The translations under genes were made by a program, and so were the position numbers. A stretch of 64,000 nucleotides of DNA from NCBI GenBank assembly GCA_965267345.1, contig OZ253947.1:573043-637042 (forward strand). The letters are read 5' to 3'. Origin of the DNA: Minisyncoccota bacterium. Lineage in GTDB: Bacteria > Patescibacteriota > Minisyncoccia > Phycocordibacterales > UBA2100. Shown here one piece after another: positions 1 to 64,000 of this stretch; within the stretch, counting starts at the first letter, position 1, and each line of letters opens with the position of its first letter. The notes beneath the pieces are model-generated. The model searched no databases. It was not told where the DNA came from and worked only from the letters and a program-made list of their open reading frames with translations.

Positions 1-65
1 TATACGCAGTTAAGCCGTCCTACGACATAAATCGCTCAAATGACGTCAAATGAGCGCTTTAGCTA

Positions 66-1340
66 CTAAAAGTGTTTGTCAGGAATGGGGTGTTTGCGCG
101 CCAGCATGCGCACCTCTTCGCGGGCCCACTCTTTAAATGTTGCGTCATCGTGCTTGCGCAGAGTTTCAATCATCAGCTCGGCAACACGCGCACACTCTTT
201 TTCGGTAAAGCCGCGTGTGGTGATCGCGGGCGTACCAAAGCGGATACCCGAAGGCTTCATTGGTGGGTTCGGGTCATCGGCAATCACATTTTTATTCAGG
301 GTGATACCCACCGTATCGAGCACCGCTTCCGCCTCAGCGCCATTGGGACCAAGTGAGGTCACGTCGGCGAGGATAAGATGGTTACTCGTACCGCCACCAA
401 TCATACGGATATCTTCTTTAGCGAATACCTCGGCCATCGCCGCAGCGTTGCGAATCACTTGTGCGGCATAGTCTTTGAAACTCGGATGGAGTGCCTCGCC
501 AAACGCAACTGCTTTTGCTGCAACATGGTGCATGAGCGGCCCACCCTGTAACCCAGGAAAGACTGCCTTGTCTATCTGTTTTGCTCTCTCCGCATCGTCA
601 CGCACCAAAATGAGCCCACCACGCGGGCCGCGGAGCGTTTTGTGTGTTGTGGTCGTCATCACGTCAAAGCCGTGTGCAAACGGATTTTCGTGGACACCAC
701 CGGCAATGAGCCCTGCAATGTGCGCCGCATCCATGACGGCGAGTGCACCAACCTCATGAGCAATATCAGCAATCGTTTTATAGTCGAGTTCGCGACTGTA
801 CGCCGAAAAACCTGCGAGTACAATTTTCGGCTTCTCGTTTTGGGCTGTTTCGCGCAATTGGTCGTAGTCGATCTCCCCTGTGTCGACGTCCTTCATCTTG
901 TAGCGAACAAAGTTAAACACCTTCGTGATTGCAGTCACGGGATGGCCATGCGTCAGGTGGCCGCCATGTGAGAGATCCATACCTAGCACGGTGTCTCCCG
1001 GCTCGAGGAGCGCAAAGTACATCGCAAGGTTTGCGGGTGCACCGGCATGCGGCTGCACGTTTGCGTACTGACACCCAAACAGCTCTTTTGCACGATCGCG
1101 GGCAATAGTTTCTACTGCATCAGTATGCTCTTGCCCGCCGTAGTAGCGCTTGTGTGGGTACCCTTCTGAGTACTTATTGGTAAAGATTGAGCCATTTGCT
1201 TCGCGCACCGCCTTGGACACGTAGTTTTCTGACGGAATGAGCTCAAGGCCGTCTTCTTCTCGCTCCTCTTCCGCGCGAATAGCCGCGTACACATCGCCAT
1301 CCTGTGCTTCGAGAAACGGTAGCTCTTGTGGTGTCGCCAT
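66..1340 (-). CDS. glyA: serine hydroxymethyltransferase
   Basis: ORF 66..1373 translates to a full-length PLP-dependent SHMT (..VMTTTTHKTLRGPRGG..). Start trimmed to in-frame ATG (MATPQELPF) because the track start is a GTG inside the 1365-1398 terminator hairpin. Confidence 0.9.
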   Translation of the reverse strand: MATPQELPFLEAQDGDVYAAIRAEEEREEDGLELIPSENYVSKAVREANGSIFTNKYSEGYPHKRYYGGQEHTDAVETIARDRAKELFGCQYANVQPHAGAPANLAMYFALLEPGDTVLGMDLSHGGHLTHGHPVTAITKVFNFVRYKMKDVDTGEIDYDQLRETAQNEKPKIVLAGFSAYSRELDYKTIADIAHEVGALAVMDAAHIAGLIAGGVHENPFAHGFDVMTTTTHKTLRGPRGGLILVRDDAERAKQIDKAVFPGLQGGPLMHHVAAKAVAFGEALHPSFKDYAAQVIRNAAAMAEVFAKEDIRMIGGGTSNHLILADVTSLGPNGAEAEAVLDTVGITLNKNVIADDPNPPMKPSGIRFGTPAITTRGFTEKECARVAELMIETLRKHDDATFKEWAREEVRMLARKHPIPDKHF

Positions 1341-1364
1341 ATGTGCCTGCAGTATAGCACTCTC

Positions 1365-1398
1365 TCCAGACACGAAAAAACACCGCTCGGTGGCGGTG
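1365..1398. terminator. bidirectional intrinsic terminator (AAAAAACACCGC-loop-GCGGTGTTTTTT)
   Basis: Perfect GC stem flanked by A-tract and T-tract, immediately 3' of rplK. Seen in sequence. Confidence 0.7.
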
Positions 1399-1427
1399 TT
1401 TTTTCAAGCGATCTGGTCGCGGTGTCG

Positions 1428-1853
1428 CTAGTCAGTAACCTCAATACCCATCGATCGCGCAGTGCCGGCAATAATTTTTGCCGCCTGCTTCACATCGTGT
1501 GCGTTTAAGTCGTCCATTTTTTGCTCGGCAACCTCTTCGAGGTCTTTTTGTGTCACCTTGCCCACCTTCTTCGACACGTTAGTTCCTGAGCCCTTCTGCT
1601 GTCCAATCTTTTTCAGCAGCAAACGAGATGCAGGTGGTTTCTTGAGTACGAAATCAAAGCTGCGGTCGTCGTACACGTTGATGATCACCGGCAGAATGTC
1701 GCCGCCCATGTCTTTCGTCGCCTCGTTAAACTGGTTCACGAAGTCGCTGATGTTGATGCCGACCTGCCCCAATGCAGGGCCAAGCGGCGGTGCAGGCGTC
1801 GCCTTTCCGGCGGGCACTTGCAGTTTGAGTTTTCGTTCAATCTTTTTTGCCAT
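1428..1853 (-). CDS. rplK: 50S ribosomal protein L11
   Basis: 141-aa ORF with [30 protein letters not shown].., a canonical L11 sequence. Confidence 0.95.
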
Positions 1854-1872
1854 ATTTGAGCGCTAATACTAC

Positions 1873-2418
1873 CTAAATTCGCTTTACTTGCAAGAAATCA
1901 AGCTCGACGGGTGTCTCGCGGCCGAACATCGGCACCATGACTTTCACCTTGCCGCGCTCTTCGTCCACTTCCCCAACCTTTCCTTCAAGGTCTTTAAATG
2001 GTCCGTCGGCAATCACCACTGGGTCATCAACAGAGAGTTCAATTGCGTGCTTTGCCGTGTCTGACTCCATGCGCTTAAAGAGCGTGTCGACTTCTTCCTG
2101 TGCCAGTGGCACCGGCTGTGTTCCTGATCCGACAAAGCCCGTCACGCGCGGCGTGTTACGTACGACGTACCACGACTCGTCGTTCACGATCATATCAACG
2201 AGTACGTAGCCGGGATACACCTTCTCGCGCTCCTCAGTACGCTTCCCCGCTTTCACCTTAATCTTCTTCTCAGTCGGTACGATAACCTGAAAAATCTGGT
2301 CTTTCATGCCCATTGAGTCAATACGCTGGCGCAGGTTACGCGCAACCGCTTCTTCGTATCCTGAGTACGTGTGGATGACGTACCATCGTCGCTCATTTGT
2401 TTCGAGTTGTTTTCCCAT
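1873..2418 (-). CDS. nusG: transcription termination/antitermination factor NusG
   Basis: NGN domain (WYVIHTYSGYEE) and C-terminal KOW region. Start set at MGKQLETNERRWYV, which sits 1 nt after the secE stop (TAGTATG junction); the track start overlaps secE. Confidence 0.88.
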   Translation of the reverse strand: MGKQLETNERRWYVIHTYSGYEEAVARNLRQRIDSMGMKDQIFQVIVPTEKKIKVKAGKRTEEREKVYPGYVLVDMIVNDESWYVVRNTPRVTGFVGSGTQPVPLAQEEVDTLFKRMESDTAKHAIELSVDDPVVIADGPFKDLEGKVGEVDEERGKVKVMVPMFGRETPVELDFLQVKRI

Positions 2419-2419
2419 A

Positions 2420-2602
2420 CTAGATAACGGTGTCGAGTACACTGGTAAAGACGTAGTCGAATGCGCCGAGATACAATGCTGTCACGATTGACACTGCAAT
2501 AACAAGCGCGGTAAAAATCGCGGTCTGCTTCTGTGTCGGCCATGCCACGTGGGTCATTTCGCCACGTACATCCTTCACGTATTGAATAAATCGATTTGCC
2601 AT
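2420..2602 (-). CDS. secE: preprotein translocase subunit SecE
   Basis: 60-aa product MANRFIQYVKDVRGEMTHVAWPTQKQT.. with a single TM helix and conserved position upstream of nusG. The track ORF start extended into non-homologous sequence. Confidence 0.8.
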   Translation of the reverse strand: MANRFIQYVKDVRGEMTHVAWPTQKQTAIFTALVIAVSIVTALYLGAFDYVFTSVLDTVI

Positions 2603-2693
2603 AGAGTCACTAATTACGCCAAATGTAAAACGCCCTCGCGGGCGTGTTATGGAGCATAGTACCGCGATTTTAGCCAAAGTCAAGAACGCCAAA

Positions 2694-2718
2694 CGCCGCT
2701 CTGGCGAGCGGCGTTTTT
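2694..2718. terminator. intrinsic terminator after the SIMPL-domain gene
   Basis: CGCCGCTC-tggc-GAGCGGCG stem followed by TTTTT. A second shorter hairpin sits at about 2630-2645. Confidence 0.55.
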
Positions 2719-2742
2719 CGTGCGTAGCTATGCTACCGATGG

Positions 2743-3555
2743 CTAGCGAATTTCGTACACAATCGTTACGTTGGAACTCACTTCATTTTCTCCGGTTGGC
2801 ACGCTTGGTGCAACTGAGCCACCAACGGCTGCGTCTTCAAGAGCCATGTTGCGTGCCGCGTATGGCGTTGCGCGCCCCGACTCTTCATAGAAGTTCACGA
2901 CACGTACGAGGTCAACGCCAAGGTCGTTCGCAAGTACGCGTGCTTTTTCTTTCGCGTCATTAATGGCGCTGCGGCGTGCTTCCTGACGGAGTGCGTCATC
3001 GTCATCAATTTCAAATGACAATCCGCTGATGTTTGATACACCGCGTGAGCCAACACCTGAGAGCAGGCTCCCTGCCATTTCAGTGTCACGCACTTTCACG
3101 CGCACCGTTTGTGACACTTCGTAGCCAACGAGTGTACGCTCACCGCGCGGACATGGTGCGGTAATACACTGAATCTCAGGGTATTCGTAGCGCGGATACA
3201 CATTGTATCCGGTCGTTTTAATGTCCTTTTCTGCCACACCTTGTTCGTCAAGGTAGGCAATGATGTCGTTGACCGCTGTTGCAGCGGCATCCTGCGCTGT
3301 TGCCACGTCGTCAGCTTCTTCAGTGACGGTTGCGGTAAACACGGCAACATCAGGTACGGCAAGCGCTTCCCCCTGCCCCGACACCGTGATGGTGTTCGAG
3401 TTACTTGCCCCGATGTATTGATACTCTTTGAATCCATTGAGTATCTGTGTGAATAAAAACAACGAAAGGAAAACAAGGGCGAGCGCTCCTGCCTGTACGA
3501 GGTAGCGCTTGTGCTTGTCTTCGACGCCGTTGGTAAATCCCATATCCATAGACAT
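2743..3555 (-). CDS. SIMPL-domain (DUF541/BP26-like) periplasmic protein
   Basis: 270 aa with an N-terminal TM helix and a BP26/YggE-like sequence pattern (GYEVSQTVRVKVRD..). Confidence 0.7.
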   Translation of the reverse strand: MSMDMGFTNGVEDKHKRYLVQAGALALVFLSLFLFTQILNGFKEYQYIGASNSNTITVSGQGEALAVPDVAVFTATVTEEADDVATAQDAAATAVNDIIAYLDEQGVAEKDIKTTGYNVYPRYEYPEIQCITAPCPRGERTLVGYEVSQTVRVKVRDTEMAGSLLSGVGSRGVSNISGLSFEIDDDDALRQEARRSAINDAKEKARVLANDLGVDLVRVVNFYEESGRATPYAARNMALEDAAVGGSVAPSVPTGENEVSSNVTIVYEIR

Positions 3556-3624
3556 AACTAGCGTTATAATAAAACTCCTAAAAGTATAGCATTGATGACG
3601 CGTCAGTGGTCGGGCACTTACACA

Positions 3625-4152
3625 CTACTGATCGTCGGCAAGTGTCTCTGCCAATACGCGACGCATATCCGCGAGCGTCATGGGGCCGCGGGCGTGAAAA
3701 ACAATGTCGCCGGTGCGGTCGACAACGACCGTCTCGGGCATGGCCACACCTTGAATTGCCGCATAGAAGGCGTCGTTGTCGTCGAACAGAATGCGGACCG
3801 CTCCCTCGTCAATAGCGTGCTGCTCGAGGTAGGCACGTGCCGCACCGCGGCTTTCTTTGCGGTTGATCGCAAGCACCACGACACTGTCGCCGAATTCCTC
3901 CTGTATGTGTACGAAGTCTGGAAGTTCCCGCGTGCAGTAGGGGCACCACGACGCCCACGCATTAATAATGGCCACTTGCCCGCGCACTTCCTCGCGCAGC
4001 GACACTGCCTGTCCGTCAAAGGTGGTAAGCGTCACGTCGGGAAGCGGTCGGACCTCGCTCGCAGCACGCGGCGTCCACACGGCCACCACCGCGGCGGTAA
4101 TGAATACGAGCGCAATCGCGCACGCAAGCGGTATGTAGGTACGCGTGTTCAT
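3625..4152 (-). CDS. TlpA/ResA-family thiol-disulfide oxidoreductase (thioredoxin fold)
   Basis: Signal/TM helix followed by a WCPYC active-site motif in a thioredoxin-like domain. Confidence 0.8.
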   Translation of the reverse strand: MNTRTYIPLACAIALVFITAAVVAVWTPRAASEVRPLPDVTLTTFDGQAVSLREEVRGQVAIINAWASWCPYCTRELPDFVHIQEEFGDSVVVLAINRKESRGAARAYLEQHAIDEGAVRILFDDNDAFYAAIQGVAMPETVVVDRTGDIVFHARGPMTLADMRRVLAETLADDQ

Positions 4153-4169
4153 GTCCTACCAGTATACGC

Positions 4170-4197
4170 AAAAACGCGCGATGTTTCGCGCGTTTTT
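4170..4197. terminator. bidirectional intrinsic terminator (AAAAACGCGCGA-tgtt-TCGCGCGTTTTT)
   Basis: Perfect palindrome between the stop of 4216..4608 and the start of 3625..4152. Confidence 0.7.
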
Positions 4198-4215
4198 TGC
4201 TCAGAGATTCGGCTG

Positions 4216-4608
4216 TTACAGACCGATTTGGAAACCGACTGCGGCAAGGTACGCGCCAAGAATGAGCGCAAGGATACCCACGAAGACGGTGAGGTTGCGC
4301 TGACGCGCAAACAGCTTCGCCCACTTGATAAGCACACCCGGAATGAAGAAAATCAAAATTCCCTCAATGAGCATGAGCCACCCGATGAGCGTCGGTACCA
4401 CACGCCATGTCGCCTCCCAGACGTTGTGACTCAGGACAACGAGCAGGCCAAGAATGATGGCCATTGCGCCCGTTACAAACATGAGCGAGCGGTTCTTGCT
4501 CATGTCGTTCACGATTGAGACAACAAATTTGCGTCGCGCGAGCACCACGATACCTTCGAGGATCAGGTACAGTCCCATGACTTGGGCAAGCAAAAATGAA
4601 AGTTCCAT
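4216..4608 (-). CDS. small polytopic membrane protein (hypothetical)
   Basis: 130 aa with 3-4 hydrophobic helices and no recognisable catalytic motif. Confidence 0.5.
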   Translation of the reverse strand: MELSFLLAQVMGLYLILEGIVVLARRKFVVSIVNDMSKNRSLMFVTGAMAIILGLLVVLSHNVWEATWRVVPTLIGWLMLIEGILIFFIPGVLIKWAKLFARQRNLTVFVGILALILGAYLAAVGFQIGL

Positions 4609-4690
4609 ACGAATATGAAAATTAGCTGCTGATAATATAGCTAAAGTGTAGCATGGTGAACACTCTGCTACGCAACAGTGTGTGCGTAAT

Positions 4691-4767
4691 TGGGGCGAAC
4701 GATGGGACTCGAACCCACGACAACCGGAACCACAATCCGGGGCTCTACCAACTGAGCTACGTCCGCC
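4691..4767 (-). tRNA. tRNA-His (anticodon GTG)
   Basis: Cloverleaf with anticodon loop TTGTGGT. An encoded G-1 pairs with discriminator C73, and CCA is encoded in the gene. Confidence 0.85.
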
Positions 4768-4809
4768 ACTAGGCTCGTATATATACCAAATTTTGGCCGC
4801 TGACGCGAG

Positions 4810-5367
4810 CTACACAATGTAGTCAGGCGGCAACTCATCAGTGCCGGTGCGATGATTTACCAGCCGCACCAGTGCATACAGTAATGAAGAGAGTCGGTTT
4901 GCATACGCCAGCGTCCACTCAGATAACTCTCGGTCATCTGCAGTAAGCGCTACCAGTCGACGCTCGGCGCGACGCGACACCGCCCGTGCCACATCGAGCC
5001 GAGCCGAGAGCTCTGTGCCGCCGGGAACAAAAAAGCTATGAATTTCCGGAAGTTCGCCTTCAATCAGTGCAATGCGTTGCTCAATACCACGCACATGTTC
5101 TTCGGGAATGCGCTTATCGGCACCCGCGAGCTCCGCCTGAATCGTAAAGAGGTGGTGCTGCACATCAAGCAGCATGTTGGCAACGGTGCGCTCGCCGATG
5201 AGCCAGTCAACAGAACATGCTGCGCGACACCACCCCACCACGGCATTGAGTTCATCAAGTGTACCGAGTGCCTCGAATATCGCCGAGTCCTTCCCTACGC
5301 GCTTTCCTGACGGTGAGTCGAACAACTTCGTCGTGCCCTTATCTCCTTTTCCTGTGTACAGTGCCAT
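4810..5367 (-). CDS. ATP:cob(I)alamin adenosyltransferase, PduO/MMAB type
   Basis: N-terminus MALYTGKGDKGTT.. and the overall helical-bundle ATR pattern. Start trimmed to this ATG. Confidence 0.75.
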   Translation of the reverse strand: MALYTGKGDKGTTKLFDSPSGKRVGKDSAIFEALGTLDELNAVVGWCRAACSVDWLIGERTVANMLLDVQHHLFTIQAELAGADKRIPEEHVRGIEQRIALIEGELPEIHSFFVPGGTELSARLDVARAVSRRAERRLVALTADDRELSEWTLAYANRLSSLLYALVRLVNHRTGTDELPPDYIV

Positions 5368-5472
5368 GGAGGCAGTATAGCTATTTTGTGTATGAAAAGA
5401 AAATCGCCCGACATGTGCGATACGCATCTTCCGCGCTCGCCGTACGTCTAACTGTACTACGAAAACAAAATC

Positions 5473-5494
5473 AGGCAGTACGTTCATACTGCCT
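5473..5494. terminator. hairpin AGGCAGTA-cgttcat-ACTGCCT with flanking T-runs, 3' of tRNA-Leu
   Basis: Seen in sequence. Confidence 0.5.
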
Positions 5495-5507
5495 TCATTT
5501 GTTTTTG

Positions 5508-5589
5508 TGCCCAGGGCGGGACTCGAACCCGCATGCTCGAAGAGCCACGGCCCTCAACCGTGTGTGTATACCAATTCCACCACCTGGGC
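5508..5589 (-). tRNA. tRNA-Leu (anticodon GAG)
   Basis: 82 nt with a long variable arm and anticodon loop TTGAGGG. No encoded CCA. Confidence 0.85.
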
Positions 5590-5641
5590 ATGCAAAAGAG
5601 CGATGCTCGCTATTCTAACCGCTTTTGTCACTTTCGCAAAC

Positions 5642-5669
5642 AAAAAACCCGCACACAGTGCGGGTTTTT
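5642..5669. terminator. intrinsic terminator (AAAAAACCCGCAC-acag-TGCGGGTTTTT) 3' of rplS
   Basis: Perfect stem with U-tract on the minus-strand transcript. Confidence 0.7.
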
Positions 5670-5670
5670 A

Positions 5671-6474
5671 TTATTCCTCTTTTGTAGCGTTGAGTTCTTT
5701 CTGCCAATTTTCGAGCTCGTCCCACTTCCCGTCGCGTGCCATCTCTGCCTGCTCAGGCCATGTCGTCGGATCGTGCTGGGTCAGCTCTGCTGCTTCAAGT
5801 GCGCTACGGAGTGCGTCCACGTGCGCATCGGCAAGTGCCGCAAAAGTACCGAGATCTTTTTCTGCAAGTGCTTTGGCTGCATCTGCATCAATACCCGCAA
5901 TTTTGGTGAGGTCGTCGTCGGCTGCGGTCGTCTCCTCCTCCTGCGTTGCCGACGCTTCGTCTGCTGGTGCGGTATCTGTATCAGTATCACTCGCCGCTTC
6001 AGCTGCTGCCTCCTCTGCATCTTGCGCCTTTTGTGCCTGCTCCTGACGCTGTGCCTCTTCTTCCTCAGCGCGTTTGCGCTCTTCCTCAAGCTCCGCAGAA
6101 CCTTTGGTGGCAACGCTCATAAGCTTCGTGTTGCGCAAGACACGCTTCAGGTCGCGGGCGACCTTATCGCGCACAAAGTACAGTTTCGCGCGACGCACCT
6201 TCGAACGCTTCACAATCTCGATTTTATCAATTGATGGAGAGTACAGTGGGAAAATTTTCTCAACGCCAACACCGCTGGCAACTTTACGCACCGTAAAGGT
6301 ACCGCCGGCCTCTGCGCCGTGCTTCACCGCCAACACCAAACCTTCAAACGCTTGCAGGCGTGTCTTGCCCTTTTCTTCAATTTTCTGCCAGACACGAACG
6401 GTATCACCTGCCGTGATACCAAGATTGGCACGCTCGGCCATGTCAACGGGGCTGGTCATTACACTGCTGTTCAT
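5671..6474 (-). CDS. rplS: 50S ribosomal protein L19 with a ~150-aa acidic C-terminal extension
   Basis: Residues 1-115 match L19 (..[65 protein letters not shown]..). Start set at [10 protein letters not shown] by alignment logic to the canonical L19 N-terminal length. Confidence 0.85.
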
Positions 6475-6490
6475 AACGTGCGCAACTGTA

Positions 6491-7285
6491 TCACAGCTCC
6501 CCGTCAGAGGCAACGGCTGGCGCCGTTTTGAGCCGTTTGCGTGCATCAGAGAAGTCACACGGCAGTGGCGCTTCAATTACAATGCGCTCTCCTGTGGCCG
6601 GCGAGACAACGGCAATGGCACGCGCGTGCAGCGCAGGGCGCTCAAAACCCAGAATGCAGGGTCGTTTCGGTGCATACAGCGCATCACACACCAGCGGATG
6701 GTGTATCGCCTTGCAATGTACGCGGAGTTGGTGCGTGCGACCGGTTTTTGGGCTCAATTCCATATGTGTCACTGCCTGCCCGCTTTCAGTGTCTTCGTAG
6801 CGCGCGAGGACACGCCAGTGCGTTATGGCAGCGCGCAGAAAGCCGCGTTTTCCAAACTGCGCCGTCCATCGTCGCGGCTTCGTTTTTGTACGCCCAATTT
6901 CCGCGTCGATAATGCCGGTGTCGGCTTTCGGGTGGTCGTATACGAGTGCATCGTAGGTCTTTTCGACAGTACGTGCCTGAAATTGGGCCTTGAGTGCTTC
7001 AAACGCGGCTTGGGTTTTTGCAAGAATGAGTACGCCACTGGTGGTGCGGTCGAGCCGATGCACAATGCCTGACCGCGCAACAACAACCCCCTGTGGTGAC
7101 GTCCACGGCTCGCCGACATCACGCGCCTGCGGGTAGCGTGCAACAAACCAGTCAGCTACCGATGGCTCCGGTGTCCGTCCGTCGTAGTGCACAATGAGCC
7201 CCGCCGGCTTGTTAATCGCCACGAGCGCGTCATCTTCATAGAGCACAACTGGCTCATTTTCCGTACCGTCGTTCGCGCTGTTCAT
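6491..7285 (-). CDS. RluA-family pseudouridine synthase
   Basis: The [15 protein letters not shown] catalytic-Asp motif and ..THQLRVH.. are typical of RluA/RluD. Start trimmed to MNSANDG. Confidence 0.8.
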
Positions 7286-7934
7286 ATTCGTTGAGAATAC
7301 GGTGTAAATCCTCTTGCGTAAAGGCAGGCCAGTACACCTCGGGAAAAAAGAGTTCGGCATAGGCACTGTGCCAGAGCAAAAAGCCCGAGAGACGATGTTC
7401 GCCACCAGTGCGAATAATAATGTCAGGGTCGGGAAGGTTTGCACTCCACAGATGCGCCCGTAGCGTTGCTGCAGTTACATCCTCCCCTGCTGCCTGTGCC
7501 GCCTGCGCTGCGGCAACGATTTCGCGCTGGCCGCCGTATGATGCGCAGATCCAGAGGTGAAAATCATCGTACTCGCTGCTCTCCTTCTCGATGCGACGCA
7601 TTGCATCGCTGATGTCATCGGGAAATTGCTGCAGATCACCGATAAAGTGGAGCCGCACCCCTTCTTGTGCAAGACGCTCGAGTGCATCTTTGAGCGCATG
7701 GCGAAACAGCCCGAGAAGTGCGTGTACTTCCTCATTGCTCCGCTGCCAGTTTTCAGTTGAAAGCGCAAAGACCGCCAAGTGCTTCACTCCGGCCTCACGC
7801 ACCCACTGTGCGGTATGCTCGAGCGTGTCCAGACCATGCTGATGTCCGCGGACTGCTGCCAGTCCTTGCTCGCGCGCCCACCGGCGGTTGCCGTCCATAA
7901 TAATGCCGATGCAGTGTGGCGTTTTTCCACTCAT
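7254..7934 (-). CDS. uppS: isoprenyl transferase / undecaprenyl-diphosphate synthase
   Basis: IIMDGNRRWA.., ..ALSTENW.., ..IRTGGEHRLSGFLLW..: UPPS hallmark motifs. Confidence 0.9.
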   Translation of the reverse strand: MSGKTPHCIGIIMDGNRRWAREQGLAAVRGHQHGLDTLEHTAQWVREAGVKHLAVFALSTENWQRSNEEVHALLGLFRHALKDALERLAQEGVRLHFIGDLQQFPDDISDAMRRIEKESSEYDDFHLWICASYGGQREIVAAAQAAQAAGEDVTAATLRAHLWSANLPDPDIIIRTGGEHRLSGFLLWHSAYAELFFPEVYWPAFTQEDLHRILNEYEQRERRYGK

Positions 7935-7966
7935 ACCCAGACACTATATCAGAAACAGAGCGTACG

Positions 7967-7997
7967 CTGACAAAGGAAAACCCCCAAGCTCAAACGC
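7967..7997. terminator. intrinsic terminator 3' of tRNA-Val (CCCCCAAGC-tcaaac-GCTTGGGGG)
   Basis: Hairpin plus U-tract on the minus strand. Confidence 0.6.
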
Positions 7998-8019
7998 TTG
8001 GGGGCTTAGTCGCTCCATG

Positions 8020-8093
8020 TGGGCGCTGAGGGACTCGAACCCCCGGCCTACTCGGTGTAAACGAGTTGCTCTAGCCAACTGAGCTAAGCGCCC
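8020..8093 (-). tRNA. tRNA-Val (anticodon TAC)
   Basis: 74 nt with anticodon loop TTTACAC. No encoded CCA. Confidence 0.85.
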
Positions 8094-8138
8094 GATGCAC
8101 AAGAGTATATAGCTTTGCACTCAAAATACAATACTCCA

Positions 8139-9158
8139 TTAGAAAAATCCGAACAATTTTCCGATGAAGATGACGTACACAAGCAGGTAGAGTGCGCCTT
8201 CGTATGAGTGAATCCGGCGCGACATGCTCGAGATAATAAACAGAAAACTCGCAGCAACCATAAACGGCATACCGATAAGCAACGTTGCCGCATCAACCGT
8301 AAGTGTCACAAACAATCCGGGTAGGCCGATTACCAGCAAAATATTAAATACGTTCGAGCCAAAAATGTTTCCGAGTGCCACTTCATGCTTTCCTTGGGTT
8401 GCCGCCTTGAGCGACACGGCGAGTTCAGGAAGCGACGTACCAACGGCCACGGCCACCAGCGAGAGTGATCCGATGCCAATATCCAGCAATCCGGCTATCG
8501 TCACTACTGACTGCACCAAGTAGCGACCACCGATAACCAAGCCAACAAGCCCAACAATGAGTAGTATGATGTCTTTGAGTGAGAGCGCCTGGCGCTTCTG
8601 CGCCCACGTTTCCTCATCATTAAAGCCACGGATCTCAAGAGCAGATCGCTTACGCAAAAATGAAAAGAGCTGCCGAACATCATCTTGGTCGCCATTGCCG
8701 TCGCTATGCCCGTTGCGCATAGAGTAGACGAGGAACACGAAAAAAGCGGCAATGAGTAGCAATGCTTCGGTCGGTGTAACCACGCCGTCAATCGCCACGA
8801 TAACACCAAACACGGTCGCGATGGTGAGCAGTGGTATATCTAAATCGATGAGATTTTTGCTCACCGCAAGTCGCCCGCCGACCGCAGCCGAAAGACCGAT
8901 AATGAGCAGAATGTTGGCAATGTTTGAACCAAATGCATTAGCCACAACGAGCTCATCGGCGCCTTGCATAATTGCCGCAAAGGCTGAGACGAGCTCCGGT
9001 AGCGATGTGCCAATACCAACGATGACAACTCCGATCACGAACGACGATAGTCCGACGGCAAATCCAATTTTTTCAGCACCATCGAGAAACCAGTCGGCTC
9101 CTTTGACAACGAGTGCAATCGAAGCGGCAAAAATAACTGCCCAGATAAGTAGTTCCAT
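8139..9158 (-). CDS. Ca2+/cation antiporter, CaCA (YrbG-like) family
   Basis: Two internal alpha-repeats with GTSLPEL motifs and 10+ TM helices. Start set at MELLIWAV. Confidence 0.8.
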   Translation of the reverse strand: MELLIWAVIFAASIALVVKGADWFLDGAEKIGFAVGLSSFVIGVVIVGIGTSLPELVSAFAAIMQGADELVVANAFGSNIANILLIIGLSAAVGGRLAVSKNLIDLDIPLLTIATVFGVIVAIDGVVTPTEALLLIAAFFVFLVYSMRNGHSDGNGDQDDVRQLFSFLRKRSALEIRGFNDEETWAQKRQALSLKDIILLIVGLVGLVIGGRYLVQSVVTIAGLLDIGIGSLSLVAVAVGTSLPELAVSLKAATQGKHEVALGNIFGSNVFNILLVIGLPGLFVTLTVDAATLLIGMPFMVAASFLFIISSMSRRIHSYEGALYLLVYVIFIGKLFGFF

Positions 9159-9192
9159 GATGTGGCGTATGATACCACACGACACGAACACG

Positions 9193-9358
9193 AAACCGCT
9201 ATTTTGACGTCAAAATAGCGGTTTCGCACCTTGCACGAGGACCGCCCTCGTGCAAACAGAACGACTACGCACCCCATATACAATTGCATACAAGGTCGGT
9301 CCTTGTATGCGAGGGCGGGAGCAAGAAACGCAAAACACTAGGGGCATGCCCTAGTGTT
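9193..9358. repeat. array of four consecutive perfect palindromic hairpins
   Basis: The four hairpins are 9193-9224 AAACCGCTATTTTGACGTCAAAATAGCGGTTT, about 9232-9254, about 9286-9310 and 9334-9358 AACACTAGGGGCATGCCCTAGTGTT. They lie between tRNA-Arg(TCT) and the antiporter gene. Confidence 0.6.
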
Positions 9359-9370
9359 AGCGTTTCGTAG

Positions 9371-9442
9371 TGCCCCCGGTAGGATTCGAACCCACATCGA
9401 CGGGATAGAAGCCCGCTGCTCTATCCATTGAGCTACAGGGGC
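9371..9442 (-). tRNA. tRNA-Arg (anticodon TCT)
   Basis: 72 nt with anticodon loop CTTCTAT and acceptor GCCCCTG/CGGGGGC. No CCA. Confidence 0.85.
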
Positions 9443-9480
9443 ACGGAAGGATACTCCTTCGCAAGCTAACTCTAGCGGCA

Positions 9481-9825
9481 CTATCTCCCAGGGTCAATAA
9501 CTGCCGGTACGCGTTGCTGGTATGCTTCAAACGTTGCTGTTTTTGCCTCGTAGGTCTCAAGTACACGCTCGAGCTCCCCGCGCTGAATGGTCGTTGCCTC
9601 AACGCGATGTGTCGCACCGTACACACTTTCCGTATCAGCACCAATAAATGCCCACCATGCCAGCCCAACATTGATAAGCACGATAACGAGCCCGAGTAGC
9701 AGTAACGCATACCAGTGGATTGCATGTCGCGGCGTACGCTCCAATACCTGCACCATGTGCACGGCCCACGCGTACCGTGTTACGTATCCATATACTTTTT
9801 CTTGAAGAAGATTCATCATACGCAT
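9481..9825 (-). CDS. hypothetical bitopic membrane protein in the pilMNO operon
   Basis: 114 aa with one TM helix. Starts 5 nt after the pilO-like stop. Confidence 0.4.
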   Translation of the reverse strand: MRMMNLLQEKVYGYVTRYAWAVHMVQVLERTPRHAIHWYALLLLGLVIVLINVGLAWWAFIGADTESVYGATHRVEATTIQRGELERVLETYEAKTATFEAYQQRVPAVIDPGR

Positions 9826-9830
9826 CTACA

Positions 9831-10400
9831 CTACTCCCCACCTTGCGGTGCCTCAGCACGCACAGCCACTAATTCAAAAACGCCCGTCCACGTGTCACGC
9901 TGCGACTGCTGGGTGAGCTGTACGTTCACAACGTCAAGTGCCGACGGGAACGCCTCGAGTAGGGCCAGCACCTGCATGACACTCGCGAATGACCCTTCGG
10001 CATTCAGTAGCAACTCCAAATCAACAATGCGATCGTCGTCATCTCGCGAATCACCTACCTGCACTGACGAAACAATCGTTTGTGCATTCGCGTACGTGCC
10101 GAGCGATTCGATCTCTTCGAGAAACGTCACGAGCTCTGTGTCGTTTACAAAGTACGTGTTGAGTCGCGCACGCTCATCGCGCGTATCGCGCACCACACGA
10201 CGCACCGTTTGCGTGTGTGCGTTGCGCGTGGCGAGCAGTTGCGCGTCTCCGGCAACCTGCGCCGCTTGCGTGATTGTTTCGCGCTCTTGCACAAAGAGCC
10301 ACGCATACCCACCGGCACTCGCACACATCACCAGAGTGCTAAGGGCGGCAAAAATACGCAGGCGTGTATGTGACGGAAGGTGTGGCATATTACTGTTCAT
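9831..10400 (-). CDS. PilO-like type IV pilus assembly protein
   Basis: N-terminal TM helix plus a periplasmic coiled-coil/ferredoxin-like region. Its position after pilN is the main support. Confidence 0.5.
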   Translation of the reverse strand: MNSNMPHLPSHTRLRIFAALSTLVMCASAGGYAWLFVQERETITQAAQVAGDAQLLATRNAHTQTVRRVVRDTRDERARLNTYFVNDTELVTFLEEIESLGTYANAQTIVSSVQVGDSRDDDDRIVDLELLLNAEGSFASVMQVLALLEAFPSALDVVNVQLTQQSQRDTWTGVFELVAVRAEAPQGGE

Positions 10401-10938
10401 CGGTACGAACTACGACAACTGAAAATGTGGTTTCCTGAGCACTCACCAAGTCCGACACCGGCAGCGTGACGCGCGCAAATACAGGATTTTTACGCAACGT
10501 GCTCACAAATGCACTGAGGGTCTCACGGTTGCGCGCCTCCCCTGAAATGCGAAGTTGCCGTGCACCATCGTCAACACCATAGGCAATACTTGAGATGATG
10601 ATATCGGCTGCGTGCAGCTCCCAATCCTCTAGCACATCGTACACAAAGGGTGTTACAACCTCGGGAGCCATCGCATCAAGAGTACTCAGTTGCGTTTGTA
10701 CAAACCGCGCCTGTACCACGGCACTGTCTTGTCGCGTTACTTCACGGGTATCCTCCTGCAGGTCGTAGTACTGCTGTGTTTCAAGCAACATCGTGCGTGA
10801 CGAAAAATACGCAGGAACGAGTGAGGCGCTGCCGATAACAAACGCGACCGCAATAATGAGTGCGCCGACGATCACCACCCGCAGGGCGTAGTCATGTGCG
10901 AGTGCGCGTCGATACTCTGGAGGAAGAACGTTCGCCAT
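10390..10938 (-). CDS. pilN: PilN-like type IV pilus assembly protein
   Basis: Short cytoplasmic N-terminus (MANVLPPEYRR), TM helix and periplasmic domain. Overlaps the pilO start by 11 nt. Confidence 0.6.
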   Translation of the reverse strand: MANVLPPEYRRALAHDYALRVVIVGALIIAVAFVIGSASLVPAYFSSRTMLLETQQYYDLQEDTREVTRQDSAVVQARFVQTQLSTLDAMAPEVVTPFVYDVLEDWELHAADIIISSIAYGVDDGARQLRISGEARNRETLSAFVSTLRKNPVFARVTLPVSDLVSAQETTFSVVVVRTDEQ

Positions 10939-10941
10939 ACA

Positions 10942-11967
10942 CTACAAAACATCACGAAGAAGCAGCCCCGCTGCAGTGGCGTACTGCCACGAGATCGTTC
11001 GTGTTACTTCGGGGATGTGTGCGTCGACGTCGAACATGTTGTTCCACACATTGCCAACCCGCACGGGCACCTGCAGCGCTCCCGATACGTGCTCGGGCAG
11101 CCCCTTAAGCCCGACGGCACCACCACAGAGAAAAATACGTTCAATGGGCGCCGCCTTATTCCCCGCTTCATCACGTCGCGTGTCCCAGTACCGGTAGTGG
11201 CGACGTATCTCACTCACCAACTGTCGCGTGAGGTCAACGAGCGTTGAACACAGCTTCTGCTCGCTACAATCAGTAATCCCCTCGCGACGCTTAATTGCAT
11301 CAGCCTCTTCCTCAGACACTGAGTAGTACTGCATGATGGCTTCGGTGAGGGCATTACCACCAACTTTGACCGTTGTACTGAACAGCGGCGTCTGACCCGA
11401 AGCAATGGTAATGCCGGTGCGGGTGCGCCCAAAGTCAATGACCATCGATACCCCTTTTGTTCCGGCGGGAATAATCGAGCGCGCCACTGACTGCGCTTCG
11501 AGCTCAACATGCTTTACGGTAAAGCCACTTTCGGCAAAAGCCGCGCGGTATCCTTCGACAACATCTTTCGGAAATACAGTCACACTAATCTCAGTCACCT
11601 CACCGCGACGCTGCACAATATCGTAATTAAATGCGGCGTTGTTCGCGGGAATCGGCACGTGCTCGCTGAGTGAAAATTCAACCACTTGCAGAATGTCCTC
11701 GTCACGGTGTGCTGTTGGCACCTCAAGCGTGTAGAGGTACACCAACTCTTCAGGGAGTGAGATGTTTGCAAACACGCGATCATTTTCGCTATGCACTTCG
11801 CGTAGTGCCTGCGCAAGGCGCAGTTGATCCTCCACAACACCGTCGGCGATGATCCCGCGCTGCAAACGCACTGAATCAAACACTCGCGGCACGAGTCCTG
11901 CCGGTGTGTACTCGGCGTCAAGGTATTTTATTGAAGTATCGGACACATCGATACCTGCTGCCGGCAT
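10942..11967 (-). CDS. pilM: type IV pilus assembly protein PilM (actin-like ATPase fold)
   Basis: N-terminus MPAAGIDVSDTSIKYL.. and later ..GGNALTEAI.. are PilM/FtsA-like. Start chosen at MPAAG; upstream in-frame starts are possible. Confidence 0.75.
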   Translation of the reverse strand: MPAAGIDVSDTSIKYLDAEYTPAGLVPRVFDSVRLQRGIIADGVVEDQLRLAQALREVHSENDRVFANISLPEELVYLYTLEVPTAHRDEDILQVVEFSLSEHVPIPANNAAFNYDIVQRRGEVTEISVTVFPKDVVEGYRAAFAESGFTVKHVELEAQSVARSIIPAGTKGVSMVIDFGRTRTGITIASGQTPLFSTTVKVGGNALTEAIMQYYSVSEEEADAIKRREGITDCSEQKLCSTLVDLTRQLVSEIRRHYRYWDTRRDEAGNKAAPIERIFLCGGAVGLKGLPEHVSGALQVPVRVGNVWNNMFDVDAHIPEVTRTISWQYATAAGLLLRDVL

Positions 11968-12084
11968 CGAGAGAAATGCTGGTGGCGGAAAGAGCGCTGC
12001 AATGCTGTGCGTGTGCAGTCCTTGCATGCCCTCAGTATACCGTACGTCAGCACGAGGCGAACGCATGCCTGTGCACGCACACCC

Positions 12085-12669
12085 CTACCACATAAATAGG
12101 TAGATGCCGTACGCAATGAGCAACACGCTTCCCACGACAGTGCTCCAAAACCAAATGCGATTCATGATCGCGCCGGCGTGCTCGCCGAACAGCTTTACAA
12201 TGTAGCCAATGAGAAAGTAGCGCCCTCCGCGGCCGAGTATGGTGGCAAGCAAAAATATGAGGAAATTCGCCTGCGAAAAACCGGCAGCCAGCACACCGGC
12301 CTTGAAGGGAATCGGTGTAAAAGCAATGGTGAAAATAAATATAAAGAGTCCTTCGTTAATAAACTCACGCGCCTGTGCCATTTCTTCCGACAGTCCGTAC
12401 AGTGCAACGAGTTCAACACCCACTGTGTCAAACAACACTGCACCGACCACGTAGCCAAAAATGGCACCCATTACCGACGTCACCGTCGTGAGTGCGGCAA
12501 AATACACCCATCGGTGGCTTCGCACAAACGTCAGTGCAGCCAGCAGCGGGTCGGGTGGGATAAAGAAGACGCAGCTCTCGGTAAAGGAAAACACCGCAAG
12601 CCATAATCGTGCCTGCGGCCCATCGGCGCGCGCGGCAAGCCAGTCACGTGCTTTCCAAAAACGCTCCAT
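12085..12669 (-). CDS. DedA/YqaA-family membrane protein
   Basis: Polytopic protein with a DedA-like pattern (..FIPPDPLL.., ..GRGGRYFLIGY..). Start trimmed to MERFWKA. Confidence 0.65.
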   Translation of the reverse strand: MERFWKARDWLAARADGPQARLWLAVFSFTESCVFFIPPDPLLAALTFVRSHRWVYFAALTTVTSVMGAIFGYVVGAVLFDTVGVELVALYGLSEEMAQAREFINEGLFIFIFTIAFTPIPFKAGVLAAGFSQANFLIFLLATILGRGGRYFLIGYIVKLFGEHAGAIMNRIWFWSTVVGSVLLIAYGIYLFMW

Positions 12670-12670
12670 A

Positions 12671-13003
12671 CTACTTGCCCGTGGTACCGGCCGGCACCAC
12701 CACATCCGGATGCAGCAGGGCAAATGCGTCACCATCCCCCACCGCCAAGAGCATGCCGTTGCTTTCAACACCGCAAATGGTCCGCGGTGCTAGGTTGGTA
12801 ATGTACGGAAGCTGCTTCCCAACGAGGCTCGCAGCATCACGCAGTTGTGCAATGCCGGACACGATCGTCCGTGGCGCTGCTTCCCCAAAATCTACCGTGC
12901 ACTTGAGCAGTTTGTCCGTGTCGGGAATCGGTTCAGCAGCAAGAATGGTACCGATGCGAATGTCGAGCTTTTGCACCTCATCAATAGAAATGGTGTCTTT
13001 CAT
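12671..13003 (-). CDS. tRNA-binding domain protein (CsaA/YgjH-like, Myf domain)
   Basis: ..KLDIRIGTILAAEPIPDTDKLLKCTVDFGE..RTIVSGIA.. is typical of EMAP/CsaA tRNA-binding OB folds. Confidence 0.75.
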   Translation of the reverse strand: MKDTISIDEVQKLDIRIGTILAAEPIPDTDKLLKCTVDFGEAAPRTIVSGIAQLRDAASLVGKQLPYITNLAPRTICGVESNGMLLAVGDGDAFALLHPDVVVPAGTTGK

Positions 13004-13015
13004 ATACGAGGCATT

Positions 13016-13399
13016 CTATGTGCTGGCGTGCAGCTTGTCGAGAAAACTCTGTAAAATAAGAGCTGCCGCTGCGGCATCGGCGTGCGCATCAGCGCTCGAA
13101 CGCCGCGCCTGTGCCGTCGTGTAAAATTCAGGTTCGAGATGTACTGACATGCCGCGCGCTTCAAGTGCCGTAGCGCACTGATGGACTCCTTCCATGACTG
13201 CGTTCTCTTCGCCCCGGCCGGATACTGAGTGTCCGATGACGATCGCCCCCACCTGTTCGTCAACTGCAAGCTGGTAGAGCTCGTCGCAGAGTGCCGCAGA
13301 GTGTGGAACTACTGCGTGTGGAAAGGCCAGCACCCCGCCTTCATCCGACAGTGCGAGGCCGACTTTTTTTGTACCGTAATCAACGCCGAGGTAGCGCAT
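13016..13399 (-). CDS. ruvX: Holliday junction resolvase-like RNase H-fold protein YqgF/RuvX
   Basis: MRYLGVDYGTKKVGLALSD.. N-terminal motif. Confidence 0.85.
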   Translation of the reverse strand: MRYLGVDYGTKKVGLALSDEGGVLAFPHAVVPHSAALCDELYQLAVDEQVGAIVIGHSVSGRGEENAVMEGVHQCATALEARGMSVHLEPEFYTTAQARRSSADAHADAAAAALILQSFLDKLHAST

Positions 13400-13650
13400 T
13401 ACACCTGCTCTCCGTCACCATCGTCGATGGTCACGTCCTGCGCGTCGCTGCGCTTGGCAATAGCAAAAATATAGATAATCTCGAGAATCGCAACCGTGTT
13501 GAGTATCAAGATGGCAATAAACCACCACTTCTCGTGACGACGTGCGGCGAGCCATAGCGCCCACCCTTTCCACGGGAGCGTCCACAGTGTGAGTAATAGT
13601 GCGTAGAGGCCGTACTGCTGGGCCATTGCTTCAGTGAGTATCATATACAT
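13399..13650 (-). CDS. small two-TM membrane protein (hypothetical), translationally coupled to ruvX
   Basis: 83 aa. Its stop overlaps the ruvX start in a TAATG arrangement. Confidence 0.45.
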   Translation of the reverse strand: MYMILTEAMAQQYGLYALLLTLWTLPWKGWALWLAARRHEKWWFIAILILNTVAILEIIYIFAIAKRSDAQDVTIDDGDGEQV

Positions 13651-13682
13651 CTATAGTGAGCGATGAGCTCGTGTTTGTAAAG

Positions 13683-13720
13683 CACACCGCCCGAACGCAC
13701 GAGTGCGTTCGGGCGGTGTG
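13683..13720. terminator. 16-18 bp perfect hairpin 3' of tRNA-Ser
   Basis: CACACCGCCCGAACGCAC/GTGCGTTCGGGCGGTGTG. Confidence 0.55.
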
Positions 13721-13726
13721 CCCATG

Positions 13727-13809
13727 CGGAGGGAACAGGACTCGAACCTGCAAGGGCGTGAACCCGGCGGTTTTCAAGACCGCTGCCTTACCATTCGGCG
13801 CATCCCTCC
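13727..13809 (-). tRNA. tRNA-Ser (anticodon TGA)
   Basis: 83 nt with a long variable arm and anticodon loop CTTGAAA. No CCA. Confidence 0.85.
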
Positions 13810-13841
13810 ACGCGCAATACTACCAAAAACCGGCGACAATG

Positions 13842-14768
13842 CTACTCTTCTTCGTCATCGTCCTCGAGTTCCTCATCACCAAAACGACGACGGATGAATC
13901 CCCAACACACGTGAATCGCACTGGCACCGAGTACCGCAATATGACCGTAAAAAAGAATACCGTGTTCAAGGATAGTGCCCGTCACCGCAGCACCCGCAGC
14001 GGCAATTTGATGCGAGCGCCGCTCACCTTCTTCTTGTGCCGTCGGTTCAAACCCCTCGCTGGATGCTCGCTGTGCTTCAATGTCAGCAAGTGCCGCGCGC
14101 TGTTCTTGTTCATAGGTGCGCACGACTTGTGCACTTCGTTTTCGCGCATCCTCAACAGAGCCAATCACACCCCCGAGCCCTCCTTCTGATACGTCATCAG
14201 TTGCCGGTTCCGTACCCTCGTCAGCGTCGCGCTGTGCCGTCAGTCGTGCAAGGAGCTCTTGCCCGCGCTCGCTTAATGACGGTGCTGGCTCTTGTGGTGC
14301 CGGCGTCAGCGGTTCCGCGTCATCGACATCGGCAATACCGTCATTGTCATCATCACTGTCGGCATCGTTCGCGACCCCATCGCCGTCTGCATCGGGATGT
14401 ACCGTCAGTTGCTCGGTTGCAAGGACTGTATTTGTAACAGCGGTGTTGTTCGTTGGCGTAAAGGTCATGCCTACACGATACGTGCCGACGGGAAATTGAT
14501 GGGCAACCGCAATACGAGTGATGTTGTGTGCCGAGACACGCACCTCAACCGCGCGCGTGGCAATACCGTCTACCGTCAACGTGGCAATACCGGTGAGCGG
14601 CTCACTCGCTTCGTTCCGCATAACCGCATACACCGTCACGGGCGTCGCGTCAGTTACCGCCGTCTGCGAAAACCAAATCCCGTCAACCAGACCGGCCGTG
14701 TCAGCGCTCGCCACGAGCGGAGCAAGCGCTACGACACACAAACTCATTGCAACGAGCTTACGGAGCAT
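13842..14768 (-). CDS. secreted/anchored hypothetical protein with Asp-rich calcium-binding-like repeats
   Basis: Signal peptide, DADGDGVANDADSDDDNDGIADVDD (thrombospondin-type-3-like) segment, then a C-terminal TM helix and acidic tail. Confidence 0.5.
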   Translation of the reverse strand: MLRKLVAMSLCVVALAPLVASADTAGLVDGIWFSQTAVTDATPVTVYAVMRNEASEPLTGIATLTVDGIATRAVEVRVSAHNITRIAVAHQFPVGTYRVGMTFTPTNNTAVTNTVLATEQLTVHPDADGDGVANDADSDDDNDGIADVDDAEPLTPAPQEPAPSLSERGQELLARLTAQRDADEGTEPATDDVSEGGLGGVIGSVEDARKRSAQVVRTYEQEQRAALADIEAQRASSEGFEPTAQEEGERRSHQIAAAGAAVTGTILEHGILFYGHIAVLGASAIHVCWGFIRRRFGDEELEDDDEEE

Positions 14769-15783
14769 ACGTATACTCTACAATAGCTGCTGCTAATTTT
14801 TTACTATCGTGTCGAATAAACGCCGGTGGTGCCGCGTGCGCTGCCGAGGGTGCATCGGTATCCGCAGCAGAGAGCAGATCACGTCCCACACACTCGTAGG
14901 CTCCTGTCTGCACCTCAGGCGCCACAAAGGCGCCCGCTCCCTCTTGTGCTTCATACCGTGCTCGGACTCGAGCATCGGGTTCTGTCGTGTTGTACACGAG
15001 TGCATCAATAGATCGATCGGGTATGTGTGCAGCAATAGCACGGACGTAGTCATCCGCGGAGAAACCGTCGGTGAGTCCCTTTTTATTGGTAAGGTTTGCC
15101 ACAACAACAATGCGTGCCGATGTGTCCCGCAGTGCCTGCGCCATCCCGCCCACTAACAGATTCGGAATAATGCTCCCGTACAAATCACCAGGACCGATTA
15201 CCACGACATGGGCACGGGTAAGTGCCGCGAGCGCCGCTGGGTTTGCGGTCACCGGTCGGTCGGGTGCAACAGCGCGCACACCAACAGACCGCACCTGCTC
15301 GTTGTCGTCAAGGTGGTTCTCGCCGTGCAGTACTGTTCCGTTACGCAGCGTCACCACCAGCTGCATATCCCCTTCCGTTACGGGGATCACGCGGCCGTAC
15401 ACATTCAAAATCTTTCCTGCAACGGCAACGGCGCGAGAAAAACTACCTGTTGTTTTCTCAAGCGCAGACAAAAACAAGTTACCCATGTTATGGCCTGCCA
15501 AACCTCCTTCAGAAAACCGATAGCTAAAAAGTTCGCGCACTTCAGTGGTCGAACGGGCCAATGCTGCAAGACACTGCCGTACGTCGCCGGGTGGCAATAC
15601 ACCCAACTCGTCACGCAGTACCCCCGTTGAGCCGCCGCTGTCAGACATCGCAACGATAGCTGAGATAGTCACCGGGTGCTCCTTAAGCCCCGACAGCAGC
15701 ACAAAACTCCCCGTGCCGCCGCCGATGGTAACGACATGCGGGCGCGTCCGACGCCGCGTGCGTGTTTTGTGTGTGTCTGTCAT
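14758..15783 (-). CDS. yvcK: YvcK/CofD-like (UPF0052) gluconeogenesis-factor family protein
   Basis: ..VVTIGGGTGSFVLLSGLK..AIVAMSDSGGSTG.. motifs. Confidence 0.85.
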   Translation of the reverse strand: MTDTHKTRTRRRTRPHVVTIGGGTGSFVLLSGLKEHPVTISAIVAMSDSGGSTGVLRDELGVLPPGDVRQCLAALARSTTEVRELFSYRFSEGGLAGHNMGNLFLSALEKTTGSFSRAVAVAGKILNVYGRVIPVTEGDMQLVVTLRNGTVLHGENHLDDNEQVRSVGVRAVAPDRPVTANPAALAALTRAHVVVIGPGDLYGSIIPNLLVGGMAQALRDTSARIVVVANLTNKKGLTDGFSADDYVRAIAAHIPDRSIDALVYNTTEPDARVRARYEAQEGAGAFVAPEVQTGAYECVGRDLLSAADTDAPSAAHAAPPAFIRHDSKKLAAAIVEYTYAP

Positions 15784-15806
15784 AGACGGCTATTCATGCC
15801 CCTCCA

Positions 15807-15841
15807 TTGAATCGCGAATCGCTTGTGGATACAATACGTCT
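15807..15841 (+). promoter_or_regulatory. sigma70-type promoter (TTGAAT-17-TACAAT) placing the TSS at or next to the pilin ATG (leaderless)
   Basis: Consensus-like -35 and -10 hexamers. Only 6 nt separate the -10 from the ATG and there is no Shine-Dalgarno sequence. Confidence 0.6.
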
Positions 15842-16261
15842 ATGAATACAGCGCGCCGGTATCGCGGCTTCACAATCATTGAACTCCTTGTCGTCATGGC
15901 CATTATTGCCATTTTGGCATCAGGTATGCTCGCCCTATTTACCTCAACACAAGAAAAGTCGCGTGATACACGGCGCATGGAAGATGTACGCGAGCTCCAG
16001 AAAGCACTGAGTCTCTACTACATCGACAACAACCAGTACCCTGCTGCAGCAAGCACCATTGATCTCACGGGGTCAGACAGTGTCTCAACCACGTTGGTAA
16101 ACGCCGGTACAATCCCCGCAATTCCGCGCGACCCAGTGACGCCAACGTATGAATATACCTACCAGAGCGCAAGTCCGGGCACGTACACCATTACCTTCTG
16201 TCTGGAGACCGACCGCATTCCAAATTACGCTGAAGGGTGTTCAAACACCGTTACCCCTTAA
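15842..16261 (+). CDS. type IV pilin (prepilin with class III signal peptide)
   Basis: MNTARRYRGFTIIELLVVMAIIAILAS..: a G/FTxxE prepilin peptidase site plus hydrophobic alpha1 helix. Start set at the ATG directly after the promoter. Confidence 0.8.
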   Translation: MNTARRYRGFTIIELLVVMAIIAILASGMLALFTSTQEKSRDTRRMEDVRELQKALSLYYIDNNQYPAAASTIDLTGSDSVSTTLVNAGTIPAIPRDPVTPTYEYTYQSASPGTYTITFCLETDRIPNYAEGCSNTVTP

Positions 16262-16272
16262 CGGATCGACGT

Positions 16273-16737
16273 ATGCCCCGCACCATTCGCTGGGAAGCGC
16301 ACGAACACGAACATGCTGACAAAAGCGCAGACTGGTTCTGGGCGCTCGGCATTATTGTGCTGTCAGGTGCCATCACCGCACTGCTGTTTGGCAATATTCT
16401 CTTTGCGATTCTGATTGTTATTGGCGGTGCCACCATGGGGCTGCTCGGCTCAACTCCCGCACGCGTGCGCCGCTTTGCGCTCACCCCACGCGGCATCATG
16501 ATTGACGACTCGCTCTACCCCTACCAAATGCTCGCCGCATTCTGGGTGCAGCACCCCACTGCGGATACTCCCGCGATGCTCATCGTTGATGCAAATCAAT
16601 TTTTAAGCCCCCACATGATTATTCCACTGGACGATAACGATCCTGATCTCGTACGTGAATACTTGCTCGATTTTCTCCCTGAAGAAGAGCTACACGAGCC
16701 ATTTGCTCAGCGTCTTGCTGAGATGTTTGGATTGTAG
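16273..16737 (+). CDS. hypothetical membrane protein downstream of the pilin gene
   Basis: Two TM helices and no identifiable domain. Start is uncertain. Confidence 0.4.
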   Translation: MPRTIRWEAHEHEHADKSADWFWALGIIVLSGAITALLFGNILFAILIVIGGATMGLLGSTPARVRRFALTPRGIMIDDSLYPYQMLAAFWVQHPTADTPAMLIVDANQFLSPHMIIPLDDNDPDLVREYLLDFLPEEELHEPFAQRLAEMFGL

Positions 16738-16883
16738 CAACGAACGAGGTGCGGCCTTTGTTTTGTTTTACGTTCAGGTGTCAGGTTACTAAACTCACTA
16801 CGTTCGTTAAGTACCTCCTGCCCGGGCTCGTCTTCCTCGCTCCATGTACGTCGCTCGGATATGACTCCTCCTCACAAAACTAC

Positions 16884-16908
16884 AAAACGAGGCGCAGGCC
16901 TCGTTTTG
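16884..16908. terminator. bidirectional terminator AAAACGAGGC-gcag-GCCTCGTTTT 3' of tRNA-Arg(GCG)
   Basis: Perfect 10-bp stem with A/T tracts. A degenerate second copy of the GTTTTGTTTTACGTT tail lies at about 16758-16775. Confidence 0.65.
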
Positions 16909-16919
16909 TTTTACGTTTT

Positions 16920-16991
16920 GTGCTCTCGCCAGGATTCGAACCTGGATCGCAAGCTCCGCAAGCTTGTATTCTATCCATTGAACTACGAGAG
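16920..16991 (-). tRNA. tRNA-Arg (anticodon GCG, as read from the sequence)
   Basis: 72-nt cloverleaf. Anticodon stem CAAGC/GCTTG with loop TTGCGGA, giving G34-C35-G36. No CCA. Confidence 0.7.
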
Positions 16992-17057
16992 CGCCTCGCG
17001 CACCGGCGCGACTCGCCTACTGTAGCAGACCCCGCGACGTCTGCCAACTACAATACA

Positions 17058-17077
17058 GCCAGTGGCGTACCACTGGC
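17058..17077. terminator. hairpin GCCAGTGG-cgta-CCACTGGC 3' of rpsT
   Basis: Seen in sequence. Confidence 0.5.
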
Positions 17078-17100
17078 GTGTGCATCAAAAGGAGTGCGTA

Positions 17101-17364
17101 TTACGCAACGCGTGCAATTGCTTGCGCGAGGCGTGATTTCTTGCGCGAGGCGGTGTTCGGCTTGATGATGCCGCGCTTCACCGCTTTGTCGATCGCCTTG
17201 TACGCTTCAGGAAGTGCTGCCGATGCACCTTTCGCATCTTTCTGTGCCACGTGTGTCTCAACTGCTTTGACTGATTCCTTCATGGCACGTAAGCGACGCA
17301 CGTTAAAAATGCGTCGACGCTCCGCCTGCTTTACTGATTTCTTTCCTGATTTCGTTGTTGCCAT
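17101..17364 (-). CDS. rpsT: 30S ribosomal protein S20
   Basis: MATTKSGKKSVKQAERRRIFNVRRLRAMK.. is an S20 N-terminus. Start trimmed from the track ORF. Confidence 0.85.
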   Translation of the reverse strand: MATTKSGKKSVKQAERRRIFNVRRLRAMKESVKAVETHVAQKDAKGASAALPEAYKAIDKAVKRGIIKPNTASRKKSRLAQAIARVA

Positions 17365-17430
17365 AACGGGAGGCATACTACTGCATTTTTCCGCTCAGCG
17401 CAACGGTATTCCGCTGCTCGGACACCTTCG

Positions 17431-17445
17431 TGGTATTATGCGCAC
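17431..17445 (+). promoter_or_regulatory. extended -10 promoter (TGgTATTAT) 6 nt upstream of the ruvA ATG; likely leaderless
   Basis: TGnTATTAT immediately before the start with no Shine-Dalgarno sequence. Confidence 0.45.
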
Positions 17446-18009
17446 ATGATCGGACACCTGCGTGGCACAGCGCTTATGAAAGACCCCGAATATCTCGTCG
17501 TCGACGTTGGCGGTGTCGGGTACCGCGTGCACGTCCTCCCTGACGTACTTGCCAACACACCCGAGCGCGGCGAGGTGCAGCTTTGGACACACATGGTCGT
17601 GCGCGAAAATGCCCACGAGCTCTATGGCTTTTCGCAGCACGAAGAATTGCGTTTTTTTGAGCTTCTCATTGGCGTGTCCGGCGTCGGCCCGAAATCTGCG
17701 CTATCGATTCTCTCACTCGCCGATGTAGCAACACTCACGAGCGCCATTGCGTCGGGTGACACGTCCTACCTCACGAAGGTTTCGGGTATCGGCGCCAAGA
17801 GTGCAAAAAAGATTGTGCTTGAGCTCAGCGACAAATTCGGTGGCGGGGCGCACGACCCGAGTTTGCAGGCGGATACCGACACCATCGATGCGCTCGTGGC
17901 AATGGGCTACTCACAGGCAGAGGCACGCGACGCACTCAAGCACGTCTCGCGTGAGATCACCGGCTCAAGCGCACGCTTGAAAGAAGCGCTCAAACAACTT
18001 GCCGCATAG
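17446..18009 (+). CDS. ruvA: Holliday junction branch migration protein RuvA
   Basis: MIGHLRGT.. N-terminal OB domain, HhH pairs (..LIGVSGVGPKSALSIL.., ..VSGIGAKSAKKIV..) and a C-terminal domain. Confidence 0.9.
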   Translation: MIGHLRGTALMKDPEYLVVDVGGVGYRVHVLPDVLANTPERGEVQLWTHMVVRENAHELYGFSQHEELRFFELLIGVSGVGPKSALSILSLADVATLTSAIASGDTSYLTKVSGIGAKSAKKIVLELSDKFGGGAHDPSLQADTDTIDALVAMGYSQAEARDALKHVSREITGSSARLKEALKQLAA

Positions 18010-18013
18010 ACGT

Positions 18014-19288
18014 ATGAAAGAACTCATCAAACGCCTCATTCCCCCATCGGTGCTTGCAGCGCTCTTGCCGCGCTACCATCGCGCACTGGCATCACTCGGC
18101 GCGATACTCTACGGGCATCCGTCACGACGCCTCAAAGTGGTTGCGGTCACCGGCACCAAAGGTAAATCAACCGTCACTGAGCTCGTAACAGCCATTCTTG
18201 AAGAACACGGCTACACCGTCGCCCTCGCCAGCACCATTCATTTTAAAATTGCAGGCCACACACAACCAAACAAGCTCAAGATGACCATGCCGGGGCGGTT
18301 TTTCTTACAGCGCTTTCTGCGCCGTGCCGTACTCGCCGGATGTGAGTGGGCGGTGATTGAAATGACCTCAGAAGGCGCGCGCCAGTTCCGCCATCTCGGC
18401 ATCGACATGGACGCACTGATATTCACCAACATTAGCCCTGAGCATATTGAGTCACACGGATCATTCGAGAACTACCTCGCCGCAAAACTCTCAATCGGCT
18501 GCGCGCTGGAGCAGTCCTGCAAGCGCCCACGCAGCATCATCGCAAATGCCGATGATGACCATGGCGCCGACTTTCTCGCGCTTCACGTTGATCACGCACT
18601 CCCCTTCTCGCGCGACGATGCACAGCCATACCACACGAGCGAAACCGGTACCGAGATCACCTTTCAGGGCACCACAATGACGTCGGTCAGTGCGGGAGAA
18701 TTCACCATCGACAACATGCTCGCCGCGGCAACATTTGCCTACCACGTTGGTATTGCACCTGAGACAATGCGCCGTGCATTTGAACGCACGCGCGTCATTC
18801 CGGGTCGGGTTGAACACATTGACGAAGGACAGGACTTTGACGTCGTCGTGGACTACGCACACACGGCCGACTCGCTCGAAAAACTCTACCGCGCCTTTCC
18901 CAACCGAACAAAGCTCTGTGTGTTGGGTAACACCGGCGGCGGTCGTGATACGTGGAAGCGTCCTGAGATGGGTGCCATCGCCGAAAAGTACTGTGAGCGC
19001 GTCATTCTCACTGACGAAGATCCGTATGACGAAGATCCGGAAAAAATTGTACGCGATATGGTGGCGGGCATGCAGCGCGAACCGACCATTGTCATGGATC
19101 GACGACGTGCCATCCGCTACGCACTTACTCTCGCGAATGAAGACAAAGGTGATCTCGTGTTGATTAGTGGTAAAGGAACTGACCCCTACATCATGCGCGC
19201 TCGCGGCACGCGCGAGCCATGGAGCGATGCGCGTGTCGCACGCGAGGAACTGCAGCGACTTCTTGGTAAATCCGATAGTGCCGTTTAG
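18014..19288 (+). CDS. murE: Mur ligase family protein, MurE-like (UDP-MurNAc-tripeptide synthetase)
   Basis: P-loop VTGTKGKST and the Mur ligase middle and C-terminal domains. It lacks the usual N-terminal domain length, so the specific substrate is unresolved. Confidence 0.7.
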   Translation: MKELIKRLIPPSVLAALLPRYHRALASLGAILYGHPSRRLKVVAVTGTKGKSTVTELVTAILEEHGYTVALASTIHFKIAGHTQPNKLKMTMPGRFFLQRFLRRAVLAGCEWAVIEMTSEGARQFRHLGIDMDALIFTNISPEHIESHGSFENYLAAKLSIGCALEQSCKRPRSIIANADDDHGADFLALHVDHALPFSRDDAQPYHTSETGTEITFQGTTMTSVSAGEFTIDNMLAAATFAYHVGIAPETMRRAFERTRVIPGRVEHIDEGQDFDVVVDYAHTADSLEKLYRAFPNRTKLCVLGNTGGGRDTWKRPEMGAIAEKYCERVILTDEDPYDEDPEKIVRDMVAGMQREPTIVMDRRRAIRYALTLANEDKGDLVLISGKGTDPYIMRARGTREPWSDARVAREELQRLLGKSDSAV

Positions 19289-19303
19289 TATGTAGGTATT
19301 CGT

Positions 19304-20221
19304 ATGTTCCGCGCCATTTTAACTGCAGCAGGTATCCTCATTCTCCTCGTCGGTGGATGGTACCTCGTGCAAGTATTTCGCACGGCAACGGTAACCACGA
19401 ATGCACCTACGCAGTCGTCGTTTTTTGGCTCAGGCTCGCTCGCTGACTTTGGTGCACAGCTCACTGACGGACTCGGCATCTACCGCGCCACAACTGAGCC
19501 ACCAATTGTGACCACCGATGAACTTGGTGAAATTTCCCCGTCGTCCGGTTTAGTTGAAATTGTCAAAAACAGCACACCACCATCACGGAGCGACGTGGCA
19601 CGCGAGTACGTGCTGCTGCGCGCTCGAGCAGATAACGCACAACCGGTTAATATCACCAACTGGTCGCTTCAGAGTATGATCAGTGACAGCTGGTTCTCTA
19701 TTCCCCAAGGTGTTCGTGTCTACCGTGCGGGTGAGGTAAATGAACTCCACGACATTTACCTGCGTCCGGGCGAAACGGCTATTGTGGCAACAAAATCGGC
19801 ACCGGTGGGTGTGGCATTTCGCGCAAATCGCTGTTCAGGTTTTTTGGGAAGCGTCCAAGAATTCGAGCCGAAACTCACGAGCACCTGTATTGCGCCACGC
19901 GAACTACTCCCCCCAACCGTTGCAAACATCACCACGTATGGCGAAGCGTGCGTGGACTTTGCGCAAACGTTTGACAGCTGTACGTATCTCACCAGTGCAA
20001 CACCCGGCTTCGACACTCTCTCACCCGCATGCCGTGAGTACCTCCAGCCACGTCTGACGTACAATTTCTGTCTCGATACCCACGCAGCCGACGAGAACTT
20101 CTTCGCCGACAGTCACTGGCGTGTCTTCCTCGGACGCCCAGACGTCATTTGGCGAGAACACTACGAAGTAATCCGCCTCCTCGACGCACAAGGACGTACC
20201 GTTGATGCGTTCCCCTACTAG
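19304..20221 (+). CDS. hypothetical secreted/anchored protein
   Basis: N-terminal TM helix and a Cys-containing C-terminal region. No assignable domain. Confidence 0.45.
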   Translation: MFRAILTAAGILILLVGGWYLVQVFRTATVTTNAPTQSSFFGSGSLADFGAQLTDGLGIYRATTEPPIVTTDELGEISPSSGLVEIVKNSTPPSRSDVAREYVLLRARADNAQPVNITNWSLQSMISDSWFSIPQGVRVYRAGEVNELHDIYLRPGETAIVATKSAPVGVAFRANRCSGFLGSVQEFEPKLTSTCIAPRELLPPTVANITTYGEACVDFAQTFDSCTYLTSATPGFDTLSPACREYLQPRLTYNFCLDTHAADENFFADSHWRVFLGRPDVIWREHYEVIRLLDAQGRTVDAFPY

Positions 20222-20688
20222 CGTAGTGCAAACAGCATAATACCTGCTGCAACACTCACGTTGAGTGATTCTTTTGTGCCGTATTGTGGAATTTCCGTGA
20301 TAGCGTCCACCTGCTGCAGGATATCTTCAGGGATGCCGCTCACTTCATTTCCAAGCACGAGCGCGATGCACTCGTGCGCTGCCGCCGCAATGGTGCGATA
20401 CGGGAGTGCACTCTGATGCTGTTCGAGTGCGACCGTGTAGTATCCGTCTACACGGAGCTCCGTAATGAGCGGTACCGTTTCGGGTACCACCTCCCACGCG
20501 ACCTGCTGTTCAGCACCAAGTGCTGTTTTAGCAATGTCTTTCTGGGCCCGCCCAAAACGATCAATCGGTGAGGGCGTATAGCCGCTCAGGTATACGTTCT
20601 GCACCCCTGCAGCGTCGGCGGTGCGAAAAATAGCCCCGACATTGTGCGTGCTGCGGATATTGTCGAGTATGAGCACAATCTCTGTCAT
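20218..20688 (-). CDS. SpoU-family (TrmH/TrmL-like) RNA 2'-O-methyltransferase
   Basis: Minimal SPOUT fold with ..LVLGNEVSGIPEDIL.. and ..ESLNVSVAAGIMLFAL.. motifs. Start trimmed to MTEIVLILDN. Confidence 0.8.
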   Translation of the reverse strand: MTEIVLILDNIRSTHNVGAIFRTADAAGVQNVYLSGYTPSPIDRFGRAQKDIAKTALGAEQQVAWEVVPETVPLITELRVDGYYTVALEQHQSALPYRTIAAAAHECIALVLGNEVSGIPEDILQQVDAITEIPQYGTKESLNVSVAAGIMLFALR

Positions 20689-20755
20689 GTGTGGCAATCC
20701 TAGCATTTGTCACTCAGATAACGCTACTCACGCGTGCATCTCATCAGGCACGCAC

Positions 20756-20843
20756 CTGTTTCGATTAATCGAAACAGAAACAGTGCCATGCAAAAAACGC
20801 AGCTAACTGGCATCATCACAGGTGTTTCGATTAATCGAAACAC
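20756..20843. promoter_or_regulatory. two 22-bp perfect palindromes (core GTTTCGATTAATCGAAAC) 66 bp apart; candidate dimeric-regulator operators
   Basis: The two sites are 20756-20777 CTGTTTCGATTAATCGAAACAG and 20822-20843 GTGTTTCGATTAATCGAAACAC. They lie in the intergenic region upstream of the SpoU gene. Confidence 0.55.
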
Positions 20844-20915
20844 TTCTTAGAATATGCGGAGTATGTGTAGTAAGTGGCACCCCTAGGTGCGCAGGCTGTC
20901 CAAACTCGCCGACCA

Positions 20916-20950
20916 AAAAGTATTTACGTAAATAGTTACGTAAATACTTT
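20916..20950. terminator. AT-rich hairpin AAAGTATTTACGTAA-atag-TTACGTAAATACTTT 3' of tRNA-Lys
   Basis: 13-bp stem followed by a U-run on the minus strand. Confidence 0.6.
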
Positions 20951-20980
20951 AGATGCCCTAACTCCGTTTTCTTTACGTTG

Positions 20981-21053
20981 TCCGCCCGGCAGGACTCGAA
21001 CCTGCGACCGTCGGCTTAAAAGGCCGCTGCTCTACCAACTGAGCTACGGGCGG
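20981..21053 (-). tRNA. tRNA-Lys (anticodon TTT)
   Basis: 73 nt with anticodon loop CTTTTAA and acceptor CCGCCCG/CGGGCGG. No CCA. Confidence 0.8.
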
Positions 21054-21094
21054 ATTCTGGGAATATAGCACAAAGGTCGGCACTTTTAAATGCG

Positions 21095-23068
21095 CTACTC
21101 GTCAGTGAAATCAACCCGCACGTCGCGCGTCACCGTCTCGTCAAACACCGTCTGACACTCAAGTGTGTAAATTGCCGCACGAATCTGATTGTCAGGTAAT
21201 ACCGTTCTGCTGCTACTAAATGGCTCGGTCACGACGACGCCTTGCGTCTGCGCGTAGTCAAATCCGCGCGGTCCGCGTACCCGACAACTGTCCATAAACA
21301 GACTCCCCCATGCAATGCGCACGCGCTCACCGCGTGATGCTTCAGTCGGGTGCGCGGTGATGTCGTACTGCGGCTCACCAACCATCACCGTGCAGGTATT
21401 TGTACCGATCACCTTTCCTTCATCGGTACACGAAATTTTATACTCAGTATTGTGCTCGGGCGTAACCGTGAGCGTATCCGCCAAACTGCCACCGGTATCA
21501 ATATTCACGCCGCTACTGCTGTCTGCCGAGGCAATACATGCCCAGTCAATCTCTGTTTCTTCGTCCGGGCGGACAATCGACGGCTCGCAGCTCAGCCGCG
21601 GTGGATGTGCACCCGTTGGCCCTGAACCACCTTCGCCGACAAAAACGAGTGCCGAACAGGTTGTGTCGTTATCATTCGCGCCTTGGGCTGTCAGAATGTA
21701 CTCTGTCGTCTGATCAATCGTCACTTGCTGCTCACCGTTACCCGGCAAGTTGTCACCAATACCGGAAATCGACACTGATTCGGCATTAAGGGTACGCCAG
21801 CGTACGATAATAGTGTCGCCAACCACCGCATCGCGCACATTGGTGCTCAGTGCACACTGCGGCCGTCCTGAAGCCGGCGATGTGTCTTGGCGACACACAA
21901 TGCGGCCGTTCTCTGTTGTTTGCGTGTAGCCGTCGCGACACTGACGATCACGTTCGTCGCTCTCGTCACCTCCGCCGGAGAAGACGAGTCGCCCTGAAAT
22001 CGCACCGACAATTTGTCCGAGCGCCTGTCCGAATCGACTTGAGCCAAGTCCGTCAAAAATACCTGACACACCCCTGCCGACTTTACACATAAAGCCGCCG
22101 ACGCCGTCACCACATTGCGCCTGTCCTGCCCGTCCCTGCGGGATTTTGGGAACACACTTATATTCCTGTCCAATTTGCGGCAGTGTCGTCGGGGCGCCAT
22201 TCACCATTTGCTGTGAGAGCGTTGCTGTCGGATAGCAGGTCACCGCGCCGCGCCACGCACACACTCCTGCATCAGCGGCAGTGGCAGTGGCTTGTGCATT
22301 CCGCCCGTCACGCACCGCCACAAGGTTTTCGTATATCTGCTGGCACCGTGCAGGAATGGTCACCCGTCGCTGCCCCTGCTGGTTTGATTCAATCGCAACA
22401 CGACCGTCTTCATCAAACGTAAACGCCCTTCGATCAACACAAATGAGCTGCTTGAGTTCTGCCTCGCCAAGCTTGAGGGTATTTAAATCGAGAATGCGCT
22501 GTTGTGCATCTTCACGCACTGTTTCAACACGCACGTCCGATTGGCCAATACACTGTGCGAGTTGGTCAAGGGCTTTTTTAATCGGGTCGTTTGCCGTACC
22601 GTAGCAGTCAACCGGTGTCGGCACTCCGTCGGCGAGCCCGACATACGTTGTCGTACAGCGATTACGACACGCTTCCCCTGCCCCATTGAGACAGTTCTGT
22701 GTCGTGGTGCGCGACTGAACAATTCGTTGTGCAACAAAGTTCGTTGCCTGCGATGAGAGCTGTACTTCCTCACCGTCGAGGGTCCCGACACAACGTGTCG
22801 GACTTTCGCACGACAACACCAGTGGTGTACCTGAAGCAGTGCCGACGCAGCGCGTTTCGACGCACGACAAATCCTGCACGCGATCACCATTGGCATAGAG
22901 TGTCCTGTCCGCACCCACAGTTACCGTAGCGGCATCTGTCGTTTGTGTATTTTGCTGCGCGTGCGCCACGCCCACACCCGTCATCAGGAGCACGAGTGCC
23001 ATGCCGGCAACGAGACCAACGTGTATGAAGTGCGATTGGTGGCGAAGTGTACGTATCAGGTAGTGCAT
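21095..23068 (-). CDS. large Cys-rich secreted protein (hypothetical)
   Basis: 657 aa with a signal peptide and repeated ..RCVGT.. Cys motifs. Confidence 0.5.
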   Translation of the reverse strand: MHYLIRTLRHQSHFIHVGLVAGMALVLLMTGVGVAHAQQNTQTTDAATVTVGADRTLYANGDRVQDLSCVETRCVGTASGTPLVLSCESPTRCVGTLDGEEVQLSSQATNFVAQRIVQSRTTTQNCLNGAGEACRNRCTTTYVGLADGVPTPVDCYGTANDPIKKALDQLAQCIGQSDVRVETVREDAQQRILDLNTLKLGEAELKQLICVDRRAFTFDEDGRVAIESNQQGQRRVTIPARCQQIYENLVAVRDGRNAQATATAADAGVCAWRGAVTCYPTATLSQQMVNGAPTTLPQIGQEYKCVPKIPQGRAGQAQCGDGVGGFMCKVGRGVSGIFDGLGSSRFGQALGQIVGAISGRLVFSGGGDESDERDRQCRDGYTQTTENGRIVCRQDTSPASGRPQCALSTNVRDAVVGDTIIVRWRTLNAESVSISGIGDNLPGNGEQQVTIDQTTEYILTAQGANDNDTTCSALVFVGEGGSGPTGAHPPRLSCEPSIVRPDEETEIDWACIASADSSSGVNIDTGGSLADTLTVTPEHNTEYKISCTDEGKVIGTNTCTVMVGEPQYDITAHPTEASRGERVRIAWGSLFMDSCRVRGPRGFDYAQTQGVVVTEPFSSSRTVLPDNQIRAAIYTLECQTVFDETVTRDVRVDFTDE

Positions 23069-23126
23069 ACGAGCTGTCCTAATGGTAGCGGTATCCGCGT
23101 ATAAAAAATAGCGAGGTTATGCACAT

Positions 23127-24623
23127 TTATATCCCACTGCCCCGCGCCCGCTGCACCGCACCACTGCCAAGCACCCATGCGGTGCGGGGAAAGCTGCCGA
23201 GTGTGGTTGGTAATAGGCCGTTGATGATGCCGATGTAGGTGCCGCCGACAATGCTGGTGCCGGCTGCACGTGCGGTTTGTGCAACCACGGGTGTAGGTGT
23301 GCGTGGTGTGGTGGTACGTGGTACGCCGCTGGTGAACTCCACGTTGCCGGTACCGCTTTGCTGCGTGTCGGTTGGCGTGTGGGTGTCGTAGGTCACTTGA
23401 GTACTCGCACCACGTCGCACGGCCGAAAGTACACGACTCAATGGCGATACTTCCTCAGGTGCGCGGGCATATCCAGCAGTGTCAGGTGTAGTGCGCGGAG
23501 GGGCGTTCCCATTTTGCTGCTGCGGCGAGCCAATGCGCTCCTGCTCTGTTGTCACACCAAACTGCTGACCAGTATTTTGTTGCGCACCACTGTCACTGCT
23601 CCGCACCTGGGAAGGTGCGGGGCTGGAAAGGAGTGTGTCACTTGCACCGACACTGTCCCTGTCAGATACCGAAGTGCGCTCGCCTGTGGTAAACGGCTGC
23701 AGCGACAAAAATTGCTGCTCCTTTTGTGGTGCAGTAGTGTCATCAAACACTGAAGTAAACGTTGCACTCCCTCGCCCTAACGCAGGTGACGACTGTTGCA
23801 TTTGTGTCGCGGGATTAGAAAATATCGTTTGCCACAGTGACGAGGATACACTTTGTCCGAGTGCGCTCTCAAATCGTGGCGTCGTTGCGTAGTTTATACT
23901 CCCACCAACTGCCGTCCCCACCCCACTCCCGAATGCCTGTTGCCATTCCTCCGTCTGATTCGGAATCGTTCCTTCGGGACGTGGTTTCGGGATTGGAATA
24001 TCGTGGTTCGTTGCCGGCGCACCGTATTCGTACTGCTCACTGTAGTCACCGACAATGCCCTGACTGCATTTATCGGTGCCCACGAAATCATAGAGTAGTT
24101 GCCGTGCTTGTGGGTCGCTAATTTTTACAATGTCATTATACCCATACCCATCCGACCACGCGCTCTGCCGTGACCGTACATCAATATGAATAGCCCCGCT
24201 CGTGTACAGCCCGATACCGCCGTTGCAGTGATTTACGCGACGAAGCCCACAAATAGCATACGTGATGAACTCTTTCTCTTTTCCACGAGGCACCCGCACG
24301 TCGAGCGCCCGTCCATGGAGGTGCTGACTATTCGATGCACCTCTGTTTAGTGGGCAACTCGCAGACACCGTATCTTCCGTGCAGCGTTTCCCGCTGGTAA
24401 AGGCACAGTTGCCGCCAATGGCCGCACAGGCGTTCAGCACCACGTCGGTCACCTTTTCATTCGCACCCAGTTTTTGTTGCCCGAACGATTCCCAGTTGTT
24501 ATCAATGACCGCGCACCCTGCATCCTGAATCGCCGCAGGAGCACGAGGAATCTGCGCGTGCACGTCAACCGCCATTCCAAAGGCAAGAAAAACAATTACT
24601 GCTACGCTAGCAAGAACTCGCAT
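23127..24623 (-). CDS. secreted protein with an N-terminal peptidase-M15-like (Zn D,D-peptidase/VanY-like) domain, a long Ser/Thr/Gln-rich low-complexity region and a C-terminal hydrophobic segment
   Basis: Signal peptide, then ..HLHGRALDVRV.. and ..AIHIDVR.. resembling the H-x6-D and H-x-D zinc ligands of M15 peptidases. Confidence 0.5.
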   Translation of the reverse strand: MRVLASVAVIVFLAFGMAVDVHAQIPRAPAAIQDAGCAVIDNNWESFGQQKLGANEKVTDVVLNACAAIGGNCAFTSGKRCTEDTVSASCPLNRGASNSQHLHGRALDVRVPRGKEKEFITYAICGLRRVNHCNGGIGLYTSGAIHIDVRSRQSAWSDGYGYNDIVKISDPQARQLLYDFVGTDKCSQGIVGDYSEQYEYGAPATNHDIPIPKPRPEGTIPNQTEEWQQAFGSGVGTAVGGSINYATTPRFESALGQSVSSSLWQTIFSNPATQMQQSSPALGRGSATFTSVFDDTTAPQKEQQFLSLQPFTTGERTSVSDRDSVGASDTLLSSPAPSQVRSSDSGAQQNTGQQFGVTTEQERIGSPQQQNGNAPPRTTPDTAGYARAPEEVSPLSRVLSAVRRGASTQVTYDTHTPTDTQQSGTGNVEFTSGVPRTTTPRTPTPVVAQTARAAGTSIVGGTYIGIINGLLPTTLGSFPRTAWVLGSGAVQRARGSGI

Positions 24624-24642
24624 ATGTATATCATACCTTTCT

Positions 24643-24903
24643 TTATGTTCCCTGCGAGCGCGCCCTGTTGCTAGCGTACCGATATATCCCGTGCCGCTGC
24701 AACGCTACCGAGTGGGCTGGTAGTAGGTAACCGTGGGGGTATGTTTCTTGGCGCGCCGCATCTGACACGATCGGCATTGCAAACTGACGCTGCTGGTTCA
24801 GCGCTCGCGCGAGCACATTCCCGAAGGCGATAGCAAAAATGGCGCCGCTCAGCACCACTATTCTAAAGACTGCTGTATGTACCAGCGTGCGTTCACGAGC
24901 CAT
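24643..24903 (-). CDS. small hypothetical membrane protein
   Basis: 86 aa with one hydrophobic helix. Overlaps the upstream gene's stop by 11 nt; coding status is uncertain. Confidence 0.3.
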   Translation of the reverse strand: MARERTLVHTAVFRIVVLSGAIFAIAFGNVLARALNQQRQFAMPIVSDAARQETYPHGYLLPAHSVALQRHGIYRYASNRARSQGT

Positions 24904-25951
24904 TTGAGCCGAAGAGCTGCCCGAGAAAGAGGACGAAGCGCTCCCACCAACTGAGAGCCCCGCCTTCGGCGGTGCGCTCTCCTGTCGCCAATGGATTCAC
25001 CTGTCCGCCTGATTGCGCAACACCCGAGCTGCGGTAGTCACTCAAGTCATCTGTGGCGCGCTGTTCGTTGAGTGCTGCTTCGCGGCGTTGTGCATCTGCA
25101 GCGTTTTGTTCCAACTCGGCGAGTGAGAGACGGCTGTCGGCTTCAATCTGCCCCGATGACGAAAGCCCCTCGCCATTGCTTGAACTGCTCCTACCAGATA
25201 CCAAGTCGCGCAGATATTCGTACGTTGTTGATACTGAATCGGCAGGCTGACGGCGTGTCGTCTGCTGCGGTTGTGGATTCACTGAATCACCGGAGGTATT
25301 GCTGCCCCCTGAGAGCGGACCGTTGCCTGAGTCGGACGAGTCACTGCCGAGACTAAAACCGGGTTCGTACTCGTCTTCCACATCCCATGCCAATTGTGAG
25401 CTGTCGTTAAAGTTGTCGAAGCTGTCGTACTGCAGATTTGGTGTGTATGCACCGCCGGCATTGGGATAGTACGCACCTGACCCATAGTCACCTGAGCCGG
25501 AGCCACCACCGCCAAGCAAACTACCAAGCAACTGATTGGCGCCTCCAAGAATGACTCCTTGCAGCAACCCTTCGCCAAGGCCGCTCAAAAAACCCGGTGC
25601 TTCTGGATACGCATACGGTCCCGTACAGCACCCTGCAGCACACAGACCTTCAACTACACCACCAGGAACGGGCACAAAGCATACGTAGCCGTCTCTTCCG
25701 CCATTGGAAGGTGGCCCTGCTGGTTTACACGCTTGATGCACTCCGGCCGATAGTGTAACTACAGATGAGCCGCTTACCACGCCAGATGCTTCACACGCCC
25801 CCGCCGCCTGCGCTGCCATCGCCTGCCCTGACGTTCGCTCGAATGCGTAGTTAAGGGCGCGTGGTACATCACCAAAGAGAAATGTCAGTACAATCAGCGC
25901 ACCAACGAGTACTACTAGGGCAACAAGGTCTTTTGCGTAGCTACCATTCAT
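24893..25951 (-). CDS. Gly/Ser-rich membrane-anchored hypothetical protein
   Basis: N-terminal TM helix, a Cys cluster (CAAGCCTG), then low-complexity G/S/Y-rich sequence. Confidence 0.45.
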   Translation of the reverse strand: MNGSYAKDLVALVVLVGALIVLTFLFGDVPRALNYAFERTSGQAMAAQAAGACEASGVVSGSSVVTLSAGVHQACKPAGPPSNGGRDGYVCFVPVPGGVVEGLCAAGCCTGPYAYPEAPGFLSGLGEGLLQGVILGGANQLLGSLLGGGGSGSGDYGSGAYYPNAGGAYTPNLQYDSFDNFNDSSQLAWDVEDEYEPGFSLGSDSSDSGNGPLSGGSNTSGDSVNPQPQQTTRRQPADSVSTTYEYLRDLVSGRSSSSNGEGLSSSGQIEADSRLSLAELEQNAADAQRREAALNEQRATDDLSDYRSSGVAQSGGQVNPLATGERTAEGGALSWWERFVLFLGQLFGSNGS

Positions 25952-26003
25952 GTCGTATCTGTATTATAGACTAGTGCGTTCGTGTCACGCACTCTTATGC
26001 ACA

Positions 26004-26807
26004 TTATATCTGCACCGTCACTTCGTCTTCGATCACCGCTCCCGTCACCGTCTCACACGAAAGCGTAAACGTGGTGGTTTGCGTGAGTGGCGGCGATACG
26101 ACTTCACCGGAAATGCCCGTACGGCGGTACGTCGGATGGCGATCTGAGGTCAGGGCGCAATTCGTTGCCTGCGCGCTCGTCCATGCAAGATCAACCGTCT
26201 CGCCACTGCCGACACTACTGGCGCTGCTACTGAGTTCAGCAGCAACCGTTGGCAGCTCCACAGTACACGAGGCAGCCGTGTCATCGACACCGTCGACATC
26301 ATTCAAGCAGGTCACCGTGTAGGTTGTCTCCTCAGTCGGATACACACGCGTTGCGCCAAATGTCGCACCATCCGTATCAATACCCTCCCCTTCTGTCGTT
26401 GCGGCGGCATCGCGGCATGCCCACATAATAATCACCGGCTCATTAGCACCAACTGCATCGGGAACACACAACAGTGCCGGCGTGCGATTCGTCAGCGGCG
26501 TATTTTGCGCCGTCACATTCGGCGAGCCAAAGTTCAAGAGCGATGAGACGCTCGAGTTTTGCTGCAATACCGTGCTGGTGGTCTGCTGCGTCTGGAGTGA
26601 CGCATAGTTTGTATCGGCTGCCGTGTCAGCAGTGTCGTCATCGGCACCAATGCCTAAAAAGGATGATACGGGATTCCACACCGCCGCGAGATGACTCTCT
26701 GCCGCGCCGGTTGCCACCGCCGTGTCAACGCGATCGTATACGGCAACAACAAGAACGAGTGCCAGCAGCAGTGAGAGTGCTTTGAGGTGTGTGGTGAGCG
26801 TATCCAT
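26004..26807 (-). CDS. secreted hypothetical protein with Ig-like beta-rich C-terminal repeats
   Basis: Signal peptide and paired Cys in repeated ..TVTCLNDVDG../..FTLSCETVTG.. segments. Confidence 0.45.
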   Translation of the reverse strand: MDTLTTHLKALSLLLALVLVVAVYDRVDTAVATGAAESHLAAVWNPVSSFLGIGADDDTADTAADTNYASLQTQQTTSTVLQQNSSVSSLLNFGSPNVTAQNTPLTNRTPALLCVPDAVGANEPVIIMWACRDAAATTEGEGIDTDGATFGATRVYPTEETTYTVTCLNDVDGVDDTAASCTVELPTVAAELSSSASSVGSGETVDLAWTSAQATNCALTSDRHPTYRRTGISGEVVSPPLTQTTTFTLSCETVTGAVIEDEVTVQI

Positions 26808-26874
26808 TGTACAAGCAACTACGTATCCTCATGATACGAGAGCCCGCACGCTTCGCAAGACAAGTCTGTGCACA

Positions 26875-27597
26875 CTACTGCGCCAGAATGTGGCGCTCGA
26901 GTGCAATCTCAAGCGGTACACTGCGACGCCGACTCTCGGCAGGCAGCAGTGCAAACGCTGCGGCCGTTGCGCGCAGTGCCGTGGGTGAGGAAAACCGCTG
27001 TGCGTAGCGCGTTGCTTTTTGAAACGGATACGGCTTCATGCCTGCATCAGCTGCAGTCTGTACCTGCGTTGCCAGTGCCATTGATTTGTACATCCAGAGC
27101 AAAATGCCGTGAATTTCTTCATCTGAGACATTGGCGTACTTTGCTTCACGAAACAGTGTCCAGAGTTTTTTCGTATCCCCCGCCCCGAGTGCGTCGGTCA
27201 GTGCAAAAGTGTTAAATGCGCGCGACTCTTTCTCGGTTGTCGATCGGGCAAACTCCTGCATGCGCGTTGCATATTTTTCCAGTTTTTTCTTTGCGGGTGC
27301 TTTGAGCGCACCCTCGAGAACAAAGAATGGGTGCGGCGCCCCTGCAATTGCCTCAAGTGCCTCGTAGACGCGTGCCTCGCCTGCTGCCGTGCTCAACAGG
27401 TGGTCGAGGACAACCACGTACTCGCTTTTAAACAGTCCTTGGCTGCCGGTGAGCTCTTCAAAGCTCACGTCCTCGAGCATGTCGTCAGTAATGCGAAAGT
27501 AGACGGCATCAGGGTTTTCGGCAAGCATCTTTGCAACTGTTGCGTGTACCTTTTTACGCGATGCGTCCGTGTCAGATCCGTAGTAGCAATACAGCAT
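26875..27597 (-). CDS. holA: DNA polymerase III delta subunit-like protein
   Basis: N-terminal MLYCYYGSDTDAS.. (the 'lyllyGee' pattern) and overall length. Assignment is moderate. Confidence 0.55.
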   Translation of the reverse strand: MLYCYYGSDTDASRKKVHATVAKMLAENPDAVYFRITDDMLEDVSFEELTGSQGLFKSEYVVVLDHLLSTAAGEARVYEALEAIAGAPHPFFVLEGALKAPAKKKLEKYATRMQEFARSTTEKESRAFNTFALTDALGAGDTKKLWTLFREAKYANVSDEEIHGILLWMYKSMALATQVQTAADAGMKPYPFQKATRYAQRFSSPTALRATAAAFALLPAESRRRSVPLEIALERHILAQ

Positions 27598-27611
27598 GTG
27601 TATACAATAGC

Positions 27612-27644
27612 AAATACACTCAATCGCTCAAATGGCGTCATTTG
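27612..27644. terminator. hairpin AATCGCTCAAATG-gcgt-CATTTGAGCGATT 3' of polA
   Basis: 13-bp perfect stem. A related degenerate copy of the 19-mer lies at 29..47, 3' of glyA. Confidence 0.55.
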
Positions 27645-27650
27645 AGCGAT

Positions 27651-30047
27651 TTAGGCAGTGGTGACCTTCTCCATTTCACCCCAGTTTTTGCCGCGCGATA
27701 CATCAACATCAAGCGGTACGCCTTTGCGCTGCTCGTCTGGCAATACCTCCTGCATGTACGAGCGGAGTGTCGGCGTGAGCGCAGCGACATGATCAGTGTG
27801 CACTTCGTAAATGAGCTCGTCGTGTACCTGCAGCACGAGCCGTGCGTGGTCGCGCAGTCCTGCTGCTGCAATGTGTTCGTCAATGCGAATCATGGCGAGT
27901 TTAATGATGTCGGCCGACGTACCCTGAATGGGAGCGTTAATTGCCATGCGCTCTGCTGCGGCGCGAATGTGCGGCAAGTGTGACGTAATGCCGTCAAAGT
28001 AGCGGCGGCGCCCGAAAAGCGTCTGCGTGTAGCCTAGGCGCGACGCGTCGGCTTTCGTGTGGTCGATCCACTGTGCGAGCCCCGTGTACGTGGCAAAGTA
28101 TGCGTCATAAAACGCGCGAGCCTCTTTTTGTGTTGTATCGGCACCAAGGTTTCCCCGCAACGCATTCACGCCCATGCCGTAGAGAATACCGAAGTTAATC
28201 ACTTTGGCTTTGCGGCGCATTTCTTTATCGACGGCATCAACTGAGACACCGAAGACATCAGCGGCAACTGCTGTGTGAATGTCGTGCCCCTGCTCAAATG
28301 CATGCATGAGTTTGGCATCTTCTGAGAGAATCGCGGCAATGCGCAACTCAATTTGCGAGTAGTCGAGTGCGACGAGCTCATGCCGCTTCTCAGCAACGAA
28401 CGCATTGCGGATGCGCCGCCCGTAGGCCGACTTAATTGGGATGTTTTGCAAGTTGGGATGCTGCGACGCCATACGCCCCGTCGTCGTGCCTGCCTGCAGG
28501 AATTCGGCATGCAGCCGTCCGTCGTCCCCCACAGCCGCCGGTAGCGCATCAACGTACGTCGATACCAATTTTTGCAGCTCACGATACGCGAGGATGTGTT
28601 CAATAATCGGATGTTCACCGCGAAGTTTCTCGAGCTCCGACTCGCGTGTACTGCGCTGCCCCGTGGCGGTTTTCTTTTGATTTTTCGGCTTCAGCTCCAA
28701 TGTATCAAAGAGCACTTCAGCAAGCTGTTTTGGTGAGTTGATATTAAATGTCGTACCCGCTGAAGCAAACACCTGCGTTTCGATGCGCTCCAGTTCGGTG
28801 TGGTACTCCTTTGAGAGTTTCGTGAGGTACGCGGTATCAAGTCCAACACCCGTCTCGTTCATACGCGCAACAACCGGAATCAGCGGCTCCTCAATCTCGG
28901 TGAAGACACGCTCGAGGTTGCGCTCTTTGAGTGTCGTGAACACCGCCGCACGCGCGTCGGCAAATCGTTTCGTGCCCGCAAACTGTAAAATATCGTCTTT
29001 GGTTGGCGAGGTGATGTCCGATCGAATGAGCCACAGCGCAATGGCGGTGCGTCGCACTTCCTCGTCACTCACGTCCTCTTCCTCTTCGTGCTGCTCGCTC
29101 ACTGCGTCCGTTTCAATGTTGAGCAGGCGCTTCAGTCGGTCGTGCAGCGTGCGAAACTCGAGATCGGCAAAGAGTGTCAGCACTGCATCAGGATCAATCG
29201 TCTCACGCCACACTGATTCGGGGATGGCGTAGTCGACAGGCGCGTCACGTCGCACGGTTGCGAGCATTTTTGAGAAAAAGGCCTCATCTTTCCCCTCTTG
29301 CAGCAAGCCAATGATACGTTTCTTGATCCCCTTCTCCTCAAATACTGCCGCGCCCTCAGATGCCTCAAGTGCCGCGTACATATCGTCCATGCCACCGAAT
29401 TGGGTGATGAGCTCTGTGGCACTCTTTTCGCCAATACCGCGAATGCCGGGTATGTTGTCTGACGGATCGCCGCACAGCCCCTTGTAGTCAGGCAGCAGCT
29501 CAGGCCCGAATCCAAATCGCGCCCGTACAGCGTCCTCGTCATAGAGCACGGTGTCCTGAATGCCTTTACGCAGCGTGTACACGAGCACGCGATCGTCATC
29601 TACCAACTGCAGTGTGTCCATGTCGCCTGAGGCAATAATGATGCGGAGCTGCTTCGTGTCTTTCAGCTGCTCCACAATCGTTGCCAGTACGTCGTCGGCT
29701 TCGAACCCGCGCGCATCGTACAGCGGCACACCAAATGCTTCGAAAACTGTGCGGCTCTTCTCAAGCTGGGTAACCAATTCGGGCTCGGATTTCTTTCGGC
29801 CGTCTTTATATTCGGCAAATACTTCGTGACGGTGCGTCGGCTCGGGCAGGTCGTAGCAGGCGGCAATGTAGTCAGGGTTGAGCTCCTGAATAATTTTCAT
29901 GAGCATCGTCGAGAGTCCAAAAAGCGCGCCGGTGGGTTCGCCCTTGCTCGAGGAGAAGTCAGGCAGTGCGTGGTAGGCACGATGAATGATGGCGTGTGCA
30001 TCAATGAGCACGAGTGTCCGTGGATCGTCCTTTTTCTTAGCCATCAT
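27651..30047 (-). CDS. polA: DNA polymerase I
   Basis: N-terminal 5'-3' exonuclease/FEN region (..LVLIDAHAIIHRAYHA..) and C-terminal family A polymerase motifs (..DYSQIELRIAA.., ..RRKAKVINFGILYG.., ..QVHDELIYE..). Start trimmed to MMAKKK. Confidence 0.9.
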   Translation of the reverse strand: MMAKKKDDPRTLVLIDAHAIIHRAYHALPDFSSSKGEPTGALFGLSTMLMKIIQELNPDYIAACYDLPEPTHRHEVFAEYKDGRKKSEPELVTQLEKSRTVFEAFGVPLYDARGFEADDVLATIVEQLKDTKQLRIIIASGDMDTLQLVDDDRVLVYTLRKGIQDTVLYDEDAVRARFGFGPELLPDYKGLCGDPSDNIPGIRGIGEKSATELITQFGGMDDMYAALEASEGAAVFEEKGIKKRIIGLLQEGKDEAFFSKMLATVRRDAPVDYAIPESVWRETIDPDAVLTLFADLEFRTLHDRLKRLLNIETDAVSEQHEEEEDVSDEEVRRTAIALWLIRSDITSPTKDDILQFAGTKRFADARAAVFTTLKERNLERVFTEIEEPLIPVVARMNETGVGLDTAYLTKLSKEYHTELERIETQVFASAGTTFNINSPKQLAEVLFDTLELKPKNQKKTATGQRSTRESELEKLRGEHPIIEHILAYRELQKLVSTYVDALPAAVGDDGRLHAEFLQAGTTTGRMASQHPNLQNIPIKSAYGRRIRNAFVAEKRHELVALDYSQIELRIAAILSEDAKLMHAFEQGHDIHTAVAADVFGVSVDAVDKEMRRKAKVINFGILYGMGVNALRGNLGADTTQKEARAFYDAYFATYTGLAQWIDHTKADASRLGYTQTLFGRRRYFDGITSHLPHIRAAAERMAINAPIQGTSADIIKLAMIRIDEHIAAAGLRDHARLVLQVHDELIYEVHTDHVAALTPTLRSYMQEVLPDEQRKGVPLDVDVSRGKNWGEMEKVTTA

Positions 30048-30477
30048 GGGAATATGCAATGCTACGTGTGTCGTCTCCACTATAGCCAAAATACACGTGC
30101 TGCGCATCCTCGGGGATCAATCCGGCAACATGTTCAGGCCACTCAATAACAATGAGCGTTTGTGGGTCGGCACATAGCGCCTCCCAGCCGAGTACCGCCA
30201 ACTCGCGGTCGGTTTCGAGACGATACGCATCAATGTGTATGAGATGAGCAAACGGCTGGTCAGTGAGCGTGTAGGCTTTCTGGATAATAAAGGTCGGGCT
30301 AATGACCGCCTCACGCACGCCAAGTGTCCGTGCCAGTGCCTGCACAAACGTGGTCTTCCCCGCCCCTAAGTCGCCGTGCAGTGCCACAACGGTCGCGTCG
30401 TCTCTGTGTGGCGTGAGCGAGCGAGCAAAACGCGCTGCTTCCTGTTGGAATGTCTCAAGTGTATATTTCTGCGCCAT
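30037..30477 (-). CDS. tsaE: tRNA threonylcarbamoyladenosine biosynthesis protein TsaE (P-loop ATPase YjeE)
   Basis: ..VVALHGDLGAGKTTFVQALAR.. Walker A and TsaE length. Confidence 0.8.
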   Translation of the reverse strand: MAQKYTLETFQQEAARFARSLTPHRDDATVVALHGDLGAGKTTFVQALARTLGVREAVISPTFIIQKAYTLTDQPFAHLIHIDAYRLETDRELAVLGWEALCADPQTLIVIEWPEHVAGLIPEDAQHVYFGYSGDDTRSIAYSHDG

Positions 30478-30526
30478 TAGCAGCTATTGTACACGTCTTC
30501 ATCTGTATGCACATGAGCGTGATAGA

Positions 30527-32239
30527 ATGGTGCCAATGGTTCAGTTTGATGACACCAAGCAGAACGAACGCCTCTCCGAACTGTACGAACAAGAAGAGGA
30601 AACGCTGGCACGCACCCTCTCGCAGAAGTACGGCGTTGAGTATGTGGACCTCACGCGCGTCTCGATCGACACTGATGCGCTGCGCCTCGTTACTGAAGAG
30701 CAGGCCCGAAAAGTTGAAATCGCACCGTTTCGCAAAATCGGCAAAAAGGTCTTTGTCGCTATGCGCGCGCCCAATCGCACCGACTCGCTCCAAGCCATTC
30801 AGGAAATTGAGCGCCTCGGCTACCAAACGCGTCTGTTTATGGTCTCAAGTGCCTCGTTGACGCATGCATGGGAACACTACGCCGATATTTCACGCGCCAC
30901 GGCCGCCGAAAGCGGCGTGCTGAACATCTCAACTGATGAAATTGCACGCATTCGCACTGAACTCAAACGCGTCGAAGACGTACAGGAAAACGTCGACGCC
31001 ACCATCAACAGCAAAAAAACGCACCGTGTGTCGCGCGTCCTTGAGGTACTCATCGGCGGCGGTTTGGCACTGTCAGCATCCGACATCCACATTGAGCCGG
31101 AAGAAGAAGCGGTACGGGTGCGCTTTCGCCTCGACGGTGTGCTGACCGACCTGCTCACCTTCGATCACGCTACAGCAAAGCTCCTGCTCTCACGCATTAA
31201 GCTGCTCTCCGGCCTGAAGTTGAATGTTAAAAATGCCGCCCAAGACGGCCGCTTTAGTGTTGATGTTGGCGACAGTGAGATTGAAATTCGTACCTCCATC
31301 ATTCCTGGAAACTACGGCGAAACTATCGTGCTTCGTCTGCTCGACCCATCAACCATCGGCCTGCCGCTCGAGGAGCTGGGTATGGACCCATTCCTGATGG
31401 AGCTCTTTCAAGCAGAGATCAAAAAGCCAAACGGCATGATTCTCAACACCGGTCCGACGGGTTCGGGTAAAACCACGACGCTCTACGCATTCCTACGGGC
31501 GGTGAACAAACCGGGTATCAAAATCATCACACTGGAAAACCCTGTCGAGTACCACCTCTCGGGCGTTGTGCAGACACAAGTTGAAAAAGACTACACTTTC
31601 GCCTCGGGGCTGCGCAGTATTTTGCGCCAAGATCCCGACATCATTATGGTGGGTGAGATCCGCGATCCGGAAGTGGCTTCCACAGCCGTGCACGCCGCCC
31701 TGACAGGACACCTCGTCTTCTCAACGCTGCACACCAACAACGCTGCGGGCACCTTCCCACGCCTCATCGACATTCAGGTGCAGCCGGAAATCATCGGATC
31801 AGCCCTCAATATGGCTATGGCACAGCGGCTCGTGCGCAAACTCTGTCAGGAGTGCAAGAAAAAGGTGCCGCTTGATGCAGCTGCCCGTACCCACGTCCAG
31901 CGGCTGCTCACTGATATCCCCCGCCCTGAGGACTTGCCGAAAAACAAAGATAGCATGTGGGTCCCCGTCGGCTGCGACGCCTGCGGTGGCTCAGGATTCA
32001 AGGGGCGCTTGGCAGTCTTTGAAGCTATTTTAATGGACGAAAACGTCGAAAAGGCAGTCCGCAACCGACCGAGTGAACTCGACATCTGGCGCGCCGCCCG
32101 CCCGCAGGGCATTCGTCGCCTCGCTGAAGACGGTATCGACAAAGTGCTCCGCGGTATCACCTCTCTTGATGAATTAGCACGTGTTGTCGACATTGAAGAC
32201 GAAGACATGCTCCGTATGAAAGGTGTGGATAACGTGTAG
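30527..32239 (+). CDS. pilB: type IV pilus assembly ATPase PilB (GspE family secretion ATPase)
   Basis: Walker A NTGPTGSGKTTT, Asp box, His box and a tetracysteine motif (CQEC..CDACGGSG). Confidence 0.85.
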   Translation: MVPMVQFDDTKQNERLSELYEQEEETLARTLSQKYGVEYVDLTRVSIDTDALRLVTEEQARKVEIAPFRKIGKKVFVAMRAPNRTDSLQAIQEIERLGYQTRLFMVSSASLTHAWEHYADISRATAAESGVLNISTDEIARIRTELKRVEDVQENVDATINSKKTHRVSRVLEVLIGGGLALSASDIHIEPEEEAVRVRFRLDGVLTDLLTFDHATAKLLLSRIKLLSGLKLNVKNAAQDGRFSVDVGDSEIEIRTSIIPGNYGETIVLRLLDPSTIGLPLEELGMDPFLMELFQAEIKKPNGMILNTGPTGSGKTTTLYAFLRAVNKPGIKIITLENPVEYHLSGVVQTQVEKDYTFASGLRSILRQDPDIIMVGEIRDPEVASTAVHAALTGHLVFSTLHTNNAAGTFPRLIDIQVQPEIIGSALNMAMAQRLVRKLCQECKKKVPLDAAARTHVQRLLTDIPRPEDLPKNKDSMWVPVGCDACGGSGFKGRLAVFEAILMDENVEKAVRNRPSELDIWRAARPQGIRRLAEDGIDKVLRGITSLDELARVVDIEDEDMLRMKGVDNV

Positions 32240-32333
32240 CGCGACGGTGTGAGCTTCGTATACTAGCAGTAGTGTCACGGTAGAACCACGGATCGGCCGT
32301 GGCCGCTCCTTGCATAAGGAGCTTAGTGTGTGA

Positions 32334-32366
32334 GAGAAAACGCGGCTGTTGGAGCCGCGTTTTCTC
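32334..32366 (+). terminator. intrinsic terminator GAGAAAACGCGGCT-gttgg-AGCCGCGTTTTCTC 3' of pilB
   Basis: Perfect 14-bp stem. Confidence 0.6.
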
Positions 32367-32504
32367 GTGCGTGGTCCCTGCGCACCACGCTCCCCACCCT
32401 GTCAAGTTTCAAAACGCGTCGTGCATGCTATGGTGGAGATGGCTACCGGTGTAGCAAAAACACCGAGAGCTGGTCTTCGGTGTTCTTTGTATTCGGGAAT
32501 ACTA

Positions 32505-32699
32505 TTCTCTAAACGACACCCCTCACTTCAAACGCCAGTATGGCGCTTGAAGCCAGCACAGATACTGTGCATTGGCGTTTCAAGTGAGGGGCCAAGAACG
32601 CATCTGAGGATAGGCGCAGCGTAAACCACGTCGTCCTCGAAGCGACTTGTGTTGGTGTGGACCTCAATCGTTTAGAGAATACTGTTCCCGAAATCGAAT
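32505..32699. repeat. 195-bp nested inverted-repeat element (MITE-like, or structured RNA)
   Basis: A 22-bp outer IR (GGGAATACTATTCTCTAAACGA / TCGTTTAGAGAATACTGTTCCC, 2 mismatches) encloses an 18-bp IR (CCCCTCACTTCAAACGCC / GGCGTTTCAAGTGAGGGG, 1 mismatch) and a 6-bp hairpin. It sits in the 500-bp pilB-ruvB spacer. Confidence 0.55.
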
Positions 32700-32745
32700 A
32701 TGTAAAATAACCTCAGTCGCAGAACACTACCACACATGCTTTTGT

Positions 32746-33741
32746 ATGTCAATAGATTCAAAGCCTCAACAAAGCGACGATGAGAACGTATCGTTTCTCG
32801 ATAAAACACTCCGTCCCAGCAAGTGGGACGAGTATATTGGTCAATCGCGCGTGAAAGAGAACCTGTTCATCCTCCTCTCAGCAGCTCGCGAGCGCGAACA
32901 ACCACCGGAACACATCCTCTTTTACGGCCCGCCGGGACTCGGCAAGACAACACTCGCCCACCTCATCGCCCACGAGTCGGGCAGTCAGATTCGCATCACG
33001 TCAGGACCGGCCATTGAGCGTGTGGGAGACCTTGCCTCAATTCTCACGAACCTCGGCGAACGCGACATTCTCTTCATCGACGAGATCCACCGCTTAAACA
33101 AAAACATCGAAGAGGTCCTCTACCCTGCTATGGAGTCGGGCGTCCTCGACATAATTATCGGCAAAGGACCATCGGCGCGCACCATTCAGCTCGAGCTCCC
33201 GCCGTTTACCCTCATTGCCGCCACTACGCAGGTGTCGGGCATCTCGAGCCCGCTGCGGAGTCGTTTCTCGGGCGGCACCTTCCGCCTCGACTACTACACC
33301 GATGATGAGATTCGCGACATTCTCCGCCGCTCCGCCGCCATTTTAGGCGTCACGATAGAAGACGAGGCGCTCGAGGAAGTGGCAAAGCGCAGCCGCTTCA
33401 CGCCGCGTACCGCAAACTTCCTGCTGAAACGCTGCCGCGACTTCGCCCAAGTGCATAAAGGCAAACTCGACAAAGCAACCGTCAACAAAGCACTCGAGCT
33501 GCTCGATATTGACGAGCTCGGGCTCAATCATAGCGATCGCGAGATCCTGCGTACCATTATCGAAAAATTCAACGGCGGCCCTGTCGGACTCAAGACACTC
33601 GCCGCAGCGGTTTCAGAAGAACAGAGCACGATCGAAGACGTACACGAGCCGTACCTCATGCAACTCGGCCTGCTCGAGCGCACACCACGCGGTCGCGTGG
33701 CGACGCCACGCGCCTACGATCACCTTGGTCTGAGAGTTTAG
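32746..33741 (+). CDS. ruvB: Holliday junction DNA helicase RuvB
   Basis: AAA+ domain with [11 protein letters not shown] Walker A, sensor motifs and a C-terminal winged helix. Start trimmed to MSIDSKPQQ. Confidence 0.9.
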
Positions 33742-35606
33742 TTTGCGTCCTCGCCCTCCTCTTCATCGAGAACGTTTCGTGAAGTAAAGAAGTCGGCAAA
33801 GGCGCCAACTGCCTTGCGGGTCGTTTCTGTCACTGAGTCGATAAACCACGAGACAAAGTTCACGCCGTCAGTGCCTTCGTAGCGTGGTGTCTCTTCCGCG
33901 TCGCGAGCAGCAAGTGCGCCGAGTGTTGAGGTAGCACGCGTTGCCGGTGCCGGACTGGGGCGCACCCATCCGTCATAGACAGCAATGAAGTGTTCGATGG
34001 CTGTTTCGGGCAGCACGCGCTTGTCGAGCTCGGCAACAAAGGTGTCGCGCTCCACTTCTTTTGCCCGCTCCTCGCGACGTTCCTGACATGAAGCACTCGT
34101 CTCATTGACCCGACAGAAGACGGCATTTTTTGCGCGCTTCCCTTCTTCTTCAGCAACGCGCAGTGCGCGAATCGCCTCGTCTTCTACAATGAGATCCTGC
34201 AGACGGCCGAACGACTCGTTCTCGGTGTCGACACTCGTGCTTGGACCGCCAACGCGTGAGAGCGTGTAGGCAAACTGTTCTACGCGCGCGGCATTCTGTG
34301 GTACATCCATCGCCGCATCACTGGCAATCTCCTGAATTGAGCGATAGGTGCTGTTGGGTAGTGCCCCAACAGTGATGTCGCGCTGTGCTCGTGGCGCATC
34401 ATTGTAGACAACGACTGGCTGTGTGTAGGTTTGTCCTTGTGGTGTCTGACGATAGTTTGCATCAGCTGCATCACTGCCGTATAACCCGTCATTTACGCGC
34501 TGCGTTGCAATTGAGCGCACAAAGTTTCGCAATGGATCACCAACAAACTCCTGCACCAGACTACGTGCATTTCCTACTTGTTGGTTTGTCCTTAGACTTT
34601 CAAAAGCCGAATTCTGCTGCACTGAACTTCCTTGTGTTTGCAACGCAATCGCTCCTCCTTGCACTGGATTTACTGTAACACCAGATGAAACAGGAGTGAC
34701 CGGAAATCCTGAGTTTGAGTTTCGTACCAGACTTGGATTTACTGCAACAGATGTTCCGGTTACACCATGCACTTCGGTGGTTGGAACGGAGTTGGTCGAT
34801 GGAGCAGCTGAAGTATTCGAGCTGGTCACCTGAGTTGGAACGGAGTTGGTCGATGGAGGGTTTGCACTAGTAGTTTGTGTAACTTGAGTTTCGAAAGCTG
34901 CACTCCCTCCAGTTACCGACCCTCCTCCTGAGCCACCTTGTGGAGCAGGTGTATTTAGAGCGATACCCCCAGTGCCAACGCTACCTGTAGGGCACGGAAG
35001 GTCCCCACCAGTAGCTAAAATGGCCGAGGCAACGACGTAATATTTAAGGCGCCCCCAGAAGGTGTCGCTATCGATTCCAAATTTATCCTCAAGAAAGACG
35101 CAAGGCTCGAGTATGCGAGTACCATCATCCTCAAACAGTGGGTCATTTTTATATCGAATATCCTCCCTATTGTTGCCACATATATACGCCGTTTTGCCAT
35201 CATTTGTTTGCCATTGAATTTTATCTTCTGCCCCACAACCTTCATTCAAATCACTTATTGAACACTCGTACACGCACTGGTCAACACTGACTGTTTGCAC
35301 GCATGCATATTCATAGTTTGGATACCTCTCGCGAAATGGTCGGCACGCAGCCTCGCACTTAGCCTCACTGTCTTTTGCAGAACAGGTCTCGCTTACCTCA
35401 AACGGAAGAGCAGGGCTATAGTTAAGCTCTCCTTGACTACTACCTCCTAAATTCCGAAGACGATCGGAAGCGCTCGACGCTTGAGCAACTTGTGCCTCCG
35501 TCGCCCTTTCATGCAAGGCGACCGAAGAATTTGAAGTGAGGAAGATCCCCCCTATAATCAGGGTAATAACGCCCAGAAGCACAGAAACCGAATAGATTTT
35601 GTCCAT
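33738..35606 (-). CDS. large anchored/secreted hypothetical protein (Cys-rich N-terminal region, Ser/Thr-rich repeat region)
   Basis: N-terminal TM helix after [12 protein letters not shown]. Contains tandem 24-bp repeats (GTTGGAACGGAGTTGGTCGATGGAG x2 at about 34780-34862). Confidence 0.5.
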
Positions 35607-35842
35607 ACAGTCTATGGTACCGCACCTGCCAGTAGTTAGTTTAGTAGCCTGCCGCGCATTGGGGATATGCATTGACACATTCTGAGTTTAATGTAATATT
35701 ACGACAATACATTAAAATACACTTGTCAATACCCAAGGGTGCCGAGACATGTGTCCCCAACATTGTTTTCTGGTGGCTACATGTCTCCGCACCCCAAAGC
35801 CACACTGGTGATGGGCGGCGGAGAAAGCTCACGGAGGCTTGC

Positions 35843-36127
35843 ATGAAGATTGCAAATATCCTAGCGGTCGCGGTGGTAATGACAGCCTTCGCGATCCCTG
35901 CGACGCAAGCAGGAGAAGTCCAAGAGTCTCTCGAGGACGACTTCGGTGAGTACGGGTGGTGGAAGTACAATCTCTGCCCCTCGGCCTCCGAAGAGATGCG
36001 CGTGGTGTACGTGGTCACTAATACTGGGACAAAAGATCCCTCTGGGATGCCCGAGTACAAAGTGACCCGCCTCATCCCCGAATGCAGTCCTACTGGGCAG
36101 AATCAGGTTTCTTCGATTGCGCAGTAA
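35843..36127 (+). CDS. small secreted Cys-containing protein A (hypothetical)
   Basis: 94 aa with Sec signal peptide MKIANILAVAVVMTAFAIPATQA. GGAGG Shine-Dalgarno 5 nt upstream. A TTGACA-16-TAATAT promoter lies at 35672-35699. Confidence 0.55.
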   Translation: MKIANILAVAVVMTAFAIPATQAGEVQESLEDDFGEYGWWKYNLCPSASEEMRVVYVVTNTGTKDPSGMPEYKVTRLIPECSPTGQNQVSSIAQ

Positions 36128-36132
36128 CGCAG

Positions 36133-36176
36133 AGACGGGAGGACTGGATTTCGATCCGGCCCTCCCGTCTTTTTTA
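36133..36176 (+). terminator. intrinsic terminator H1: AGACGGGAGG-18 nt loop-CCTCCCGTCT-TTTTTT
   Basis: 10-bp stem plus T6, 3' of gene A. The loop contains a GGAT-TTCG-ATCC mini-hairpin. Confidence 0.7.
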
Positions 36177-36378
36177 TATTACTAAAAAAGAAACTGGCGC
36201 GGTAAGATGGTTGAGATTGACTTCTTGAGTGTATATAGTTCATTATGAGCATAAAAAAACAAAATAGTGCACGCGTCAATGGTTGATGCGCGGATGTGTG
36301 AATACCTACGTGTCTACTCACCCTCGCATTAACGCAAACCAGCGCCGCCGCGAGGGGCGGCCAAATGGAGGCCTCACA

Positions 36379-36678
36379 ATGAAGGGGTTCATCCTTGTTC
36401 TTCTGTGCATCGCGGCGGCCTTCGCGTCGCCCCTATCCACTCCGGCACATGCTGAGGAGAAGGAAGCGGCGGTGTTTTCGTACACCATTGAGGTCATCGG
36501 AGAAAGGATCGTCCTCGTCGTCGCTAAGACTGGCGAAGTGGCGGCATCCTGTCCGATTACCCAGAAGCTGGTTCCCTACAACCTCACCTGTAGCAAACTT
36601 GGAAAGGGCAACGAATGCAAAGACCCGTCCTTCAGGGTGGGCTGTGCTCCGAAAGAGCTGCACGTGCCGCAGAGGTAA
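36379..36678 (+). CDS. small secreted Cys-containing protein B (hypothetical; weak similarity to A)
   Basis: 99 aa with signal peptide MKGFILVLLCIAAAFASPLSTPAHA. GGAGG Shine-Dalgarno. Followed by a terminator at about 36690-36720. Confidence 0.55.
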   Translation: MKGFILVLLCIAAAFASPLSTPAHAEEKEAAVFSYTIEVIGERIVLVVAKTGEVAASCPITQKLVPYNLTCSKLGKGNECKDPSFRVGCAPKELHVPQR

Positions 36679-36748
36679 CAACAGCCGGCGGCGCGAAGGA
36701 AATCTGGTTTCCTTCGCGCCGTTCTATTTTATTTTTGTATCCCCGCTT

Positions 36749-37501
36749 CTACCTTTTACGCGCCACAATAATCAGACGAGGCGATTCTGGAGCGTACGCT
36801 TCTCCTTCAAAGTTTCCGAATACCTTTTCCACCGAACAGCCATACCGATCTAGCATGTCGTGCAGCTCTGGGAAAAAGTAGTGTCTCCAGGAACCCGTTT
36901 TTTCTCTTGGTTGTCCGCTTTTTACGTATCGATACGTAAGTGTATGCTGCATAGTGACTGGATCAAGCATTTGTTCAGCCTCAAACGAATCGTAGACATC
37001 CACCTGCCGCCACTGTGTGTTTGAAAACGCCACCACATCGCGCACGGGATTACGCACATCGATAACAACTTTTCCGCCCTCACGAACGCTGGTGCATATA
37101 TTTGCCACGACACGTTCGTTTTCTGCGTTCGTTCGAAAATATCCGAGTGACGAAAACAGATTAAGCGCTGCATCAAACGCACCCTCTTTTGCATACTCGC
37201 GCATGTCCGCCGTTTCGTACGAAAGGCGTTTTTGCACGTCACTGGGTAGAAGCTCTTTGGAATGATTCGCTCTTTGCAGCATACTCTCAGACGCATCAAT
37301 TCCGTGCACCATATACCCAGCCTTGGCAAGGAGCTCGTCGTGACGCCCATACCCACACGGCATATCTAAAATATGCTGCGTTGTAGCATCAAACACGTGA
37401 TCTATTAAAAAAGAAACTTGTTTCTGGGTGCGTTCGGCAGTTAAATTCCCCTCATAGAGAGAAAAATAATCTTCATCAAAATACTCTTCAGTCCAGTGCA
37501 T
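36749..37501 (-). CDS. class I SAM-dependent methyltransferase
   Basis: Rossmann SAM motif ..ILDMPCGYGRH.. and ..GGKVVIDV.. Confidence 0.75.
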   Translation of the reverse strand: MHWTEEYFDEDYFSLYEGNLTAERTQKQVSFLIDHVFDATTQHILDMPCGYGRHDELLAKAGYMVHGIDASESMLQRANHSKELLPSDVQKRLSYETADMREYAKEGAFDAALNLFSSLGYFRTNAENERVVANICTSVREGGKVVIDVRNPVRDVVAFSNTQWRQVDVYDSFEAEQMLDPVTMQHTLTYRYVKSGQPREKTGSWRHYFFPELHDMLDRYGCSVEKVFGNFEGEAYAPESPRLIIVARKR

Positions 37502-37658
37502 ACATCTACATAATGGAGCATATCATGCTGTGGGTTATGACTCACCTTTTCGTTCTTGCCCCTCAGTGTTTATAGTGTTGACACAGTCAACGGTGAGCGT
37601 ATCGTGATACTACCTACCCCACTGGTGGGATGGGAGACGTACAACAGAGGAGGTTTGC

Positions 37659-38189
37659 ATGAAAACTGCAAGCATTCTAATGGTCACTGTTGTCGCCTTA
37701 TGTACCTCGCTCTTTGAAACGTCCGCAGCGTACTCGCAGACTACCGAAAGGCTCGAGGATCTGAATACAATGCCTCGGTATGTGCAGGAGGCGTTCGCCT
37801 TCCTGCGCAAAAACGACCACGAGTCGAACGAGTGTCGCAGTTTCGAGTTGCACACATGGCCCCGCAACGTGCAAAACACACCTCATGGCGCCATGTACGA
37901 CCGCGCTTTTCGGCTCTATGCGACGTACGACGGGGTGCAGAAAGATGTGCCCAACATACCGAACCCCCTTCGCTTCGCTGCAGCAAGGGCACACCGCCAA
38001 GCAGTCGAGGAGGGTCTCTGTTCTCGGTATCGGCTCGTGCGCATGTATGTTTCAGGGTCGAGCTTCACACTCTCGTGCGATGAAACTCCCCCTGAAGTGA
38101 TCCAAAGCTTCAACACGTGGGAACCGCGGGATGACGAAGACGAGGCCGCCGAAACGCCCATGTGGACGGATCGGCTTCCTACACAGTGA
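37659..38189 (+). CDS. secreted Cys-containing protein C (hypothetical)
   Basis: 176 aa with signal peptide MKTASILMVTVVALCTSLFETSAA. Strong GAGGAGG Shine-Dalgarno. Confidence 0.6.
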   Translation: MKTASILMVTVVALCTSLFETSAAYSQTTERLEDLNTMPRYVQEAFAFLRKNDHESNECRSFELHTWPRNVQNTPHGAMYDRAFRLYATYDGVQKDVPNIPNPLRFAAARAHRQAVEEGLCSRYRLVRMYVSGSSFTLSCDETPPEVIQSFNTWEPRDDEDEAAETPMWTDRLPTQ

Positions 38190-38275
38190 CCAGCAACGGC
38201 GTGGAGAGATACATTCTCTCCACGCTGTTCTAGTGTTTAATGAATGTCTATTTCTTCGCTTGCGCGGCAGCGCAG

Positions 38276-38313
38276 AGACGGGAGGGCCGGATCGAAATCC
38301 AGTCCTCCCGTCT
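38276..38313 (-). terminator. hairpin H2: same 10-bp stem as H1 with the loop inverted, abutting the MTase-2 stop
   Basis: AGACGGGAGG / CCTCCCGTCT stem. The loop is the reverse complement of the H1 loop. No U-tract on either strand. Confidence 0.5.
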
Positions 38314-38314
38314 C

Positions 38315-38911
38315 CTACTGATTCACAAATACAACCTGCCGCACTTCGTTCACCGCCTTTGCAACCTTCGCTTCACATCGTACTTTCTCATCAAAAAGAA
38401 CTTCCCATCCTTCATATAAAGCATCAAGGTTCGAATCGTCGTCATAGAACCCACCTTCGTCAACTTTAGTTTTGTAGAAGTCGCTTTGTGTGGTGAATAT
38501 CCGATGAATATGAAAGCCTCCCTCGTCCGTCATGCGCTTTGCTTTTGCAACAAGCTCCTTGAATACGCTCTTCTCAAAATGATGCGCCACGAGTGGAAAG
38601 AATATGAGTGTATAGCTGTGAGAAAATACAAACGATCGTATATCCTGATAATGGGTAGTGATATTTTCCCCCTCGTCGTCAATAGCGCCAAAAGCAGCGG
38701 TGGAGAAATCAACCGCATCAACAACATAACCTGCATCGCGCAAAAATAAACTGGTGATCCCCTCCCCTGCACCAATATCGAGTGCGCGTCCACGAGGTAA
38801 TTCGTACTGTTCAACAATGTCTCTAAGAAAATCGCGGCTTCCTGCTCTAAAAACATTTGGATTCTTGCTGTAGAGAGAATCATAAAAATTTTTTAAGTTC
38901 ATTTTTTTCAT
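38315..38911 (-). CDS. class I SAM-dependent methyltransferase (TehB/Methyltransf_23-like)
   Basis: ..ALDIGAGEGITSLFLRDAGYVVDAVDFS.. SAM-binding motif. Start set at MKKMNLKNFY; the track ORF extends into non-coding-looking sequence. Confidence 0.7.
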   Translation of the reverse strand: MKKMNLKNFYDSLYSKNPNVFRAGSRDFLRDIVEQYELPRGRALDIGAGEGITSLFLRDAGYVVDAVDFSTAAFGAIDDEGENITTHYQDIRSFVFSHSYTLIFFPLVAHHFEKSVFKELVAKAKRMTDEGGFHIHRIFTTQSDFYKTKVDEGGFYDDDSNLDALYEGWEVLFDEKVRCEAKVAKAVNEVRQVVFVNQ

Positions 38912-39002
38912 AAATGAATTTCGTTGACCACGATATAAGTGTGCATTACCATGCACAGTACGGTCAAGTTGTGGCCGCAACGCGCAATTTGGAGGAAATT
39001 CT

Positions 39003-39422
39003 ATGAGCGCAAGCAGTTTGGCATCATTGCCAAATATCGACCTCGGCCGTGTTATGCCGCGGGTCGCGAAGGAAAATCCGGACTGGAACACCGAGCGCCT
39101 TCGTGTCGCGGAATGTGAGTATCTGCGTTTCCTGCAGCTCTGCAAAACGTTCCCCGAGCGGAAGATCTCGGCACCTCCGGATGTCGACGAAGTGTGGCAT
39201 GCGCACATGCTCGACAGCGTGCATTACATGCGCGACTGCAACAACTACTTCGGCTTCTATCTCCATCACGACCCCTGCATCGGCGAGACCGATCTGGAAA
39301 ACGCACGTGAGACGCTCGTGCTTTACGAAAACACCTATGGCACTACGGTGCCAGCGGCATGGGCTGGTCTCATGACGTGTGCAAATCCGGGACAGGGATG
39401 CGGGAGTATCCCTGTCCAGTAA
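39003..39422 (+). CDS. DUF1399-like (glycine-rich-domain-protein-like) cytoplasmic protein
   Basis: 139 aa with a ..DEVWHAHMLDS.. histidine motif. GGAGG Shine-Dalgarno. Confidence 0.5.
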   Translation: MSASSLASLPNIDLGRVMPRVAKENPDWNTERLRVAECEYLRFLQLCKTFPERKISAPPDVDEVWHAHMLDSVHYMRDCNNYFGFYLHHDPCIGETDLENARETLVLYENTYGTTVPAAWAGLMTCANPGQGCGSIPVQ

Positions 39423-39445
39423 AAAAGAGCCGCGACTCAGACTTA

Positions 39446-39473
39446 CCCCGCCACCAGACGTGGCGGGGTTTTT
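39446..39473. terminator. bidirectional terminator CCCCGCCAC-caga-GTGGCGGGG-TTTTT
   Basis: Lies between the convergent DUF1399 gene and the anti-sigma gene. Confidence 0.7.
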
Positions 39474-39474
39474 C

Positions 39475-40587
39475 TTATTGCACCAGCAGCGTACGCACCA
39501 CAAACACTTCGTGCAGCGCTGCCTCGAGCTGGCCTTGAGCCCAGAGTATATTCCCCTGTGCACGTGCCTGTTGCACCGCGGCAAAACGGCCTTCGAGTGA
39601 ATCGATACGCGCTTGAGTCTCCGCCGACACTGTCGATGCAGCTGCTACGTCCGCATACATACGCGCTCGCTCCTCTTCAAATAGTTTCAAAAGCTCCTGT
39701 ACCACCGCCTCGGTTTCAGGATCACTGCCGTATGACTCCACGGCCATGGATGTCGCCTGCTGTGTTGGTAGCGTCTCAGGCGCACGTAGTGCCATCATTT
39801 CAGGCTCGCCGCCTTCACGCATATCTGCTGCGTCTGTATCGGTGTCATCGCGCGGTGCGCTCATGAGTGCCATGGTCTGCACCTCCCCTTCTCCTGCTGA
39901 CTCCTCTTTTGCAACCACTGAGCCGCCGACACCGGTGCCATGGCCATCACCGGCAGCAGGTGCCATCATCGCCATGGTTGCTGCCTCGGGCGCTGCAGGT
40001 GCATCGAGTGTATCAGCAGCGTAGGCAACGGTTGGTGTCGCTGCGTCGCGCGTTCGTGCCGCAAAGGCAATGCGCAGCGCAGCTGCTTTTGCCGGCGCTG
40101 CTGTCTCAATTGCCGCAACGCGCTGTTGGAAGTAGTCACCCGCCTCTGCAATTGTGTTCAGAGCAATAACTTCGCGTTCACCCGTGAACGCCTCGCGCGT
40201 TGCGAGCGCTGAGGCTTCAGTGATACGTCGGTGGACACGCTCAAGCGCCCACTGCGCACGTGCCTCGTCGTTAAACAGGAATTCTCCCTGAATATCTTCA
40301 GCGGCAATTTTTACGCCGTAGAGCGTGTCACCGGGAAGGGCATCACGAGCAGCGAACGTTGCACTGCCGCTCCCCACCACAACGAGCATTAAGACAGCGA
40401 GTGTCGCAACCAGTCGATACTCGAGCAGCATGTGCAGGTACGCGCCGCGCATGCGGCGCGCTGTTTTCGGTCGCACCGGTGTGTGCTCCATATACGCATT
40501 GATTTTGTCGCGCATGCGCTCTTTCTCAGCCGTACTGAGCTGTACCGTTTTGCTGACGTCGTTAATATGTCGTTCGAATATACTCAT
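39475..40587 (-). CDS. putative anti-sigma factor (single-pass membrane protein with large Ala-rich extracytoplasmic domain)
   Basis: Immediately downstream of, and overlapping (ATGA), the ECF sigma gene. TM helix LVATLAVLMLVVV. Confidence 0.55.
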   Translation of the reverse strand: MSIFERHINDVSKTVQLSTAEKERMRDKINAYMEHTPVRPKTARRMRGAYLHMLLEYRLVATLAVLMLVVVGSGSATFAARDALPGDTLYGVKIAAEDIQGEFLFNDEARAQWALERVHRRITEASALATREAFTGEREVIALNTIAEAGDYFQQRVAAIETAAPAKAAALRIAFAARTRDAATPTVAYAADTLDAPAAPEAATMAMMAPAAGDGHGTGVGGSVVAKEESAGEGEVQTMALMSAPRDDTDTDAADMREGGEPEMMALRAPETLPTQQATSMAVESYGSDPETEAVVQELLKLFEEERARMYADVAAASTVSAETQARIDSLEGRFAAVQQARAQGNILWAQGQLEAALHEVFVVRTLLVQ

Positions 40588-41129
40588 ATAGTGTGTTCCT
40601 CATGTGCCGCAAGCGTTTGGCGCAATTTCTTCATACCGCGATTAATCCGCACTGATACGGCATTTTCAGTCTCACCCAACACGTCGGCAATCTCTTTCGG
40701 GCGCAGTTCGTCAATGTAGCGCATGACCACCACGCTGCGGTACTGATCGGGCAGTGCCCCGAGTGCTGCCTGTAAATCGTCTGACTGAAAGCGAATATTG
40801 GCTTCGTCTTCCGCACTGTCGCGGTCGCCGCTGCGCAGCTCATCAAATGAGCCTTCTTGCACACCATCATCGGCATCGAGCAGCGCGTCGAGGGACGTGC
40901 TCTTTTTTTTGCGGTACTCGTCAATGATCAGGTTGTTGAGAATACGAAACAGAAATGCGCGCTCGTTGCGTATTTCTTCTCCGCGTGCAACTTTGTCCCA
41001 TGCTTTCATAAATGCATCTTGGACCAACTCAATGGCGCGCTCGCGATTCGACACGCGGAAAACGCAGTGCCGAAACAGTGCATCTGCATGCGCTTCGTAG
41101 ACATGTGCGAAGGCCTGCTGGGTATCCAT
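40584..41129 (-). CDS. ECF (sigma-70 group 4) RNA polymerase sigma factor
   Basis: Region 2 (..FRHCVFRVSNRERAIELVQDAFMKAW..) and region 4 HTH (..LRPKEIADVLGETENAVSVRINRGMKKLR..). Confidence 0.85.
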   Translation of the reverse strand: MDTQQAFAHVYEAHADALFRHCVFRVSNRERAIELVQDAFMKAWDKVARGEEIRNERAFLFRILNNLIIDEYRKKKSTSLDALLDADDGVQEGSFDELRSGDRDSAEDEANIRFQSDDLQAALGALPDQYRSVVVMRYIDELRPKEIADVLGETENAVSVRINRGMKKLRQTLAAHEEHTI

Positions 41130-41248
41130 TGGTCTATGATATCAAAGACGCACGATATCCGCTCTTCTTTCAGAAGGATGGGTTACAGAAAAAGCACGGC
41201 ATGGTCGGTTGTTTTGGGGTGGGTGCCTAGTGTAAAATCACGACCACT

Positions 41249-41782
41249 ATGGCAGGACACAATAAATGGTCAAAAATTAAACATAAAAAGGCAGCGACCG
41301 ACGCGGCAAAGAGCAAAGTGTTCGGAAAAATGGCACGTTTGATCGCCGCTGAGTCAAAGAAGACAAACGGTGATACCTCAGCACCAAGTCTGCGCGCAGC
41401 GATTGATAAAGCACGCGCCGAAAACATGCCAAAAGACAACATCGACCGCGCCGTTGCCAAGGGTACTTCGGCAGACGCCGCGGCCATGGAGCCGATTATC
41501 TACGAAATGTACGGCCCATCGGGTACGGCGGTGCTGATTGATATCCTCACCGACAATCGCAACCGCACTGCTGCTGAAATTCGTCACCTGCTCTCAAAAA
41601 AGGGCTACGAGCTTGCGACGCCCGGCAGCGCTGCATGGGCCTTCACCAAGAATCCTGACGGCACGTACGACGCACACACAACGGTTGAAATTACCGAAGA
41701 GGACGGCGAGAAGCTCGATGCACTGCTCGAAACACTTGAAGATCACGACGACGTACAGGACGTCTACACCAACGCAGTCTAG
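41249..41782 (+). CDS. yebC: YebC/PmpR-family probable transcriptional regulator (short form)
   Basis: MAGHNKWSKIKHKKA.. and ..DVQDVYTNA.. termini. At 177 aa it lacks part of the usual middle domain. Confidence 0.8.
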   Translation: MAGHNKWSKIKHKKAATDAAKSKVFGKMARLIAAESKKTNGDTSAPSLRAAIDKARAENMPKDNIDRAVAKGTSADAAAMEPIIYEMYGPSGTAVLIDILTDNRNRTAAEIRHLLSKKGYELATPGSAAWAFTKNPDGTYDAHTTVEITEEDGEKLDALLETLEDHDDVQDVYTNAV

Positions 41783-41805
41783 CGCCGCCCTGCTACAATA
41801 GTGCT

Positions 41806-42279
41806 ATGCGCATTCTTGGTATCGATCCCGGATACGAACGGCTTGGTCTTGCCGTTGTCGACACGACCGGCTCCGGTAGCGAAACACTCGTACATAGTGA
41901 GTGCTTCCAGACCCCCGCAACACTCCCCTTTCCCGACCGCCTCGCGTCCATAGGCGCACACCTACAGGCACTCCTCGATGAGTACGCACCTGCACACGTC
42001 GCGCTTGAAAACGTTTACTTCAACACCAATCAAAAAACGGCTATGGATGTCGCAGCGGTGCGCGGCCTCATTCTCTACCTTGCTCGTGCTACCTCGCGTG
42101 AGGTGTTTGAGTACACACCGCCGCAAATTAAATCAGCTGTGGCCGGTACCGGTCGTGGCACCAAGCGTGAGGTGACGACCATGCTGCACCATCTCATACG
42201 CATCGACAAAACCATTCGCTTCGACGACGAGTATGATGCTATTGCCGTGGCACTTACCCACAGTGCCATCCACAGGTAA
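41806..42279 (+). CDS. ruvC: crossover junction endodeoxyribonuclease RuvC
   Basis: MRILGIDPGYERLGLAVVD.. RNase H-like fold with catalytic acidic residues. Confidence 0.9.
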   Translation: MRILGIDPGYERLGLAVVDTTGSGSETLVHSECFQTPATLPFPDRLASIGAHLQALLDEYAPAHVALENVYFNTNQKTAMDVAAVRGLILYLARATSREVFEYTPPQIKSAVAGTGRGTKREVTTMLHHLIRIDKTIRFDDEYDAIAVALTHSAIHR

Positions 42280-42446
42280 TCAGCGGCTGTCACCACACTA
42301 TCCCCGTACAGAGCATACGCTCTCCACAAGGTGTCCCCATATAGCTTCTGTTTATCCCCATGTTATGCAGTATTGAAAAGTGTTGAGAGTTTGGTACAAC
42401 TCAGCGTGAGGAGCATTCCTCACTTATTATCTAAGGTATGTGTACT

Positions 42447-42668
42447 ATGGTTTTTGATGACCACAACGACCACGACGAGGAGAACGAGGAGGAGTTTGAT
42501 GCGGACGCATCACTCGACGATGATGATCTGTTCGACGATGAGTCAGACGACGAAGATACTGACGACGACGGAGATGACGATGATGACGAAGAGTCAGACG
42601 ACGAAGACGAAGAAGAGGACAACGCACCGCCTGAGGTGCCGTTTAACGACGAAGAGCAGACGCTCTAG
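42447..42668 (+). CDS. extremely acidic 73-aa protein (about 70% Asp/Glu)
   Basis: MVFDDHNDHDEENEEEFDADASLDDDDLFDDESDDEDTDDDGDDDDDEESDDEDEEEDNAPPEVPFNDEEQTL, followed directly by a canonical terminator. Confidence 0.5.
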   Translation: MVFDDHNDHDEENEEEFDADASLDDDDLFDDESDDEDTDDDGDDDDDEESDDEDEEEDNAPPEVPFNDEEQTL

Positions 42669-42679
42669 CAGTACTGCAC

Positions 42680-42704
42680 AAAACCGCCCTCAAGGGGCGG
42701 TTTT
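42680..42704. terminator. bidirectional terminator AAAACCGCCC-tcaa-GGGGCGGTTTT
   Basis: Lies between the convergent acidic-protein gene and tyrS. Confidence 0.75.
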
Positions 42705-42705
42705 G

Positions 42706-43941
42706 TTATTCGTGCTCGATACGCAAAAAACGATGTTTGCCGATTTTATACACCCCTGCGGTGGCCGGTGCATCGAGCGTTGTAATTTTTGCATCAGTGT
42801 CTTTGTGCACAACGGCTCCACTGTCGACGAGTCGACGAAATGCTGTTTTCGACTCGACAAGTTCACTCCGCAACACAACAGTAACGAGCGACTCGTCGTG
42901 CGCCGCAGTGACTACGGGCATATCTTCAGGTGCATTTCCCTTCTGAAAGGCTTCAACAAAGTTGCGCTGCGCGCGATCTGCTGCTGACGCGCCGTCGTAT
43001 GAGGCTACAATCGCGTGTGCGAGCTCGCGCTTAAGGTCGCGTGGGTTCTCCCCTGCTGACAGACGCTCCTCAATTGCATCAAGATCCCTGTCCGTGCAGA
43101 GCTCAAACCCCGGAACAATCATCTCGTCAGTCCACGACATCACCTTGCCAAATTTTTCCTCAGGGGTGTCGAGGAATGAGAGCATGTTCCCCGTGGTCTT
43201 CCCCATCTTCCCGCCGCTTGCGTCAACGAGCAGCTTTGTCGGCAGCACAAACTTTTCTTTGCCGTTCATTTCTTTCATGAGGGTACGACCGGTGAGCATG
43301 TTAAACGTCTGATCGTTGCCTCCTACTTCACCGTCAACATCCATTGCGACCGCGTCGTAGCCCTGCATAAGCGGGTACAAAAATTCATGCAGGTACACAG
43401 GGCGCTCATCAGCAATGCGGCGTTGGAACAGGTCACGCTCAAGCATCTGCTGTACCGTCATTTTCGAAGCCAGCTCAATGACATCAGCAAAACTGAGTTT
43501 GTTCAGCCACGTGTGATTAAAGCGCAGTTGCGCGGCATTTGGTCCGGAAAAGTCGAGAATCTGCGCTGCTTGCTTCTGGTAGCGTCGGGCATTGTCGAGC
43601 ACTTGCTTGTGGGTGAGTTGCTGGCGTACGTCTTTTTTATCAGGGTCGCCGATACGCGCAGTGAAATCACCGATCAGTAGAATTACTTCATGGCCGAGTT
43701 CCTGAAACTGCCGTAACTTACGCAGTGGAATGGCGTGCCCGAGGTGGAGCGTCGGGCCGGTTGGGTCAATACCGAGGTACACCCGCAAGCGCTCCCCTGA
43801 GTGTAAGCGGTCGCGAATGAATTCCTCATTGGGAAAATGGCGCTCGACGCCACGAGTGAGTAAGGCGTCTATCTTTTTTTCGTCTGTAGTAACGCGGGGT
43901 TTTCTTTGTAACCACGAAAACATAGCAGAATAGTACACCAA
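42706..43941 (-). CDS. tyrS: tyrosine--tRNA ligase
   Basis: Class I HIGH (TLHLGH) and KMSKS (KMGKT) motifs, ..QGYD.. Tyr-specific region and a C-terminal S4-like domain. Confidence 0.9.
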   Translation of the reverse strand: MVYYSAMFSWLQRKPRVTTDEKKIDALLTRGVERHFPNEEFIRDRLHSGERLRVYLGIDPTGPTLHLGHAIPLRKLRQFQELGHEVILLIGDFTARIGDPDKKDVRQQLTHKQVLDNARRYQKQAAQILDFSGPNAAQLRFNHTWLNKLSFADVIELASKMTVQQMLERDLFQRRIADERPVYLHEFLYPLMQGYDAVAMDVDGEVGGNDQTFNMLTGRTLMKEMNGKEKFVLPTKLLVDASGGKMGKTTGNMLSFLDTPEEKFGKVMSWTDEMIVPGFELCTDRDLDAIEERLSAGENPRDLKRELAHAIVASYDGASAADRAQRNFVEAFQKGNAPEDMPVVTAAHDESLVTVVLRSELVESKTAFRRLVDSGAVVHKDTDAKITTLDAPATAGVYKIGKHRFLRIEHE

Positions 43942-43972
43942 TTAGCCATTCTGTGATACCGTAATTTGTACA

Positions 43973-46435
43973 ATGCGCCTCATAAAACGGATTCCGATTA
44001 AACAGGTGCTCCTCGTGAGTATCGCGGCATCGCTGCTTATTGCCAGTGCGATTTTTGTGTGGGTCGCCACACTTGAAATACCGACACTCGACGGTTTTGA
44101 AGAACGCACCATCACTCAGTCAACAAAAATCTATGATCGCACTGGTGACGTGCTCCTCTTTGATCTCCACCAAGACATTCGCCGCACTGTCGTGCCGCTT
44201 GAGGATATGTCACGCCACCTCAAAAATGCCACCATCGCGATTGAGGACGCTGAGTTTTATGAGCACAACGGCATTCGCCCGATGCGCACACTGAAAGCCG
44301 TGTACGATAACGTCGTTACGGGCGACTTGCTCGGCGGACAGGGTGGCTCAACTATCACACAGCAAGTGGTGAAGAATACGCTCCTCACGACTGACAAGAC
44401 AATTACACGTAAAGTAAAAGAGTGGATCCTCGCGCTAAAAATTGAGCAGATTCTCGCCAAAGACGACATCCTCGAGCTCTACCTCAACGAAGTACCCTAC
44501 GGCGGTAACATTTACGGTGCAGAAGAGGCGGCGAAACATTTCTTCGCTACATCGGCGGAAGAGCTCACACTGGTTGAGTCGGCGTACCTTGCGGCACTTC
44601 CGCAGGCACCGACGCGGTACTCGCCCTACGGCAATCACACCGACTTACTCGAGGAGCGTAAAAACCGCGTACTGCAGCAAATGCTCGAGAACGGTTTCAT
44701 CTCACCCGCTGAGTACGAAGAGGCCGTCGCAGCCGAGGTAGTCTTTGAACAGTACGGCGACACAAACATCAAAGCGCCGCACTTTGTGTTCTACATTCGT
44801 GAACAGCTCGAGGAAACGTACGGCCGCGAAGCGCTCTACGAAACAGGGCTGAAGGTTATCACAACCCTCAACTATGACCTCCAGCAGGCAGCTGAGGAGG
44901 TTGTTACTGAGTACGCGTACCAAAACGAAGAAGATTTTAACGCTGAAAATGCAGCGTTAGTTGCGATTGACCCGCAGACGGGTCACATTCTGGCGATGGT
45001 CGGTTCGCGCAACTACTTTGATGAAGACATCGACGGAAAATTTAATGTGGCAACCGCGCATCGCCAACCCGGTTCAACCTTTAAACCAATTGTCTACGCC
45101 ACCGCTTTTGAGCAAGGTTTCACCCCTGAAACCGTTGTTTTTGATGTGCCGACGCAGTTCTCAGTCAATTGTGAGCCAACGAACTTCAGCAGCACTGATG
45201 GCTGCTACTCTCCTGTGAACTACGACGGTGTGTTTCGTGGCCCGATGACCTTTCGTGACGCACTAGCGCAGTCGATTAACATCCCTGCGGTAAAGGCACT
45301 GTACTTGGCCGGCATCGGAAATGCGCTGACCAATGCGCGAGAGCTTGGTATTTCAACACTTACGAAAGCGCCGCGTGACTACGGACTTCCCCTCGCGCTT
45401 GGTGGTGGTGAAGTCTCACTACTTGAGCTCACGAATGCGTATGCTGCGCTCGCAAATGACGGGGTGCGGCACGAACATACCGGCATTATTCGCGTCGAAG
45501 ACGCTGCCTCGGGTGAGGTGCTTGAGGAGTACGATGAAGAGGATGTGGGTGATCAAGTTATCGCCTCTCGTGCGGCACGCCTCACCACAAGCGTGCTTAC
45601 CGACATCCAAGCGCGTGAACCGGCGTATGGTCGTAACTCGTTCTCGTTTGGGAGACAGGCGGTAGGCGTGAAAACTGGTACGACCAACGACTACCGTGAT
45701 GTGTGGATTATGGGCTACACACCGCGCATCGCTGTCGGTACGTGGGGTGGTAACAATGACAACTCCCCTATTGTAAAGCGTGTTGCAGGATTCGTACTGG
45801 CGCCAATGTGGCGTGCATTTATGGACGAGGCACTCACTATTGTGCCGTATAGTGAATTCTCTGCACTTGAGGTAGACGAAGAAGAAACCGCACTCAAGCC
45901 GGTGCTGCGAGGATTCTGGCAAGGCGCAGCGACCACAACACCTACCACGCAACCAAGTGTGCACTCTATCCTGCACTGGGTTGATAGGAGCAACCCACGC
46001 GGACCGGTGCCGAGTGATCCATCTCGCGATCCGCAGTATGTAAACTGGGAAACTGCTGTGCGTATCTGGGCACAAGAAAATGCACCACAGCTCGTCGGTA
46101 GTGGGACATTTCCAACACCTCAATTCCCACAAAACGGTACAACGCCGACAACCACCCAAGGTGAGCCATTTAGTCTCACCTACCCAGCACAGAACATGCA
46201 GCATCGAGCAGGAACACCACTTACGGCAACAGTTGGTGCGCGTGCTGATATTGAATTAGTCTCAGTGGAGTACTACCTTAATGGCGCCTACATGGGTTCG
46301 GCAACCGGCGCGCCGTTCTCAATCTCACTCGTGCCTCAGTACACCGGCACGGGTGCACACACACTCACGGCAGTTGGCTACACTAAAAATGCAGAAACTT
46401 TTACGCAGCAGGTGACATTCCATGTGACACAGTAG
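43973..46435 (+). CDS. class A penicillin-binding protein (glycosyltransferase + transpeptidase)
   Basis: GT51 motifs (EDAEFYEHNGI, ..GGSTITQQ..), transpeptidase STFK, SxN and KTGT motifs, plus a C-terminal extension. Confidence 0.9.
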   Translation: MRLIKRIPIKQVLLVSIAASLLIASAIFVWVATLEIPTLDGFEERTITQSTKIYDRTGDVLLFDLHQDIRRTVVPLEDMSRHLKNATIAIEDAEFYEHNGIRPMRTLKAVYDNVVTGDLLGGQGGSTITQQVVKNTLLTTDKTITRKVKEWILALKIEQILAKDDILELYLNEVPYGGNIYGAEEAAKHFFATSAEELTLVESAYLAALPQAPTRYSPYGNHTDLLEERKNRVLQQMLENGFISPAEYEEAVAAEVVFEQYGDTNIKAPHFVFYIREQLEETYGREALYETGLKVITTLNYDLQQAAEEVVTEYAYQNEEDFNAENAALVAIDPQTGHILAMVGSRNYFDEDIDGKFNVATAHRQPGSTFKPIVYATAFEQGFTPETVVFDVPTQFSVNCEPTNFSSTDGCYSPVNYDGVFRGPMTFRDALAQSINIPAVKALYLAGIGNALTNARELGISTLTKAPRDYGLPLALGGGEVSLLELTNAYAALANDGVRHEHTGIIRVEDAASGEVLEEYDEEDVGDQVIASRAARLTTSVLTDIQAREPAYGRNSFSFGRQAVGVKTGTTNDYRDVWIMGYTPRIAVGTWGGNNDNSPIVKRVAGFVLAPMWRAFMDEALTIVPYSEFSALEVDEEETALKPVLRGFWQGAATTTPTTQPSVHSILHWVDRSNPRGPVPSDPSRDPQYVNWETAVRIWAQENAPQLVGSGTFPTPQFPQNGTTPTTTQGEPFSLTYPAQNMQHRAGTPLTATVGARADIELVSVEYYLNGAYMGSATGAPFSISLVPQYTGTGAHTLTAVGYTKNAETFTQQVTFHVTQ

Positions 46436-46437
46436 TG

Positions 46438-46698
46438 TTAGTAAATAGCGCTGATGCAGTACGGATCCCCCAGATCTTTTTGCACACGTTCGAGAATATC
46501 GCTCTGGTGAAGGTGTATTTCGCTTTTAATCGTTGATGATGTTGAGAGGCGTACGGTTTTGTTACGTATATGCACCTGATCCTCAGGTATATCTATTTCG
46601 AGCACGTCACGAACTGCGGTGATAAACGCCTCGCGCACAACACGCTCAGGTGCTTTAAGATTTGTGTACCGCTGGAGAAAACCGCTGACTAAACGCAT
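46438..46698 (-). CDS. dciA: DUF721/DciA-like protein
   Basis: 86 aa directly downstream of dnaN, the characteristic DUF721 position. Confidence 0.55.
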   Translation of the reverse strand: MRLVSGFLQRYTNLKAPERVVREAFITAVRDVLEIDIPEDQVHIRNKTVRLSTSSTIKSEIHLHQSDILERVQKDLGDPYCISAIY

Positions 46699-46701
46699 AT
46701 A

Positions 46702-47814
46702 CTAGCGATTCATTGGCATCACCAAGTAGGTAAACGATTGATCGCCGACTGGGGTAATAATGAGTGGTTTTCCGACGCCGGCAAATGAGAGCGTGAGGCT
46801 GTCAGTCGGTATCGACTGGAGACAGTCGGCAACGTAGCGGTGGTTGAAGCTGATATCAAGCTCTGCACCAGTGAGTGTCGCCTCGAGTGAGTCAAATACC
46901 TCGCCAACATCTGCATTACGTGCGCTCATGGTGAATGTTTTCTTTTCTGGATACACATGAAGAGTGATCTGTCCGAATTTATCTGAAAAAATATGTGCTT
47001 TTTTGAGCGTATTTGCAAAATCCTCTTTTAAAAGTACGGCTTCAGTAGTGGTGTCTTTCGGAAGAATACTTCGATAGTCAGGGAATGAGCCGTCAATAAT
47101 ACGGGAGGTAATAAAGAGTGTATCCGTCTGTACTGAAAACTGATTCTCATCAATAAATACGATAAGTTCTTCGTCTGTTTTAGTATCGAGGATACGCATT
47201 AACTCAGTGGTATTTTTTGCAGGCATAATGACTGTAGGAATGTCACTATCTTCTTCACCGACGCGGTGTGGGATTTTCTTTTCTGCAAGACGAAATGAGT
47301 CGGTTGCGACAAAAAAGAGGTGATCATCCTCATGGTACATATACACACTCGCGAGTTCAGGCTTAATGAGTGAGGTTGAGGCGCTATAGAGAACCGAGCG
47401 CACACCGCTTATAAGCTTTGTCTGCTGTATTTTATACGCGGGAGCTGTTTCAGGACGTGGAATTGAAGGAAAATCCTCATATGGCACTGTTTTGATTGTT
47501 GTTTTTGCACCACCTGACGTCACCACAATCGTCCCGTCACGCTCCTCAATAGTAAGTGTGGTCGCTGATGGTGATGTTTTAAGTGTTGAGAGAAGTGTGT
47601 GTGCAGGAACAGCAACCACCCCCTCCTTCTCTACATCAACAGAAAAGGTTTTCTCAATACCGATTTCAAGGTTTGTTGCTTTTAATACAACTGTGTCTTT
47701 TTGCACATCGAATACCACACAACGAAGTACCGGAAGTGTTGCTGACTGAGCGACAATACGCGACGCGGTGTCCACAGCAGTTTCAATATCTTTTTTTAAA
47801 CACTTTAATTTCAT
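46702..47814 (-). CDS. dnaN: DNA polymerase III beta sliding clamp
   Basis: 370-aa three-domain clamp. Position downstream of dnaA. Confidence 0.9.
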   Translation of the reverse strand: MKLKCLKKDIETAVDTASRIVAQSATLPVLRCVVFDVQKDTVVLKATNLEIGIEKTFSVDVEKEGVVAVPAHTLLSTLKTSPSATTLTIEERDGTIVVTSGGAKTTIKTVPYEDFPSIPRPETAPAYKIQQTKLISGVRSVLYSASTSLIKPELASVYMYHEDDHLFFVATDSFRLAEKKIPHRVGEEDSDIPTVIMPAKNTTELMRILDTKTDEELIVFIDENQFSVQTDTLFITSRIIDGSFPDYRSILPKDTTTEAVLLKEDFANTLKKAHIFSDKFGQITLHVYPEKKTFTMSARNADVGEVFDSLEATLTGAELDISFNHRYVADCLQSIPTDSLTLSFAGVGKPLIITPVGDQSFTYLVMPMNR

Positions 47815-48060
47815 AGTTTTTTATTTTTTTCTTACGAACACCCTTATTAGTGCTGTGTGTATGTGCAGAAACACGTAATCCTCTGTGTTTCTGCACTCTC
47901 ACCACTAGAACTCGTGTGTGCTATCTGTGAACAAAGAAGGAACAGAACTGGGTATAACAACAGTGTATACCATTTGGGTGCATGAGGTGGGTATAACTCC
48001 TATGGTAGTACCCATGATTATCACCATCACACCCCAACACTTATACACAGAGAACTGAAC
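47815..48060. other. oriC part 1: AT-rich unwinding element plus DnaA-box-like 9-mers between dnaA and dnaN
   Basis: The T-rich stretch TTTTTATTTTTTCTTA sits next to the dnaN start. TTATACACA at 48041-48049 is a 1-mismatch DnaA box. Confidence 0.65.
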
Positions 48061-49425
48061 CTAATTGTGTATAAGTGTTCGGACATGATTAACCTCTTGG
48101 TCGAGGATTGGGTCAATCTTTATCTCCCCTTTCACCTTCTCACATGAGTGAATTACTGTTGTGTGGTCACGGCCACCAAGTTTTTCTCCAATACTTGGAT
48201 AGGAAATACCAAAATCTTCACGCAGGATGTACATAATGACCTGTCGCGGACGCACCACCTCTTTCTTACGCGTCTTTTTATAGATGTTTTGCTCATCTAC
48301 TTCGTAGTATTCTGCGATTTTCTTCACAACATCAACCACCGAAATATTTTTATTCGGTTTTGTGGTGTTCTTCACCACATTTTGTACCTCCTGTGTACTG
48401 AGCTCCTTACCCTTAAGTTGTGTTTTGCACATAAGGGTGTTTAAAAGCCCCTCAAGCTCACGAATGTTACCTGGAACTTCTTTTGCCATGTACTCAATTA
48501 CGTCTTGGGGCACTAAAAAGTCGTGCTGCCGTGCTTTCTCGCGCAAAATTTCAATACGTGACTCCACATCAGGGTTTGGGATCTCAGCGATCATACCGGC
48601 GCTAAACCGCCCGCGTAGGCGGTCTTCGAGTCCAAGAAGGTTATTCGGGTGCTTATCTGACGAGAAGACAATTTGTTTGTTGTTGTCGTAGAGTGCATTA
48701 AAGAGATGGAAAAGCTCTTCTTGGGTGCGCTCTTTATCGGCAACAAATTGAATGTCGTCCATGATTAGTACGTCATACTGACGGTACTTGTCTTTAAAGG
48801 TATTTCCCTTCCCTGTTTTAATCGCATTAATGAAGTCCATCACAAATCGCTCCGAGGTGACGTAAAACACCTTCCGATTCGAGTTGGTTTTCTTTAAATG
48901 GTTGCCAATCGCCTGTATCAGGTGGGTTTTACCATGTCCTGTCGCACCGTAAATAAAAAGTGGGTTGTAGGTCAGGCCTGGATTTTGAATAACCGCCTGA
49001 GCTGCGGCGTGCGCGAGCTGGTTGAAGGGGCCGACAACAAACGTATCAAAAGTGTAGCGCGGGTTAAGGTTGTCACGTCGGTCAATAAACATGTCCTGCA
49101 ACGGCATCTGATTCTGCGGCGTGGTGGTCTGTGTTGGAATACGTTGTTCCCCTGCAGCCTTTTTTGCCGCATTCTTCGTCACCACATACTCGATACCGCG
49201 GATTCTATCTTCGAATCCACGCAGTGTTTTTAAAAGAAACTTGTGATGCTTCTCTTGGAGCCAGTCTTTAACAATTTTATTTGGAACGCCGATAAATACG
49301 ATGCCCGCGTCGCGCTTAATGATGATGGTGTCCTTAAACCATGTGCGAAAACTTGCCTCTGATGTGTTCATTTCAATATGAACGAGCGTGTTTTGCCACA
49401 ATTCTTGGTCACTCAACATACGCAA
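48061..49425 (-). CDS. dnaA: chromosomal replication initiator DnaA
   Basis: AAA+ Walker [11 protein letters not shown], sensor motifs and a C-terminal DnaA-box-binding HTH (..[10 protein letters not shown]..). Confidence 0.95.
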
Positions 49426-49706
49426 AGTTTCCGTATTATATACAAGCTCTGTGGATAAGTAAAAAATGCCTCAAAATGCACTTCTATGTGGATAGTGTGG
49501 GGATAAGTAATGACGTGTACCCTACCTCACGTTTATCGCAGGTGGTGCTTACGGACAAAACTCTTAACGAGAGAGCCGTTGATACACCTGTTGCGGCGTT
49601 TATCATGACTCCGCCGACAAAAAGCAGCTTTTACATGTATGTGTATAGTAGTATCTCTATCCACAGAGTATTGCTTTTTGTCTGTTTTTGCGTAGTATGT
49701 GTCCCC
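49426..49706. other. oriC part 2: DnaA-box cluster upstream of dnaA
   Basis: Perfect TGTGGATAA at about 49450. Near-consensus boxes TGTGGATAG and TGGGGATAA at about 49487-49505. CTATCCACA at about 49666. Confidence 0.7.
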
Positions 49707-49847
49707 ATGTCAACAAAGCGAACATATCAACCAAAAAAGCGAAAGCGCCAGCGAAAGCACGGCTTTCTTTCGCGCACACTTACTGCAGCAGGTCGTCGCG
49801 TGCTACGCGCACGCCGTCGTCGCGGGCGCAAGTCTCTCGCGGTGTAG
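49707..49847 (+). CDS. rpmH: 50S ribosomal protein L34
   Basis: [46 protein letters not shown]. The track ORF was a longer upstream frame. Confidence 0.9.
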
Positions 49848-49907
49848 GAATCGTTTTGTTACCTCTCTTTCAAACAGTGTACGGGTACCGTACACTGTTT
49901 TGGTATA

Positions 49908-50234
49908 GTGCCTATGCTCAGTAAGAAGAACCGCGCCACAACACACGACATACGCGAAACACTCGGCCGACGGCATACGACACGCCACGGCTCGCACCTG
50001 TCACTGCGCTACTCACACGAGCACATCGATGCGCCACTGTGTAGTGTTGTTGTCTCAAAACGCGTCGCTCGCACCGCTGTCGCTCGCAATGCGCTCAAGC
50101 GCAAGCTCCGCGCCGCACTCAAAGAGATCGAGCACCTTCTCCCCCGCCGCACCATCATCGTGTACGCAAAAACAACAGCGCGGGATTTGTCGGTGCGGGA
50201 AGCCGCGACGGAGATACTCAACCTACTCGCGTAG
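49908..50234 (+). CDS. rnpA: ribonuclease P protein component
   Basis: Basic 108-aa protein following rpmH, with ..KRVARTAVARNALKRKLR.. RnpA motif. Confidence 0.8.
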   Translation: MPMLSKKNRATTHDIRETLGRRHTTRHGSHLSLRYSHEHIDAPLCSVVVSKRVARTAVARNALKRKLRAALKEIEHLLPRRTIIVYAKTTARDLSVREAATEILNLLA

Positions 50235-50285
50235 AGCGTTTACTTCGCCCATACTCTGCGCTACTATGCGTCGGTACTCACTACT

Positions 50286-51023
50286 ATGTTTAATACGTTC
50301 ATCTACACACCCCTGTATAACGGCCTCATCCTCTTCATCGATTTTGTGCCGTATGCCGATGTGGGCATCGCTGTTATTTTGCTCACGATTCTCGTAAAGC
50401 TCATACTCTTTCCACTGGCGCACAAGGCAGCGCACACACAAGCGCGTATGCGCACCATGGCGCCGCTCATTGAGGAGCTCAAGGAGACCTATAAAGATGA
50501 CCGTCAGCAGCAGACGCTGAAAATGATGGAGCTGTACCGTGAGCATAATGTACGGCCATTTTTTAGTCTGCTCACTATCCTCATTCAACTCCCGATTATT
50601 CTCGGGCTGTACTGGGTCTTTTTTAAGGGTGGTTTGCCAACCGTTAATCCCGACATACTCTATAGCTTTGTGCCGTTTCCCGATAACGTGAATATGCAAT
50701 TTCTCGGCCTCATTGACATGGGAAGCCGCAGTCTCCTTTTGGCAGCACTTGCCGGTCTGACACAGTTTGTGCACACCTACTTTGCGCTGCCGGCACCGGC
50801 AAAGCGCAGCGAGAATCCGTCACTTAAAGAAGATTTGGCGCGCAGCTTCCACCTTCAAATGAAATACGTCATGCCGATCATTGTTGCCGTGGTCGCCTAC
50901 ATCATCTCAGCCGCCATTGCACTCTACTGGATTACCAGCAACCTCTTTGCTATCGGCCAAGAGCTTATGGTACGCCGCCAAATTGCGAAAGCTGAGAATA
51001 CATCCGCGCATGACAACACATAA
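50286..51023 (+). CDS. yidC: membrane protein insertase YidC (short form)
   Basis: Five TM helices with the YidC/Oxa1 core pattern. Position after rnpA. Confidence 0.85.
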   Translation: MFNTFIYTPLYNGLILFIDFVPYADVGIAVILLTILVKLILFPLAHKAAHTQARMRTMAPLIEELKETYKDDRQQQTLKMMELYREHNVRPFFSLLTILIQLPIILGLYWVFFKGGLPTVNPDILYSFVPFPDNVNMQFLGLIDMGSRSLLLAALAGLTQFVHTYFALPAPAKRSENPSLKEDLARSFHLQMKYVMPIIVAVVAYIISAAIALYWITSNLFAIGQELMVRRQIAKAENTSAHDNT

Positions 51024-51456
51024 CGACATACAAACATTTATTGAAACACTTTTAACGAAACTCGGTGTTACCTTTGAGCGCATTGAGCTCGTTGAAGTTG
51101 CCGGCCAACAGCTATTTGAAATTCACACGGACGACAGCGCACAGCTGGTCGGAAATAAAGGAGCCACAATACGGGCGATAAACCACATTGTTAAGAAAGC
51201 GTTTGATGGTGACGACGCGCCCCGCTTCTCTATCGATGTAAACGGATACCAGACAAAGCGCATTGATGAGCTGAAAGAGACAGCGCGACTCTTGGCCGAT
51301 CGAGCGCGATCGCTTAAGTACAATGTTGAAATGAACCCCATGAGCTCGTATGAACGCATGATTGTTCATGCAGCGCTCACTGACGAGCCCGAAGTTACGA
51401 CTGAATCACAAGGTGAAGGACGTGAACGCCGCGTTGTCATTCGCCATACCGGCTAA
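51010..51456 (+). CDS. jag: Jag/KhpB-like RNA-binding protein (KH + R3H domains)
   Basis: ..GNKGATIRAINHIVKKA.. (KH) and ..MSSYERMIVHAALTD.. (R3H). Start trimmed to MTTHNDIQ. Confidence 0.8.
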   Translation: MTTHNDIQTFIETLLTKLGVTFERIELVEVAGQQLFEIHTDDSAQLVGNKGATIRAINHIVKKAFDGDDAPRFSIDVNGYQTKRIDELKETARLLADRARSLKYNVEMNPMSSYERMIVHAALTDEPEVTTESQGEGRERRVVIRHTG

Positions 51457-52247
51457 TTTGCGGTAGTGCATCGGCGCGCACCAATAGCTCCTCCATCGCG
51501 CGCGAGTGCCTCATCACAGAGGCTTTTTGATGTAGCGCAATGAAAACCACGCCCATCTTGATAGCACCACATTCCCGTCACATCTTCCTGTACTATCTCC
51601 CGTTGTGTGTAAAACGTTGTACCGCCGATGTTCGTGGTTGTGTTTGCCGTAAGTGGGAGTGCACAGCAAAGGTCAGACGCGCTATTTCCAATATTGCCAC
51701 ACACATTCGCATCTGCAGAAACCCAGTCAGAGCCTCGTGCAGCACATCCCTGACTGCGCGGCGTCCAGCGGGCATCTTGGTATTGTGTGCCGTACGCATT
51801 CGGCCCGACACGATTCGTAGGACCTGTGTAAGGGGTATACTCGCTTGTAGTGCGTTCAATTGTTGCACTCGGCAGTAAGAAGTTAAGTTTTAATATATCG
51901 GGATTGATTTGATTGAAAAAAAGCCAAATACCCAGCAGCATAATGAGCCCTAACACTGCTTGTCGGATGCGCTCGACACTCTCTTTTTTCCCCGAAACGG
52001 CGTCAGTGGTCATGTACTGCAACCCAGCAGTAGCGATAATAATGACCGCCAAGGAGCTGCCGATAGCAAGCGCCAAACTGAAGAGGTTGTTAAAAAAGCC
52101 CACCAAACCCTGCTGGCTAATGAGATTTGTCGCAAAATCAGTAAGCCCTTGGAAGTTACTGAGTTCTTGCGCGTATACCGCAGTCGGTAGTGCGGTAAGC
52201 GCAAACAGTGCAAAAGCGTATGTCAGGTTACGATGTTTCATTTTCAT
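51453..52247 (-). CDS. VirB2/TrbC-like pilin candidate with Cys-rich C-terminal extension
   Basis: Signal peptide (MKMKHRNLTYAFALFALTALPTAVYA), then two hydrophobic helices separated by a short loop, then a roughly 150-aa Cys-rich region. The pilin call rests on topology only. Confidence 0.4.
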   Translation of the reverse strand: MKMKHRNLTYAFALFALTALPTAVYAQELSNFQGLTDFATNLISQQGLVGFFNNLFSLALAIGSSLAVIIIATAGLQYMTTDAVSGKKESVERIRQAVLGLIMLLGIWLFFNQINPDILKLNFLLPSATIERTTSEYTPYTGPTNRVGPNAYGTQYQDARWTPRSQGCAARGSDWVSADANVCGNIGNSASDLCCALPLTANTTTNIGGTTFYTQREIVQEDVTGMWCYQDGRGFHCATSKSLCDEALARDGGAIGARRCTTAN

Positions 52248-53478
52248 TGTCAGGTGTTGGCAGTAGCAGCGACCACAGCGTTTGGTCGGTGCGATTGGTA
52301 AAGAAGACAACATCACCTGTAGCATTAAAGAAAAGCTCTTCGGCTGCAAGTGTCGTATTTACTGATGACTGTGGTGAGAAGAGTTCAATCGCTTCAACAC
52401 CCTCATCGGTGACCATGAGTTGCCAGAACGAAGTAGCAAGCTGTACGCGTCCTTTGTACCAGTCGTCAGGGTAGCGCGCCTGTGGGAATGTTGTGGGTAC
52501 GGCGCAGATGGCATGTGCTGCATCTGTTGGGTTCCATGCACACAAACTCGCAAAAGTGCGCATCGGCAACTCAGTGCGCTCTCCTGACGCCCCTTGCACG
52601 AAAAGACGTGGTGCGGCGCCATCTTCCGCACTGGTGCTATACAAAAGCACGTCACCACTTGGGCTCATGCGCGTTTCAAGTGCACTGAGTCGTGAGATAA
52701 CGGGTGTTGCTGAACTATCTGCAAGACTGATGTGCACGGCAGTTCCCGTTACACCCGCTGCTGCGTGCTGCGTCAGCACTATGGTCTCATCATTCACCCA
52801 CGCCACGTGCCACGAGCGCAGTGTCGACTCCCACGCCACTTCTGCATTGGAGCCGTCAGCGTCAACGATGACGAGATTTGCCCCGCGCGATGTCGGCTGT
52901 ACGTAGGCAAGGCGTTGCGTGTCGGGACTGCGCGCAACGCTCCGTGTGTTTGGCGGAAGTGAGGTGGTGATGTCTGTGCTCCCCACAGGTTTAATGACGG
53001 AGATAAGTCGCTCGCGCTCATCGAGGTAGCGCAGTAGCACTGAGTCTGTGTCGTCAACAAACACTGCGTCGTAGACCTGTGGAATGGTTGTCTGTGCAAT
53101 ACGTTCTGTTTCCCCGCCGCGTTGTGGCCGCGAAAAAATGTGGCCGGTTGCGCGATCGACAAAGAGTACATCTGTCGGTGTTGTGGCCGCACCGGCAACG
53201 GGCAGGTTGTATACCTGTTGCAGCTGTATTCTATCGCGTGGTGATGTCGTTGTTGCTGCCGACGTGTCTAAATCAGTGTCAGTGTCGGTACCGAAGAATC
53301 CGCCAAAAAAGCCGCTCCCGCCACTTCCTCCTGCTCCTGTGCCGGTGTACCCGACGTCTTGTGTTCCTTCGCGGAGTTGCTGTTGCTGGGTACCAATAAA
53401 GAGTGCCCACCCAATAAGCGTCACAATCAGTACGATGACAACGGCGGCGGCAATGATGTAGATGGTTCGCGTATTCAT
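52228..53478 (-). CDS. hypothetical N-terminally anchored protein, beta-rich (propeller-like)
   Basis: One TM helix and 416 aa. Part of the minus-strand T4SS-like cluster. Confidence 0.45.
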   Translation of the reverse strand: MNTRTIYIIAAAVVIVLIVTLIGWALFIGTQQQQLREGTQDVGYTGTGAGGSGGSGFFGGFFGTDTDTDLDTSAATTTSPRDRIQLQQVYNLPVAGAATTPTDVLFVDRATGHIFSRPQRGGETERIAQTTIPQVYDAVFVDDTDSVLLRYLDERERLISVIKPVGSTDITTSLPPNTRSVARSPDTQRLAYVQPTSRGANLVIVDADGSNAEVAWESTLRSWHVAWVNDETIVLTQHAAAGVTGTAVHISLADSSATPVISRLSALETRMSPSGDVLLYSTSAEDGAAPRLFVQGASGERTELPMRTFASLCAWNPTDAAHAICAVPTTFPQARYPDDWYKGRVQLATSFWQLMVTDEGVEAIELFSPQSSVNTTLAAEELFFNATGDVVFFTNRTDQTLWSLLLPTPDNENETS

Positions 53479-53481
53479 ACT

Positions 53482-54504
53482 CTAAAATCCGAATAAGGTA
53501 CGACGGGCGTCGGCTTCAAATGTAAACTGCCACTGCGCTTGTACCGACTGCAGCAGGTGATCATTGTGGTCGATTGAGAGTGAGGCGTAGGTGGTGACGT
53601 CTTCGTCGGCGTCGAGCTGAAGTGTCAGGAGTGCAGGGTTAGCTTCGTCTCCCAACACCGACGCACTGTTGATGCGCCAGTCGTAGAGCAGCACGGCATC
53701 ACTGGCGCGCTGCGCCGCCATGTAGTACGGTACCGCACTGATTTGTGTTTGGGAGGCGCCCGTAAATGTGTGGGCAGCGCCGATAGCCGTATGGTATTGA
53801 ATGCCGGTGAGCGGATCGTACTCATACAGGACGATATCAGGTTCATCAGTGCTAATGCGCGCACCTGCTGTCCCGAGCACACGCCCGTCGGCAGTGGTCA
53901 CCTCAACTGACAAAATATAGGTGCCAAGGAATTTTGGCCCCGTAAGGGCAATACCGTCAACACCCCGCCCTGATTGGTTGCCGAGTACCGTTGTGTCGCG
54001 TCGCCACGTGTAGAGCAACTCATCAGCGGCGAGACGCTCCCCGTCAGCGCTTTCTGCGTGTACGAATGCCTGTGCACGGATGGTACTGCCGCTCGTGTAG
54101 CGCGCGCGGCCACGATAAAAGGGCGGTGTGTAGGTGTCGGCTTCCCACGACACACTTACCACGGCCGGTTGCACGGTAACACTGTTGTTGAGCACGGTAC
54201 CGTCAGTCGTGCGGATGAATACTGCTAATTCACTTTGGTCGCCAAGCGCGCCGGCGACAAAAGATGTTTGCACAAGACCGATTCCTTCGGCGATGACCTC
54301 ATCGTTGAGCACCCAGATAATATCAGCAGAGCGTACGTCTTCGTCGAGCGACGAAACCGTCGCCACCACCTCTTCATTAGGGGCTGGTTGTGCGGGAGTG
54401 AGGGTGATGTCAACGCGCGAAAATGACTCAAACGGCACTTGCGCCGCCACACCAAGGGGTGCGCACAGAAGCATCACGCCTATGACAGCATGTCGGAGAA
54501 ACAT
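53482..54504 (-). CDS. hypothetical secreted protein
   Basis: Signal peptide and 340 aa. No assignable domain. Confidence 0.45.
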   Translation of the reverse strand: MFLRHAVIGVMLLCAPLGVAAQVPFESFSRVDITLTPAQPAPNEEVVATVSSLDEDVRSADIIWVLNDEVIAEGIGLVQTSFVAGALGDQSELAVFIRTTDGTVLNNSVTVQPAVVSVSWEADTYTPPFYRGRARYTSGSTIRAQAFVHAESADGERLAADELLYTWRRDTTVLGNQSGRGVDGIALTGPKFLGTYILSVEVTTADGRVLGTAGARISTDEPDIVLYEYDPLTGIQYHTAIGAAHTFTGASQTQISAVPYYMAAQRASDAVLLYDWRINSASVLGDEANPALLTLQLDADEDVTTYASLSIDHNDHLLQSVQAQWQFTFEADARRTLFGF

Positions 54505-54537
54505 GGTGCCATTATACCTCCCTTCCCCTGCTTCGTA

Positions 54538-54975
54538 TTAGGCGGCACGGGACAAGTTGCGCGGCGCGCCACGTCCGCGGCGCCCGTTGTCATTGGCAGT
54601 ACGTCGCTGCTGCGGGGCGTTTTCTTCGCGTACTTTTTCATTGTGTTCGTCATCTTCTTTTTGTATGTGGTGGACAGAATACCACGTTACTGCCGTCCAC
54701 ATCGGAAACATGCTCAGCGGCAGTGGGAGTATTTCGGCGAGCACTGCAAACCACTTTGCTACGAGGCGCTTGTGGCTTGAAAAGAGCGGAATGCCGAGTA
54801 CGCGGAACCAAATAAGAAAGACGACCGTGAGCAAGAAGGAGATAATCATATTGATCACCCAACCGAAACCAAACGGAATCCACCCCAATAGAAATTGCAA
54901 GCTGTCGCCAACAGCGGCGACACCAATGAGGAGCCCTTTCTGCATTGGCACCACGCGCTGTCGTTCTTCGTCCAT
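54538..54975 (-). CDS. hypothetical integral membrane protein
   Basis: Three to four TM helices. Immediately downstream of virB4. Confidence 0.4.
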   Translation of the reverse strand: MDEERQRVVPMQKGLLIGVAAVGDSLQFLLGWIPFGFGWVINMIISFLLTVVFLIWFRVLGIPLFSSHKRLVAKWFAVLAEILPLPLSMFPMWTAVTWYSVHHIQKEDDEHNEKVREENAPQQRRTANDNGRRGRGAPRNLSRAA

Positions 54976-54978
54976 AGG

Positions 54979-56835
54979 CTACTGGGTTGGAATATCGCGC
55001 GTCGGTGTCTGCTGCTGCGCGTCGGTGTCTGCCACTTCCTGCTTTGCTTTTTTAATTGCCAGAATTTGAGACGGGTCGGAGGTGATGATTTGGTCTTCGG
55101 TGTAACTGGCGATCACCTTAATGGCGACGTGTTTAAGGCCGGCAAAGAAAATGCCCTCCCCCACATCTGATTCAAGTAAAAGGTACTTTTCTTCGTCGGA
55201 GAGCTTAAAGGTTTCCTGAATCAGGTCAATCGAGGTCGGTGACTGACGTAGGAGAATCTGAATTGAGGAGTTAGTGATCATGGCTTTGCCGTACGAGCTG
55301 TTGAGGAAGTCGGCGACGTCTTGCGTGATGGTTGCCAGTCCGAGGTAGTACTTACGGCCACGCTTGGCAATACTGAAGAGGAATGAAGCGGTATCTTCTG
55401 ACTTCATCATCCACCATGCCTCGTCAATCACGAGCAGGCGTTTACGCAAATTTTTTCGCACCATGTTCCAGATATGGTGGGTCACGAGGTACATAGCAAC
55501 CGGCTTGAGCTCGTCTTCCATGTCGCGAATGCTGAAGACGACAAAGCGCTTGTTCATGTCGACATTCGTCGGTTGGTTGATGAAGCCCGCCCACGTACCA
55601 CGGGTATATTTCGACATGCGTTGCACGAGCGACTCAGATCCTTCCATACCCGAAAGCACGAGTTCAAAGTCTGAGAGCAGCGGCGGCTCAAGGTTCGTGA
55701 AATCAGAATCAGGGGTGATGTCTTTCAGTGCGTAGGTTTCCGTGATGGCGCGGTCGATAATCGCGTCTTCCTCAGGGGTGAGACCGCCGAGCATGATACG
55801 GAAAAGGCCGACGAGTGTGATGATGTTGTTGCGCAGCACGTCTCCCGGACTTTCGTCTTCACGCGGTACGGGTAAATCAAACGGGTTAATGTGGTGCTGG
55901 GACGAAAGTGAAATGTTGAAATAGCGCCCCCCTGTTGTTTCGGCAAGGTACTCGTACTCGCGCTCAGGGTCGATCACAATCACGTCTGCATCGAACATCA
56001 GTGAGCGAATAATCTCCAGCTTGGTCATGTACGACTTACCGGCACCCGACTTGGCGAATACGACTGAGTTGTAGTTTTCGAGACTAAAGCGGTCGAAGAG
56101 AACAAGGCTCGAGTTGTGGCGGTTAATACCGTAGAGAATACCGCGGTCGCTGGTGAGGTCGAATGAGATAAACGGAAAGATGCTCGACAGTGGTGACGAG
56201 TTGAGTTTTGAGTGCACGTCGAGCTCATCTCTGGCAATTGGCATGACGCTACGAAATCCGGGTTCCTGCTGAAACAGCGCCGGTTTGAGGTAGACAAGTC
56301 GCGACTCAAGAATGGAGCGAATCTCGGACTCCGCCTTATCAATTTCGTCGCGCGTATCGCCGTAAATGGTGAGGTAAAGACCGACTTCAAACATTTTCTC
56401 CTGTGCTTGTTGCAGACGATCACGGAGAAACTCAAGGTCGGAGTACGCGGTGTCGAGCATCGGGTCGCGCACCAGTCCCTTCTCCTCGCGGATAGCAATC
56501 TGACTCTCCACCTCGGCAACTTTCTTCTGGAATTTGCGCAACACCGTGGTGGTATCCATTGGGTGCACAAAAATAGACACATCAAACACCTTGTCGAGGT
56601 TGATGATTGGTGAAAACCATCCCGTTGTTAAGAAACGTGGATACGAAATCACAAAGAAGGTACGCGCCACCTTTTCGCCGAGGTTCAGTGCCCGTGGGGT
56701 AATCTGGAGTGCCGACGGCGCAATAACGTCTTGTAGCTCGAGAACGCCGTGTTTGTAGATCTCCTCGGGGAGAATCGGAATCGGCTCACGCGCATCCTCG
56801 TCCTTTTTCTTCGAGAAAAAATCAAACAACGCCAT
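54979..56835 (-). CDS. virB4: VirB4/TrbE/CagE-family type IV secretion ATPase
   Basis: Walker A ..VVFAKSGAGKSYMTK.., Walker B ..LLVIDEAWWM.., ..LGLATITQDVADF.. and a typical N-terminal domain (..LQITPRALNLGEKVARTFFV..). Confidence 0.85.
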   Translation of the reverse strand: MALFDFFSKKKDEDAREPIPILPEEIYKHGVLELQDVIAPSALQITPRALNLGEKVARTFFVISYPRFLTTGWFSPIINLDKVFDVSIFVHPMDTTTVLRKFQKKVAEVESQIAIREEKGLVRDPMLDTAYSDLEFLRDRLQQAQEKMFEVGLYLTIYGDTRDEIDKAESEIRSILESRLVYLKPALFQQEPGFRSVMPIARDELDVHSKLNSSPLSSIFPFISFDLTSDRGILYGINRHNSSLVLFDRFSLENYNSVVFAKSGAGKSYMTKLEIIRSLMFDADVIVIDPEREYEYLAETTGGRYFNISLSSQHHINPFDLPVPREDESPGDVLRNNIITLVGLFRIMLGGLTPEEDAIIDRAITETYALKDITPDSDFTNLEPPLLSDFELVLSGMEGSESLVQRMSKYTRGTWAGFINQPTNVDMNKRFVVFSIRDMEDELKPVAMYLVTHHIWNMVRKNLRKRLLVIDEAWWMMKSEDTASFLFSIAKRGRKYYLGLATITQDVADFLNSSYGKAMITNSSIQILLRQSPTSIDLIQETFKLSDEEKYLLLESDVGEGIFFAGLKHVAIKVIASYTEDQIITSDPSQILAIKKAKQEVADTDAQQQTPTRDIPTQ

Positions 56836-56883
56836 GAGGACATTATAGCGTACGTTACACGCTCATTAGAGAACTACTGGGCA

Positions 56884-57546
56884 CTACCGCTGGCGAGATA
56901 CCTCACTCGCCATCTGCGGCTTCTCCTGCTCTCCCGGGTTAAAGATCTTGTAGAGTAACTCAACGACCTCTTCGGTGTCGAGCTGTACGGTACGTACACC
57001 GGTACGCACCAATCCTTGCTGCACAATTGAGATACGCTGGTCGAGCTGTGAGACGTTTTCTTCGAACGTTGACTGATCGGTCGTGTCGCCCTCTTTGCCG
57101 CCGCCGACAAACGGAATGTTGCTCAAAATCCCTTTGTTGATTGCCAGTGGTGCAGGATCATACGGCACGACGACGAAAAAGTGTTTCGTCATGATGTTTG
57201 CGCCCTCAACGAAGCTGCGAATGAAGTCGATATACTCGCGAATTTGGATACGCATAAGGTCGTCCATGGTGTTTTTGTAGGCATCTTCGAGTGTCGCCAA
57301 ATAGGGACGAATATCAAGATCGCGTGACTGGATGTAGATCTGCACCGAGAAATCGAGTGAGTTAAAGAAGTTTTGGAATTGCACGATAAATGCGCTCTGC
57401 TCATCGTCACTTTTAAGGGCGAAGTTGAGTGATGACGCCATCAGTACGGCGCGCAAGCCACCGTCGCGAAGCATAACGACACCGTCGCGCACCTCTTTCA
57501 CAGGAACGAAATCTTGTGATGCTTGTGATGTAGTTTTGTTTGGCAT
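56884..57546 (-). CDS. stand-alone protein resembling the N-terminal domain of VirB4-family ATPases
   Basis: ..DFVPVKEVRDGVVMLRDGGLRAVLMASSLNFALKSDDEQ.. and ..SLDFSVQIYIQSRDLD.. parallel ..INLDKVFDVSIFVHPMD.. in the adjacent VirB4. No ATPase motifs. Confidence 0.45.
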   Translation of the reverse strand: MPNKTTSQASQDFVPVKEVRDGVVMLRDGGLRAVLMASSLNFALKSDDEQSAFIVQFQNFFNSLDFSVQIYIQSRDLDIRPYLATLEDAYKNTMDDLMRIQIREYIDFIRSFVEGANIMTKHFFVVVPYDPAPLAINKGILSNIPFVGGGKEGDTTDQSTFEENVSQLDQRISIVQQGLVRTGVRTVQLDTEEVVELLYKIFNPGEQEKPQMASEVSRQR

Positions 57547-57551
57547 ATTAC

Positions 57552-58004
57552 TTACGAGCGAGATGTGGCGTCAATGGTAGTCTCCGGCTGGCTGAGGCGA
57601 AGGCGTTCATTAATGTCGAGGCTCCACGCGAGTTCCTTCAGTTTATTCTCCGAGAGCGACGGAACGGGCACCTGACTCTCGGGCTGCACTTCGGCCTTTG
57701 TGGTGCGCTGCTGCTGTTTTTCCTGACGGTGGGCGTCCCAGAGGTAGAGTTTGCTGTGTACAAAGTACATGACACCCGCTTCCACCATTTCAATGAATGG
57801 CTTCTTGTTTATTTTAACAAATGCCAGCGCAACTGAGAGGCCCACTACTGCTGCGGCAATGGGGAGTGCGACAATGATCGGAAGTGCGCGCCAGATGAGA
57901 AATGCAAGACCGGCGCCACCCGCAAGGTAGACAAATTGTTTGAGCGTGAGCGGACCAAAAATCCGATCTTCCACTTCAATAAATTGCGGTACTTGGTACT
58001 GCAT
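57552..58004 (-). CDS. PrgI/VirB3-like small membrane protein
   Basis: N-terminus MQYQVPQFIEVEDRIFGPLTLKQFVYLAGG.. followed by two TM helices, the PrgI-family pattern. Confidence 0.6.
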   Translation of the reverse strand: MQYQVPQFIEVEDRIFGPLTLKQFVYLAGGAGLAFLIWRALPIIVALPIAAAVVGLSVALAFVKINKKPFIEMVEAGVMYFVHSKLYLWDAHRQEKQQQRTTKAEVQPESQVPVPSLSENKLKELAWSLDINERLRLSQPETTIDATSRS

Positions 58005-58030
58005 ACTGCTTTCATACTACCACGCCCACC

Positions 58031-58534
58031 CTACTCAATTGATTCACGATACGGGTCATCCTGTACATCGCGTCGCTCGAGACTGCTCTCGCCGGAGCGA
58101 TACGCTAAGCTATCAGTCGGGCGCTGCTTTTGTTCGGTGGTCGTCTGCTCAACGGCGGCTGCCTCCTCGTGTTCAGCGTGTGCATCACGGCCGCTTTGGG
58201 TAAGTTCGCGCTGCATCTGTTCGCGAATAGGTTCAAAGACTTCGTCAACGATGTCGTTAACGATTGTTTGTGCCAGTTTTTTGTCGATAGAGAGCTCACG
58301 AGCGATATTGCTCGTCATCTCTTCCGGCTCAGCAATGCCGAGTAATACGAGCAGAATCTCATTTTCAAGCAGTACCCACTGATCGAGATGAAGCTTGTGC
58401 TTCTCGGCAAGAGCGCGCATGTGCTTTGAAATATCGGCATCTTCAATTGCGCGCTGGAGTGCTACAGGAAGCGCTGCGAAGCGCTCTTCAAGTATGGTGC
58501 TGCTGTTATTCTCGGTTTGTGTGTCTTTAGGCAT
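58031..58534 (-). CDS. hypothetical cytoplasmic protein in the T4SS-like cluster
   Basis: Start set at MPKDTQTENN, 1 nt after the VirB6-like stop. The track ORF overlapped the upstream gene by 170 nt. Confidence 0.4.
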   Translation of the reverse strand: MPKDTQTENNSSTILEERFAALPVALQRAIEDADISKHMRALAEKHKLHLDQWVLLENEILLVLLGIAEPEEMTSNIARELSIDKKLAQTIVNDIVDEVFEPIREQMQRELTQSGRDAHAEHEEAAAVEQTTTEQKQRPTDSLAYRSGESSLERRDVQDDPYRESIE

Positions 58535-58535
58535 A

Positions 58536-61016
58536 CTACTCGCTTGTGTCACTTCCCTTTTGGATTCTATCGAGGCGTTTTTTAATATCTTCGAGACTCT
58601 CACTTGTTGCATCAGTATCTTTTTCCTTTGCAAGTTTAGCAGCGACAGCCTTACGCATACTCCTTGAAGGACCACCGAAGAATCCTCCCTTTTCCTTGTA
58701 TTCATTGAGCGCTTGTTGGCGTGCTAGTTTTTTGTATTCTTCACGGTGTTGCGCTTTCTCTTCGGGTGTTTCTGTTTTTTGATGCTGTTCTTGACTACTC
58801 AGTGCTTCGTCTGCCATCTCTTGAGTCATTCGGTCTGAGGTACCTGCAAACGCCTCTTGCTCTTTTTGTGTTAATCCCTTTTGTACAGCAGCAGCCTGTT
58901 GTGCAATTGCGTCGTCTTCGCCTGCAATGTCATTGCGTTTACCCTGCCCTGTGGTGTCTTTTGGCGCAGGTGGCGCTTGTGGTGTTTCTGGCGCACGCAC
59001 ATCACCAGATGGTACATCTTGAGTTGGCGCTGCTGCGCCCGCGCCGCTTGCTGCAGGCTGTGCGTCGGTATCACGCTTCTGTGCACCTTCAAGTTCAGCG
59101 TTAATTTCATCTAACCGCGCGCTCTTTTCGAGTCGCTCCTCATCAGACAATGCACTCGCGTTCGGGCTGCTCGTTTCTTGTTCGAGCCGTGCGCGTTCTC
59201 TCTCGAGTGCGGCAATGTCCGTATCAGTTAGTGGATTGCGTGCGGATGGCACACCCTGTGCTCCTGATGCTTCTCGTTTCGCGCGTTCCGCAAGGCGGTC
59301 TATCTCGTTCCCTTTACCGCCTATCTCGTTTGCTTGTTTGCGCGCCGCGTTTTCTCGTTCATCATTTTCCGTCCCCTGTTGCGTTGCGGCGTCCACCTGC
59401 GGTTCGGTAATTCGGACAGACGGTGCTTTTGTGTCGCGCTTCTCACGTGCTGCCTCATCAGGCGTTGTTTCAGACGGCATACGCTGCGGCTGCGCAAGGC
59501 CCTGCTCGCGTTCTTTTTCTCTGCGGTCGTAGTCGCTCATAAGTTCCTCAAAGCGAGTGTCTACAGGCTTTCGGGCGTAATCGGCTTCCGTTTTGATGCT
59601 TGCATCGTAACTTGGTTTTTGCTCAGGTTGCTTTATACCCAGATTCTTACCAAGCTTCGTGGTGCGAGCATCAAATGAATAACGGGAAAGATTGTTGCCA
59701 AGTCGTAGTTTTGCACGAGTGGCGATACTGTCCTGTCCCGACGCAATCTTTTCATTCGCTTCGCGGCTCCACTTCACTCCACGACCACCTAGTGTACGTC
59801 GGCCAGCCCAGCCGCCCAGCGCGGCAAAGGCGCCGAACGGTGAAACACCCCACCCGAGCGACTTTCTCGACAGATCAGTGGCAAATTTGGCACCAAACAG
59901 TGACAGCGAACTGGCGATCTGCAAAGACGCATAAAACAAACCAACCACGATGAGCGCGACCATAAGAGGTTCCCATGAGCCAATGCCTAGGGAGTCGCTG
60001 CTGGTCTCAATTACTCTCGCAATATCACCGTCAGAGAGCGTATTTGCAATATTCGAGGAAGCCCATAGGAGGAGCATAAAGACGGGTGCAAATAGCGCAT
60101 TTTTAATCAACGCGCTCCACCACTGTCCCCACCACTGTCCACCCTGTTTCGGTACGAGGTATGCGGCAAATGCCAGTGCCGAGAGTACCATCAACAGTAA
60201 AAAGACAATAGCGCGCGACAGCAGCAGTATGGTGCCGAGGAGGAATACTGCAATAAGAAGTGCGTAGAATGTCATCATAATCAGCCCGTACATAAGCACT
60301 CCTTGGATGTCACTGATGCCAGTGAGGGCATCTTGGGCACCGGTAAACCCTACTCGACCAAGTCCTGATTTTTGCAGGAAGCCCTCGGCAATAGCGATGC
60401 GACCATCACTGTCTGAGAGGTTAATTGCTTGCACAAATTGCGTTGCCGTGGCATTGGATACGTCAATAATTGCTTGCGTGAAAAACAGACTAAAGTTAAT
60501 GAGCAACGCAATGAGTACGAGGCGGATAACGAGCTGCTTAATGCCGTAGCTTTGAATGTTGAGAATAACGAGAAAGGCAATAAACACGAACAGCGCAATC
60601 ATTACGATGTTCGCGATATCACGAAACCCTTCCCATGCCGTATCGATACCACCTTGGACCGCGCCAAGTAATTCAGGGTTACCAAAATTCACGACAGTGT
60701 AGTACACAGCGTAGTCAAAACCTTCGGCAATCACCAGCATAATGTTGCCAAACATACCTGAAAGAAGGATGACGATAGTTTTTAAGGCGCCGGTTATTAG
60801 TTCGTAAAGCCCTCCACCGAAATAATTTAAAGCTTTTTCGATTATACTGGCATCCTGATCAGTGGTTTCTGCCTGAGTTTGTGCGTGTGCAAAAGCGGGG
60901 GCAACTGCCGTCTCGCTCACGGTTAGTGGCGCAAACACAGCAGGCATAAGCAGTAGCACCATCATCACACCCGCTCCGATGCGTCGCCACCACGTATGTG
61001 TCACAAAATGCGCCAT
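58536..61016 (-). CDS. VirB6/TrbL-like polytopic membrane protein with long charged C-terminal tail
   Basis: Signal/TM start, about 8 TM helices in the first roughly 400 aa, then a roughly 400-aa E/K/R/Q-rich coiled-coil-like region. Confidence 0.55.
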   Translation of the reverse strand: MAHFVTHTWWRRIGAGVMMVLLLMPAVFAPLTVSETAVAPAFAHAQTQAETTDQDASIIEKALNYFGGGLYELITGALKTIVILLSGMFGNIMLVIAEGFDYAVYYTVVNFGNPELLGAVQGGIDTAWEGFRDIANIVMIALFVFIAFLVILNIQSYGIKQLVIRLVLIALLINFSLFFTQAIIDVSNATATQFVQAINLSDSDGRIAIAEGFLQKSGLGRVGFTGAQDALTGISDIQGVLMYGLIMMTFYALLIAVFLLGTILLLSRAIVFLLLMVLSALAFAAYLVPKQGGQWWGQWWSALIKNALFAPVFMLLLWASSNIANTLSDGDIARVIETSSDSLGIGSWEPLMVALIVVGLFYASLQIASSLSLFGAKFATDLSRKSLGWGVSPFGAFAALGGWAGRRTLGGRGVKWSREANEKIASGQDSIATRAKLRLGNNLSRYSFDARTTKLGKNLGIKQPEQKPSYDASIKTEADYARKPVDTRFEELMSDYDRREKEREQGLAQPQRMPSETTPDEAAREKRDTKAPSVRITEPQVDAATQQGTENDERENAARKQANEIGGKGNEIDRLAERAKREASGAQGVPSARNPLTDTDIAALERERARLEQETSSPNASALSDEERLEKSARLDEINAELEGAQKRDTDAQPAASGAGAAAPTQDVPSGDVRAPETPQAPPAPKDTTGQGKRNDIAGEDDAIAQQAAAVQKGLTQKEQEAFAGTSDRMTQEMADEALSSQEQHQKTETPEEKAQHREEYKKLARQQALNEYKEKGGFFGGPSRSMRKAVAAKLAKEKDTDATSESLEDIKKRLDRIQKGSDTSE

Positions 61017-61019
61017 AGG

Positions 61020-63086
61020 CTATGAGGTAGGGGTTGCTACCGGTTTACACCACCCCGCTTCCCAACTTTCGCGCGTGTCCTCAAGCAGTTGTTCAGTGGC
61101 GCCTTCGAGTTCGGCCGCCTGCGTTTTTGCCTGACGCAATTGCGTGTCAGTGTGAATGAGGCGTGCACTGACGAGCGAATCAACTTGCTCGAGCAAATAG
61201 CGCTGCGCACTGCTAGACGTCGTGTTTGCCAGCGTGGTGCGAATGAGCTGTAATGCTTGGAGTGCACGGTCTGAGGTTGTTGTATTTTGCGCTATAAGTT
61301 CAATCCCAGGGGTAATGTTTTGTGCGATTATGGCGTCGGAGCGGTTTGTCGAGCGGGTGACGGTACGCTCGGCGCTGTAGGAGTTGTATGAGCCACTCAC
61401 CGTGATAGGCGGCAGTACCGATGCGGGGGTGAGTGTGACGCCGCCCGCACTCGTCTTCTTTTGTGCACTGATGGTTACGGGGTTGACGGTGCCACTGGTG
61501 TTGCGTATTTCTTGTGCAGAAAAGGTTACGGTGCCATCACCGAGATTGGCGAGTGTGATTGACGGTGTCGCCCACATCCCACTGGCAGCAAGTGTGGCCT
61601 CGACAGGATTGAGTTCGGTTTCGTCTCCTGAAAGCGTCACAGTGACGCGCGAGTCAGTGCGGGTTGCCTGTCCTTCAACAACCACGCTCGTTGCACCGGC
61701 ACTATAGTAGCCGAGTTCATCTTCAGGCAATCGCTCGGTGACGACAATTGAGATGTTACACGACGTGTTGGCGTCGTCGTCTGACTGCGTGTTGCATGCC
61801 TGCGCACGAATTTCATTACGCACGGCCGTTTTTGCTTCTTCAACTTTTTGGCTCCAACAGGTACGCTCCCATGACTGCAGCTGACGGCGGGCTTGTTGGA
61901 GGGTGGCAAGTGCTGAGTCCCACGTGTTGCTGTACTCTTCCTCGATACTCAGTGCGTTGTTGAGTGTTTGTGATGCCACACCCGTCATCGCGCCGCGTGT
62001 GCGCGAGGCGGTGTCCTGCGCCAAGCGGTCGATGTATGGCGCTTGGCCGTTGATGGCGCGCGACAAACCACTGAAGCCTTCTTGGCCGGCGAGCGCTTCG
62101 GTGCCGATATTCGCCATGAGTGTTGAAATGATCTCATCAATCTCATCGGCGCTCTCCGCCTGACGGAGGCCGGTACCGACGGTCTGGCTCAGTTGTGCCG
62201 CAATGAGGTAGCCCGGAGTTGAAATGCGACTCAAGCGTACCGTTTCGCCGTTACCAACATCAATGTCCTGTGTAGTTTCCAGTGAACGAAAGCCGTTACC
62301 CCACTGCAGTTGCGTGAGCTCCTCTTGCTGCGCGTTGCTAATTGATTGGCGTAAATAGTTTTCCGCAGTGCTGTACGCAAAGAGCGGGTTACATGCCGGC
62401 TCTGTCAGGAATGCCTGATACGCGCGCATGTACCGTTCACCACTGAGCGCACCTTGTGAAAATGCCTCAAGCTCGCTGTCGGGGAGGCTACAACGCAGGA
62501 CATGTTCCGGCGAGCGCGTCTGTTGTGAGTATGACTTAGCGAGGCTCACGCGCACATCACGACGGAACGGTCCGGGAAGGACGTCAGTTTCTGCACCGGT
62601 GATGATGCGCTCAGCTGTCGGGTCTGAAATACGCTCAAGCAAATGGAGGTTCGTATCTTCAACGTACGTCGGGTTACCGTTAAAGCCGGTATTTGCCCAG
62701 CGTACGGTGCTGCGAATCAGCGAGGAGACGAGCGTTTGGCGCATGTTGGTGTAGACACCGTCGAGCAAGCACTCTTTGTAGGTCAGCAGGCGGGTTTGGT
62801 CGAAGCTGGCATTATCAAATGTCGGCACGTGTGCACCACTCGGACCCTGCGCGCCGACAGCGCCGTACGCTGAACCCGTACAACCATACACACCGTCGCG
62901 GGAGAATCCGGAAACCTGCTGCGCTGTTGAGGTTGCATTTTCGAGGTTGCGCACATTCTGGATGACTTCCTCAAACGGATTCTCAGTAGCTTCCGCATCG
63001 TCGGTGTTCGTTTGCGCAGCAGCTGTCGCCGGCAGCACCATGCTACAGGTTACAAGGAGCGTGAGTATGTAAATGTGCAGACGCAT
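61020..63086 (-). CDS. large secreted hypothetical protein
   Basis: 688 aa with a signal peptide and Thr/Ser-rich C-terminal region. First-but-one gene of the cluster. Confidence 0.5.
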   Translation of the reverse strand: MRLHIYILTLLVTCSMVLPATAAAQTNTDDAEATENPFEEVIQNVRNLENATSTAQQVSGFSRDGVYGCTGSAYGAVGAQGPSGAHVPTFDNASFDQTRLLTYKECLLDGVYTNMRQTLVSSLIRSTVRWANTGFNGNPTYVEDTNLHLLERISDPTAERIITGAETDVLPGPFRRDVRVSLAKSYSQQTRSPEHVLRCSLPDSELEAFSQGALSGERYMRAYQAFLTEPACNPLFAYSTAENYLRQSISNAQQEELTQLQWGNGFRSLETTQDIDVGNGETVRLSRISTPGYLIAAQLSQTVGTGLRQAESADEIDEIISTLMANIGTEALAGQEGFSGLSRAINGQAPYIDRLAQDTASRTRGAMTGVASQTLNNALSIEEEYSNTWDSALATLQQARRQLQSWERTCWSQKVEEAKTAVRNEIRAQACNTQSDDDANTSCNISIVVTERLPEDELGYYSAGATSVVVEGQATRTDSRVTVTLSGDETELNPVEATLAASGMWATPSITLANLGDGTVTFSAQEIRNTSGTVNPVTISAQKKTSAGGVTLTPASVLPPITVSGSYNSYSAERTVTRSTNRSDAIIAQNITPGIELIAQNTTTSDRALQALQLIRTTLANTTSSSAQRYLLEQVDSLVSARLIHTDTQLRQAKTQAAELEGATEQLLEDTRESWEAGWCKPVATPTS

Positions 63087-63093
63087 GAATCAA

Positions 63094-64000
63094 TTATAAG
63101 CCCTCCTTAAGGGTGAAATAAATGTCGAGTTGGTTATAGGCAGCACGGATCATGTCTTCCTGTTCGATGAATTGGCGTGTTGCCACAAAGGCAAGGAGCG
63201 GATCGTCGGGTGTCTCAGCCATATCCTCGAGCACCGAAGCGAAGCGGACAAAACTGTTGATGACGTCGCGGTGTACTAGTGCCGCATCAGCGGGTACTTC
63301 CATGCGCAGCAAGTTATCGGCGATCGTGCGGTAGGTAGCGCTTGCGGCGCGCAGCTTGGCAAACTCTGCGGCATCATTCTGTTCGATTGCCCGCCCGTAC
63401 GTCGTCAATTCGTACTCGGTTACGTCGGTGATCGGAAGCATGGCCTGCTGCAAGTCGGCTTGGTAGCGTGCGATGCTCTGTGCCGAGACGTCTTCGCGCG
63501 TCGTGATATCAGCGCGCGCGTATGTCTGGACGGTATCACCAACTTGAAATTGAGCGTTTGCTGCTTCGGCAATCACGAAGTTAAACGCATCCTCATCGAA
63601 GGTCCCCTGCTGCTTTGCTTGGATGTACGTGCCAAAAATTTGTCGCGTGAGCTGGTCGGTGCGCGTCAGTGGCGTTGTGGTGCCCGTCTGTCCGTCGGTG
63701 TTGTTTGCGAGCGAGAAGGCAGCGCGCGCATTCTCAACCTCATCACCGTCGGAGATGCCGTCACCATTCGAGTCGGGGTTGTTGGGGTCGGTGCCGATGA
63801 GCGTCTCTTCCCAATCGCGCAGTCCGTCGTTGTCTGAGTCCCGCATGTACTCTTCTGACGCGAGTGCGTTTTCGTAGCTGGTGGGTGTGGCAAGCGGGGT
63901 GTCAGTTGCGTGCGGCGCAAGCACCTGCCACGCACCGACCGCAAGTAATACACCACCAAAAACAAGGGCGGCGATGACCTTACCGCTTCGAATTGGTATG
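63094..64000 (-). CDS. secreted protein with thrombospondin-type-3-like Asp repeats; 5' end runs off the window
   Basis: ..DSDNDGLRDWEETLIGTDPNNPDSNGDGISDGDE... The in-frame upstream sequence to the window edge encodes a hydrophobic signal-like segment with no stop, so the track start (GTG at 63924) is internal. Confidence 0.5.
   Translation of the reverse strand, partial: IPIRSGKVIAALVFGGVLLAVGAWQVLAPHATDTPLATPTSYENALASEEYMRDSDNDGLRDWEETLIGTDPNNPDSNGDGISDGDEVENARAAFSLANNTDGQTGTTTPLTRTDQLTRQIFGTYIQAKQQGTFDEDAFNFVIAEAANAQFQVGDTVQTYARADITTREDVSAQSIARYQADLQQAMLPITDVTEYELTTYGRAIEQNDAAEFAKLRAASATYRTIADNLLRMEVPADAALVHRDVINSFVRFASVLEDMAETPDDPLLAFVATRQFIEQEDMIRAAYNQLDIYFTLKEGL

Follow-up and report, generated by a model that had tools for sequence, protein, structure and literature searches.

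What are two perfect palindromes doing upstream of an RNA methyltransferase gene in a patescibacterial genome? Patescibacteria (the Candidate Phyla Radiation, CPR) are uncultivated bacteria with reduced genomes and few recognisable transcription factors, and to our knowledge almost nothing is known about their gene regulation. The palindromes lie in a 64-kb stretch of DNA, and "the window" means this whole stretch as it was analysed. Judging from the names of its SpoU homologues and from its DUF5652 and type IV pilus genes, the window is patescibacterial (CPR) and comes from an isolated lineage. It also carries ruvABC, polA and many unannotated ORFs.

Palindrome 1, the gene-proximal one, has the sequence CTGTTTCGATTAATCGAAACAG (20756-20777), and palindrome 2, the distal one, has the sequence GTGTTTCGATTAATCGAAACAC (20822-20843). 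Each is perfect, with 11 nt on either side of its centre. The first-pass annotation had described them as differing only at the outermost base pair, and an identical 20-mer, TGTTTCGATTAATCGAAACA, was indeed present in both. Its copies at 20757-20776 and 20823-20842 are referred to here as the putative TrpR-like operators O1 and O2. The start-to-start distance between them was measured as 66 bp, in agreement with the earlier value, with a gap of 44 bp between the 22-bp palindromes and of 46 bp between the 20-mers. The site is 20 bp long, even and two-fold symmetric: TGT-TTCGA-TT is followed by AA-TCGAA-ACA. It is AT-rich, compared with a G+C content of about 54% in the window. The 18-mer core occurred at only two places in the window even when up to 3 mismatches were allowed, as the first-pass annotation had also noticed. 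The expected number was 0.03, and two copies were found in none of 100 shuffles. Loop-free perfect palindromes with arms of at least 10 nt occurred 0-1 times in 20 shuffles of the window. These results show that both sites exist and are non-random.

The gene beside the palindromes (20218..20688, minus strand) encodes a SpoU/TrmH-family RNA 2'-O-methyltransferase of 156 aa (Pfam PF00588, E=5.7e-33). Its NCBIfam matches were RlmB/TrmH-like and all below the equivalog cutoffs. A longer ORF spans 20218-20706, and the true start is likely the ATG at 20688, considering the AGGA Shine-Dalgarno sequence upstream (20701-20698, minus strand) and a 100% match to the 156-aa protein P0013, which is encoded on a single 644,490-bp contig. 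This ATG lies about 67 bp beyond palindrome 1 on the minus strand. On the other side of the palindromes, a tRNA-Lys(ttt) gene (20980..21053, minus strand) is transcribed towards them and is preceded by the promoter-like sequence TTTAAA-17-TGcTATATT (21090-21062, minus strand). The spacer between the SpoU start and tRNA-Lys, given earlier as about 270 bp, measured 291 bp from the ATG at 20688 and 273 bp from 20706. Between tRNA-Lys and the palindromes, an AT-rich hairpin (GTATTTACGTAA / TTACGTAAATAC; 20915..20950, minus strand) is followed by TTTTT, and we infer that it forms the terminator-like end of the tRNA-Lys transcript. The terminator scan did not flag this hairpin, possibly because of its AT-rich stem. 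The order on the minus strand is tRNA-Lys, its terminator-like hairpin, palindrome 2, the gap, palindrome 1 and the SpoU ATG. Because the plus strand offers nothing to regulate, SpoU is the only plausible target of the sites.

A consensus promoter scan found no promoter for SpoU. By eye, a candidate extended -10 element, TGtGATGAT (20812..20820, minus strand), was seen 1 nt downstream of palindrome 2, and an alternative candidate, TATTCT (20849..20854, minus strand), 5 nt upstream of it. A third, weak candidate, TAGCGT, lies about 30 nt after palindrome 1 on the same strand. The tRNA promoters of this genome have the form TAnnnT, often with TG upstream. Beyond P0013, the next SpoU homologues were 54-61% identical and came from bacteria named Parcubacteria, Kaiserbacteria or Pacebacteria. 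With homologues no closer than 61% identity, the region upstream of SpoU did not lend itself to phylogenetic footprinting. One syntenic relative (L034), with the gene order ruvA, Mur ligase, an unnamed gene and spoU, encodes a SpoU protein of 60% identity, and its spoU upstream region, which is only 44 bp long, contained no palindrome. Because L034 is without the palindromes, control of SpoU by these sites would be lineage-specific and not conserved.

The motif was then searched for in one-genome-per-species bacterial and archaeal genomes (596 Gb) and in metagenome contigs. The 18-mer was found at 16 loci in the bacterial and archaeal genomes, where about 9 are expected by chance (an estimate). 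The matches in Lachnospiraceae, Paenibacillus, Pedobacter and others were treated as chance or as terminator hairpins, in view of that number. The full 20-mer was found at 8 genome sites, against an estimated 0.5 expected by chance, and five of the eight lie in two Patescibacteria MAGs. One of them, H52-bin007_1, has 4 exact copies in the whole MAG: two flank a 138-aa ORF, the third stands in the secY-adk gap, and the fourth in the gap that separates recO from a membrane-protein gene. In the other, the Parcubacteria MAG BS150m-G57, the 20-mer occurs once, together with one variant. Metagenomes added 9 contigs, mostly from groundwater, and no copies were found in viral contigs. The genomes that share the window core are distant ones, with 35-45% GC.

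The 138-aa ORF of H52-bin007_1, P0001 (loci L006, L018 and L023), has the exact 20-mer 17 nt upstream of its ATG and 28 nt downstream of its stop codon. Twelve close relatives of P0001 were found, one of which had been named 'YerC' by JGI. P0002 is 85% identical to it. Scanned singly against Pfam and NCBIfam, P0001 and P0002 yielded no more than a weak HTH_23 match, and their place in PF01371 became visible only through the wider family. Among 1.8 billion representatives, a profile search gave 1292 clusters at 50% identity, 522 of them at E<=1e-10, and nearly all members are 130-145 aa long (about 135). PF01371 (Trp_repressor) was matched by 137 of 149 diverse members, with a best E of 5.9e-15. 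Since P0001 fits the family profile at E of about 1e-48, and since so many members match PF01371, P0001 is assigned to this Pfam family. The names given to members at their source, 'YerC' and 'Trp family transcriptional regulator [Patescibacteria group bacterium]', point the same way, and other members are assigned to Niyogibacteria, Giovannonibacteria and Wolfebacteria. Relative to E. coli TrpR, the family has an extra C-terminal segment with the near-invariant sequence GMPxxGKxRWKWL.

The fold was also modelled. A 12-sequence AlphaFold model reached a pLDDT of only 62.7 and was replaced by a model from the 149-sequence alignment (pLDDT 85.3). The top 24 PDB matches of this model by Foldseek were all TrpR-family (TrpR/YerC) structures. 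They included E. coli TrpR with and without its operator, putative TrpR proteins of S. aureus and R. obeum, and the TrpR-like protein of E. eligens (3g1c). The probabilities were 0.96-1.00 and the target-normalised TM-scores 0.56-0.76, and most matches had an rmsd of about 2-4 A across some 90 residues. The Foldseek E-values were weak (0.2-0.9), as expected of such a small helical domain. A PDB sequence search with a narrow profile returned only de novo TIM-barrel matches, which we regarded as spurious, and hhalign of the 12-sequence profile against E. coli TrpR gave no informative result. From the Pfam matches and the AlphaFold model, the assignment of the P0001 family as a large patescibacterial branch of the Trp-repressor family is well supported.

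The first-pass annotation had stated that no regulator gene is adjacent to the sites. This held for the whole window, in which neither a gene of the cognate family nor another classical repressor gene was found. The regulator family gave no match there by tblastn or by hmmsearch at E<=1, and no protein of the window's source contig was among the 120 listed of 807 matches to the family profile.

Nine independent loci, with family proteins 33-100% identical to the P0001/P0002 group, were compared. At all nine, the gene was flanked upstream and downstream by one palindrome, perfect except for the upstream copy at L030, and the palindrome differed between proteins. The nine loci carry about eight distinct types, each repeated on either flank of the gene it belongs to. 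The palindromes are the window 20-mer itself at L006, TATTTCGATTAATCGAAATA at L026, TATTTCGGTTAACCGAAATA at L027, AGTACAGTTAACTGTACT at L028, TCTTTCGATATATCGAAAGA at L029, CGTACGATTAATCGTATG at L030, TGATACGATATATCGTATCA at L031 and ACTCCAGTTAACTGGAGT at L032. At L030 the upstream copy is imperfect (CATACGATCAATCGTATG). At L033 the two copies have the core TACGATTAATCGTA in common, with different outer bases, and this core is shared with L030. L032 has a third copy and L029 a further, 64-bp triple copy 3.6 kb away. L027 has three copies, of which the two upstream ones are 62 bp apart and resemble the window pair at 66 bp.

L006, L026 and L027 have a conserved TGnTATTAT that lies 6 nt beyond the end of the upstream copy and 6 nt from the ATG. 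As read from the sequence, this is a leaderless extended -10 promoter whose -35/spacer region is covered by the operator, the classical arrangement of autorepression. Among orthologues 46-85% identical (L006, L026, L027 and L030), the neighbourhood of L28, ComEC(MBL) and M50 peptidase genes was kept, and the palindrome drifted. Therefore, the protein and its site co-evolve in place. Palindromes of two types are also neighbours in L002 and in L005, and in L020 they are separated by 68 bp. The spacings of paired sites outside the window were 62 bp (L027), 78 bp (L005) and 68 bp (L020). Patescibacteria seem to have several regulator paralogues with different sites.

Given that a PF01371 gene in another genome is bracketed by this very 20-mer, and that palindromes change together with their proteins, we consider that the window palindromes are probably operators of a TrpR-like (PF01371) regulator acting on the SpoU gene. 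The earlier proposal of repressor operators was borne out in part. The autoregulatory position of the 20-mer, the co-variation at nine of nine loci and the low copy number favour it. Its guess of a TetR, Xre or LacI-type regulator was wrong, as the associated family is TrpR/YerC (PF01371).

The cognate regulator would be a TrpR-family HTH dimer encoded in the window's genome outside the 64-kb window, and one dimer would bind each 20-bp site. Bound there, it would control transcription into SpoU, presumably by repression. It may occlude the SpoU promoter, block read-through from tRNA-Lys, or do both. If TGtGATGAT is the -10 element, palindrome 2 would cover the -35/spacer region and palindrome 1 would lie at about +40, as in a gal-like pair. 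The layout of TGtGATGAT after palindrome 2 is the same as that of TGnTATTAT after the regulator-gene operators in L006, L026 and L027. If the -10 element is TATTCT, both palindromes would lie in the 5' leader and act as roadblocks. A block of read-through is a reasonable additional role, given that the pair follows the terminator of a strongly transcribed co-directional tRNA gene and that sites elsewhere also lie between co-directional genes (secY-adk, recO-next gene, atpD-atpC and recJ-rnhA).

Two palindromic operators tens of bp apart, flanking or preceding a promoter, are also found in lac (O1/O3), gal (OE/OI) and deo. The likeness to gal, with one site overlapping the promoter and the other downstream, would apply if TGtGATGAT is the -10 element. 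Looping between the window sites is an assumption suggested by their spacing. The 66 bp correspond to about 6.3 helical turns, with approximate phasing. TrpR-family proteins are noted for tandem binding of dimers and are not known to form tetramer loops.

The TrpR motif TGTAcTnGTnnACnAgTACA and the HisR/YerC motif cacTTTAnnnnnnTAAAgtg are both 20-bp palindromes (PMC9413887). These motifs are lineage-specific and autoregulation is frequent; the HisR motifs co-vary with the protein, and roughly one hisR gene in two has its own site upstream (PMC9413887). The E. coli TrpR operators (trpEDCBA, aroH and trpR) are likewise even 20-bp palindromes with TGT...ACA ends and an A/T centre, and 4 of the 8 specified half-site positions of the TrpR consensus match the window site at equal length. 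E. coli TrpR is also a small dimeric HTH partner of the same fold, with a site at the regulator's own promoter and more than one operator per control region. However, the core is TTCGA-TTAA-TCGAA here and ACTAG-TTAA-CTAGT in TrpR, and the patescibacterial protein is about 30 aa longer than E. coli TrpR, with its GMPxxGKxRWKWL tail. The targets are the SpoU methyltransferase gene here and adk, atpC, rnhA, yebC and NUDIX genes elsewhere, and not tryptophan genes. The HisR (B. subtilis YerC) regulon of Firmicutes shares the Pfam family and the 20-bp lineage-specific palindromes that co-vary with the protein, but HisR controls histidine biosynthesis and transport with histidine as co-repressor, and no his genes are involved here. 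For neither TrpR nor HisR are sites known to lie on both sides of the regulator gene. A classical TrpR/HisR amino-acid regulon was rejected, considering that the target is a SpoU/TrmH gene and that the core differs from both consensus motifs.

Some copies in other genomes lie between convergent genes or in terminator-like hairpins: the downstream copy of L006, L019, L025, L029 (14058-14121) and L032 (13583-13610). At L019, L025, L027 (2901) and L032 (13583), the cores form part of longer hairpins that stand at gene ends and have A- or T-runs. Such copies do not fit simple promoter occlusion. From their position at gene ends in terminator-like settings, the sites would not be purely promoter elements. 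A wider reading is that the TrpR-like proteins of Patescibacteria are not ordinary promoter-occluding repressors at all. They would instead represent a new use of an HTH/palindrome pair, with extra sites both in front of genes and within terminator-like hairpins between them: either read-through roadblocks or insulators in very compact genomes, or a selfish HTH-plus-palindrome cassette like REP/RAYT. Given its many paralogues and co-evolving sites, the family might then even supply the chief set of transcription factors in the Candidate Phyla Radiation. We regard this as speculative and rather doubtful. If the roadblock version is true, the window pair would be an insulator between a strongly transcribed tRNA gene and SpoU.

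The palindromes may also act as RNA. Transcribed in a leader or by read-through from tRNA-Lys, they would form two hairpins with 9-bp stems and UUAA loops, which would affect processing, stability, termination or translation with no DNA-binding protein involved. In agreement with this, the minus-strand RNA of 20689-20900 folded with both hairpins (z = -3.76 versus shuffles), and the cores within longer hairpins at L019, L025, L027 and L032 described above would fit as well. However, such a z-score is a trivial outcome of perfect palindromy. No T-run follows either window copy on either strand, and the terminator scan flagged neither. An intrinsic terminator was rejected on the same grounds, the terminator-like hairpin of tRNA-Lys being a separate element. 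An Rfam search of 20000-21500 at E<=1 gave no match to the palindromes; it found only tRNA-Lys, plus a sub-threshold antisense match on the tRNA gene itself. Rfam on the triple palindrome of L029 gave only sub-threshold miRNA-hairpin noise. RNA stems tolerate G-U pairs and loop changes. The two-fold symmetry of the sites, which runs through the TTAA 'loop', and the co-variation with the adjacent HTH protein are those of dimer sites on DNA. An RNA-level element is unlikely.

It is also quite unlikely that the TrpR-like gene and its palindromes form a mobile cassette, a selfish palindrome family of the REP/RAYT or MITE kind, of which the window pair would be an orphan with no regulatory role. 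Like RAYT genes between their REPs, family genes always stand between their palindromes, with further intergenic copies, some at convergent gene ends. They occur in different neighbourhoods in different genomes, and at L029 atpD and atpC are split by a gene that has a 50-bp unit on either side, with the third, triple copy 3.6 kb away. However, REP/RAYT systems have tens to hundreds of copies and an HUH Y1 transposase. Here, there are 2-4 perfect, AT-rich copies per genome (2 in the window with up to 3 mismatches and 4 exact ones in H52-bin007_1), and the flanked protein is a plain HTH protein with no catalytic domain. The conserved L28/ComEC/M50 neighbourhood with its drifting palindrome argues for co-evolution in place and not for movement, and no target-site duplications were seen. 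The first-pass annotation had named a REP-like dispersed repeat at gene ends as the contrary case. The low copy number speaks against such a repeat, but copies at gene ends do occur, as at L006 (downstream), L019, L025, L029 and L032. A related idea, that the 46-bp spacer is the scar of a deleted bracketed regulator (the flanks at L006 sum to 45 nt), was rejected, since there is no sequence similarity and a crossover between the two palindromes would leave a single copy.

Another DNA-binding protein, such as a ParB/Noc-like centromere-binding or a nucleoid protein, is a very unlikely owner of the sites. The outer hexamers TGTTTC...GAAACA of parS, which we take to be TGTTTCACGTGAAACA, equal those of the window sites. 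The genes dnaA, dnaN, rnpA and yidC and the turn of GC skew at about 50 kb place the origin inside the window, and about 29 kb separate the sites from dnaA and oriC. However, the site is 20 bp long and not 16, the central 8 bp are different, and the half-sites are displaced by 4 bp. The canonical 16-bp parS, TGTTNCACGTGAAACA, had no match in the window with up to 3 mismatches. The genes beside which the 20-mer and its variants stand are PF01371 genes and not parB.

Chance or neutral duplication without function is hardly credible. In its favour, the syntenic relative L034 lacks the sites. Against it, both 22-bp palindromes are perfect and share one AT-rich 20-bp core in a 54% GC genome where 0.03 matches are expected, and the core is identical to that of sites in distant genomes of 35-45% GC.

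Palindromes that serve as operators would be unsurprising in themselves. What would be new is the motif, the kind of target, and the uncharacterised and very large clade of regulators. No description of TrpR-like regulators or their sites in Patescibacteria was found in the searchable literature. The operator reading suggests dedicated transcriptional control of an RNA-modification gene (SpoU/TrmH 2'-O-methyltransferase), and the finding ties a precise DNA site to an abundant protein family of 1292 clusters. The bracketing rule gives a computational handle on the recognition code of the whole family. Together with the protein-site assignment and the bracketing architecture, the roughly eight natural variants of protein and site specificity open regulation in this group to direct testing, and one of them, the L028 palindrome, is close to the trp operator itself.

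All nine Patescibacteria TrpR-like genes examined (loci L006 and L026-L033, fetched from other genomes) were accompanied by their own perfect palindrome both upstream and downstream. Such bracketing is not known as an architecture of either TrpR or HisR. In L029, atpD and atpC are separated by the TrpR-like gene, which has an exact copy of a 50-bp unit on each side (9875-9924 and 10452-10501). The same locus contains a 64-bp perfect palindrome (14058-14121) composed of three operator-like units and located in a 780-bp gap without genes. In the family alignment (A2), members of the Patescibacteria TrpR-like clade share a conserved motif, GMPxxGKxRWKWL, C-terminal to the HTH; the structure model gave this segment with low confidence. 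E. coli TrpR is not known to carry the motif.

The operator-like palindromes were also found in other arrangements. Operator cores lay inside longer hairpins with flanking A- and T-runs in four of the fetched loci (L019, 1593-1630; L025, 2660-2700; L032, 13583-13610; L027, 2890-2930). The hairpins occupied either the ends of genes or the gaps between convergent ones, and the embedded sites look like bidirectional terminators. In other loci, different palindrome types stood side by side. The 20-mer, which is the core shared by the twin palindromes between tRNA-Lys and the SpoU methyltransferase gene, was found 2 bp from ATCATACGATAT(AT)CGTATGAT in L002 (433-474) and L005 (4218-4261), and L005 also contained the variant TGCTTCGATTAACCGAAGCA (4320-4339). 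In L020, CTATTGGTTAACCAATAG (2049-2066) was 68 bp from the 20-mer. This juxtaposition of palindrome types suggests that several paralogous regulators may act together.

TGgTATCAT and the start codon (ATG at 9157) of a Na/Ca-exchanger gene in the window are immediately preceded by a 36-bp perfect palindrome, CGAAACCGCTATTTTGACGTCAAAATAGCGGTTTCG (9191-9226). Ahead of it, downstream of tRNA-Arg(tct), are three hairpins with 10-bp stems and 5-nt loops (9231-9255, 9286-9310, and 9334-9358). This layout matches the order of tRNA-Lys, hairpin, twin palindromes, and SpoU gene. The 36-bp palindrome is probably another operator, of a type different from the twin sites. Long perfect hairpins come after several tRNAs of the window; tRNA-Ser(tga), for example, is directly followed by one with 19-bp arms (13682-13721). 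The terminator-like hairpin of tRNA-Lys (20915-20950) is made of a tandem TTACGTAAATA-like unit, and its AT content is unusually high against the 54% GC of the genome. It has TTACGTA in common with an 18-bp perfect palindrome, TTACGTATCGATACGTAA (36922-36939), which lies within the ORF of a class I methyltransferase (36749-37501, minus strand).

The sole regulator-like genes seen in the window were one for an ECF-type sigma factor (40584-41129, minus strand) and the divergent yebC (41249-41782, plus strand). In L028, the TrpR-like gene and its palindromes are directly upstream of yebC. The closest relative, L034, has just 44 bp in the region upstream of spoU, and no palindrome there. A Y1_Tnp (IS200/RAYT-type) gene (9866-10558) is located near its syntenic ruvA-spoU block.

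In the 46700-52000 region of the window, the minimum of the cumulative GC skew was at about 50-52 kb, adjoining dnaN (46702-47814, minus strand), dnaA (48061-49425, minus strand), rnpA (49908-50234, plus strand), and yidC (50286-51023, plus strand). Therefore, the replication origin is inside the window. G+C falls to 0.46 at 46-50 kb.

Follow-up and report, generated by a model that had tools for sequence, protein, structure and literature searches.

A predicted structured RNA gene on the minus strand of the pilB-ruvB spacer in Parcubacteria of the Candidate Phyla Radiation

Among described bacterial RNAs, 6S RNA (SsrS; RF00013) is one of the closest to the element reported here. Both are about 150-200 nt long: a long closing stem joins the two ends, the centre is unpaired but may bear small hairpins, the terminal arm varies in length, and a strong housekeeping-type promoter precedes the gene. 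The minimal relatives of the pilB-ruvB RNA are predicted to be rods with an internal bubble. They differ in that most pilB-ruvB RNAs are modelled as four-way junctions, that no covariance-model match to 6S RNA was obtained at the thresholds tried, and that the closing stem and P3 loops of the pilB-ruvB RNA are invariant, whereas 6S RNA is conserved in shape only. Orphan structured non-coding RNAs (ncRNAs) of the Breaker/Weinberg type (raiA motif, ROOL, OLE) offer another parallel, as they too are recognised by covariation and position, are lineage-restricted, come from a long structured intergenic region and have no assigned function; however, the pilB-ruvB RNA has no relation in sequence or structure to these Rfam 15 families, and among the sequences collected here it is confined to Paceibacteria (CPR), in a fixed gene neighbourhood. 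Cis-antisense RNAs (CopA/RNAI, excludon-like) are likewise strongly structured, opposite to their neighbours and driven by a promoter on a neighbour's start, and one subclade resembles face-to-face promoter pairs, with convergent promoters ~25 nt apart. Unlike them, the pilB-ruvB RNA has loops and stems conserved class-wide, keeps its gene intact when apart from ruvB (locus L044, see below), and would overlap the ruvB transcript only minimally where a ruvB promoter can be placed. In Y RNA/YrlA, as here, the stem formed by the ends is the most conserved part and the remainder is a variable hairpin module, but the pilB-ruvB RNA lacks a bulged-helix Ro site, a tRNA-like T-loop and an Rfam match, and its neighbours are pilB and ruvB, with no rsr adjoining. 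Finally, miniature inverted-repeat elements (MITEs) share with it a length of ~200 bp, a non-coding nature and terminal inverted repeats (25 bp here), whereas the pilB-ruvB element is single-copy and orthologous, has no target-site duplication and shows covariation in its internal structure.

Much of bacterial diversity lies within the Candidate Phyla Radiation (CPR), whose genomes are so small that any conserved element in them is likely to matter; to our knowledge, almost nothing is known about the non-coding RNAs of this group. Here, we describe a 506-bp spacer between pilB and ruvB in a 64-kb window (the whole stretch of DNA analysed, 64,000 nt) from a Minisyncoccota bacterium, and we consider it very probable that this spacer holds a minus-strand gene for a structured ncRNA of a new family. 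Judging from the sequences collected below, about 200 uncultivated Parcubacteria (CPR) genomes would carry the gene at the same pilB-ruvB spot. The features of the locus are listed in Table 1.

Table 1 Genes, helices and predicted signals of the pilB-ruvB locus, in window positions
Feature	Position	Strand	Remark
pilB	30302-32239	+	
pilB terminator	32334-32366	+	14-bp perfect stem, A-run and T-run, symmetric (bidirectional) hairpin
Candidate intrinsic terminator of the RNA	32456..32487	-	Stem ACACCGA/UCGGUGU, then UUUUUGC
P1 3' arm, closing stem	32492..32517	-	Outer inverted repeat, left arm
P2	32518..32592	-	Inner inverted repeat with two tip hairpins; 75 nt
P3, conserved arm	32593..32649	-	Covariation and fold
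P4	32654..32663	-	Small weak 3-bp hairpin on the 5' junction strand; predicted fold
P1 5' arm, closing stem	32667..32692	-	Outer inverted repeat, right arm
5' leader, unstructured, nonconserved	32693..32717	-	Start at ~32717 inferred
Putative extended -10, TGG TAGTGT	32724..32732	-	17 nt downstream of the -35 box
ruvB CDS	32746..33741	+	ATG start at 32746; codons 1-3 carry the putative -35 box of the RNA
Putative -35 box, TTGACA	32747..32752	-	Reverse complement of TGTCAA in ruvB codons 1-3 (ATG TCA A)

The nested inverted repeats of the spacer are real and beyond chance. A repeat finder placed the outer repeat at 32492-32516 and 32668-32692 (25 nt, 92% complementary) and the inner repeat at 32519-32537 and 32573-32591 (19 nt, 95%), with two small tip hairpins inside the latter (32541-32555 and 32556-32570); the limits of the element in the window are 32492-32692 (201 nt). 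The original prediction had the two repeats right in kind but not in extent, giving the outer one as 22 bp from about 32505 and the inner one as 18 bp, and it saw a single small hairpin where there are two. It had also described a 70-nt asymmetric segment with a 5-bp stem; a stem is present, but the segment (32593-32666) is a composite stem-loop well beyond five base pairs and turns out to be conserved core (P3 and P4). Both strands fold strongly, the native 226-nt stretch reaching -103.2 kcal/mol on the plus strand (z = -9.2) and -102.5 kcal/mol on the minus strand (z = -9.9), and 0 of 200 shuffles folded as well. Each outer and inner arm pairs with its own partner only across the 64-kb window, where 0.00 and 0.02 matches are expected by chance.

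Weak blastn and nhmmer matches of the spacer just upstream of ruvB provided the first relatives, at four loci, and these regions fold into the same architecture with differing sequences. A covariance model (R1), built from an alignment of 11 sequences (A1), gave one strong match each in the window and in 79 of 80 loci selected by RuvB (40-148 bits), at the same place and in the same orientation. The window RuvB shares 68-77% identity with the RuvB of these 80 CPR metagenome-assembled genomes (MAGs), which are labelled Paceibacterota, Nomurabacteria, Campbellbacteria, Taylorbacteria, Zambryskibacteria, Parcubacteria or Minisyncoccia. The sole R1-negative locus, L058, has a pilB-ruvB gap of only ~12 nt, so the RNA gene has been cleanly deleted from this locus and may not be indispensable. 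Independently of any protein, a DNA pattern derived from RNA positions only retrieved 120 metagenome contigs, 118 of which are flanked, in the same orientation, by pilB upstream, by ruvB downstream or by both; the covariance model does not confirm the two contigs without these neighbours. R1 matched 81 of 100 pattern-selected metagenome loci at E < 1e-15, and the pattern was absent from viral contigs. All relatives are MAGs or metagenome contigs. Across the family, the element is 122-201 nt long (148 sequences; median 163.5), the window copy being the longest, and the distance between the arms of the outer repeat varies from 95 to 175 bp.

These data also bear on the possibility, raised by the terminal repeats, of a MITE-like mobile element. 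No further copy of the element was found in the 64-kb window, R1 gave one match per locus in 0.73 and 0.68 Mb of related DNA (loci only; ~1.4 Mb), the pilB-ruvB position is constant, and the flanks in the window (TTTGTA before TTCGGG at one end, ATCGAA after CCCGAA at the other) hold no target-site duplication. Single copy, orthology in ~200 genomes and the lack of a target-site duplication in the window together led us to reject a MITE.

The enlarged alignment (A5) comprises 148 sequences and 38 modelled pairs, and 94.2% of its 5412 cells form standard pairs. Double-sided changes occur in 31 of the 38 pairs, none of 500 column shuffles reached any of the five measures, and sliding the 3' partners by 1-3 columns lowered pairing to 37-54%. 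The sequences thus compared point to a four-helix architecture (P1, P4, P3, P2) kept by compensatory changes and, as modelled, to a four-way junction in most members; P3a, P4 and P3c were assigned by per-sequence folding and carry no covariation counts. The structured ncRNA envisaged by the original prediction is therefore borne out by covariation in ~150 relatives, although not as the long rod that it described, since rods are seen only among minimal relatives. The fallback reading as merely overlapping terminators fails as well: hairpins adjoin the element, yet the 201 nt contain four covarying helices and invariant loops.

Conservation centres on the P3 segment and the outer stem P1, which together make up the core. 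The whole of P1 spans ~25 bp, with 94.8% of cells paired and 23 of 25 pairs changed on both sides across relatives, and its inner 18 bp are nearly invariant (CAUAAAUCUCUAAGCAAU / AUUGCUUAGAGAUUUAUG). P3 starts from a variable base (P3a), on which an invariant AGGA/UCCU helix stands. A C/UA internal loop separates this helix from four covarying pairs, which are followed by an invariant UGG/CUG segment (tandem U-G/G-U) and then by the apex, a loop of 5-45 nt. In the window copy this loop is UUUACG without P3c, an extra hairpin found in 88 of 140 sequences. Helices 2 and 3 of P3 pair in 99.1% and 93.5% of cells, compensatory changes affect four of the seven pairs of helix 3, and the segments AGGAC, UGGU, CUGG and AUCCU are nearly invariant in the 148 sequences. 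A short UUA-containing linker separates P3 from P2, a hairpin directly adjoining the 3' arm of P1. This hairpin is present in 136 of 140 relatives, and its three modelled pairs all covary. P2 measures only ~20-25 nt in most relatives, and the inner inverted repeat of the window is a lineage-specific enlargement of this variable hairpin. Folded on its own, the P4 segment is predicted to form a hairpin (3 bp or longer) in 131 of 140 relatives; the minimal forms have none. Four minimal members (L083, L166 and L109/L137) lack both P2 and P4 and are plain rods consisting of P1, an internal bubble of ~7 and 11 nt, and then P3.

The strand of the RNA has to be inferred from the family, because the window copy is non-discriminating (one G:U versus three A:C, with nearly equal fold energies on the two strands). 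Read as minus-strand RNA, 94.2% of cells pair, compared with 82.6% for the plus strand. Counting an A:C on the minus strand as a would-be G:U on the plus strand, the minus-strand helices contain 740 G:U versus 109 A:C (468 versus 109 without the two invariant G-U pairs); wobble pairs favour the minus strand in 123 sequences and the plus strand in 12, and the bias toward the minus strand is present in both major subgroups. Across the family, pairing is under selection on the minus strand. Three lines (the G:U asymmetry, the promoter direction, and the U-runs or terminators) suggest that the RNA is probably encoded on this strand, antisense to pilB and ruvB.

Regarding the promoter, TTGACA-N16-18-TAnnnT occurs on the minus strand at the ruvB side in 149 of 152 loci and on the opposite strand in 1 of 152. 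The family consensus, TTGACA-N17-TGnTAnnnT, is of the sigma-70 type: the spacer measures 17 nt in 131 of the 149 loci, TG is found at -15/-14 in 138, and the commonest -10 in relatives is TATACT. The -10 hexamer of the window is weak (3/6 match to TATAAT) and was not called by a simple promoter scan; it lies 31 nt from the outer end of P1, whereas the median among relatives is 48 nt. In ~96% of loci, the -35 box falls on ruvB codons 1-3 (ruvB start codons ATG 123, GTG 9, TTG 8, CTG 2). The arrangement is unusual in that these three codons would also serve as the -35 hexamer of a promoter facing the other way. A TAGCAT 12 nt before the ruvB ATG was considered as a -10 of ruvB and dropped, and we now read it as the image of the minus-strand promoter.

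At the other end of the minus-strand RNA, P1 runs straight into a U-run in 54 of 148 loci, while 48 have a further hairpin with its own U-run within ~110 nt, giving a U-run or terminator in 102 of 148 loci; a simple scan detected no terminator in 46 of 148. In the window, a second short hairpin had been predicted at about 32470-32491; it is present, albeit shifted to 32456-32487, and is the candidate terminator of the minus-strand RNA, while it also scored as terminator-like on the plus strand. With these signals, the primary transcript in the window would run from ~32717 to ~32455, i.e., roughly 260 nt. A predicted promoter and a predicted terminator on the strand selected for structure are what would be expected of a stand-alone bacterial ncRNA gene.

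The position of promoters in the ruvB sense varies from lineage to lineage. At 54 loci, a ruvB-sense -10 of the TGnTATAAT type lies between P1 and the -10 of the RNA (modal gap 24-26 nt), so that the promoters would face each other and the predicted transcripts would overlap by roughly 11 nt. Other lineages have a ruvB-sense site on the pilB side (TGTCAATTGCTT-N16-18-GAGTAGGAT) that would read through the whole element, and a comparable promoter-like site is found in the window at 32406-32434, indicating that the plus strand is probably transcribed too in part of the family. Competition between the promoters of the RNA gene and ruvB is therefore likely on sequence grounds. L044 carries a 319-aa ORF between the RNA, with its promoter, and ruvB, and retains both RNA and promoter, suggesting that the RNA gene is independent of ruvB. 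Moreover, L058, which lacks the RNA, still has ATGTCAA at the start of ruvB, indicating that the overlap of the -35 box with ruvB can be a frozen accident.

We compared the element with known RNA families and genetic elements. An Rfam 15 scan of the whole window at gathering thresholds returned seven tRNAs only, none of them in the spacer. At E up to 10 on both strands, no family recurred at the element in the window, in L023 or in 16 further loci, and the permissive scans gave only unrelated sub-threshold matches. ARAGORN reported seven tRNAs and no tmRNA in the window; together with the empty Rfam result in the spacer, this agrees with the original prediction that tmRNA and RNase P signatures are lacking, and both RNAs were set aside. 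Full-text searches of the literature brought up no published description of this pilB-ruvB RNA. The comparison suggests a new RNA family of a known kind, i.e., a stand-alone structured bacterial ncRNA.

Several specific candidates were also rejected. The window contains CUGAGGA...GAA, reminiscent of a hammerhead ribozyme, but relatives have CUAAGGA, which lacks the essential G, and the hammerhead was therefore dropped. The hallmarks of signal recognition particle (SRP; 4.5S) RNA are helix 8, with a GNRA tetraloop and conserved loops of both the symmetric and the asymmetric kind, and its partner Ffh. SRP RNA was excluded because the P3 apex is variable (5-45 nt, often with an extra hairpin), and Rfam gave no SRP match. 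Parcubacteria have been reported to lack both ffh and ffs (PMC4508563). A retron ncRNA (msr-msd) would share the terminal repeat, but it was excluded because no reverse transcriptase gene is adjacent; pilB and ruvB flank the element in all loci, a core syntenic location that does not resemble a defence island.

How the RNA works is a more tentative matter. Our preferred reading, which we hold to be somewhat better than an even bet, combines a conserved pilB-ruvB ncRNA gene, a trans-acting protein-binding RNA and a promoter that competes with ruvB; protein binding in trans, taken by itself, we rate lower, at less than an even bet. The long perfect P1 helix would clamp the ends of the RNA, and probably either stabilises it or lets RNase III trim it, perfect helices longer than 22 bp being classical substrates of this enzyme; where a U-run directly follows, P1 might serve as the terminator stem. 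P1 would then display the P3 arm, which is irregular and invariant, as the platform to which a conserved partner (most likely a protein) binds, so that the RNA could act in trans as part of a housekeeping-type ribonucleoprotein or as a protein-sequestering RNA, whereas P2, P4 and P3c may be dispensable decorations. Polymerase on the strong RNA promoter at the ruvB start would compete with ruvB transcription as a side effect of the layout. The P1 core and P3 loops are nearly invariant where RuvB is only 58-77% identical between lineages, which points to a partner in trans, most likely a protein; antisense pairing alone would not need such invariance, and a purely antisense role appears insufficient. 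What speaks against the platform is the near-invariant 18-bp duplex, since full pairing combined with such constancy of sequence is not usual in RNAs that bind proteins; nor do the flanking genes offer any clue to function. Trans targets of the P1 arms were not evident near the locus, with six off-element 11-mer matches versus ~18 expected by chance.

A bolder version, which we regard as rather unlikely, is that the RNA is the RNA subunit of a new ribonucleoprotein, or a regulator sequestering a protein or polymerase, universal in and specific to Paceibacteria. If true, its partner would recognise the P1 duplex and P3 sequence-specifically and have no counterpart in model bacteria, and the RNA would represent a new functional class of bacterial RNA and not a divergent 6S, SRP or Y RNA. 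The lineage context of this version is one of minimal genomes reported to lack the signal recognition particle.

Two alternatives keep the RNA on the minus strand, and we judge each of them improbable, to a similar degree. One is a 6S-like RNA that sequesters sigma-70 RNA polymerase and is released by templated synthesis of a product RNA, P1 corresponding to the downstream duplex, the junction strands (with optional P4/P2) to the open-promoter bubble and P3 to the upstream duplex. The size range of 122-201 nt, the ends paired in a long closing stem, the strong predicted sigma-70 promoter (suggesting abundance) and the variable length of the apical part, as in 6S, are all consistent with it, as are the minimal relatives with their rod and bubble; furthermore, the searchable literature reports no 6S RNA for Patescibacteria. 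However, no 6S model matched up to E 10 in 18 sequences, most members are predicted to be four-way junctions in which P2 covaries and sits right against P1, members without P3c have a short terminal arm, and 6S RNAs do not share the sequence invariance of the closing stem. The bubble of the minimal forms is also smaller than in the 6S RNAs of E. coli and B. subtilis. The other alternative is a local cis-antisense or transcription-interference device for ruvB (and pilB read-through), acting either through promoter firing on the ruvB start or through a duplex with ruvB-sense transcripts crossing the element, with structure serving only stability and fast pairing. It would account for the overlap of the -35 box with ruvB codons 1-3 in nearly all loci, for the face-to-face promoters of the 54 loci with their narrow modal gap, and for the promoter-like sites on the pilB side, from which the whole element would be transcribed as antisense. 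Sense and antisense are complementary by construction, though, and class-wide invariant loops and an invariant P1 would then be unneeded; the RNA and promoter persist in L044 with a gene inserted before ruvB, the retained ATGTCAA of L058 shows that the overlap can be accidental, and the transcripts of the face-to-face subclade would share a mere ~11 nt.

Two further alternatives dispense with a minus-strand RNA altogether. That the plus strand is the functional one, as a structured 5' leader of the ruvB mRNA (riboswitch-like or protein-binding), we consider very unlikely. In its favour, the place of the element upstream of ruvB and its orientation never change, many loci have ruvB-sense promoter-like sites upstream of it, and pairing in the window copy is slightly better on the plus strand; yet the G:U/A:C asymmetry of the family favours the minus strand by 4-7 to 1, the consensus promoter points the opposite way, and riboswitch aptamers do not typically have a closing stem of 25 bp. 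In addition, the Nomurabacteria-like subclade has its ruvB-sense -10 downstream of the element (54 loci), which places the element outside the ruvB leader there, and it has an A-run on the plus strand where the minus strand has a U-run. The ratio of 468 G:U to 109 A:C in favour of the antisense strand likewise counts against a riboswitch-like leader. Least probable of all, to the point of being nearly dismissed, is a role at the DNA level, whether as a mobile element (MITE or other), as a palindrome that forms a cruciform or binds a protein, as a site linked to an origin or as a stack of terminators. Long terminal inverted repeats, terminator-like hairpins nearby and a DnaA box at 32224-32232 in the window fit such a role, but the element is single-copy and orthologous in ~200 loci with neither a second copy nor a target-site duplication in the window, its inter-arm distance is not constant, P2 and P3 covary, viral contigs gave no pattern match, and the strand-asymmetric G:U pattern has no explanation at the DNA level. 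As for an origin or DnaA site, no more than 18 of 148 loci have perfect DnaA boxes on the flanks, and the skew minimum and a DnaA-box cluster put the probable origin of the window near 48-51 kb, away from the element; this idea was dropped.

The conserved pilB-ruvB ncRNA gene would give annotators a new RNA family to model and experimentalists a concrete target. At ~160 nt and with ~200 examples, the RNA is supported by covariation as well as curated Rfam families are, and it combines a consensus promoter with a fixed address, yet has no known relative. Short stretches that we take to be weakly similar to the 23S GTPase centre (GCUUAGAAG) and the sarcin-ricin loop (ACGAGAGGAC) are unconserved across the family. 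The pilB terminator proposed by the original prediction is confirmed as a perfect hairpin; it is outside the RNA family, and its region is missing in those relatives where pilB directly abuts the RNA gene.

The sequence at which ruvB begins is shared with the promoter of the RNA gene. Nearly all relatives open ruvB with NTG TCA A (32746-32752 in the window), because this stretch carries the reverse complement of the opposing TTGACA -35 box. The start codon itself varies among related loci (ATG in 123, GTG in 9, TTG in 8 and CTG in 2). In L058, which alone among the related genomes lacks the RNA gene, the stop codon of pilB lies about 12 nt from the ATG of ruvB (3939-3955), and the ATGTCAA start of ruvB is kept. 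At L044, an ORF of 319 aa carrying an HExxH motif (metalloprotease-like) is inserted between the RNA promoter and ruvB (2868-3827), and the N-terminus of ruvB differs.

Promoter-like sites in the ruvB sense occur on both sides of the structured element. On the pilB side, relatives carry TGTCAATTGCTT-N16-18-GAGTAGGAT (e.g., L003 3875-3910 and L057 3793-3830), and a loose form of this pattern was found in the ruvB sense at 66 of the 148 aligned loci vs 23 on the other strand. If used, such a site would transcribe the plus strand of the element. Between the closing stem P1 and the -10 of the RNA promoter, an extended -10 in the ruvB sense (TGCTATAAT) is present in L032, L008, L015, L061 and about 50 other loci, with a modal gap of 24-26 nt between the facing -10 hexamers. 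The two promoters are convergent, with a predicted transcript overlap of about 11 nt.

The smallest members of the RNA family, at four loci, measure 122-127 nt and do without helices P2 and P4. In all four, P1 is joined to the conserved arm P3 through a small internal bubble to give a plain rod, the shape closest to 6S RNA within the family.

Coordinates of the sequence features in the window and of the minimal RNA forms
Feature	Position	Strand	Remark
DnaA box (TTATNCACA)	48041	+	window
DnaA box (TTATNCACA)	48066	-	window
DnaA box (TTATNCACA)	49450	-	window
Perfect DnaA box (TTATCCACA)	32224-32232	-	within final pilB codons
Small hairpin 1	32286-32302		pilB-proximal spacer half
Small hairpin 2	32305-32321		pilB-proximal spacer half
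Small hairpin 3	32334-32366		pilB-proximal spacer half
Small hairpin 4	32367-32390		pilB-proximal spacer half
ruvB-sense promoter-like site, TGC-TATGGT	32406-32434	+	window, pilB side of RNA gene
Minimal RNA, L083	5887-6013		
Minimal RNA, L166	1689-1810		
Minimal RNA, L109	3211-3333		
Minimal RNA, L137	1177-1299		

Four small hairpins follow one another in the half of the spacer nearest pilB, and folding of 32240-32455 gave z = -3.4 on the plus and -4.9 on the minus strand. This stretch is missing from relatives in which pilB abuts the RNA gene. The seven tRNA genes of the window are scattered over 4691-21053, all on the minus strand, opposite to the plus-strand genes pilB and ruvB.

Perfect DnaA boxes are denser in the flanks of the RNA gene than elsewhere (0.31 vs 0.10 per kb across the 148 relatives). 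They flank the gene in just 18 of the 148, too few for DnaA boxes to be accepted as a feature of the RNA family. Farther along the window, GC content falls to 0.46 at 46000-52000; this dip, the DnaA boxes there and a minimum of cumulative GC skew at ~51 kb mark the region as probably the genome's replication origin.

What the first reader, a model, noticed from the sequence alone, without database searches (positions are those of the whole stretch)
35672..39473. Accessory island of three small secreted Cys proteins, two SAM methyltransferases and a DUF1399 protein
Three plus-strand genes (A 35843-36127, B 36379-36678, C 37659-38189) each begin MK..IL.., carry classic Sec signal peptides, have strong GGAGG Shine-Dalgarno sites and encode small Cys-containing proteins. 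Proteins A and B share short motifs (YNLCPS / YNLTCS; VVYVVTNTG / IVLVVAKTG). These contrast with the mostly leaderless or SD-poor housekeeping genes nearby. B and C are each convergent with a minus-strand class I SAM methyltransferase, and a DUF1399-like gene follows. The region has visibly AT-richer intergenic stretches and is bracketed by two copies of the same terminator element (H1, H2). It sits beside an ECF sigma/anti-sigma pair. This could be an effector, bacteriocin-like or surface-protein cassette. Its function is unknown.
Basis: partly seen in the sequence, partly recalled or inferred. Interest (0 to 1): 0.55.

Follow-up and report, generated by a model that had tools for sequence, protein, structure and literature searches.

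The report
Lineage-specific secreted-protein island in CPR bacterium
A 7.5-kb patch wedged between two normally adjacent DNA-repair genes of an ultra-small (Paceibacteria/CPR) bacterium carries three exported proteins seen in no other sequenced organism plus a few enzymes; it is a genuine accessory patch, but a mosaic of separate genes rather than one machine, and its function is unproven.

Summary
The genes are real and at the stated coordinates. A (35843-36127), B (36379-36678) and C (37659-38189) each have a Sec-type signal peptide, a GGAGG Shine-Dalgarno site, a sigma-70-like promoter and a hairpin terminator. All three are ORFans in 5.8 billion proteins. The accessory status is confirmed and enlarged. 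In 76 related Paceibacteria loci RuvB is followed almost directly by YebC or RuvC (median gap 120 bp, maximum 4.6 kb). Here 7.5 kb (33738-41129) lies between them, and none of its nine genes recurs in the 80 related loci. It is not one cassette. A and B are not demonstrably paralogous. No ECF-type promoter precedes A, B or C. The low GC belongs to the two methyltransferase genes and a large surface-protein gene, not to the intergenic DNA. H1 and H2 bracket only B-MT1-C. New points: backbone genes are SD-less and often leaderless, and the only credible strong SDs in 64 kb are on A, B, C and the GRDP-like gene. A and C share both ends of their units but not their middles. The TehB-like methyltransferase and the GRDP-like gene form a divergent pair that recurs on one metagenome contig. 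The function of the exported proteins is inferred, not shown.

The parts
32749..33741 (+). RuvB, conserved left flank of the insertion
   Evidence: 68-77% identical to RuvB in 80 Paceibacteria loci. In relatives it is followed by YebC or RuvC after a median of 120 bp.
33738..35606 (-). 622-aa membrane-anchored or secreted protein with a Cys-rich N-terminal part, a Ser/Thr/Pro-rich middle and a 54-nt internal tandem repeat. It is the first gene of the insertion.
   Evidence: ORF. No Pfam, NCBIfam, PHROG or PADLOC family. GC3 0.45 and atypical codon usage, p<0.0003. Repeat D6. No relative in the 80 loci. A -10-like TACCAT lies 7 nt before the ATG.
35672..35700 (+). sigma-70-like promoter of A (TTGACA-16-TAATAT). 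It implies a leader of about 135 nt.
   Evidence: 10 of 12 consensus positions. The leader fold is not unusually stable, z -2.0.
35843..36127 (+). Gene A: 94-aa pre-protein with a Sec signal peptide; mature part about 71 aa, 2 Cys, net charge -6; ORFan
   Evidence: GGAGG SD with 5-nt spacer.
36108..36170 (+). H1: a 63-nt repeat copy made of the last 20 nt of A, a small hairpin and a 39-nt hairpin, followed by a U-run. It is the intrinsic terminator of A.
   Evidence: -33.5 kcal/mol, z -4.8.
36211..36239 (+). sigma-70-like promoter of B (TTGAGA-17-TATAGT). It implies a leader of about 133 nt.
   Evidence: 10 of 12 consensus positions. Leader fold z -0.95.
36379..36678 (+). Gene B: 99-aa pre-protein with a Sec signal peptide; mature part about 74 aa, 4 Cys; ORFan
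36687..36723 (.). 17-bp hairpin between the convergent genes B and MT1, with a T-run on the + strand
36749..37501 (-). MT1: 250-aa class I SAM methyltransferase of small-molecule type (related to glycine N-methyltransferase and sugar N,N-dimethyltransferase). Low GC, no SD.
   Evidence: Pfam Methyltransf_25/11. Best solved relative 9ri2_A at E 1e-24, then GNMT and 3bxo. Below the cut-offs of all NCBIfam equivalogs. GC3 0.45 and atypical codon usage, p<0.0003.
37578..37605 (+). sigma-70-like promoter of C (TTGACA-16-TATCGT)
   Evidence: 10 of 12 consensus positions.
37659..38189 (+). Gene C: 176-aa pre-protein with a Sec signal peptide; mature part about 152 aa, 3 Cys, acidic tail; ORFan
38195..38229 (+). 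Hairpin terminator of C
38251..38314 (.). H2: the second copy of the 63-nt repeat. Its left flank is 22/26 identical to H1 in direct orientation. Its 39-nt core is the perfect reverse complement of the H1 core. It has no U-run and abuts the MT2 stop codon.
38315..38902 (-). MT2: TehB-like class I SAM methyltransferase of about 195 aa (or 198 aa if it starts at 38911). Very low GC (0.43), no SD.
   Evidence: Pfam TehB 46.8 bits against a cut-off of 20.4. TehB structures 2xva and 4dq0 at E 1e-10. 43% identical homologue next to a GRDP homologue in L081.
38924..38952 (+). Promoter of the GRDP-like gene (TTGACC-17-TACCAT). It overlaps the 5' region of the divergent MT2 gene, and its -35 box GTTGACCAC is conserved in L081.
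39003..39422 (+). GRDP-like (DUF1399) protein, 139 aa, cytoplasmic. It has the His/Asp motif D62, W65-H66-x-H68-x-L70-D71, H89-x-P91 and a Cys/Gly tail LMTCANPGQGCGS. It has a GGAGG SD.
   Evidence: Pfam PF07173. Invariant columns. 63% and 48% identical relatives in metagenome contigs. Composition typical of the genome.
39445..39469 (+). Intrinsic terminator of the GRDP-like gene
39475..40587 (-). Membrane anti-sigma-like protein with a DUF5667 domain. Its start overlaps the stop of the sigma gene.
   Evidence: Pfam DUF5667, E 1e-8. Composition typical of the genome.
40584..41129 (-). ECF-type sigma factor, the last gene of the insertion
   Evidence: Sigma70_r2 and r4_2. TIGR02937 at 88 bits against a cut-off of 42.9. 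No relative in the 80 loci.
41147..41172 (-). Candidate ECF (SigW-like) promoter TGAAAG-N16-CGTC upstream of the sigma gene. It is the only intergenic exact match in the window.
   Evidence: The motif count in the window is not above chance, so this is a lead only.
41249..41782 (+). YebC, conserved right flank of the insertion

Best explanation
The interval is the middle of a 7.5-kb lineage-specific insertion (33738-41129). It lies at the otherwise tight RuvB|YebC-RuvC junction of a roughly 0.64-Mb Paceibacteria (Candidate Phyla Radiation) genome, about 10 kb from dnaA and the likely replication origin. In relatives the same junction holds other cargo, including toxin-antitoxin-like genes, transporter genes and other secreted proteins. 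It is therefore a recurrent variable spot.

The content is a mosaic of independently expressed units, not an operon.
- A, B and C are three genome-unique pre-proteins. Each is transcribed alone from a sigma-70-type promoter and translated from a leadered mRNA with a canonical SD. Each is exported by the Sec pathway and cut by signal peptidase I. This puts small acidic or Cys-bearing proteins on or outside the cell.
- The most likely role, by inference only, is in the fast-evolving envelope or host-contact repertoire of an epibiotic CPR cell. The neighbouring 622-aa surface protein would belong to the same repertoire.
- A and C probably descend from one duplicated unit. Their SD and signal-peptide start and their 3' tail plus hairpin are shared, but the mature parts have been replaced or have diverged beyond recognition.
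- MT1 and MT2 are unrelated cytoplasmic small-molecule-type SAM methyltransferases with foreign-looking composition.
- MT2 (TehB-like) and the His/Cys-rich GRDP-like protein are a divergently transcribed two-gene module. The module exists independently of A, B and C.

Shown: the gene models, the expression signals, the uniqueness of A, B and C, the insertion, the mosaic composition and the conserved MT2-GRDP pair.
Inferred: export, the surface or host-interaction role, the duplication history, and any functional coupling of MT2 with the GRDP-like protein.
For: - Insertion: 80 related loci keep the order PolA, PilB, RuvB, YebC, RuvC, TyrRS, PBP1. The gap from RuvB to the next backbone gene has a median of 120 bp, an interquartile range of 48-528 bp and a maximum of 4553 bp in 76 loci. 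In the window it is 7508 bp. None of the nine island proteins has a tblastn hit in those loci, even at E 0.1. The larger gaps in relatives hold unrelated genes.
- Uniqueness: A, B and C hit only themselves in 5.8 billion proteins. C also hits only itself by full phmmer against 1.84 billion representatives. There are no Pfam, NCBIfam or PADLOC families; the only PHROG match is a weak one to A's signal peptide (E 0.004, residues 9-34).
- Real genes: signal-peptide features, GC3 of 0.65-0.70, SDs, promoters and terminators.
- Separate units: each has its own promoter and terminator, and the composition is mosaic.
- SD contrast: of all SD-plus-start combinations in 64 kb, only A, B, C and the GRDP-like gene are credible full-length ATG starts, with at most two doubtful others. 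Backbone genes in relatives have 0 of 253 five-nt SDs. Many starts in the window have TAnnnT 6 nt upstream.
- Shared ends of A and C: 34/45 nt at the start. This is the highest of 1431 start-region pairs, z 5.2, while B is at background. The 63-nt 3' repeat is.
- MT2-GRDP pair: the same divergent arrangement occurs on metagenome contig L081, with 43% and 63% identity and a conserved -35 box.
Against: - No experiment or homologue links A, B or C to any function.
- Single-sequence structure models are of low confidence (pLDDT 56 and 63) and give no specific fold.
- Export is judged by inspection, not by a trained predictor.
- The rest of the genome could not be retrieved. Whether SD-led genes or the H hairpin are common elsewhere in it is unknown.
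- Relatives share only 68-77% RuvB identity. The age of the insertion and its presence in closer strains are therefore unknown.
- The GRDP-like, anti-sigma and sigma genes have native-like composition, so parts of the insertion may be old residents.
- The MT2-GRDP pairing rests on two genomes. A third GRDP relative, on a 1.6-kb contig, has no MT2 upstream.
Confidence: 0.6

Rival explanations
1. Modified-peptide (RiPP-like or bufferin-like) cassette. In this reading A, B or C are precursors that the neighbouring methyltransferases and the His-rich GRDP-like protein modify before Sec export.
For: - Bufferin precursors are 80-120-aa proteins with four Cys and a Sec signal peptide, and their genes lie near an ECF sigma/anti-sigma pair (PMC11626156). 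B is 99 aa with 4 Cys in the mature part and lies 3 kb from such a pair.
- In other bacteria GRDP-like genes sit beside tiny peptides and, in one case, a methyltransferase. On Halomonas and P. savastanoi plasmids the neighbour is a 42-44-aa peptide ending GGGHCQGGG[SG]W. In Stanieria the order is GRDP, a 43-aa ORF, then a methyltransferase.
- MT1's best NCBIfam match is the daptide RiPP methyltransferase.
Against: - No MNIO/DUF692, DUF2063 or DUF2282 match occurs in any island protein.
- The daptide match scores 51 bits against a cut-off of 175.
- Every gene has its own promoter and terminator, and the methyltransferases are on the opposite strand.
- MT1 and MT2 resemble small-molecule enzymes.
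- The MT2-GRDP pair occurs in L081 with no A-, B- or C-like gene.
- The Stanieria methyltransferase is unrelated to MT2.
Confidence: 0.07
2. ECF regulon. In this reading the adjacent sigma/anti-sigma pair senses an envelope signal and switches on A, B, C and the large surface protein.
For: - The pair lies inside the same insertion.
- A SigW-like TGAAAG-N16-CGTC lies upstream of the sigma gene. This is consistent with autoregulation.
Against: - No GGAAC/TGAAAC-N16-CGT type motif lies upstream of A, B, C, MT1, MT2, the GRDP-like gene or the 622-aa gene, even with one mismatch.
- The upstream regions share no 8-mer.
- Each of A, B and C has a 10/12 sigma-70-like promoter.
- The sigma and anti-sigma genes have native composition, unlike A, B, C, the methyltransferases and the 622-aa gene.
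Confidence: 0.1
3. Mobile-element remnant or recombination cassette. In this reading B-MT1-C (36171-38250) was inserted, or can be inverted or excised, by recombination at the H1 and H2 repeats. These form a 63-nt direct repeat with a perfectly inverted 39-nt core.
For: - The repeats are far beyond chance.
- The core is 39/39 identical in inverted orientation while the flank is 22/26 identical. This suggests ongoing exchange or selection.
- MT1 has foreign-looking composition.
Against: - No integrase, transposase, recombinase or phage family is found in the island.
- No tRNA gene lies at the borders; the tRNAs are elsewhere.
- The hairpin is absent from viral contigs and from all fetched loci.
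- H1 is fully explained as the terminator of A.
- Inversion would change nothing obvious, because each gene carries its own promoter.
Confidence: 0.12
4. A, B and C are not real genes, only chance ORFs in spacer DNA.
For: They have no homologue anywhere. Their codon choice is mildly atypical, p 0.004-0.017.
Against: - Each combines a strong SD at the correct spacing, an ATG, a textbook signal peptide, high GC3, an upstream promoter and a downstream hairpin.
- Such SDs are otherwise nearly absent from the window.
- The deposited proteins match these models exactly.
Confidence: 0.04

Closest known systems
Integrase-less regions of genome plasticity (flexible islets between conserved core genes)
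   Same: The insertion lies between tightly syntenic core genes. Relatives carry different cargo at the same junction. Composition is atypical for part of the content, and ORFans and surface proteins are enriched.
   Different: It is small (7.5 kb). It has no integrase, tRNA or att site. Part of it (GRDP-like, anti-sigma and sigma genes) is compositionally native. It lies about 10 kb from the origin region.
Bufferins: Sec-signal-peptide, Cys-containing RiPP precursors near SigF/NrsF (PMC11626156)
   Same: Small pre-proteins of 94-99 aa with a Sec signal peptide and 2-4 Cys, close to an ECF sigma/anti-sigma pair.
   Different: There is no MNIO (DUF692) or DUF2063 partner and no DUF2282 signature. 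The genes are monocistronic, and no ECF promoter was found.
TehB tellurite/selenite SAM methyltransferase
   Same: MT2 matches the Pfam TehB model above its cut-off. It aligns nearly full length to the 199-aa TehB structures.
   Different: It scores far below the NCBIfam equivalog cut-offs, 56 against 218 bits. It is paired with a GRDP-like gene, which is not known for tehAB. No TehA is present.
GRDP / DUF1399 (PF07173), studied only in plants (for example AtGRDP2, PMC4299439)
   Same: It shares the conserved core D-x2-W-H-x-H-x-L-D ... F-G ... H-x-P.
   Different: It is a short stand-alone bacterial protein without the plant glycine-rich region. The CPR-type subfamily has a C-terminal LMTCAxPGxGCGS tail. 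No bacterial function has been reported in the searched literature.
Multigene surface-protein families with a conserved 5' region and signal peptide and variable mature parts (for example Mycoplasma vsp/vsa/vlp; from general knowledge, not tested here)
   Same: A and C share the SD-to-signal-peptide start and a 3' tail, but have unrelated mature parts.
   Different: There are only two members. The 5' module is 76% identical over 45 nt. No lipobox, recombinase or evidence of switching was found.
REP-like extragenic palindromes, and hairpin-loop 'flip-flop' inversions known from plastid DNA (from general knowledge)
   Same: The element is an imperfect palindrome just after stop codons. It is found in both orientations, with the loop inverted between identical stems.
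   Different: Only two copies can be seen. The copy number in the rest of the genome is unknown, and no RAYT-type gene is in the window.

Membership tests
Sec/signal-peptidase-I secreted pre-proteins (A, B, C) | Positively charged N-terminus, a hydrophobic core of 10-15 residues, and small residues at -3 and -1 of the cleavage site | tested here: met
   All three start MK. The maximum 11-residue hydropathy is 2.7-3.2. The cleavage motifs are TQA|G or AFA|I (A), AHA|E (B) and SAA|Y (C). This was judged by inspection; no trained predictor was available.
Bacterial lipoproteins | A lipobox, L-[AS]-[GA]-C, at the end of the signal peptide | tested here: not met
   None of the three signal peptides contains a lipobox (sequences).
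   BLASTP gives E 0.012, driven by the signal peptides. The mature parts give a Smith-Waterman score of 32 against shuffles of 22.8+-4.3, p 0.04. The two motif pairs lie in opposite order. No profiles are possible because neither protein has homologues.
Bufferin-type RiPP cluster | A DUF2282 or BUF_6/12Cys precursor together with an MNIO (DUF692) enzyme and a DUF2063 partner | tested here: not met
   No such Pfam hit occurs for any of the nine island proteins at E<=0.1. The family definition is from PMC11626156.
Daptide RiPP methyltransferase (MT1) | NCBIfam NF041820 score of at least 175 bits | tested here: not met
   51.4 bits.
Class I SAM-dependent methyltransferases (MT1, MT2) | A Rossmann-fold methyltransferase domain with the glycine-rich motif I | tested here: met
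   Methyltransf_25 scores 46.8 and 35.9 bits against a cut-off of 27. The motifs are LDMPCGYG and LDIGAGEG.
TehB family (MT2) | Pfam PF03848 above its gathering score. For the equivalog, NCBIfam NF008405 of at least 218 bits. | tested here: inconclusive
   Pfam 46.8 bits against 20.4 is met. The NCBIfam equivalog at 56.5 bits against 218 is not met. MT2 is therefore TehB-like, not an orthologue.
GRDP-like / DUF1399 (PF07173) | A Pfam score above the gathering threshold and the conserved WHxHxLD ... HxP core | tested here: met
   25.3 bits against 22.7, covering only profile positions 94-143. All 16 invariant columns of a 7-member alignment are present.
ECF sigma regulon including A, B and C | An ECF-type -35/-10 (GGAAC/TGAAAC-N16-CGT) upstream of the target genes, shared with the sigma gene's own promoter | tested here: not met
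   The only exact intergenic match is upstream of the sigma gene itself. None is found upstream of A, B or C, even with one mismatch.
Classical genomic island or integrative element | Absence from relatives, atypical composition, and an integrase with flanking att repeats or a tRNA gene | tested here: inconclusive
   Absence from relatives is met. Atypical composition is met for 6 of 9 genes. No integrase or tRNA gene is present. The only repeats (H1 and H2) are internal.
Intrinsic (Rho-independent) terminators (H1, H2) | A GC-rich hairpin followed directly by a U-run | tested here: inconclusive
   H1 has the hairpin plus UUUUUUAUAUU, so it meets the definition. H2 has no U-run on either strand, so it does not.
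REP- or MITE-like dispersed repeats (H1, H2) | Many copies across the genome in extragenic positions | not testable with these tools
   Two copies occur in 64 kb. The remaining roughly 580 kb of the genome could not be fetched.
Known RNA families in the leaders of A, B and C | An Rfam match, or an unusually stable fold | tested here: not met
   No Rfam hit lies in the leaders at E<=1. Fold z-scores are -2.0, -0.95 and +0.2.

The most novel reading that the evidence does not exclude
In a lineage whose core genes are translated without Shine-Dalgarno sites, and largely from leaderless mRNAs, the exported ORFans A, B and C and the GRDP-like gene form a separate class. They are leadered and SD-dependent, and they are concentrated in one variable islet. 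If that split is functional, the cell could switch its surface and secreted repertoire at the level of translation initiation mode, for example on host contact or under stress, independently of the housekeeping genes. The shared 5' and 3' ends of the A and C units would then mark a reusable 'expression slot' into which new exported proteins are recruited.
Probability: 0.12. Interest if true: 0.6.

Novelty: new member of a known kind. Interest (0 to 1): 0.35.

Why it matters
CPR/Patescibacteria are thought to live attached to host cells, and their surface and secreted proteins are prime candidates for host interaction. Nearly all of these proteins are uncharacterised. This locus gives a cleanly delimited example of how such genes sit in the genome. 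It is an integrase-less variable spot between conserved repair genes, near the origin, and it holds three exported proteins with no relatives among 5.8 billion sequences.

Two by-products are directly testable:
- the sharp split between SD-less, leaderless core genes and SD-led island genes;
- a conserved TehB-like methyltransferase / GRDP-like gene pair, which offers a first handle on the bacterial role of DUF1399.

None of this overturns current ideas. It is a well-documented instance, not a new principle.

Tried and rejected
- Family searches for A, B and C in Pfam, NCBIfam, PHROGs and PADLOC gave nothing usable. The two weak matches were VMAP-M0 to C (E 0.025, below its cut-off) and a 48-position PHROG to A's signal peptide.
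- Homologue searches for A, B and C returned only the query itself. Profile-profile tests of paralogy were therefore impossible.
- Exact look-ups failed to locate the source genome. It was also not among the 80 genome loci, whose best RuvB identity is 77%.
- The ECF promoter hypothesis was rejected.
- Riboswitch or structured-leader ideas for the long 5' UTRs were rejected.
- A phage origin was rejected: there are no PHROG structural or integrase hits, and the hairpin is absent from viral contigs.
- An integron attC reading of H1 and H2 was considered and dropped. There is no integrase, no R/L box consensus, and the repeats enclose a multi-gene segment with genes on both strands.
- The idea that the low-GC patch at 46-50 kb is a second island was rejected. 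It is the dnaN-dnaA origin region.
- The literature search found no bacterial study of DUF1399 and no paper on leaderless translation in Patescibacteria within the held library.

Full report
**What is in the sequence**

The three plus-strand ORFs exist exactly as described: A 35843-36127 (94 aa), B 36379-36678 (99 aa) and C 37659-38189 (176 aa). The public protein collection holds A, B and C with exactly these sequences, each as a singleton seen on one 644,490-bp contig.

Each protein starts MK and continues with a strongly hydrophobic stretch (11-residue hydropathy 2.7-3.2). Each ends its signal peptide with a signal-peptidase-I type motif: TQA|G, AHA|E and SAA|Y. None has a lipobox. The mature parts hold 2, 4 and 3 cysteines.

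The remaining genes are these:
- MT1 (36749-37501, minus strand) is a class I SAM methyltransferase.
- MT2 (38315-38902, minus strand) is also a class I SAM methyltransferase, and it matches the TehB model.
- 39003-39422 matches GRDP-like/DUF1399 just above the Pfam threshold.
- 39475-40587 is a DUF5667 anti-sigma-like protein.
- 40584-41129 is an ECF sigma factor.

MT1 and MT2 share only the SAM-binding motif.

A scan of one genome per species with RuvB returned 80 Paceibacteria (Parcubacteria/CPR) loci at 68-77% identity. The source genome itself was not among them.

tblastn of the window's proteins against these loci shows a conserved backbone: PolA, PilB, RuvB, YebC, RuvC, TyrRS (minus strand) and PBP1. 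In 76 loci the distance from RuvB to the next backbone gene has a median of 120 bp, an interquartile range of 48-528 bp and a maximum of 4553 bp. In the window it is 7508 bp.

The inserted DNA runs from 33738, where it overlaps the RuvB stop codon, to 41129. It holds nine genes: a 622-aa membrane-anchored Cys- and Ser/Thr-rich protein, A, B, MT1, C, MT2, the GRDP-like gene, the anti-sigma gene and the sigma gene. None has a tblastn hit in any of the 80 loci, even at E 0.1.

Where relatives have more than 1 kb at this junction, the cargo is unrelated. It includes toxin-antitoxin-like genes, transporter genes and other signal-peptide proteins. The junction is therefore a recurrent variable spot. 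No integrase, transposase or phage protein was found in the island, and no tRNA gene lies at its borders. The dnaN-dnaA / rnpA-yidC origin region lies only 6-10 kb to the right.

**Composition is mosaic**

The GC dip at 35-39 kb (0.47-0.51 against about 0.54-0.55) is real. It comes from the genes, not the spacers.
- MT1 has GC 0.47, MT2 has GC 0.43, and the 622-aa gene has GC3 of 0.45.
- Against length-matched samples of backbone genes, the codon usage of these three is far outside the null (p<0.0003).
- A, B and C are mildly atypical (p 0.012, 0.004 and 0.017), although their GC3 is high (0.65-0.70).
- The GRDP-like, anti-sigma and sigma genes are indistinguishable from the backbone.
- Intergenic GC in the region (0.41-0.55) is not lower than elsewhere in the window (0.41-0.62).

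**Expression signals**

A, B and C each have a 10/12 sigma-70-like promoter, at 35672, 36211 and 37578. The GRDP-like gene has a 9/12 promoter at 38924. B, C and the GRDP-like gene each have their own hairpin-plus-T-run terminator, and A is followed by the H1 hairpin and U-run. These are monocistronic units. The leaders are about 135, 133, 47 and 44 nt long.

The leaders match no Rfam family and are not unusually structured. The A and B leaders are not alike.

- Among 58 ORFs, almost none has an SD at a credible start.
- An exhaustive list of SD-plus-start combinations in both strands leaves only A, B, C and the GRDP-like gene as clear full-length ATG starts. There are at most two doubtful others, at 58675 and 60293.
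- At least a dozen backbone genes have TAnnnT exactly 6 nt before the ATG. In all, 33 of 54 ORFs have such a box 4-10 nt upstream of a start-like codon, against 4.4% of internal start-like codons. This is the signature of leaderless mRNAs.
- In the 80 relatives, 0 of 253 backbone gene starts have a 5-nt SD.
- MT1 and MT2 lack an SD.

**What A, B and C are**

All three are ORFans. The word-indexed search of 5.8 billion proteins returns only the query. A full phmmer of C against 1.84 billion cluster representatives does the same. No curated family matches.

The proposed A/B paralogy is not supported.
- The BLASTP hit (E 0.012) is mostly signal peptide.
- The mature parts score no better than 4% of shuffles.
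- The two motif pairs are in opposite order. In A, YNLCPS at position 42 precedes VVYVVTNTG at 54. In B, IVLVVAKTG at 44 precedes YNLTCS at 67.

Unexpectedly, A and C share their translation-start module. From the SD through about codon 12, 34 of 45 nt are identical without gaps. The local score is 23 against 7.4+-1.3 for shuffles. The in-register identity of 35/57 is the highest of 1431 pairs of gene starts in the window (z 5.2). B, which also has an SD and a signal peptide, is at background against both. No similarity exists between the mature parts in any frame.

**H1 and H2**

The repeat is real: there are 2 matches to the stem pattern against 0 expected. It is 63 nt long.
- The 26-nt left part, which in H1 is the last 20 nt of gene A plus a small hairpin, is 22/26 identical in direct orientation.
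- The 39-nt main hairpin is a perfect reverse complement between the copies. The stems are the same and the loop is flipped.
- H1 carries a U-run and is the terminator of A.
- H2 has no U-run on either strand. It lies 62 nt beyond the C stop, after C's own terminator, and abuts the MT2 stop codon.
- The pair brackets B-MT1-C, not the island.

Together with the shared start module, both ends of the A unit have counterparts around C. The simplest reading is an old duplication of an A-like unit whose middle was replaced or diverged. This is inferred, not shown. The hairpin is absent from all fetched loci and from viral contigs. Its copy number in the rest of the genome could not be checked.

**The methyltransferases and the GRDP-like gene**

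MT1 aligns full length to an uncharacterised solved methyltransferase (9ri2, E 1e-24). It aligns more weakly to glycine N-methyltransferases and sugar N,N-dimethyltransferases. It is below every NCBIfam equivalog cut-off, including the daptide enzyme at 51 against 175 bits.

MT2 aligns to the 199-aa TehB structures (E 1e-10). It passes Pfam TehB but not the NCBIfam equivalogs.

A metagenome scan with the GRDP-like protein found a 63% identical relative on a 105-kb contig (L081) and a 48% identical one on a 1.6-kb contig. On L081 a 43% identical MT2 homologue lies divergently upstream, as in the window. The same GTTGACCAC -35 box sits in the shared spacer, and that GRDP gene also has an AAGGAGG SD. 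No A-, B-, C- or MT1-like gene is nearby.

MT2-GRDP is thus a small module in its own right. In both genomes MT2 is much poorer in GC than its host (0.43 against 0.54 here; 0.32 against 0.50 in L081), whereas the GRDP gene matches its host. This is unexplained.

An alignment of seven GRDP-like proteins gives the invariant core D62, W65, H66, H68, L70, D71, Y75, D78, F83, G84, H89 and P91. It also shows a C-terminal LMTCAxPGxGCGS tail specific to the three closest members. The His/Asp core suggests metal binding or catalysis. That, and any hand-off to a TehB-like enzyme, is speculation. The searched literature treats DUF1399 only in plants.

**ECF link**

The sigma gene has a SigW-like TGAAAG-N16-CGTC upstream. 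No comparable motif, even with one mismatch, precedes any other island gene, and the motif is not enriched in the window. The upstream regions share no 8-mer.

**Most likely explanation and rivals**

The best-supported account is a mosaic, integrase-less variable islet. It encodes independently expressed, Sec-exported, genome-unique proteins, most plausibly part of the fast-evolving envelope or host-contact repertoire of a CPR cell. It also holds two unrelated small-molecule methyltransferases, a conserved MT2-GRDP pair and an ECF pair. Confidence is 0.6. The anatomy is solid and the biological role is inferred.

The rivals are these:
- A RiPP- or bufferin-like modification cassette (0.07). 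The defining enzymes are absent, the transcription units are separate, and the pair occurs without precursors. The resemblance to bufferins (PMC11626156) is superficial.
- An ECF regulon (0.10). No shared promoter was found.
- A mobile or invertible B-MT1-C cassette bounded by H1 and H2 (0.12). No recombinase was found, and H1 is explained as a terminator.
- Spurious ORFs (0.04).

**Novelty and score**

This is a new instance of a known kind of thing: a lineage-specific flexible region rich in ORFan exported proteins. Three points go beyond the ordinary. The first is the clean partition between SD-less, leaderless core genes and SD-led island genes. The second is the shared ends of the A and C units. 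The third is the recurrent TehB-like/GRDP-like pair. None of them yet has a demonstrated function. Interest is 0.35.

Noticed in passing
whole window; for example 41806, 41129, 43923, 27597, 24623, 14768, 54504, 63086: Core genes lack Shine-Dalgarno sites. Many have a TAnnnT box ending exactly 6 nt before the ATG, which suggests that leaderless mRNAs dominate. In 80 related Paceibacteria loci, 0 of 253 backbone gene starts have a 5-nt SD. No paper on this was found in the held library.
   Followed up: partly
window 46436-51023: The low-GC patch (0.42-0.48) is the dnaN-dnaA / rnpA-yidC region, that is, the likely replication origin. The cumulative GC skew reaches its minimum near 52 kb. The island lies about 6-10 kb from it.
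   Followed up: partly
L083 2773-4754 (Halomonas plasmid NZ_CP130702.1); L085 2703-4691 (P. savastanoi plasmid NZ_CP078141.1): GRDP-like genes on these plasmids are preceded by 42-44-aa peptides ending GGGHCQGGG[SG]W and followed by a hypothetical protein of about 440 aa. This looks like an undescribed precursor-plus-enzyme (RiPP-like) arrangement. In Stanieria (L084) the order is GRDP, a 43-aa ORF, then a methyltransferase.
   Followed up: partly
window 38315-38902; L081 5324-5917: The TehB-like MT2 gene is far poorer in GC than its genome in both carriers (0.43 against 0.54; 0.32 against 0.50). The adjacent GRDP gene matches each host. This is unexplained.
   Followed up: no
window 30-62, 9194-9226, 27622-27654: A second repeated palindrome, AATCGCTCAAATGACGTCAAATGAGCG-like, has three copies at 73-88% identity (families D3 and I2). 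It may be another terminator or REP-like element.
   Followed up: no
window 42438-42668 (+), between RuvC and TyrRS: A 76-aa ORF made almost wholly of Asp/Glu, with 15-nt GAC/GAT/GAA repeats (family D1). It has no Pfam family. Relatives usually have only 0.3-0.5 kb here.
   Followed up: no
window 34780-34887: A 54-nt tandem duplication lies inside the 622-aa surface-protein gene, encoding repeated NSVPT-type Ser/Thr/Pro segments (family D6).
   Followed up: no
window 32492-32516 / 32668-32692: A 25-nt inverted repeat, 92% complementary with arms 151 nt apart, lies in the PilB-RuvB spacer just upstream of RuvB (pair I6).
   Followed up: no
window 51453-52349 (-): This gene weakly matches a type IV secretion system pilin, just below the Pfam cut-off (26.2 against 26.6 bits). 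It lies next to the origin region.
   Followed up: no
window 24623 (-) and 41806 (+): The start regions of the gene at 23127-24623 and of RuvC are 31/57 identical in register. This is the second-highest of 1431 pairs. It may reflect similar leaderless promoters.
   Followed up: no
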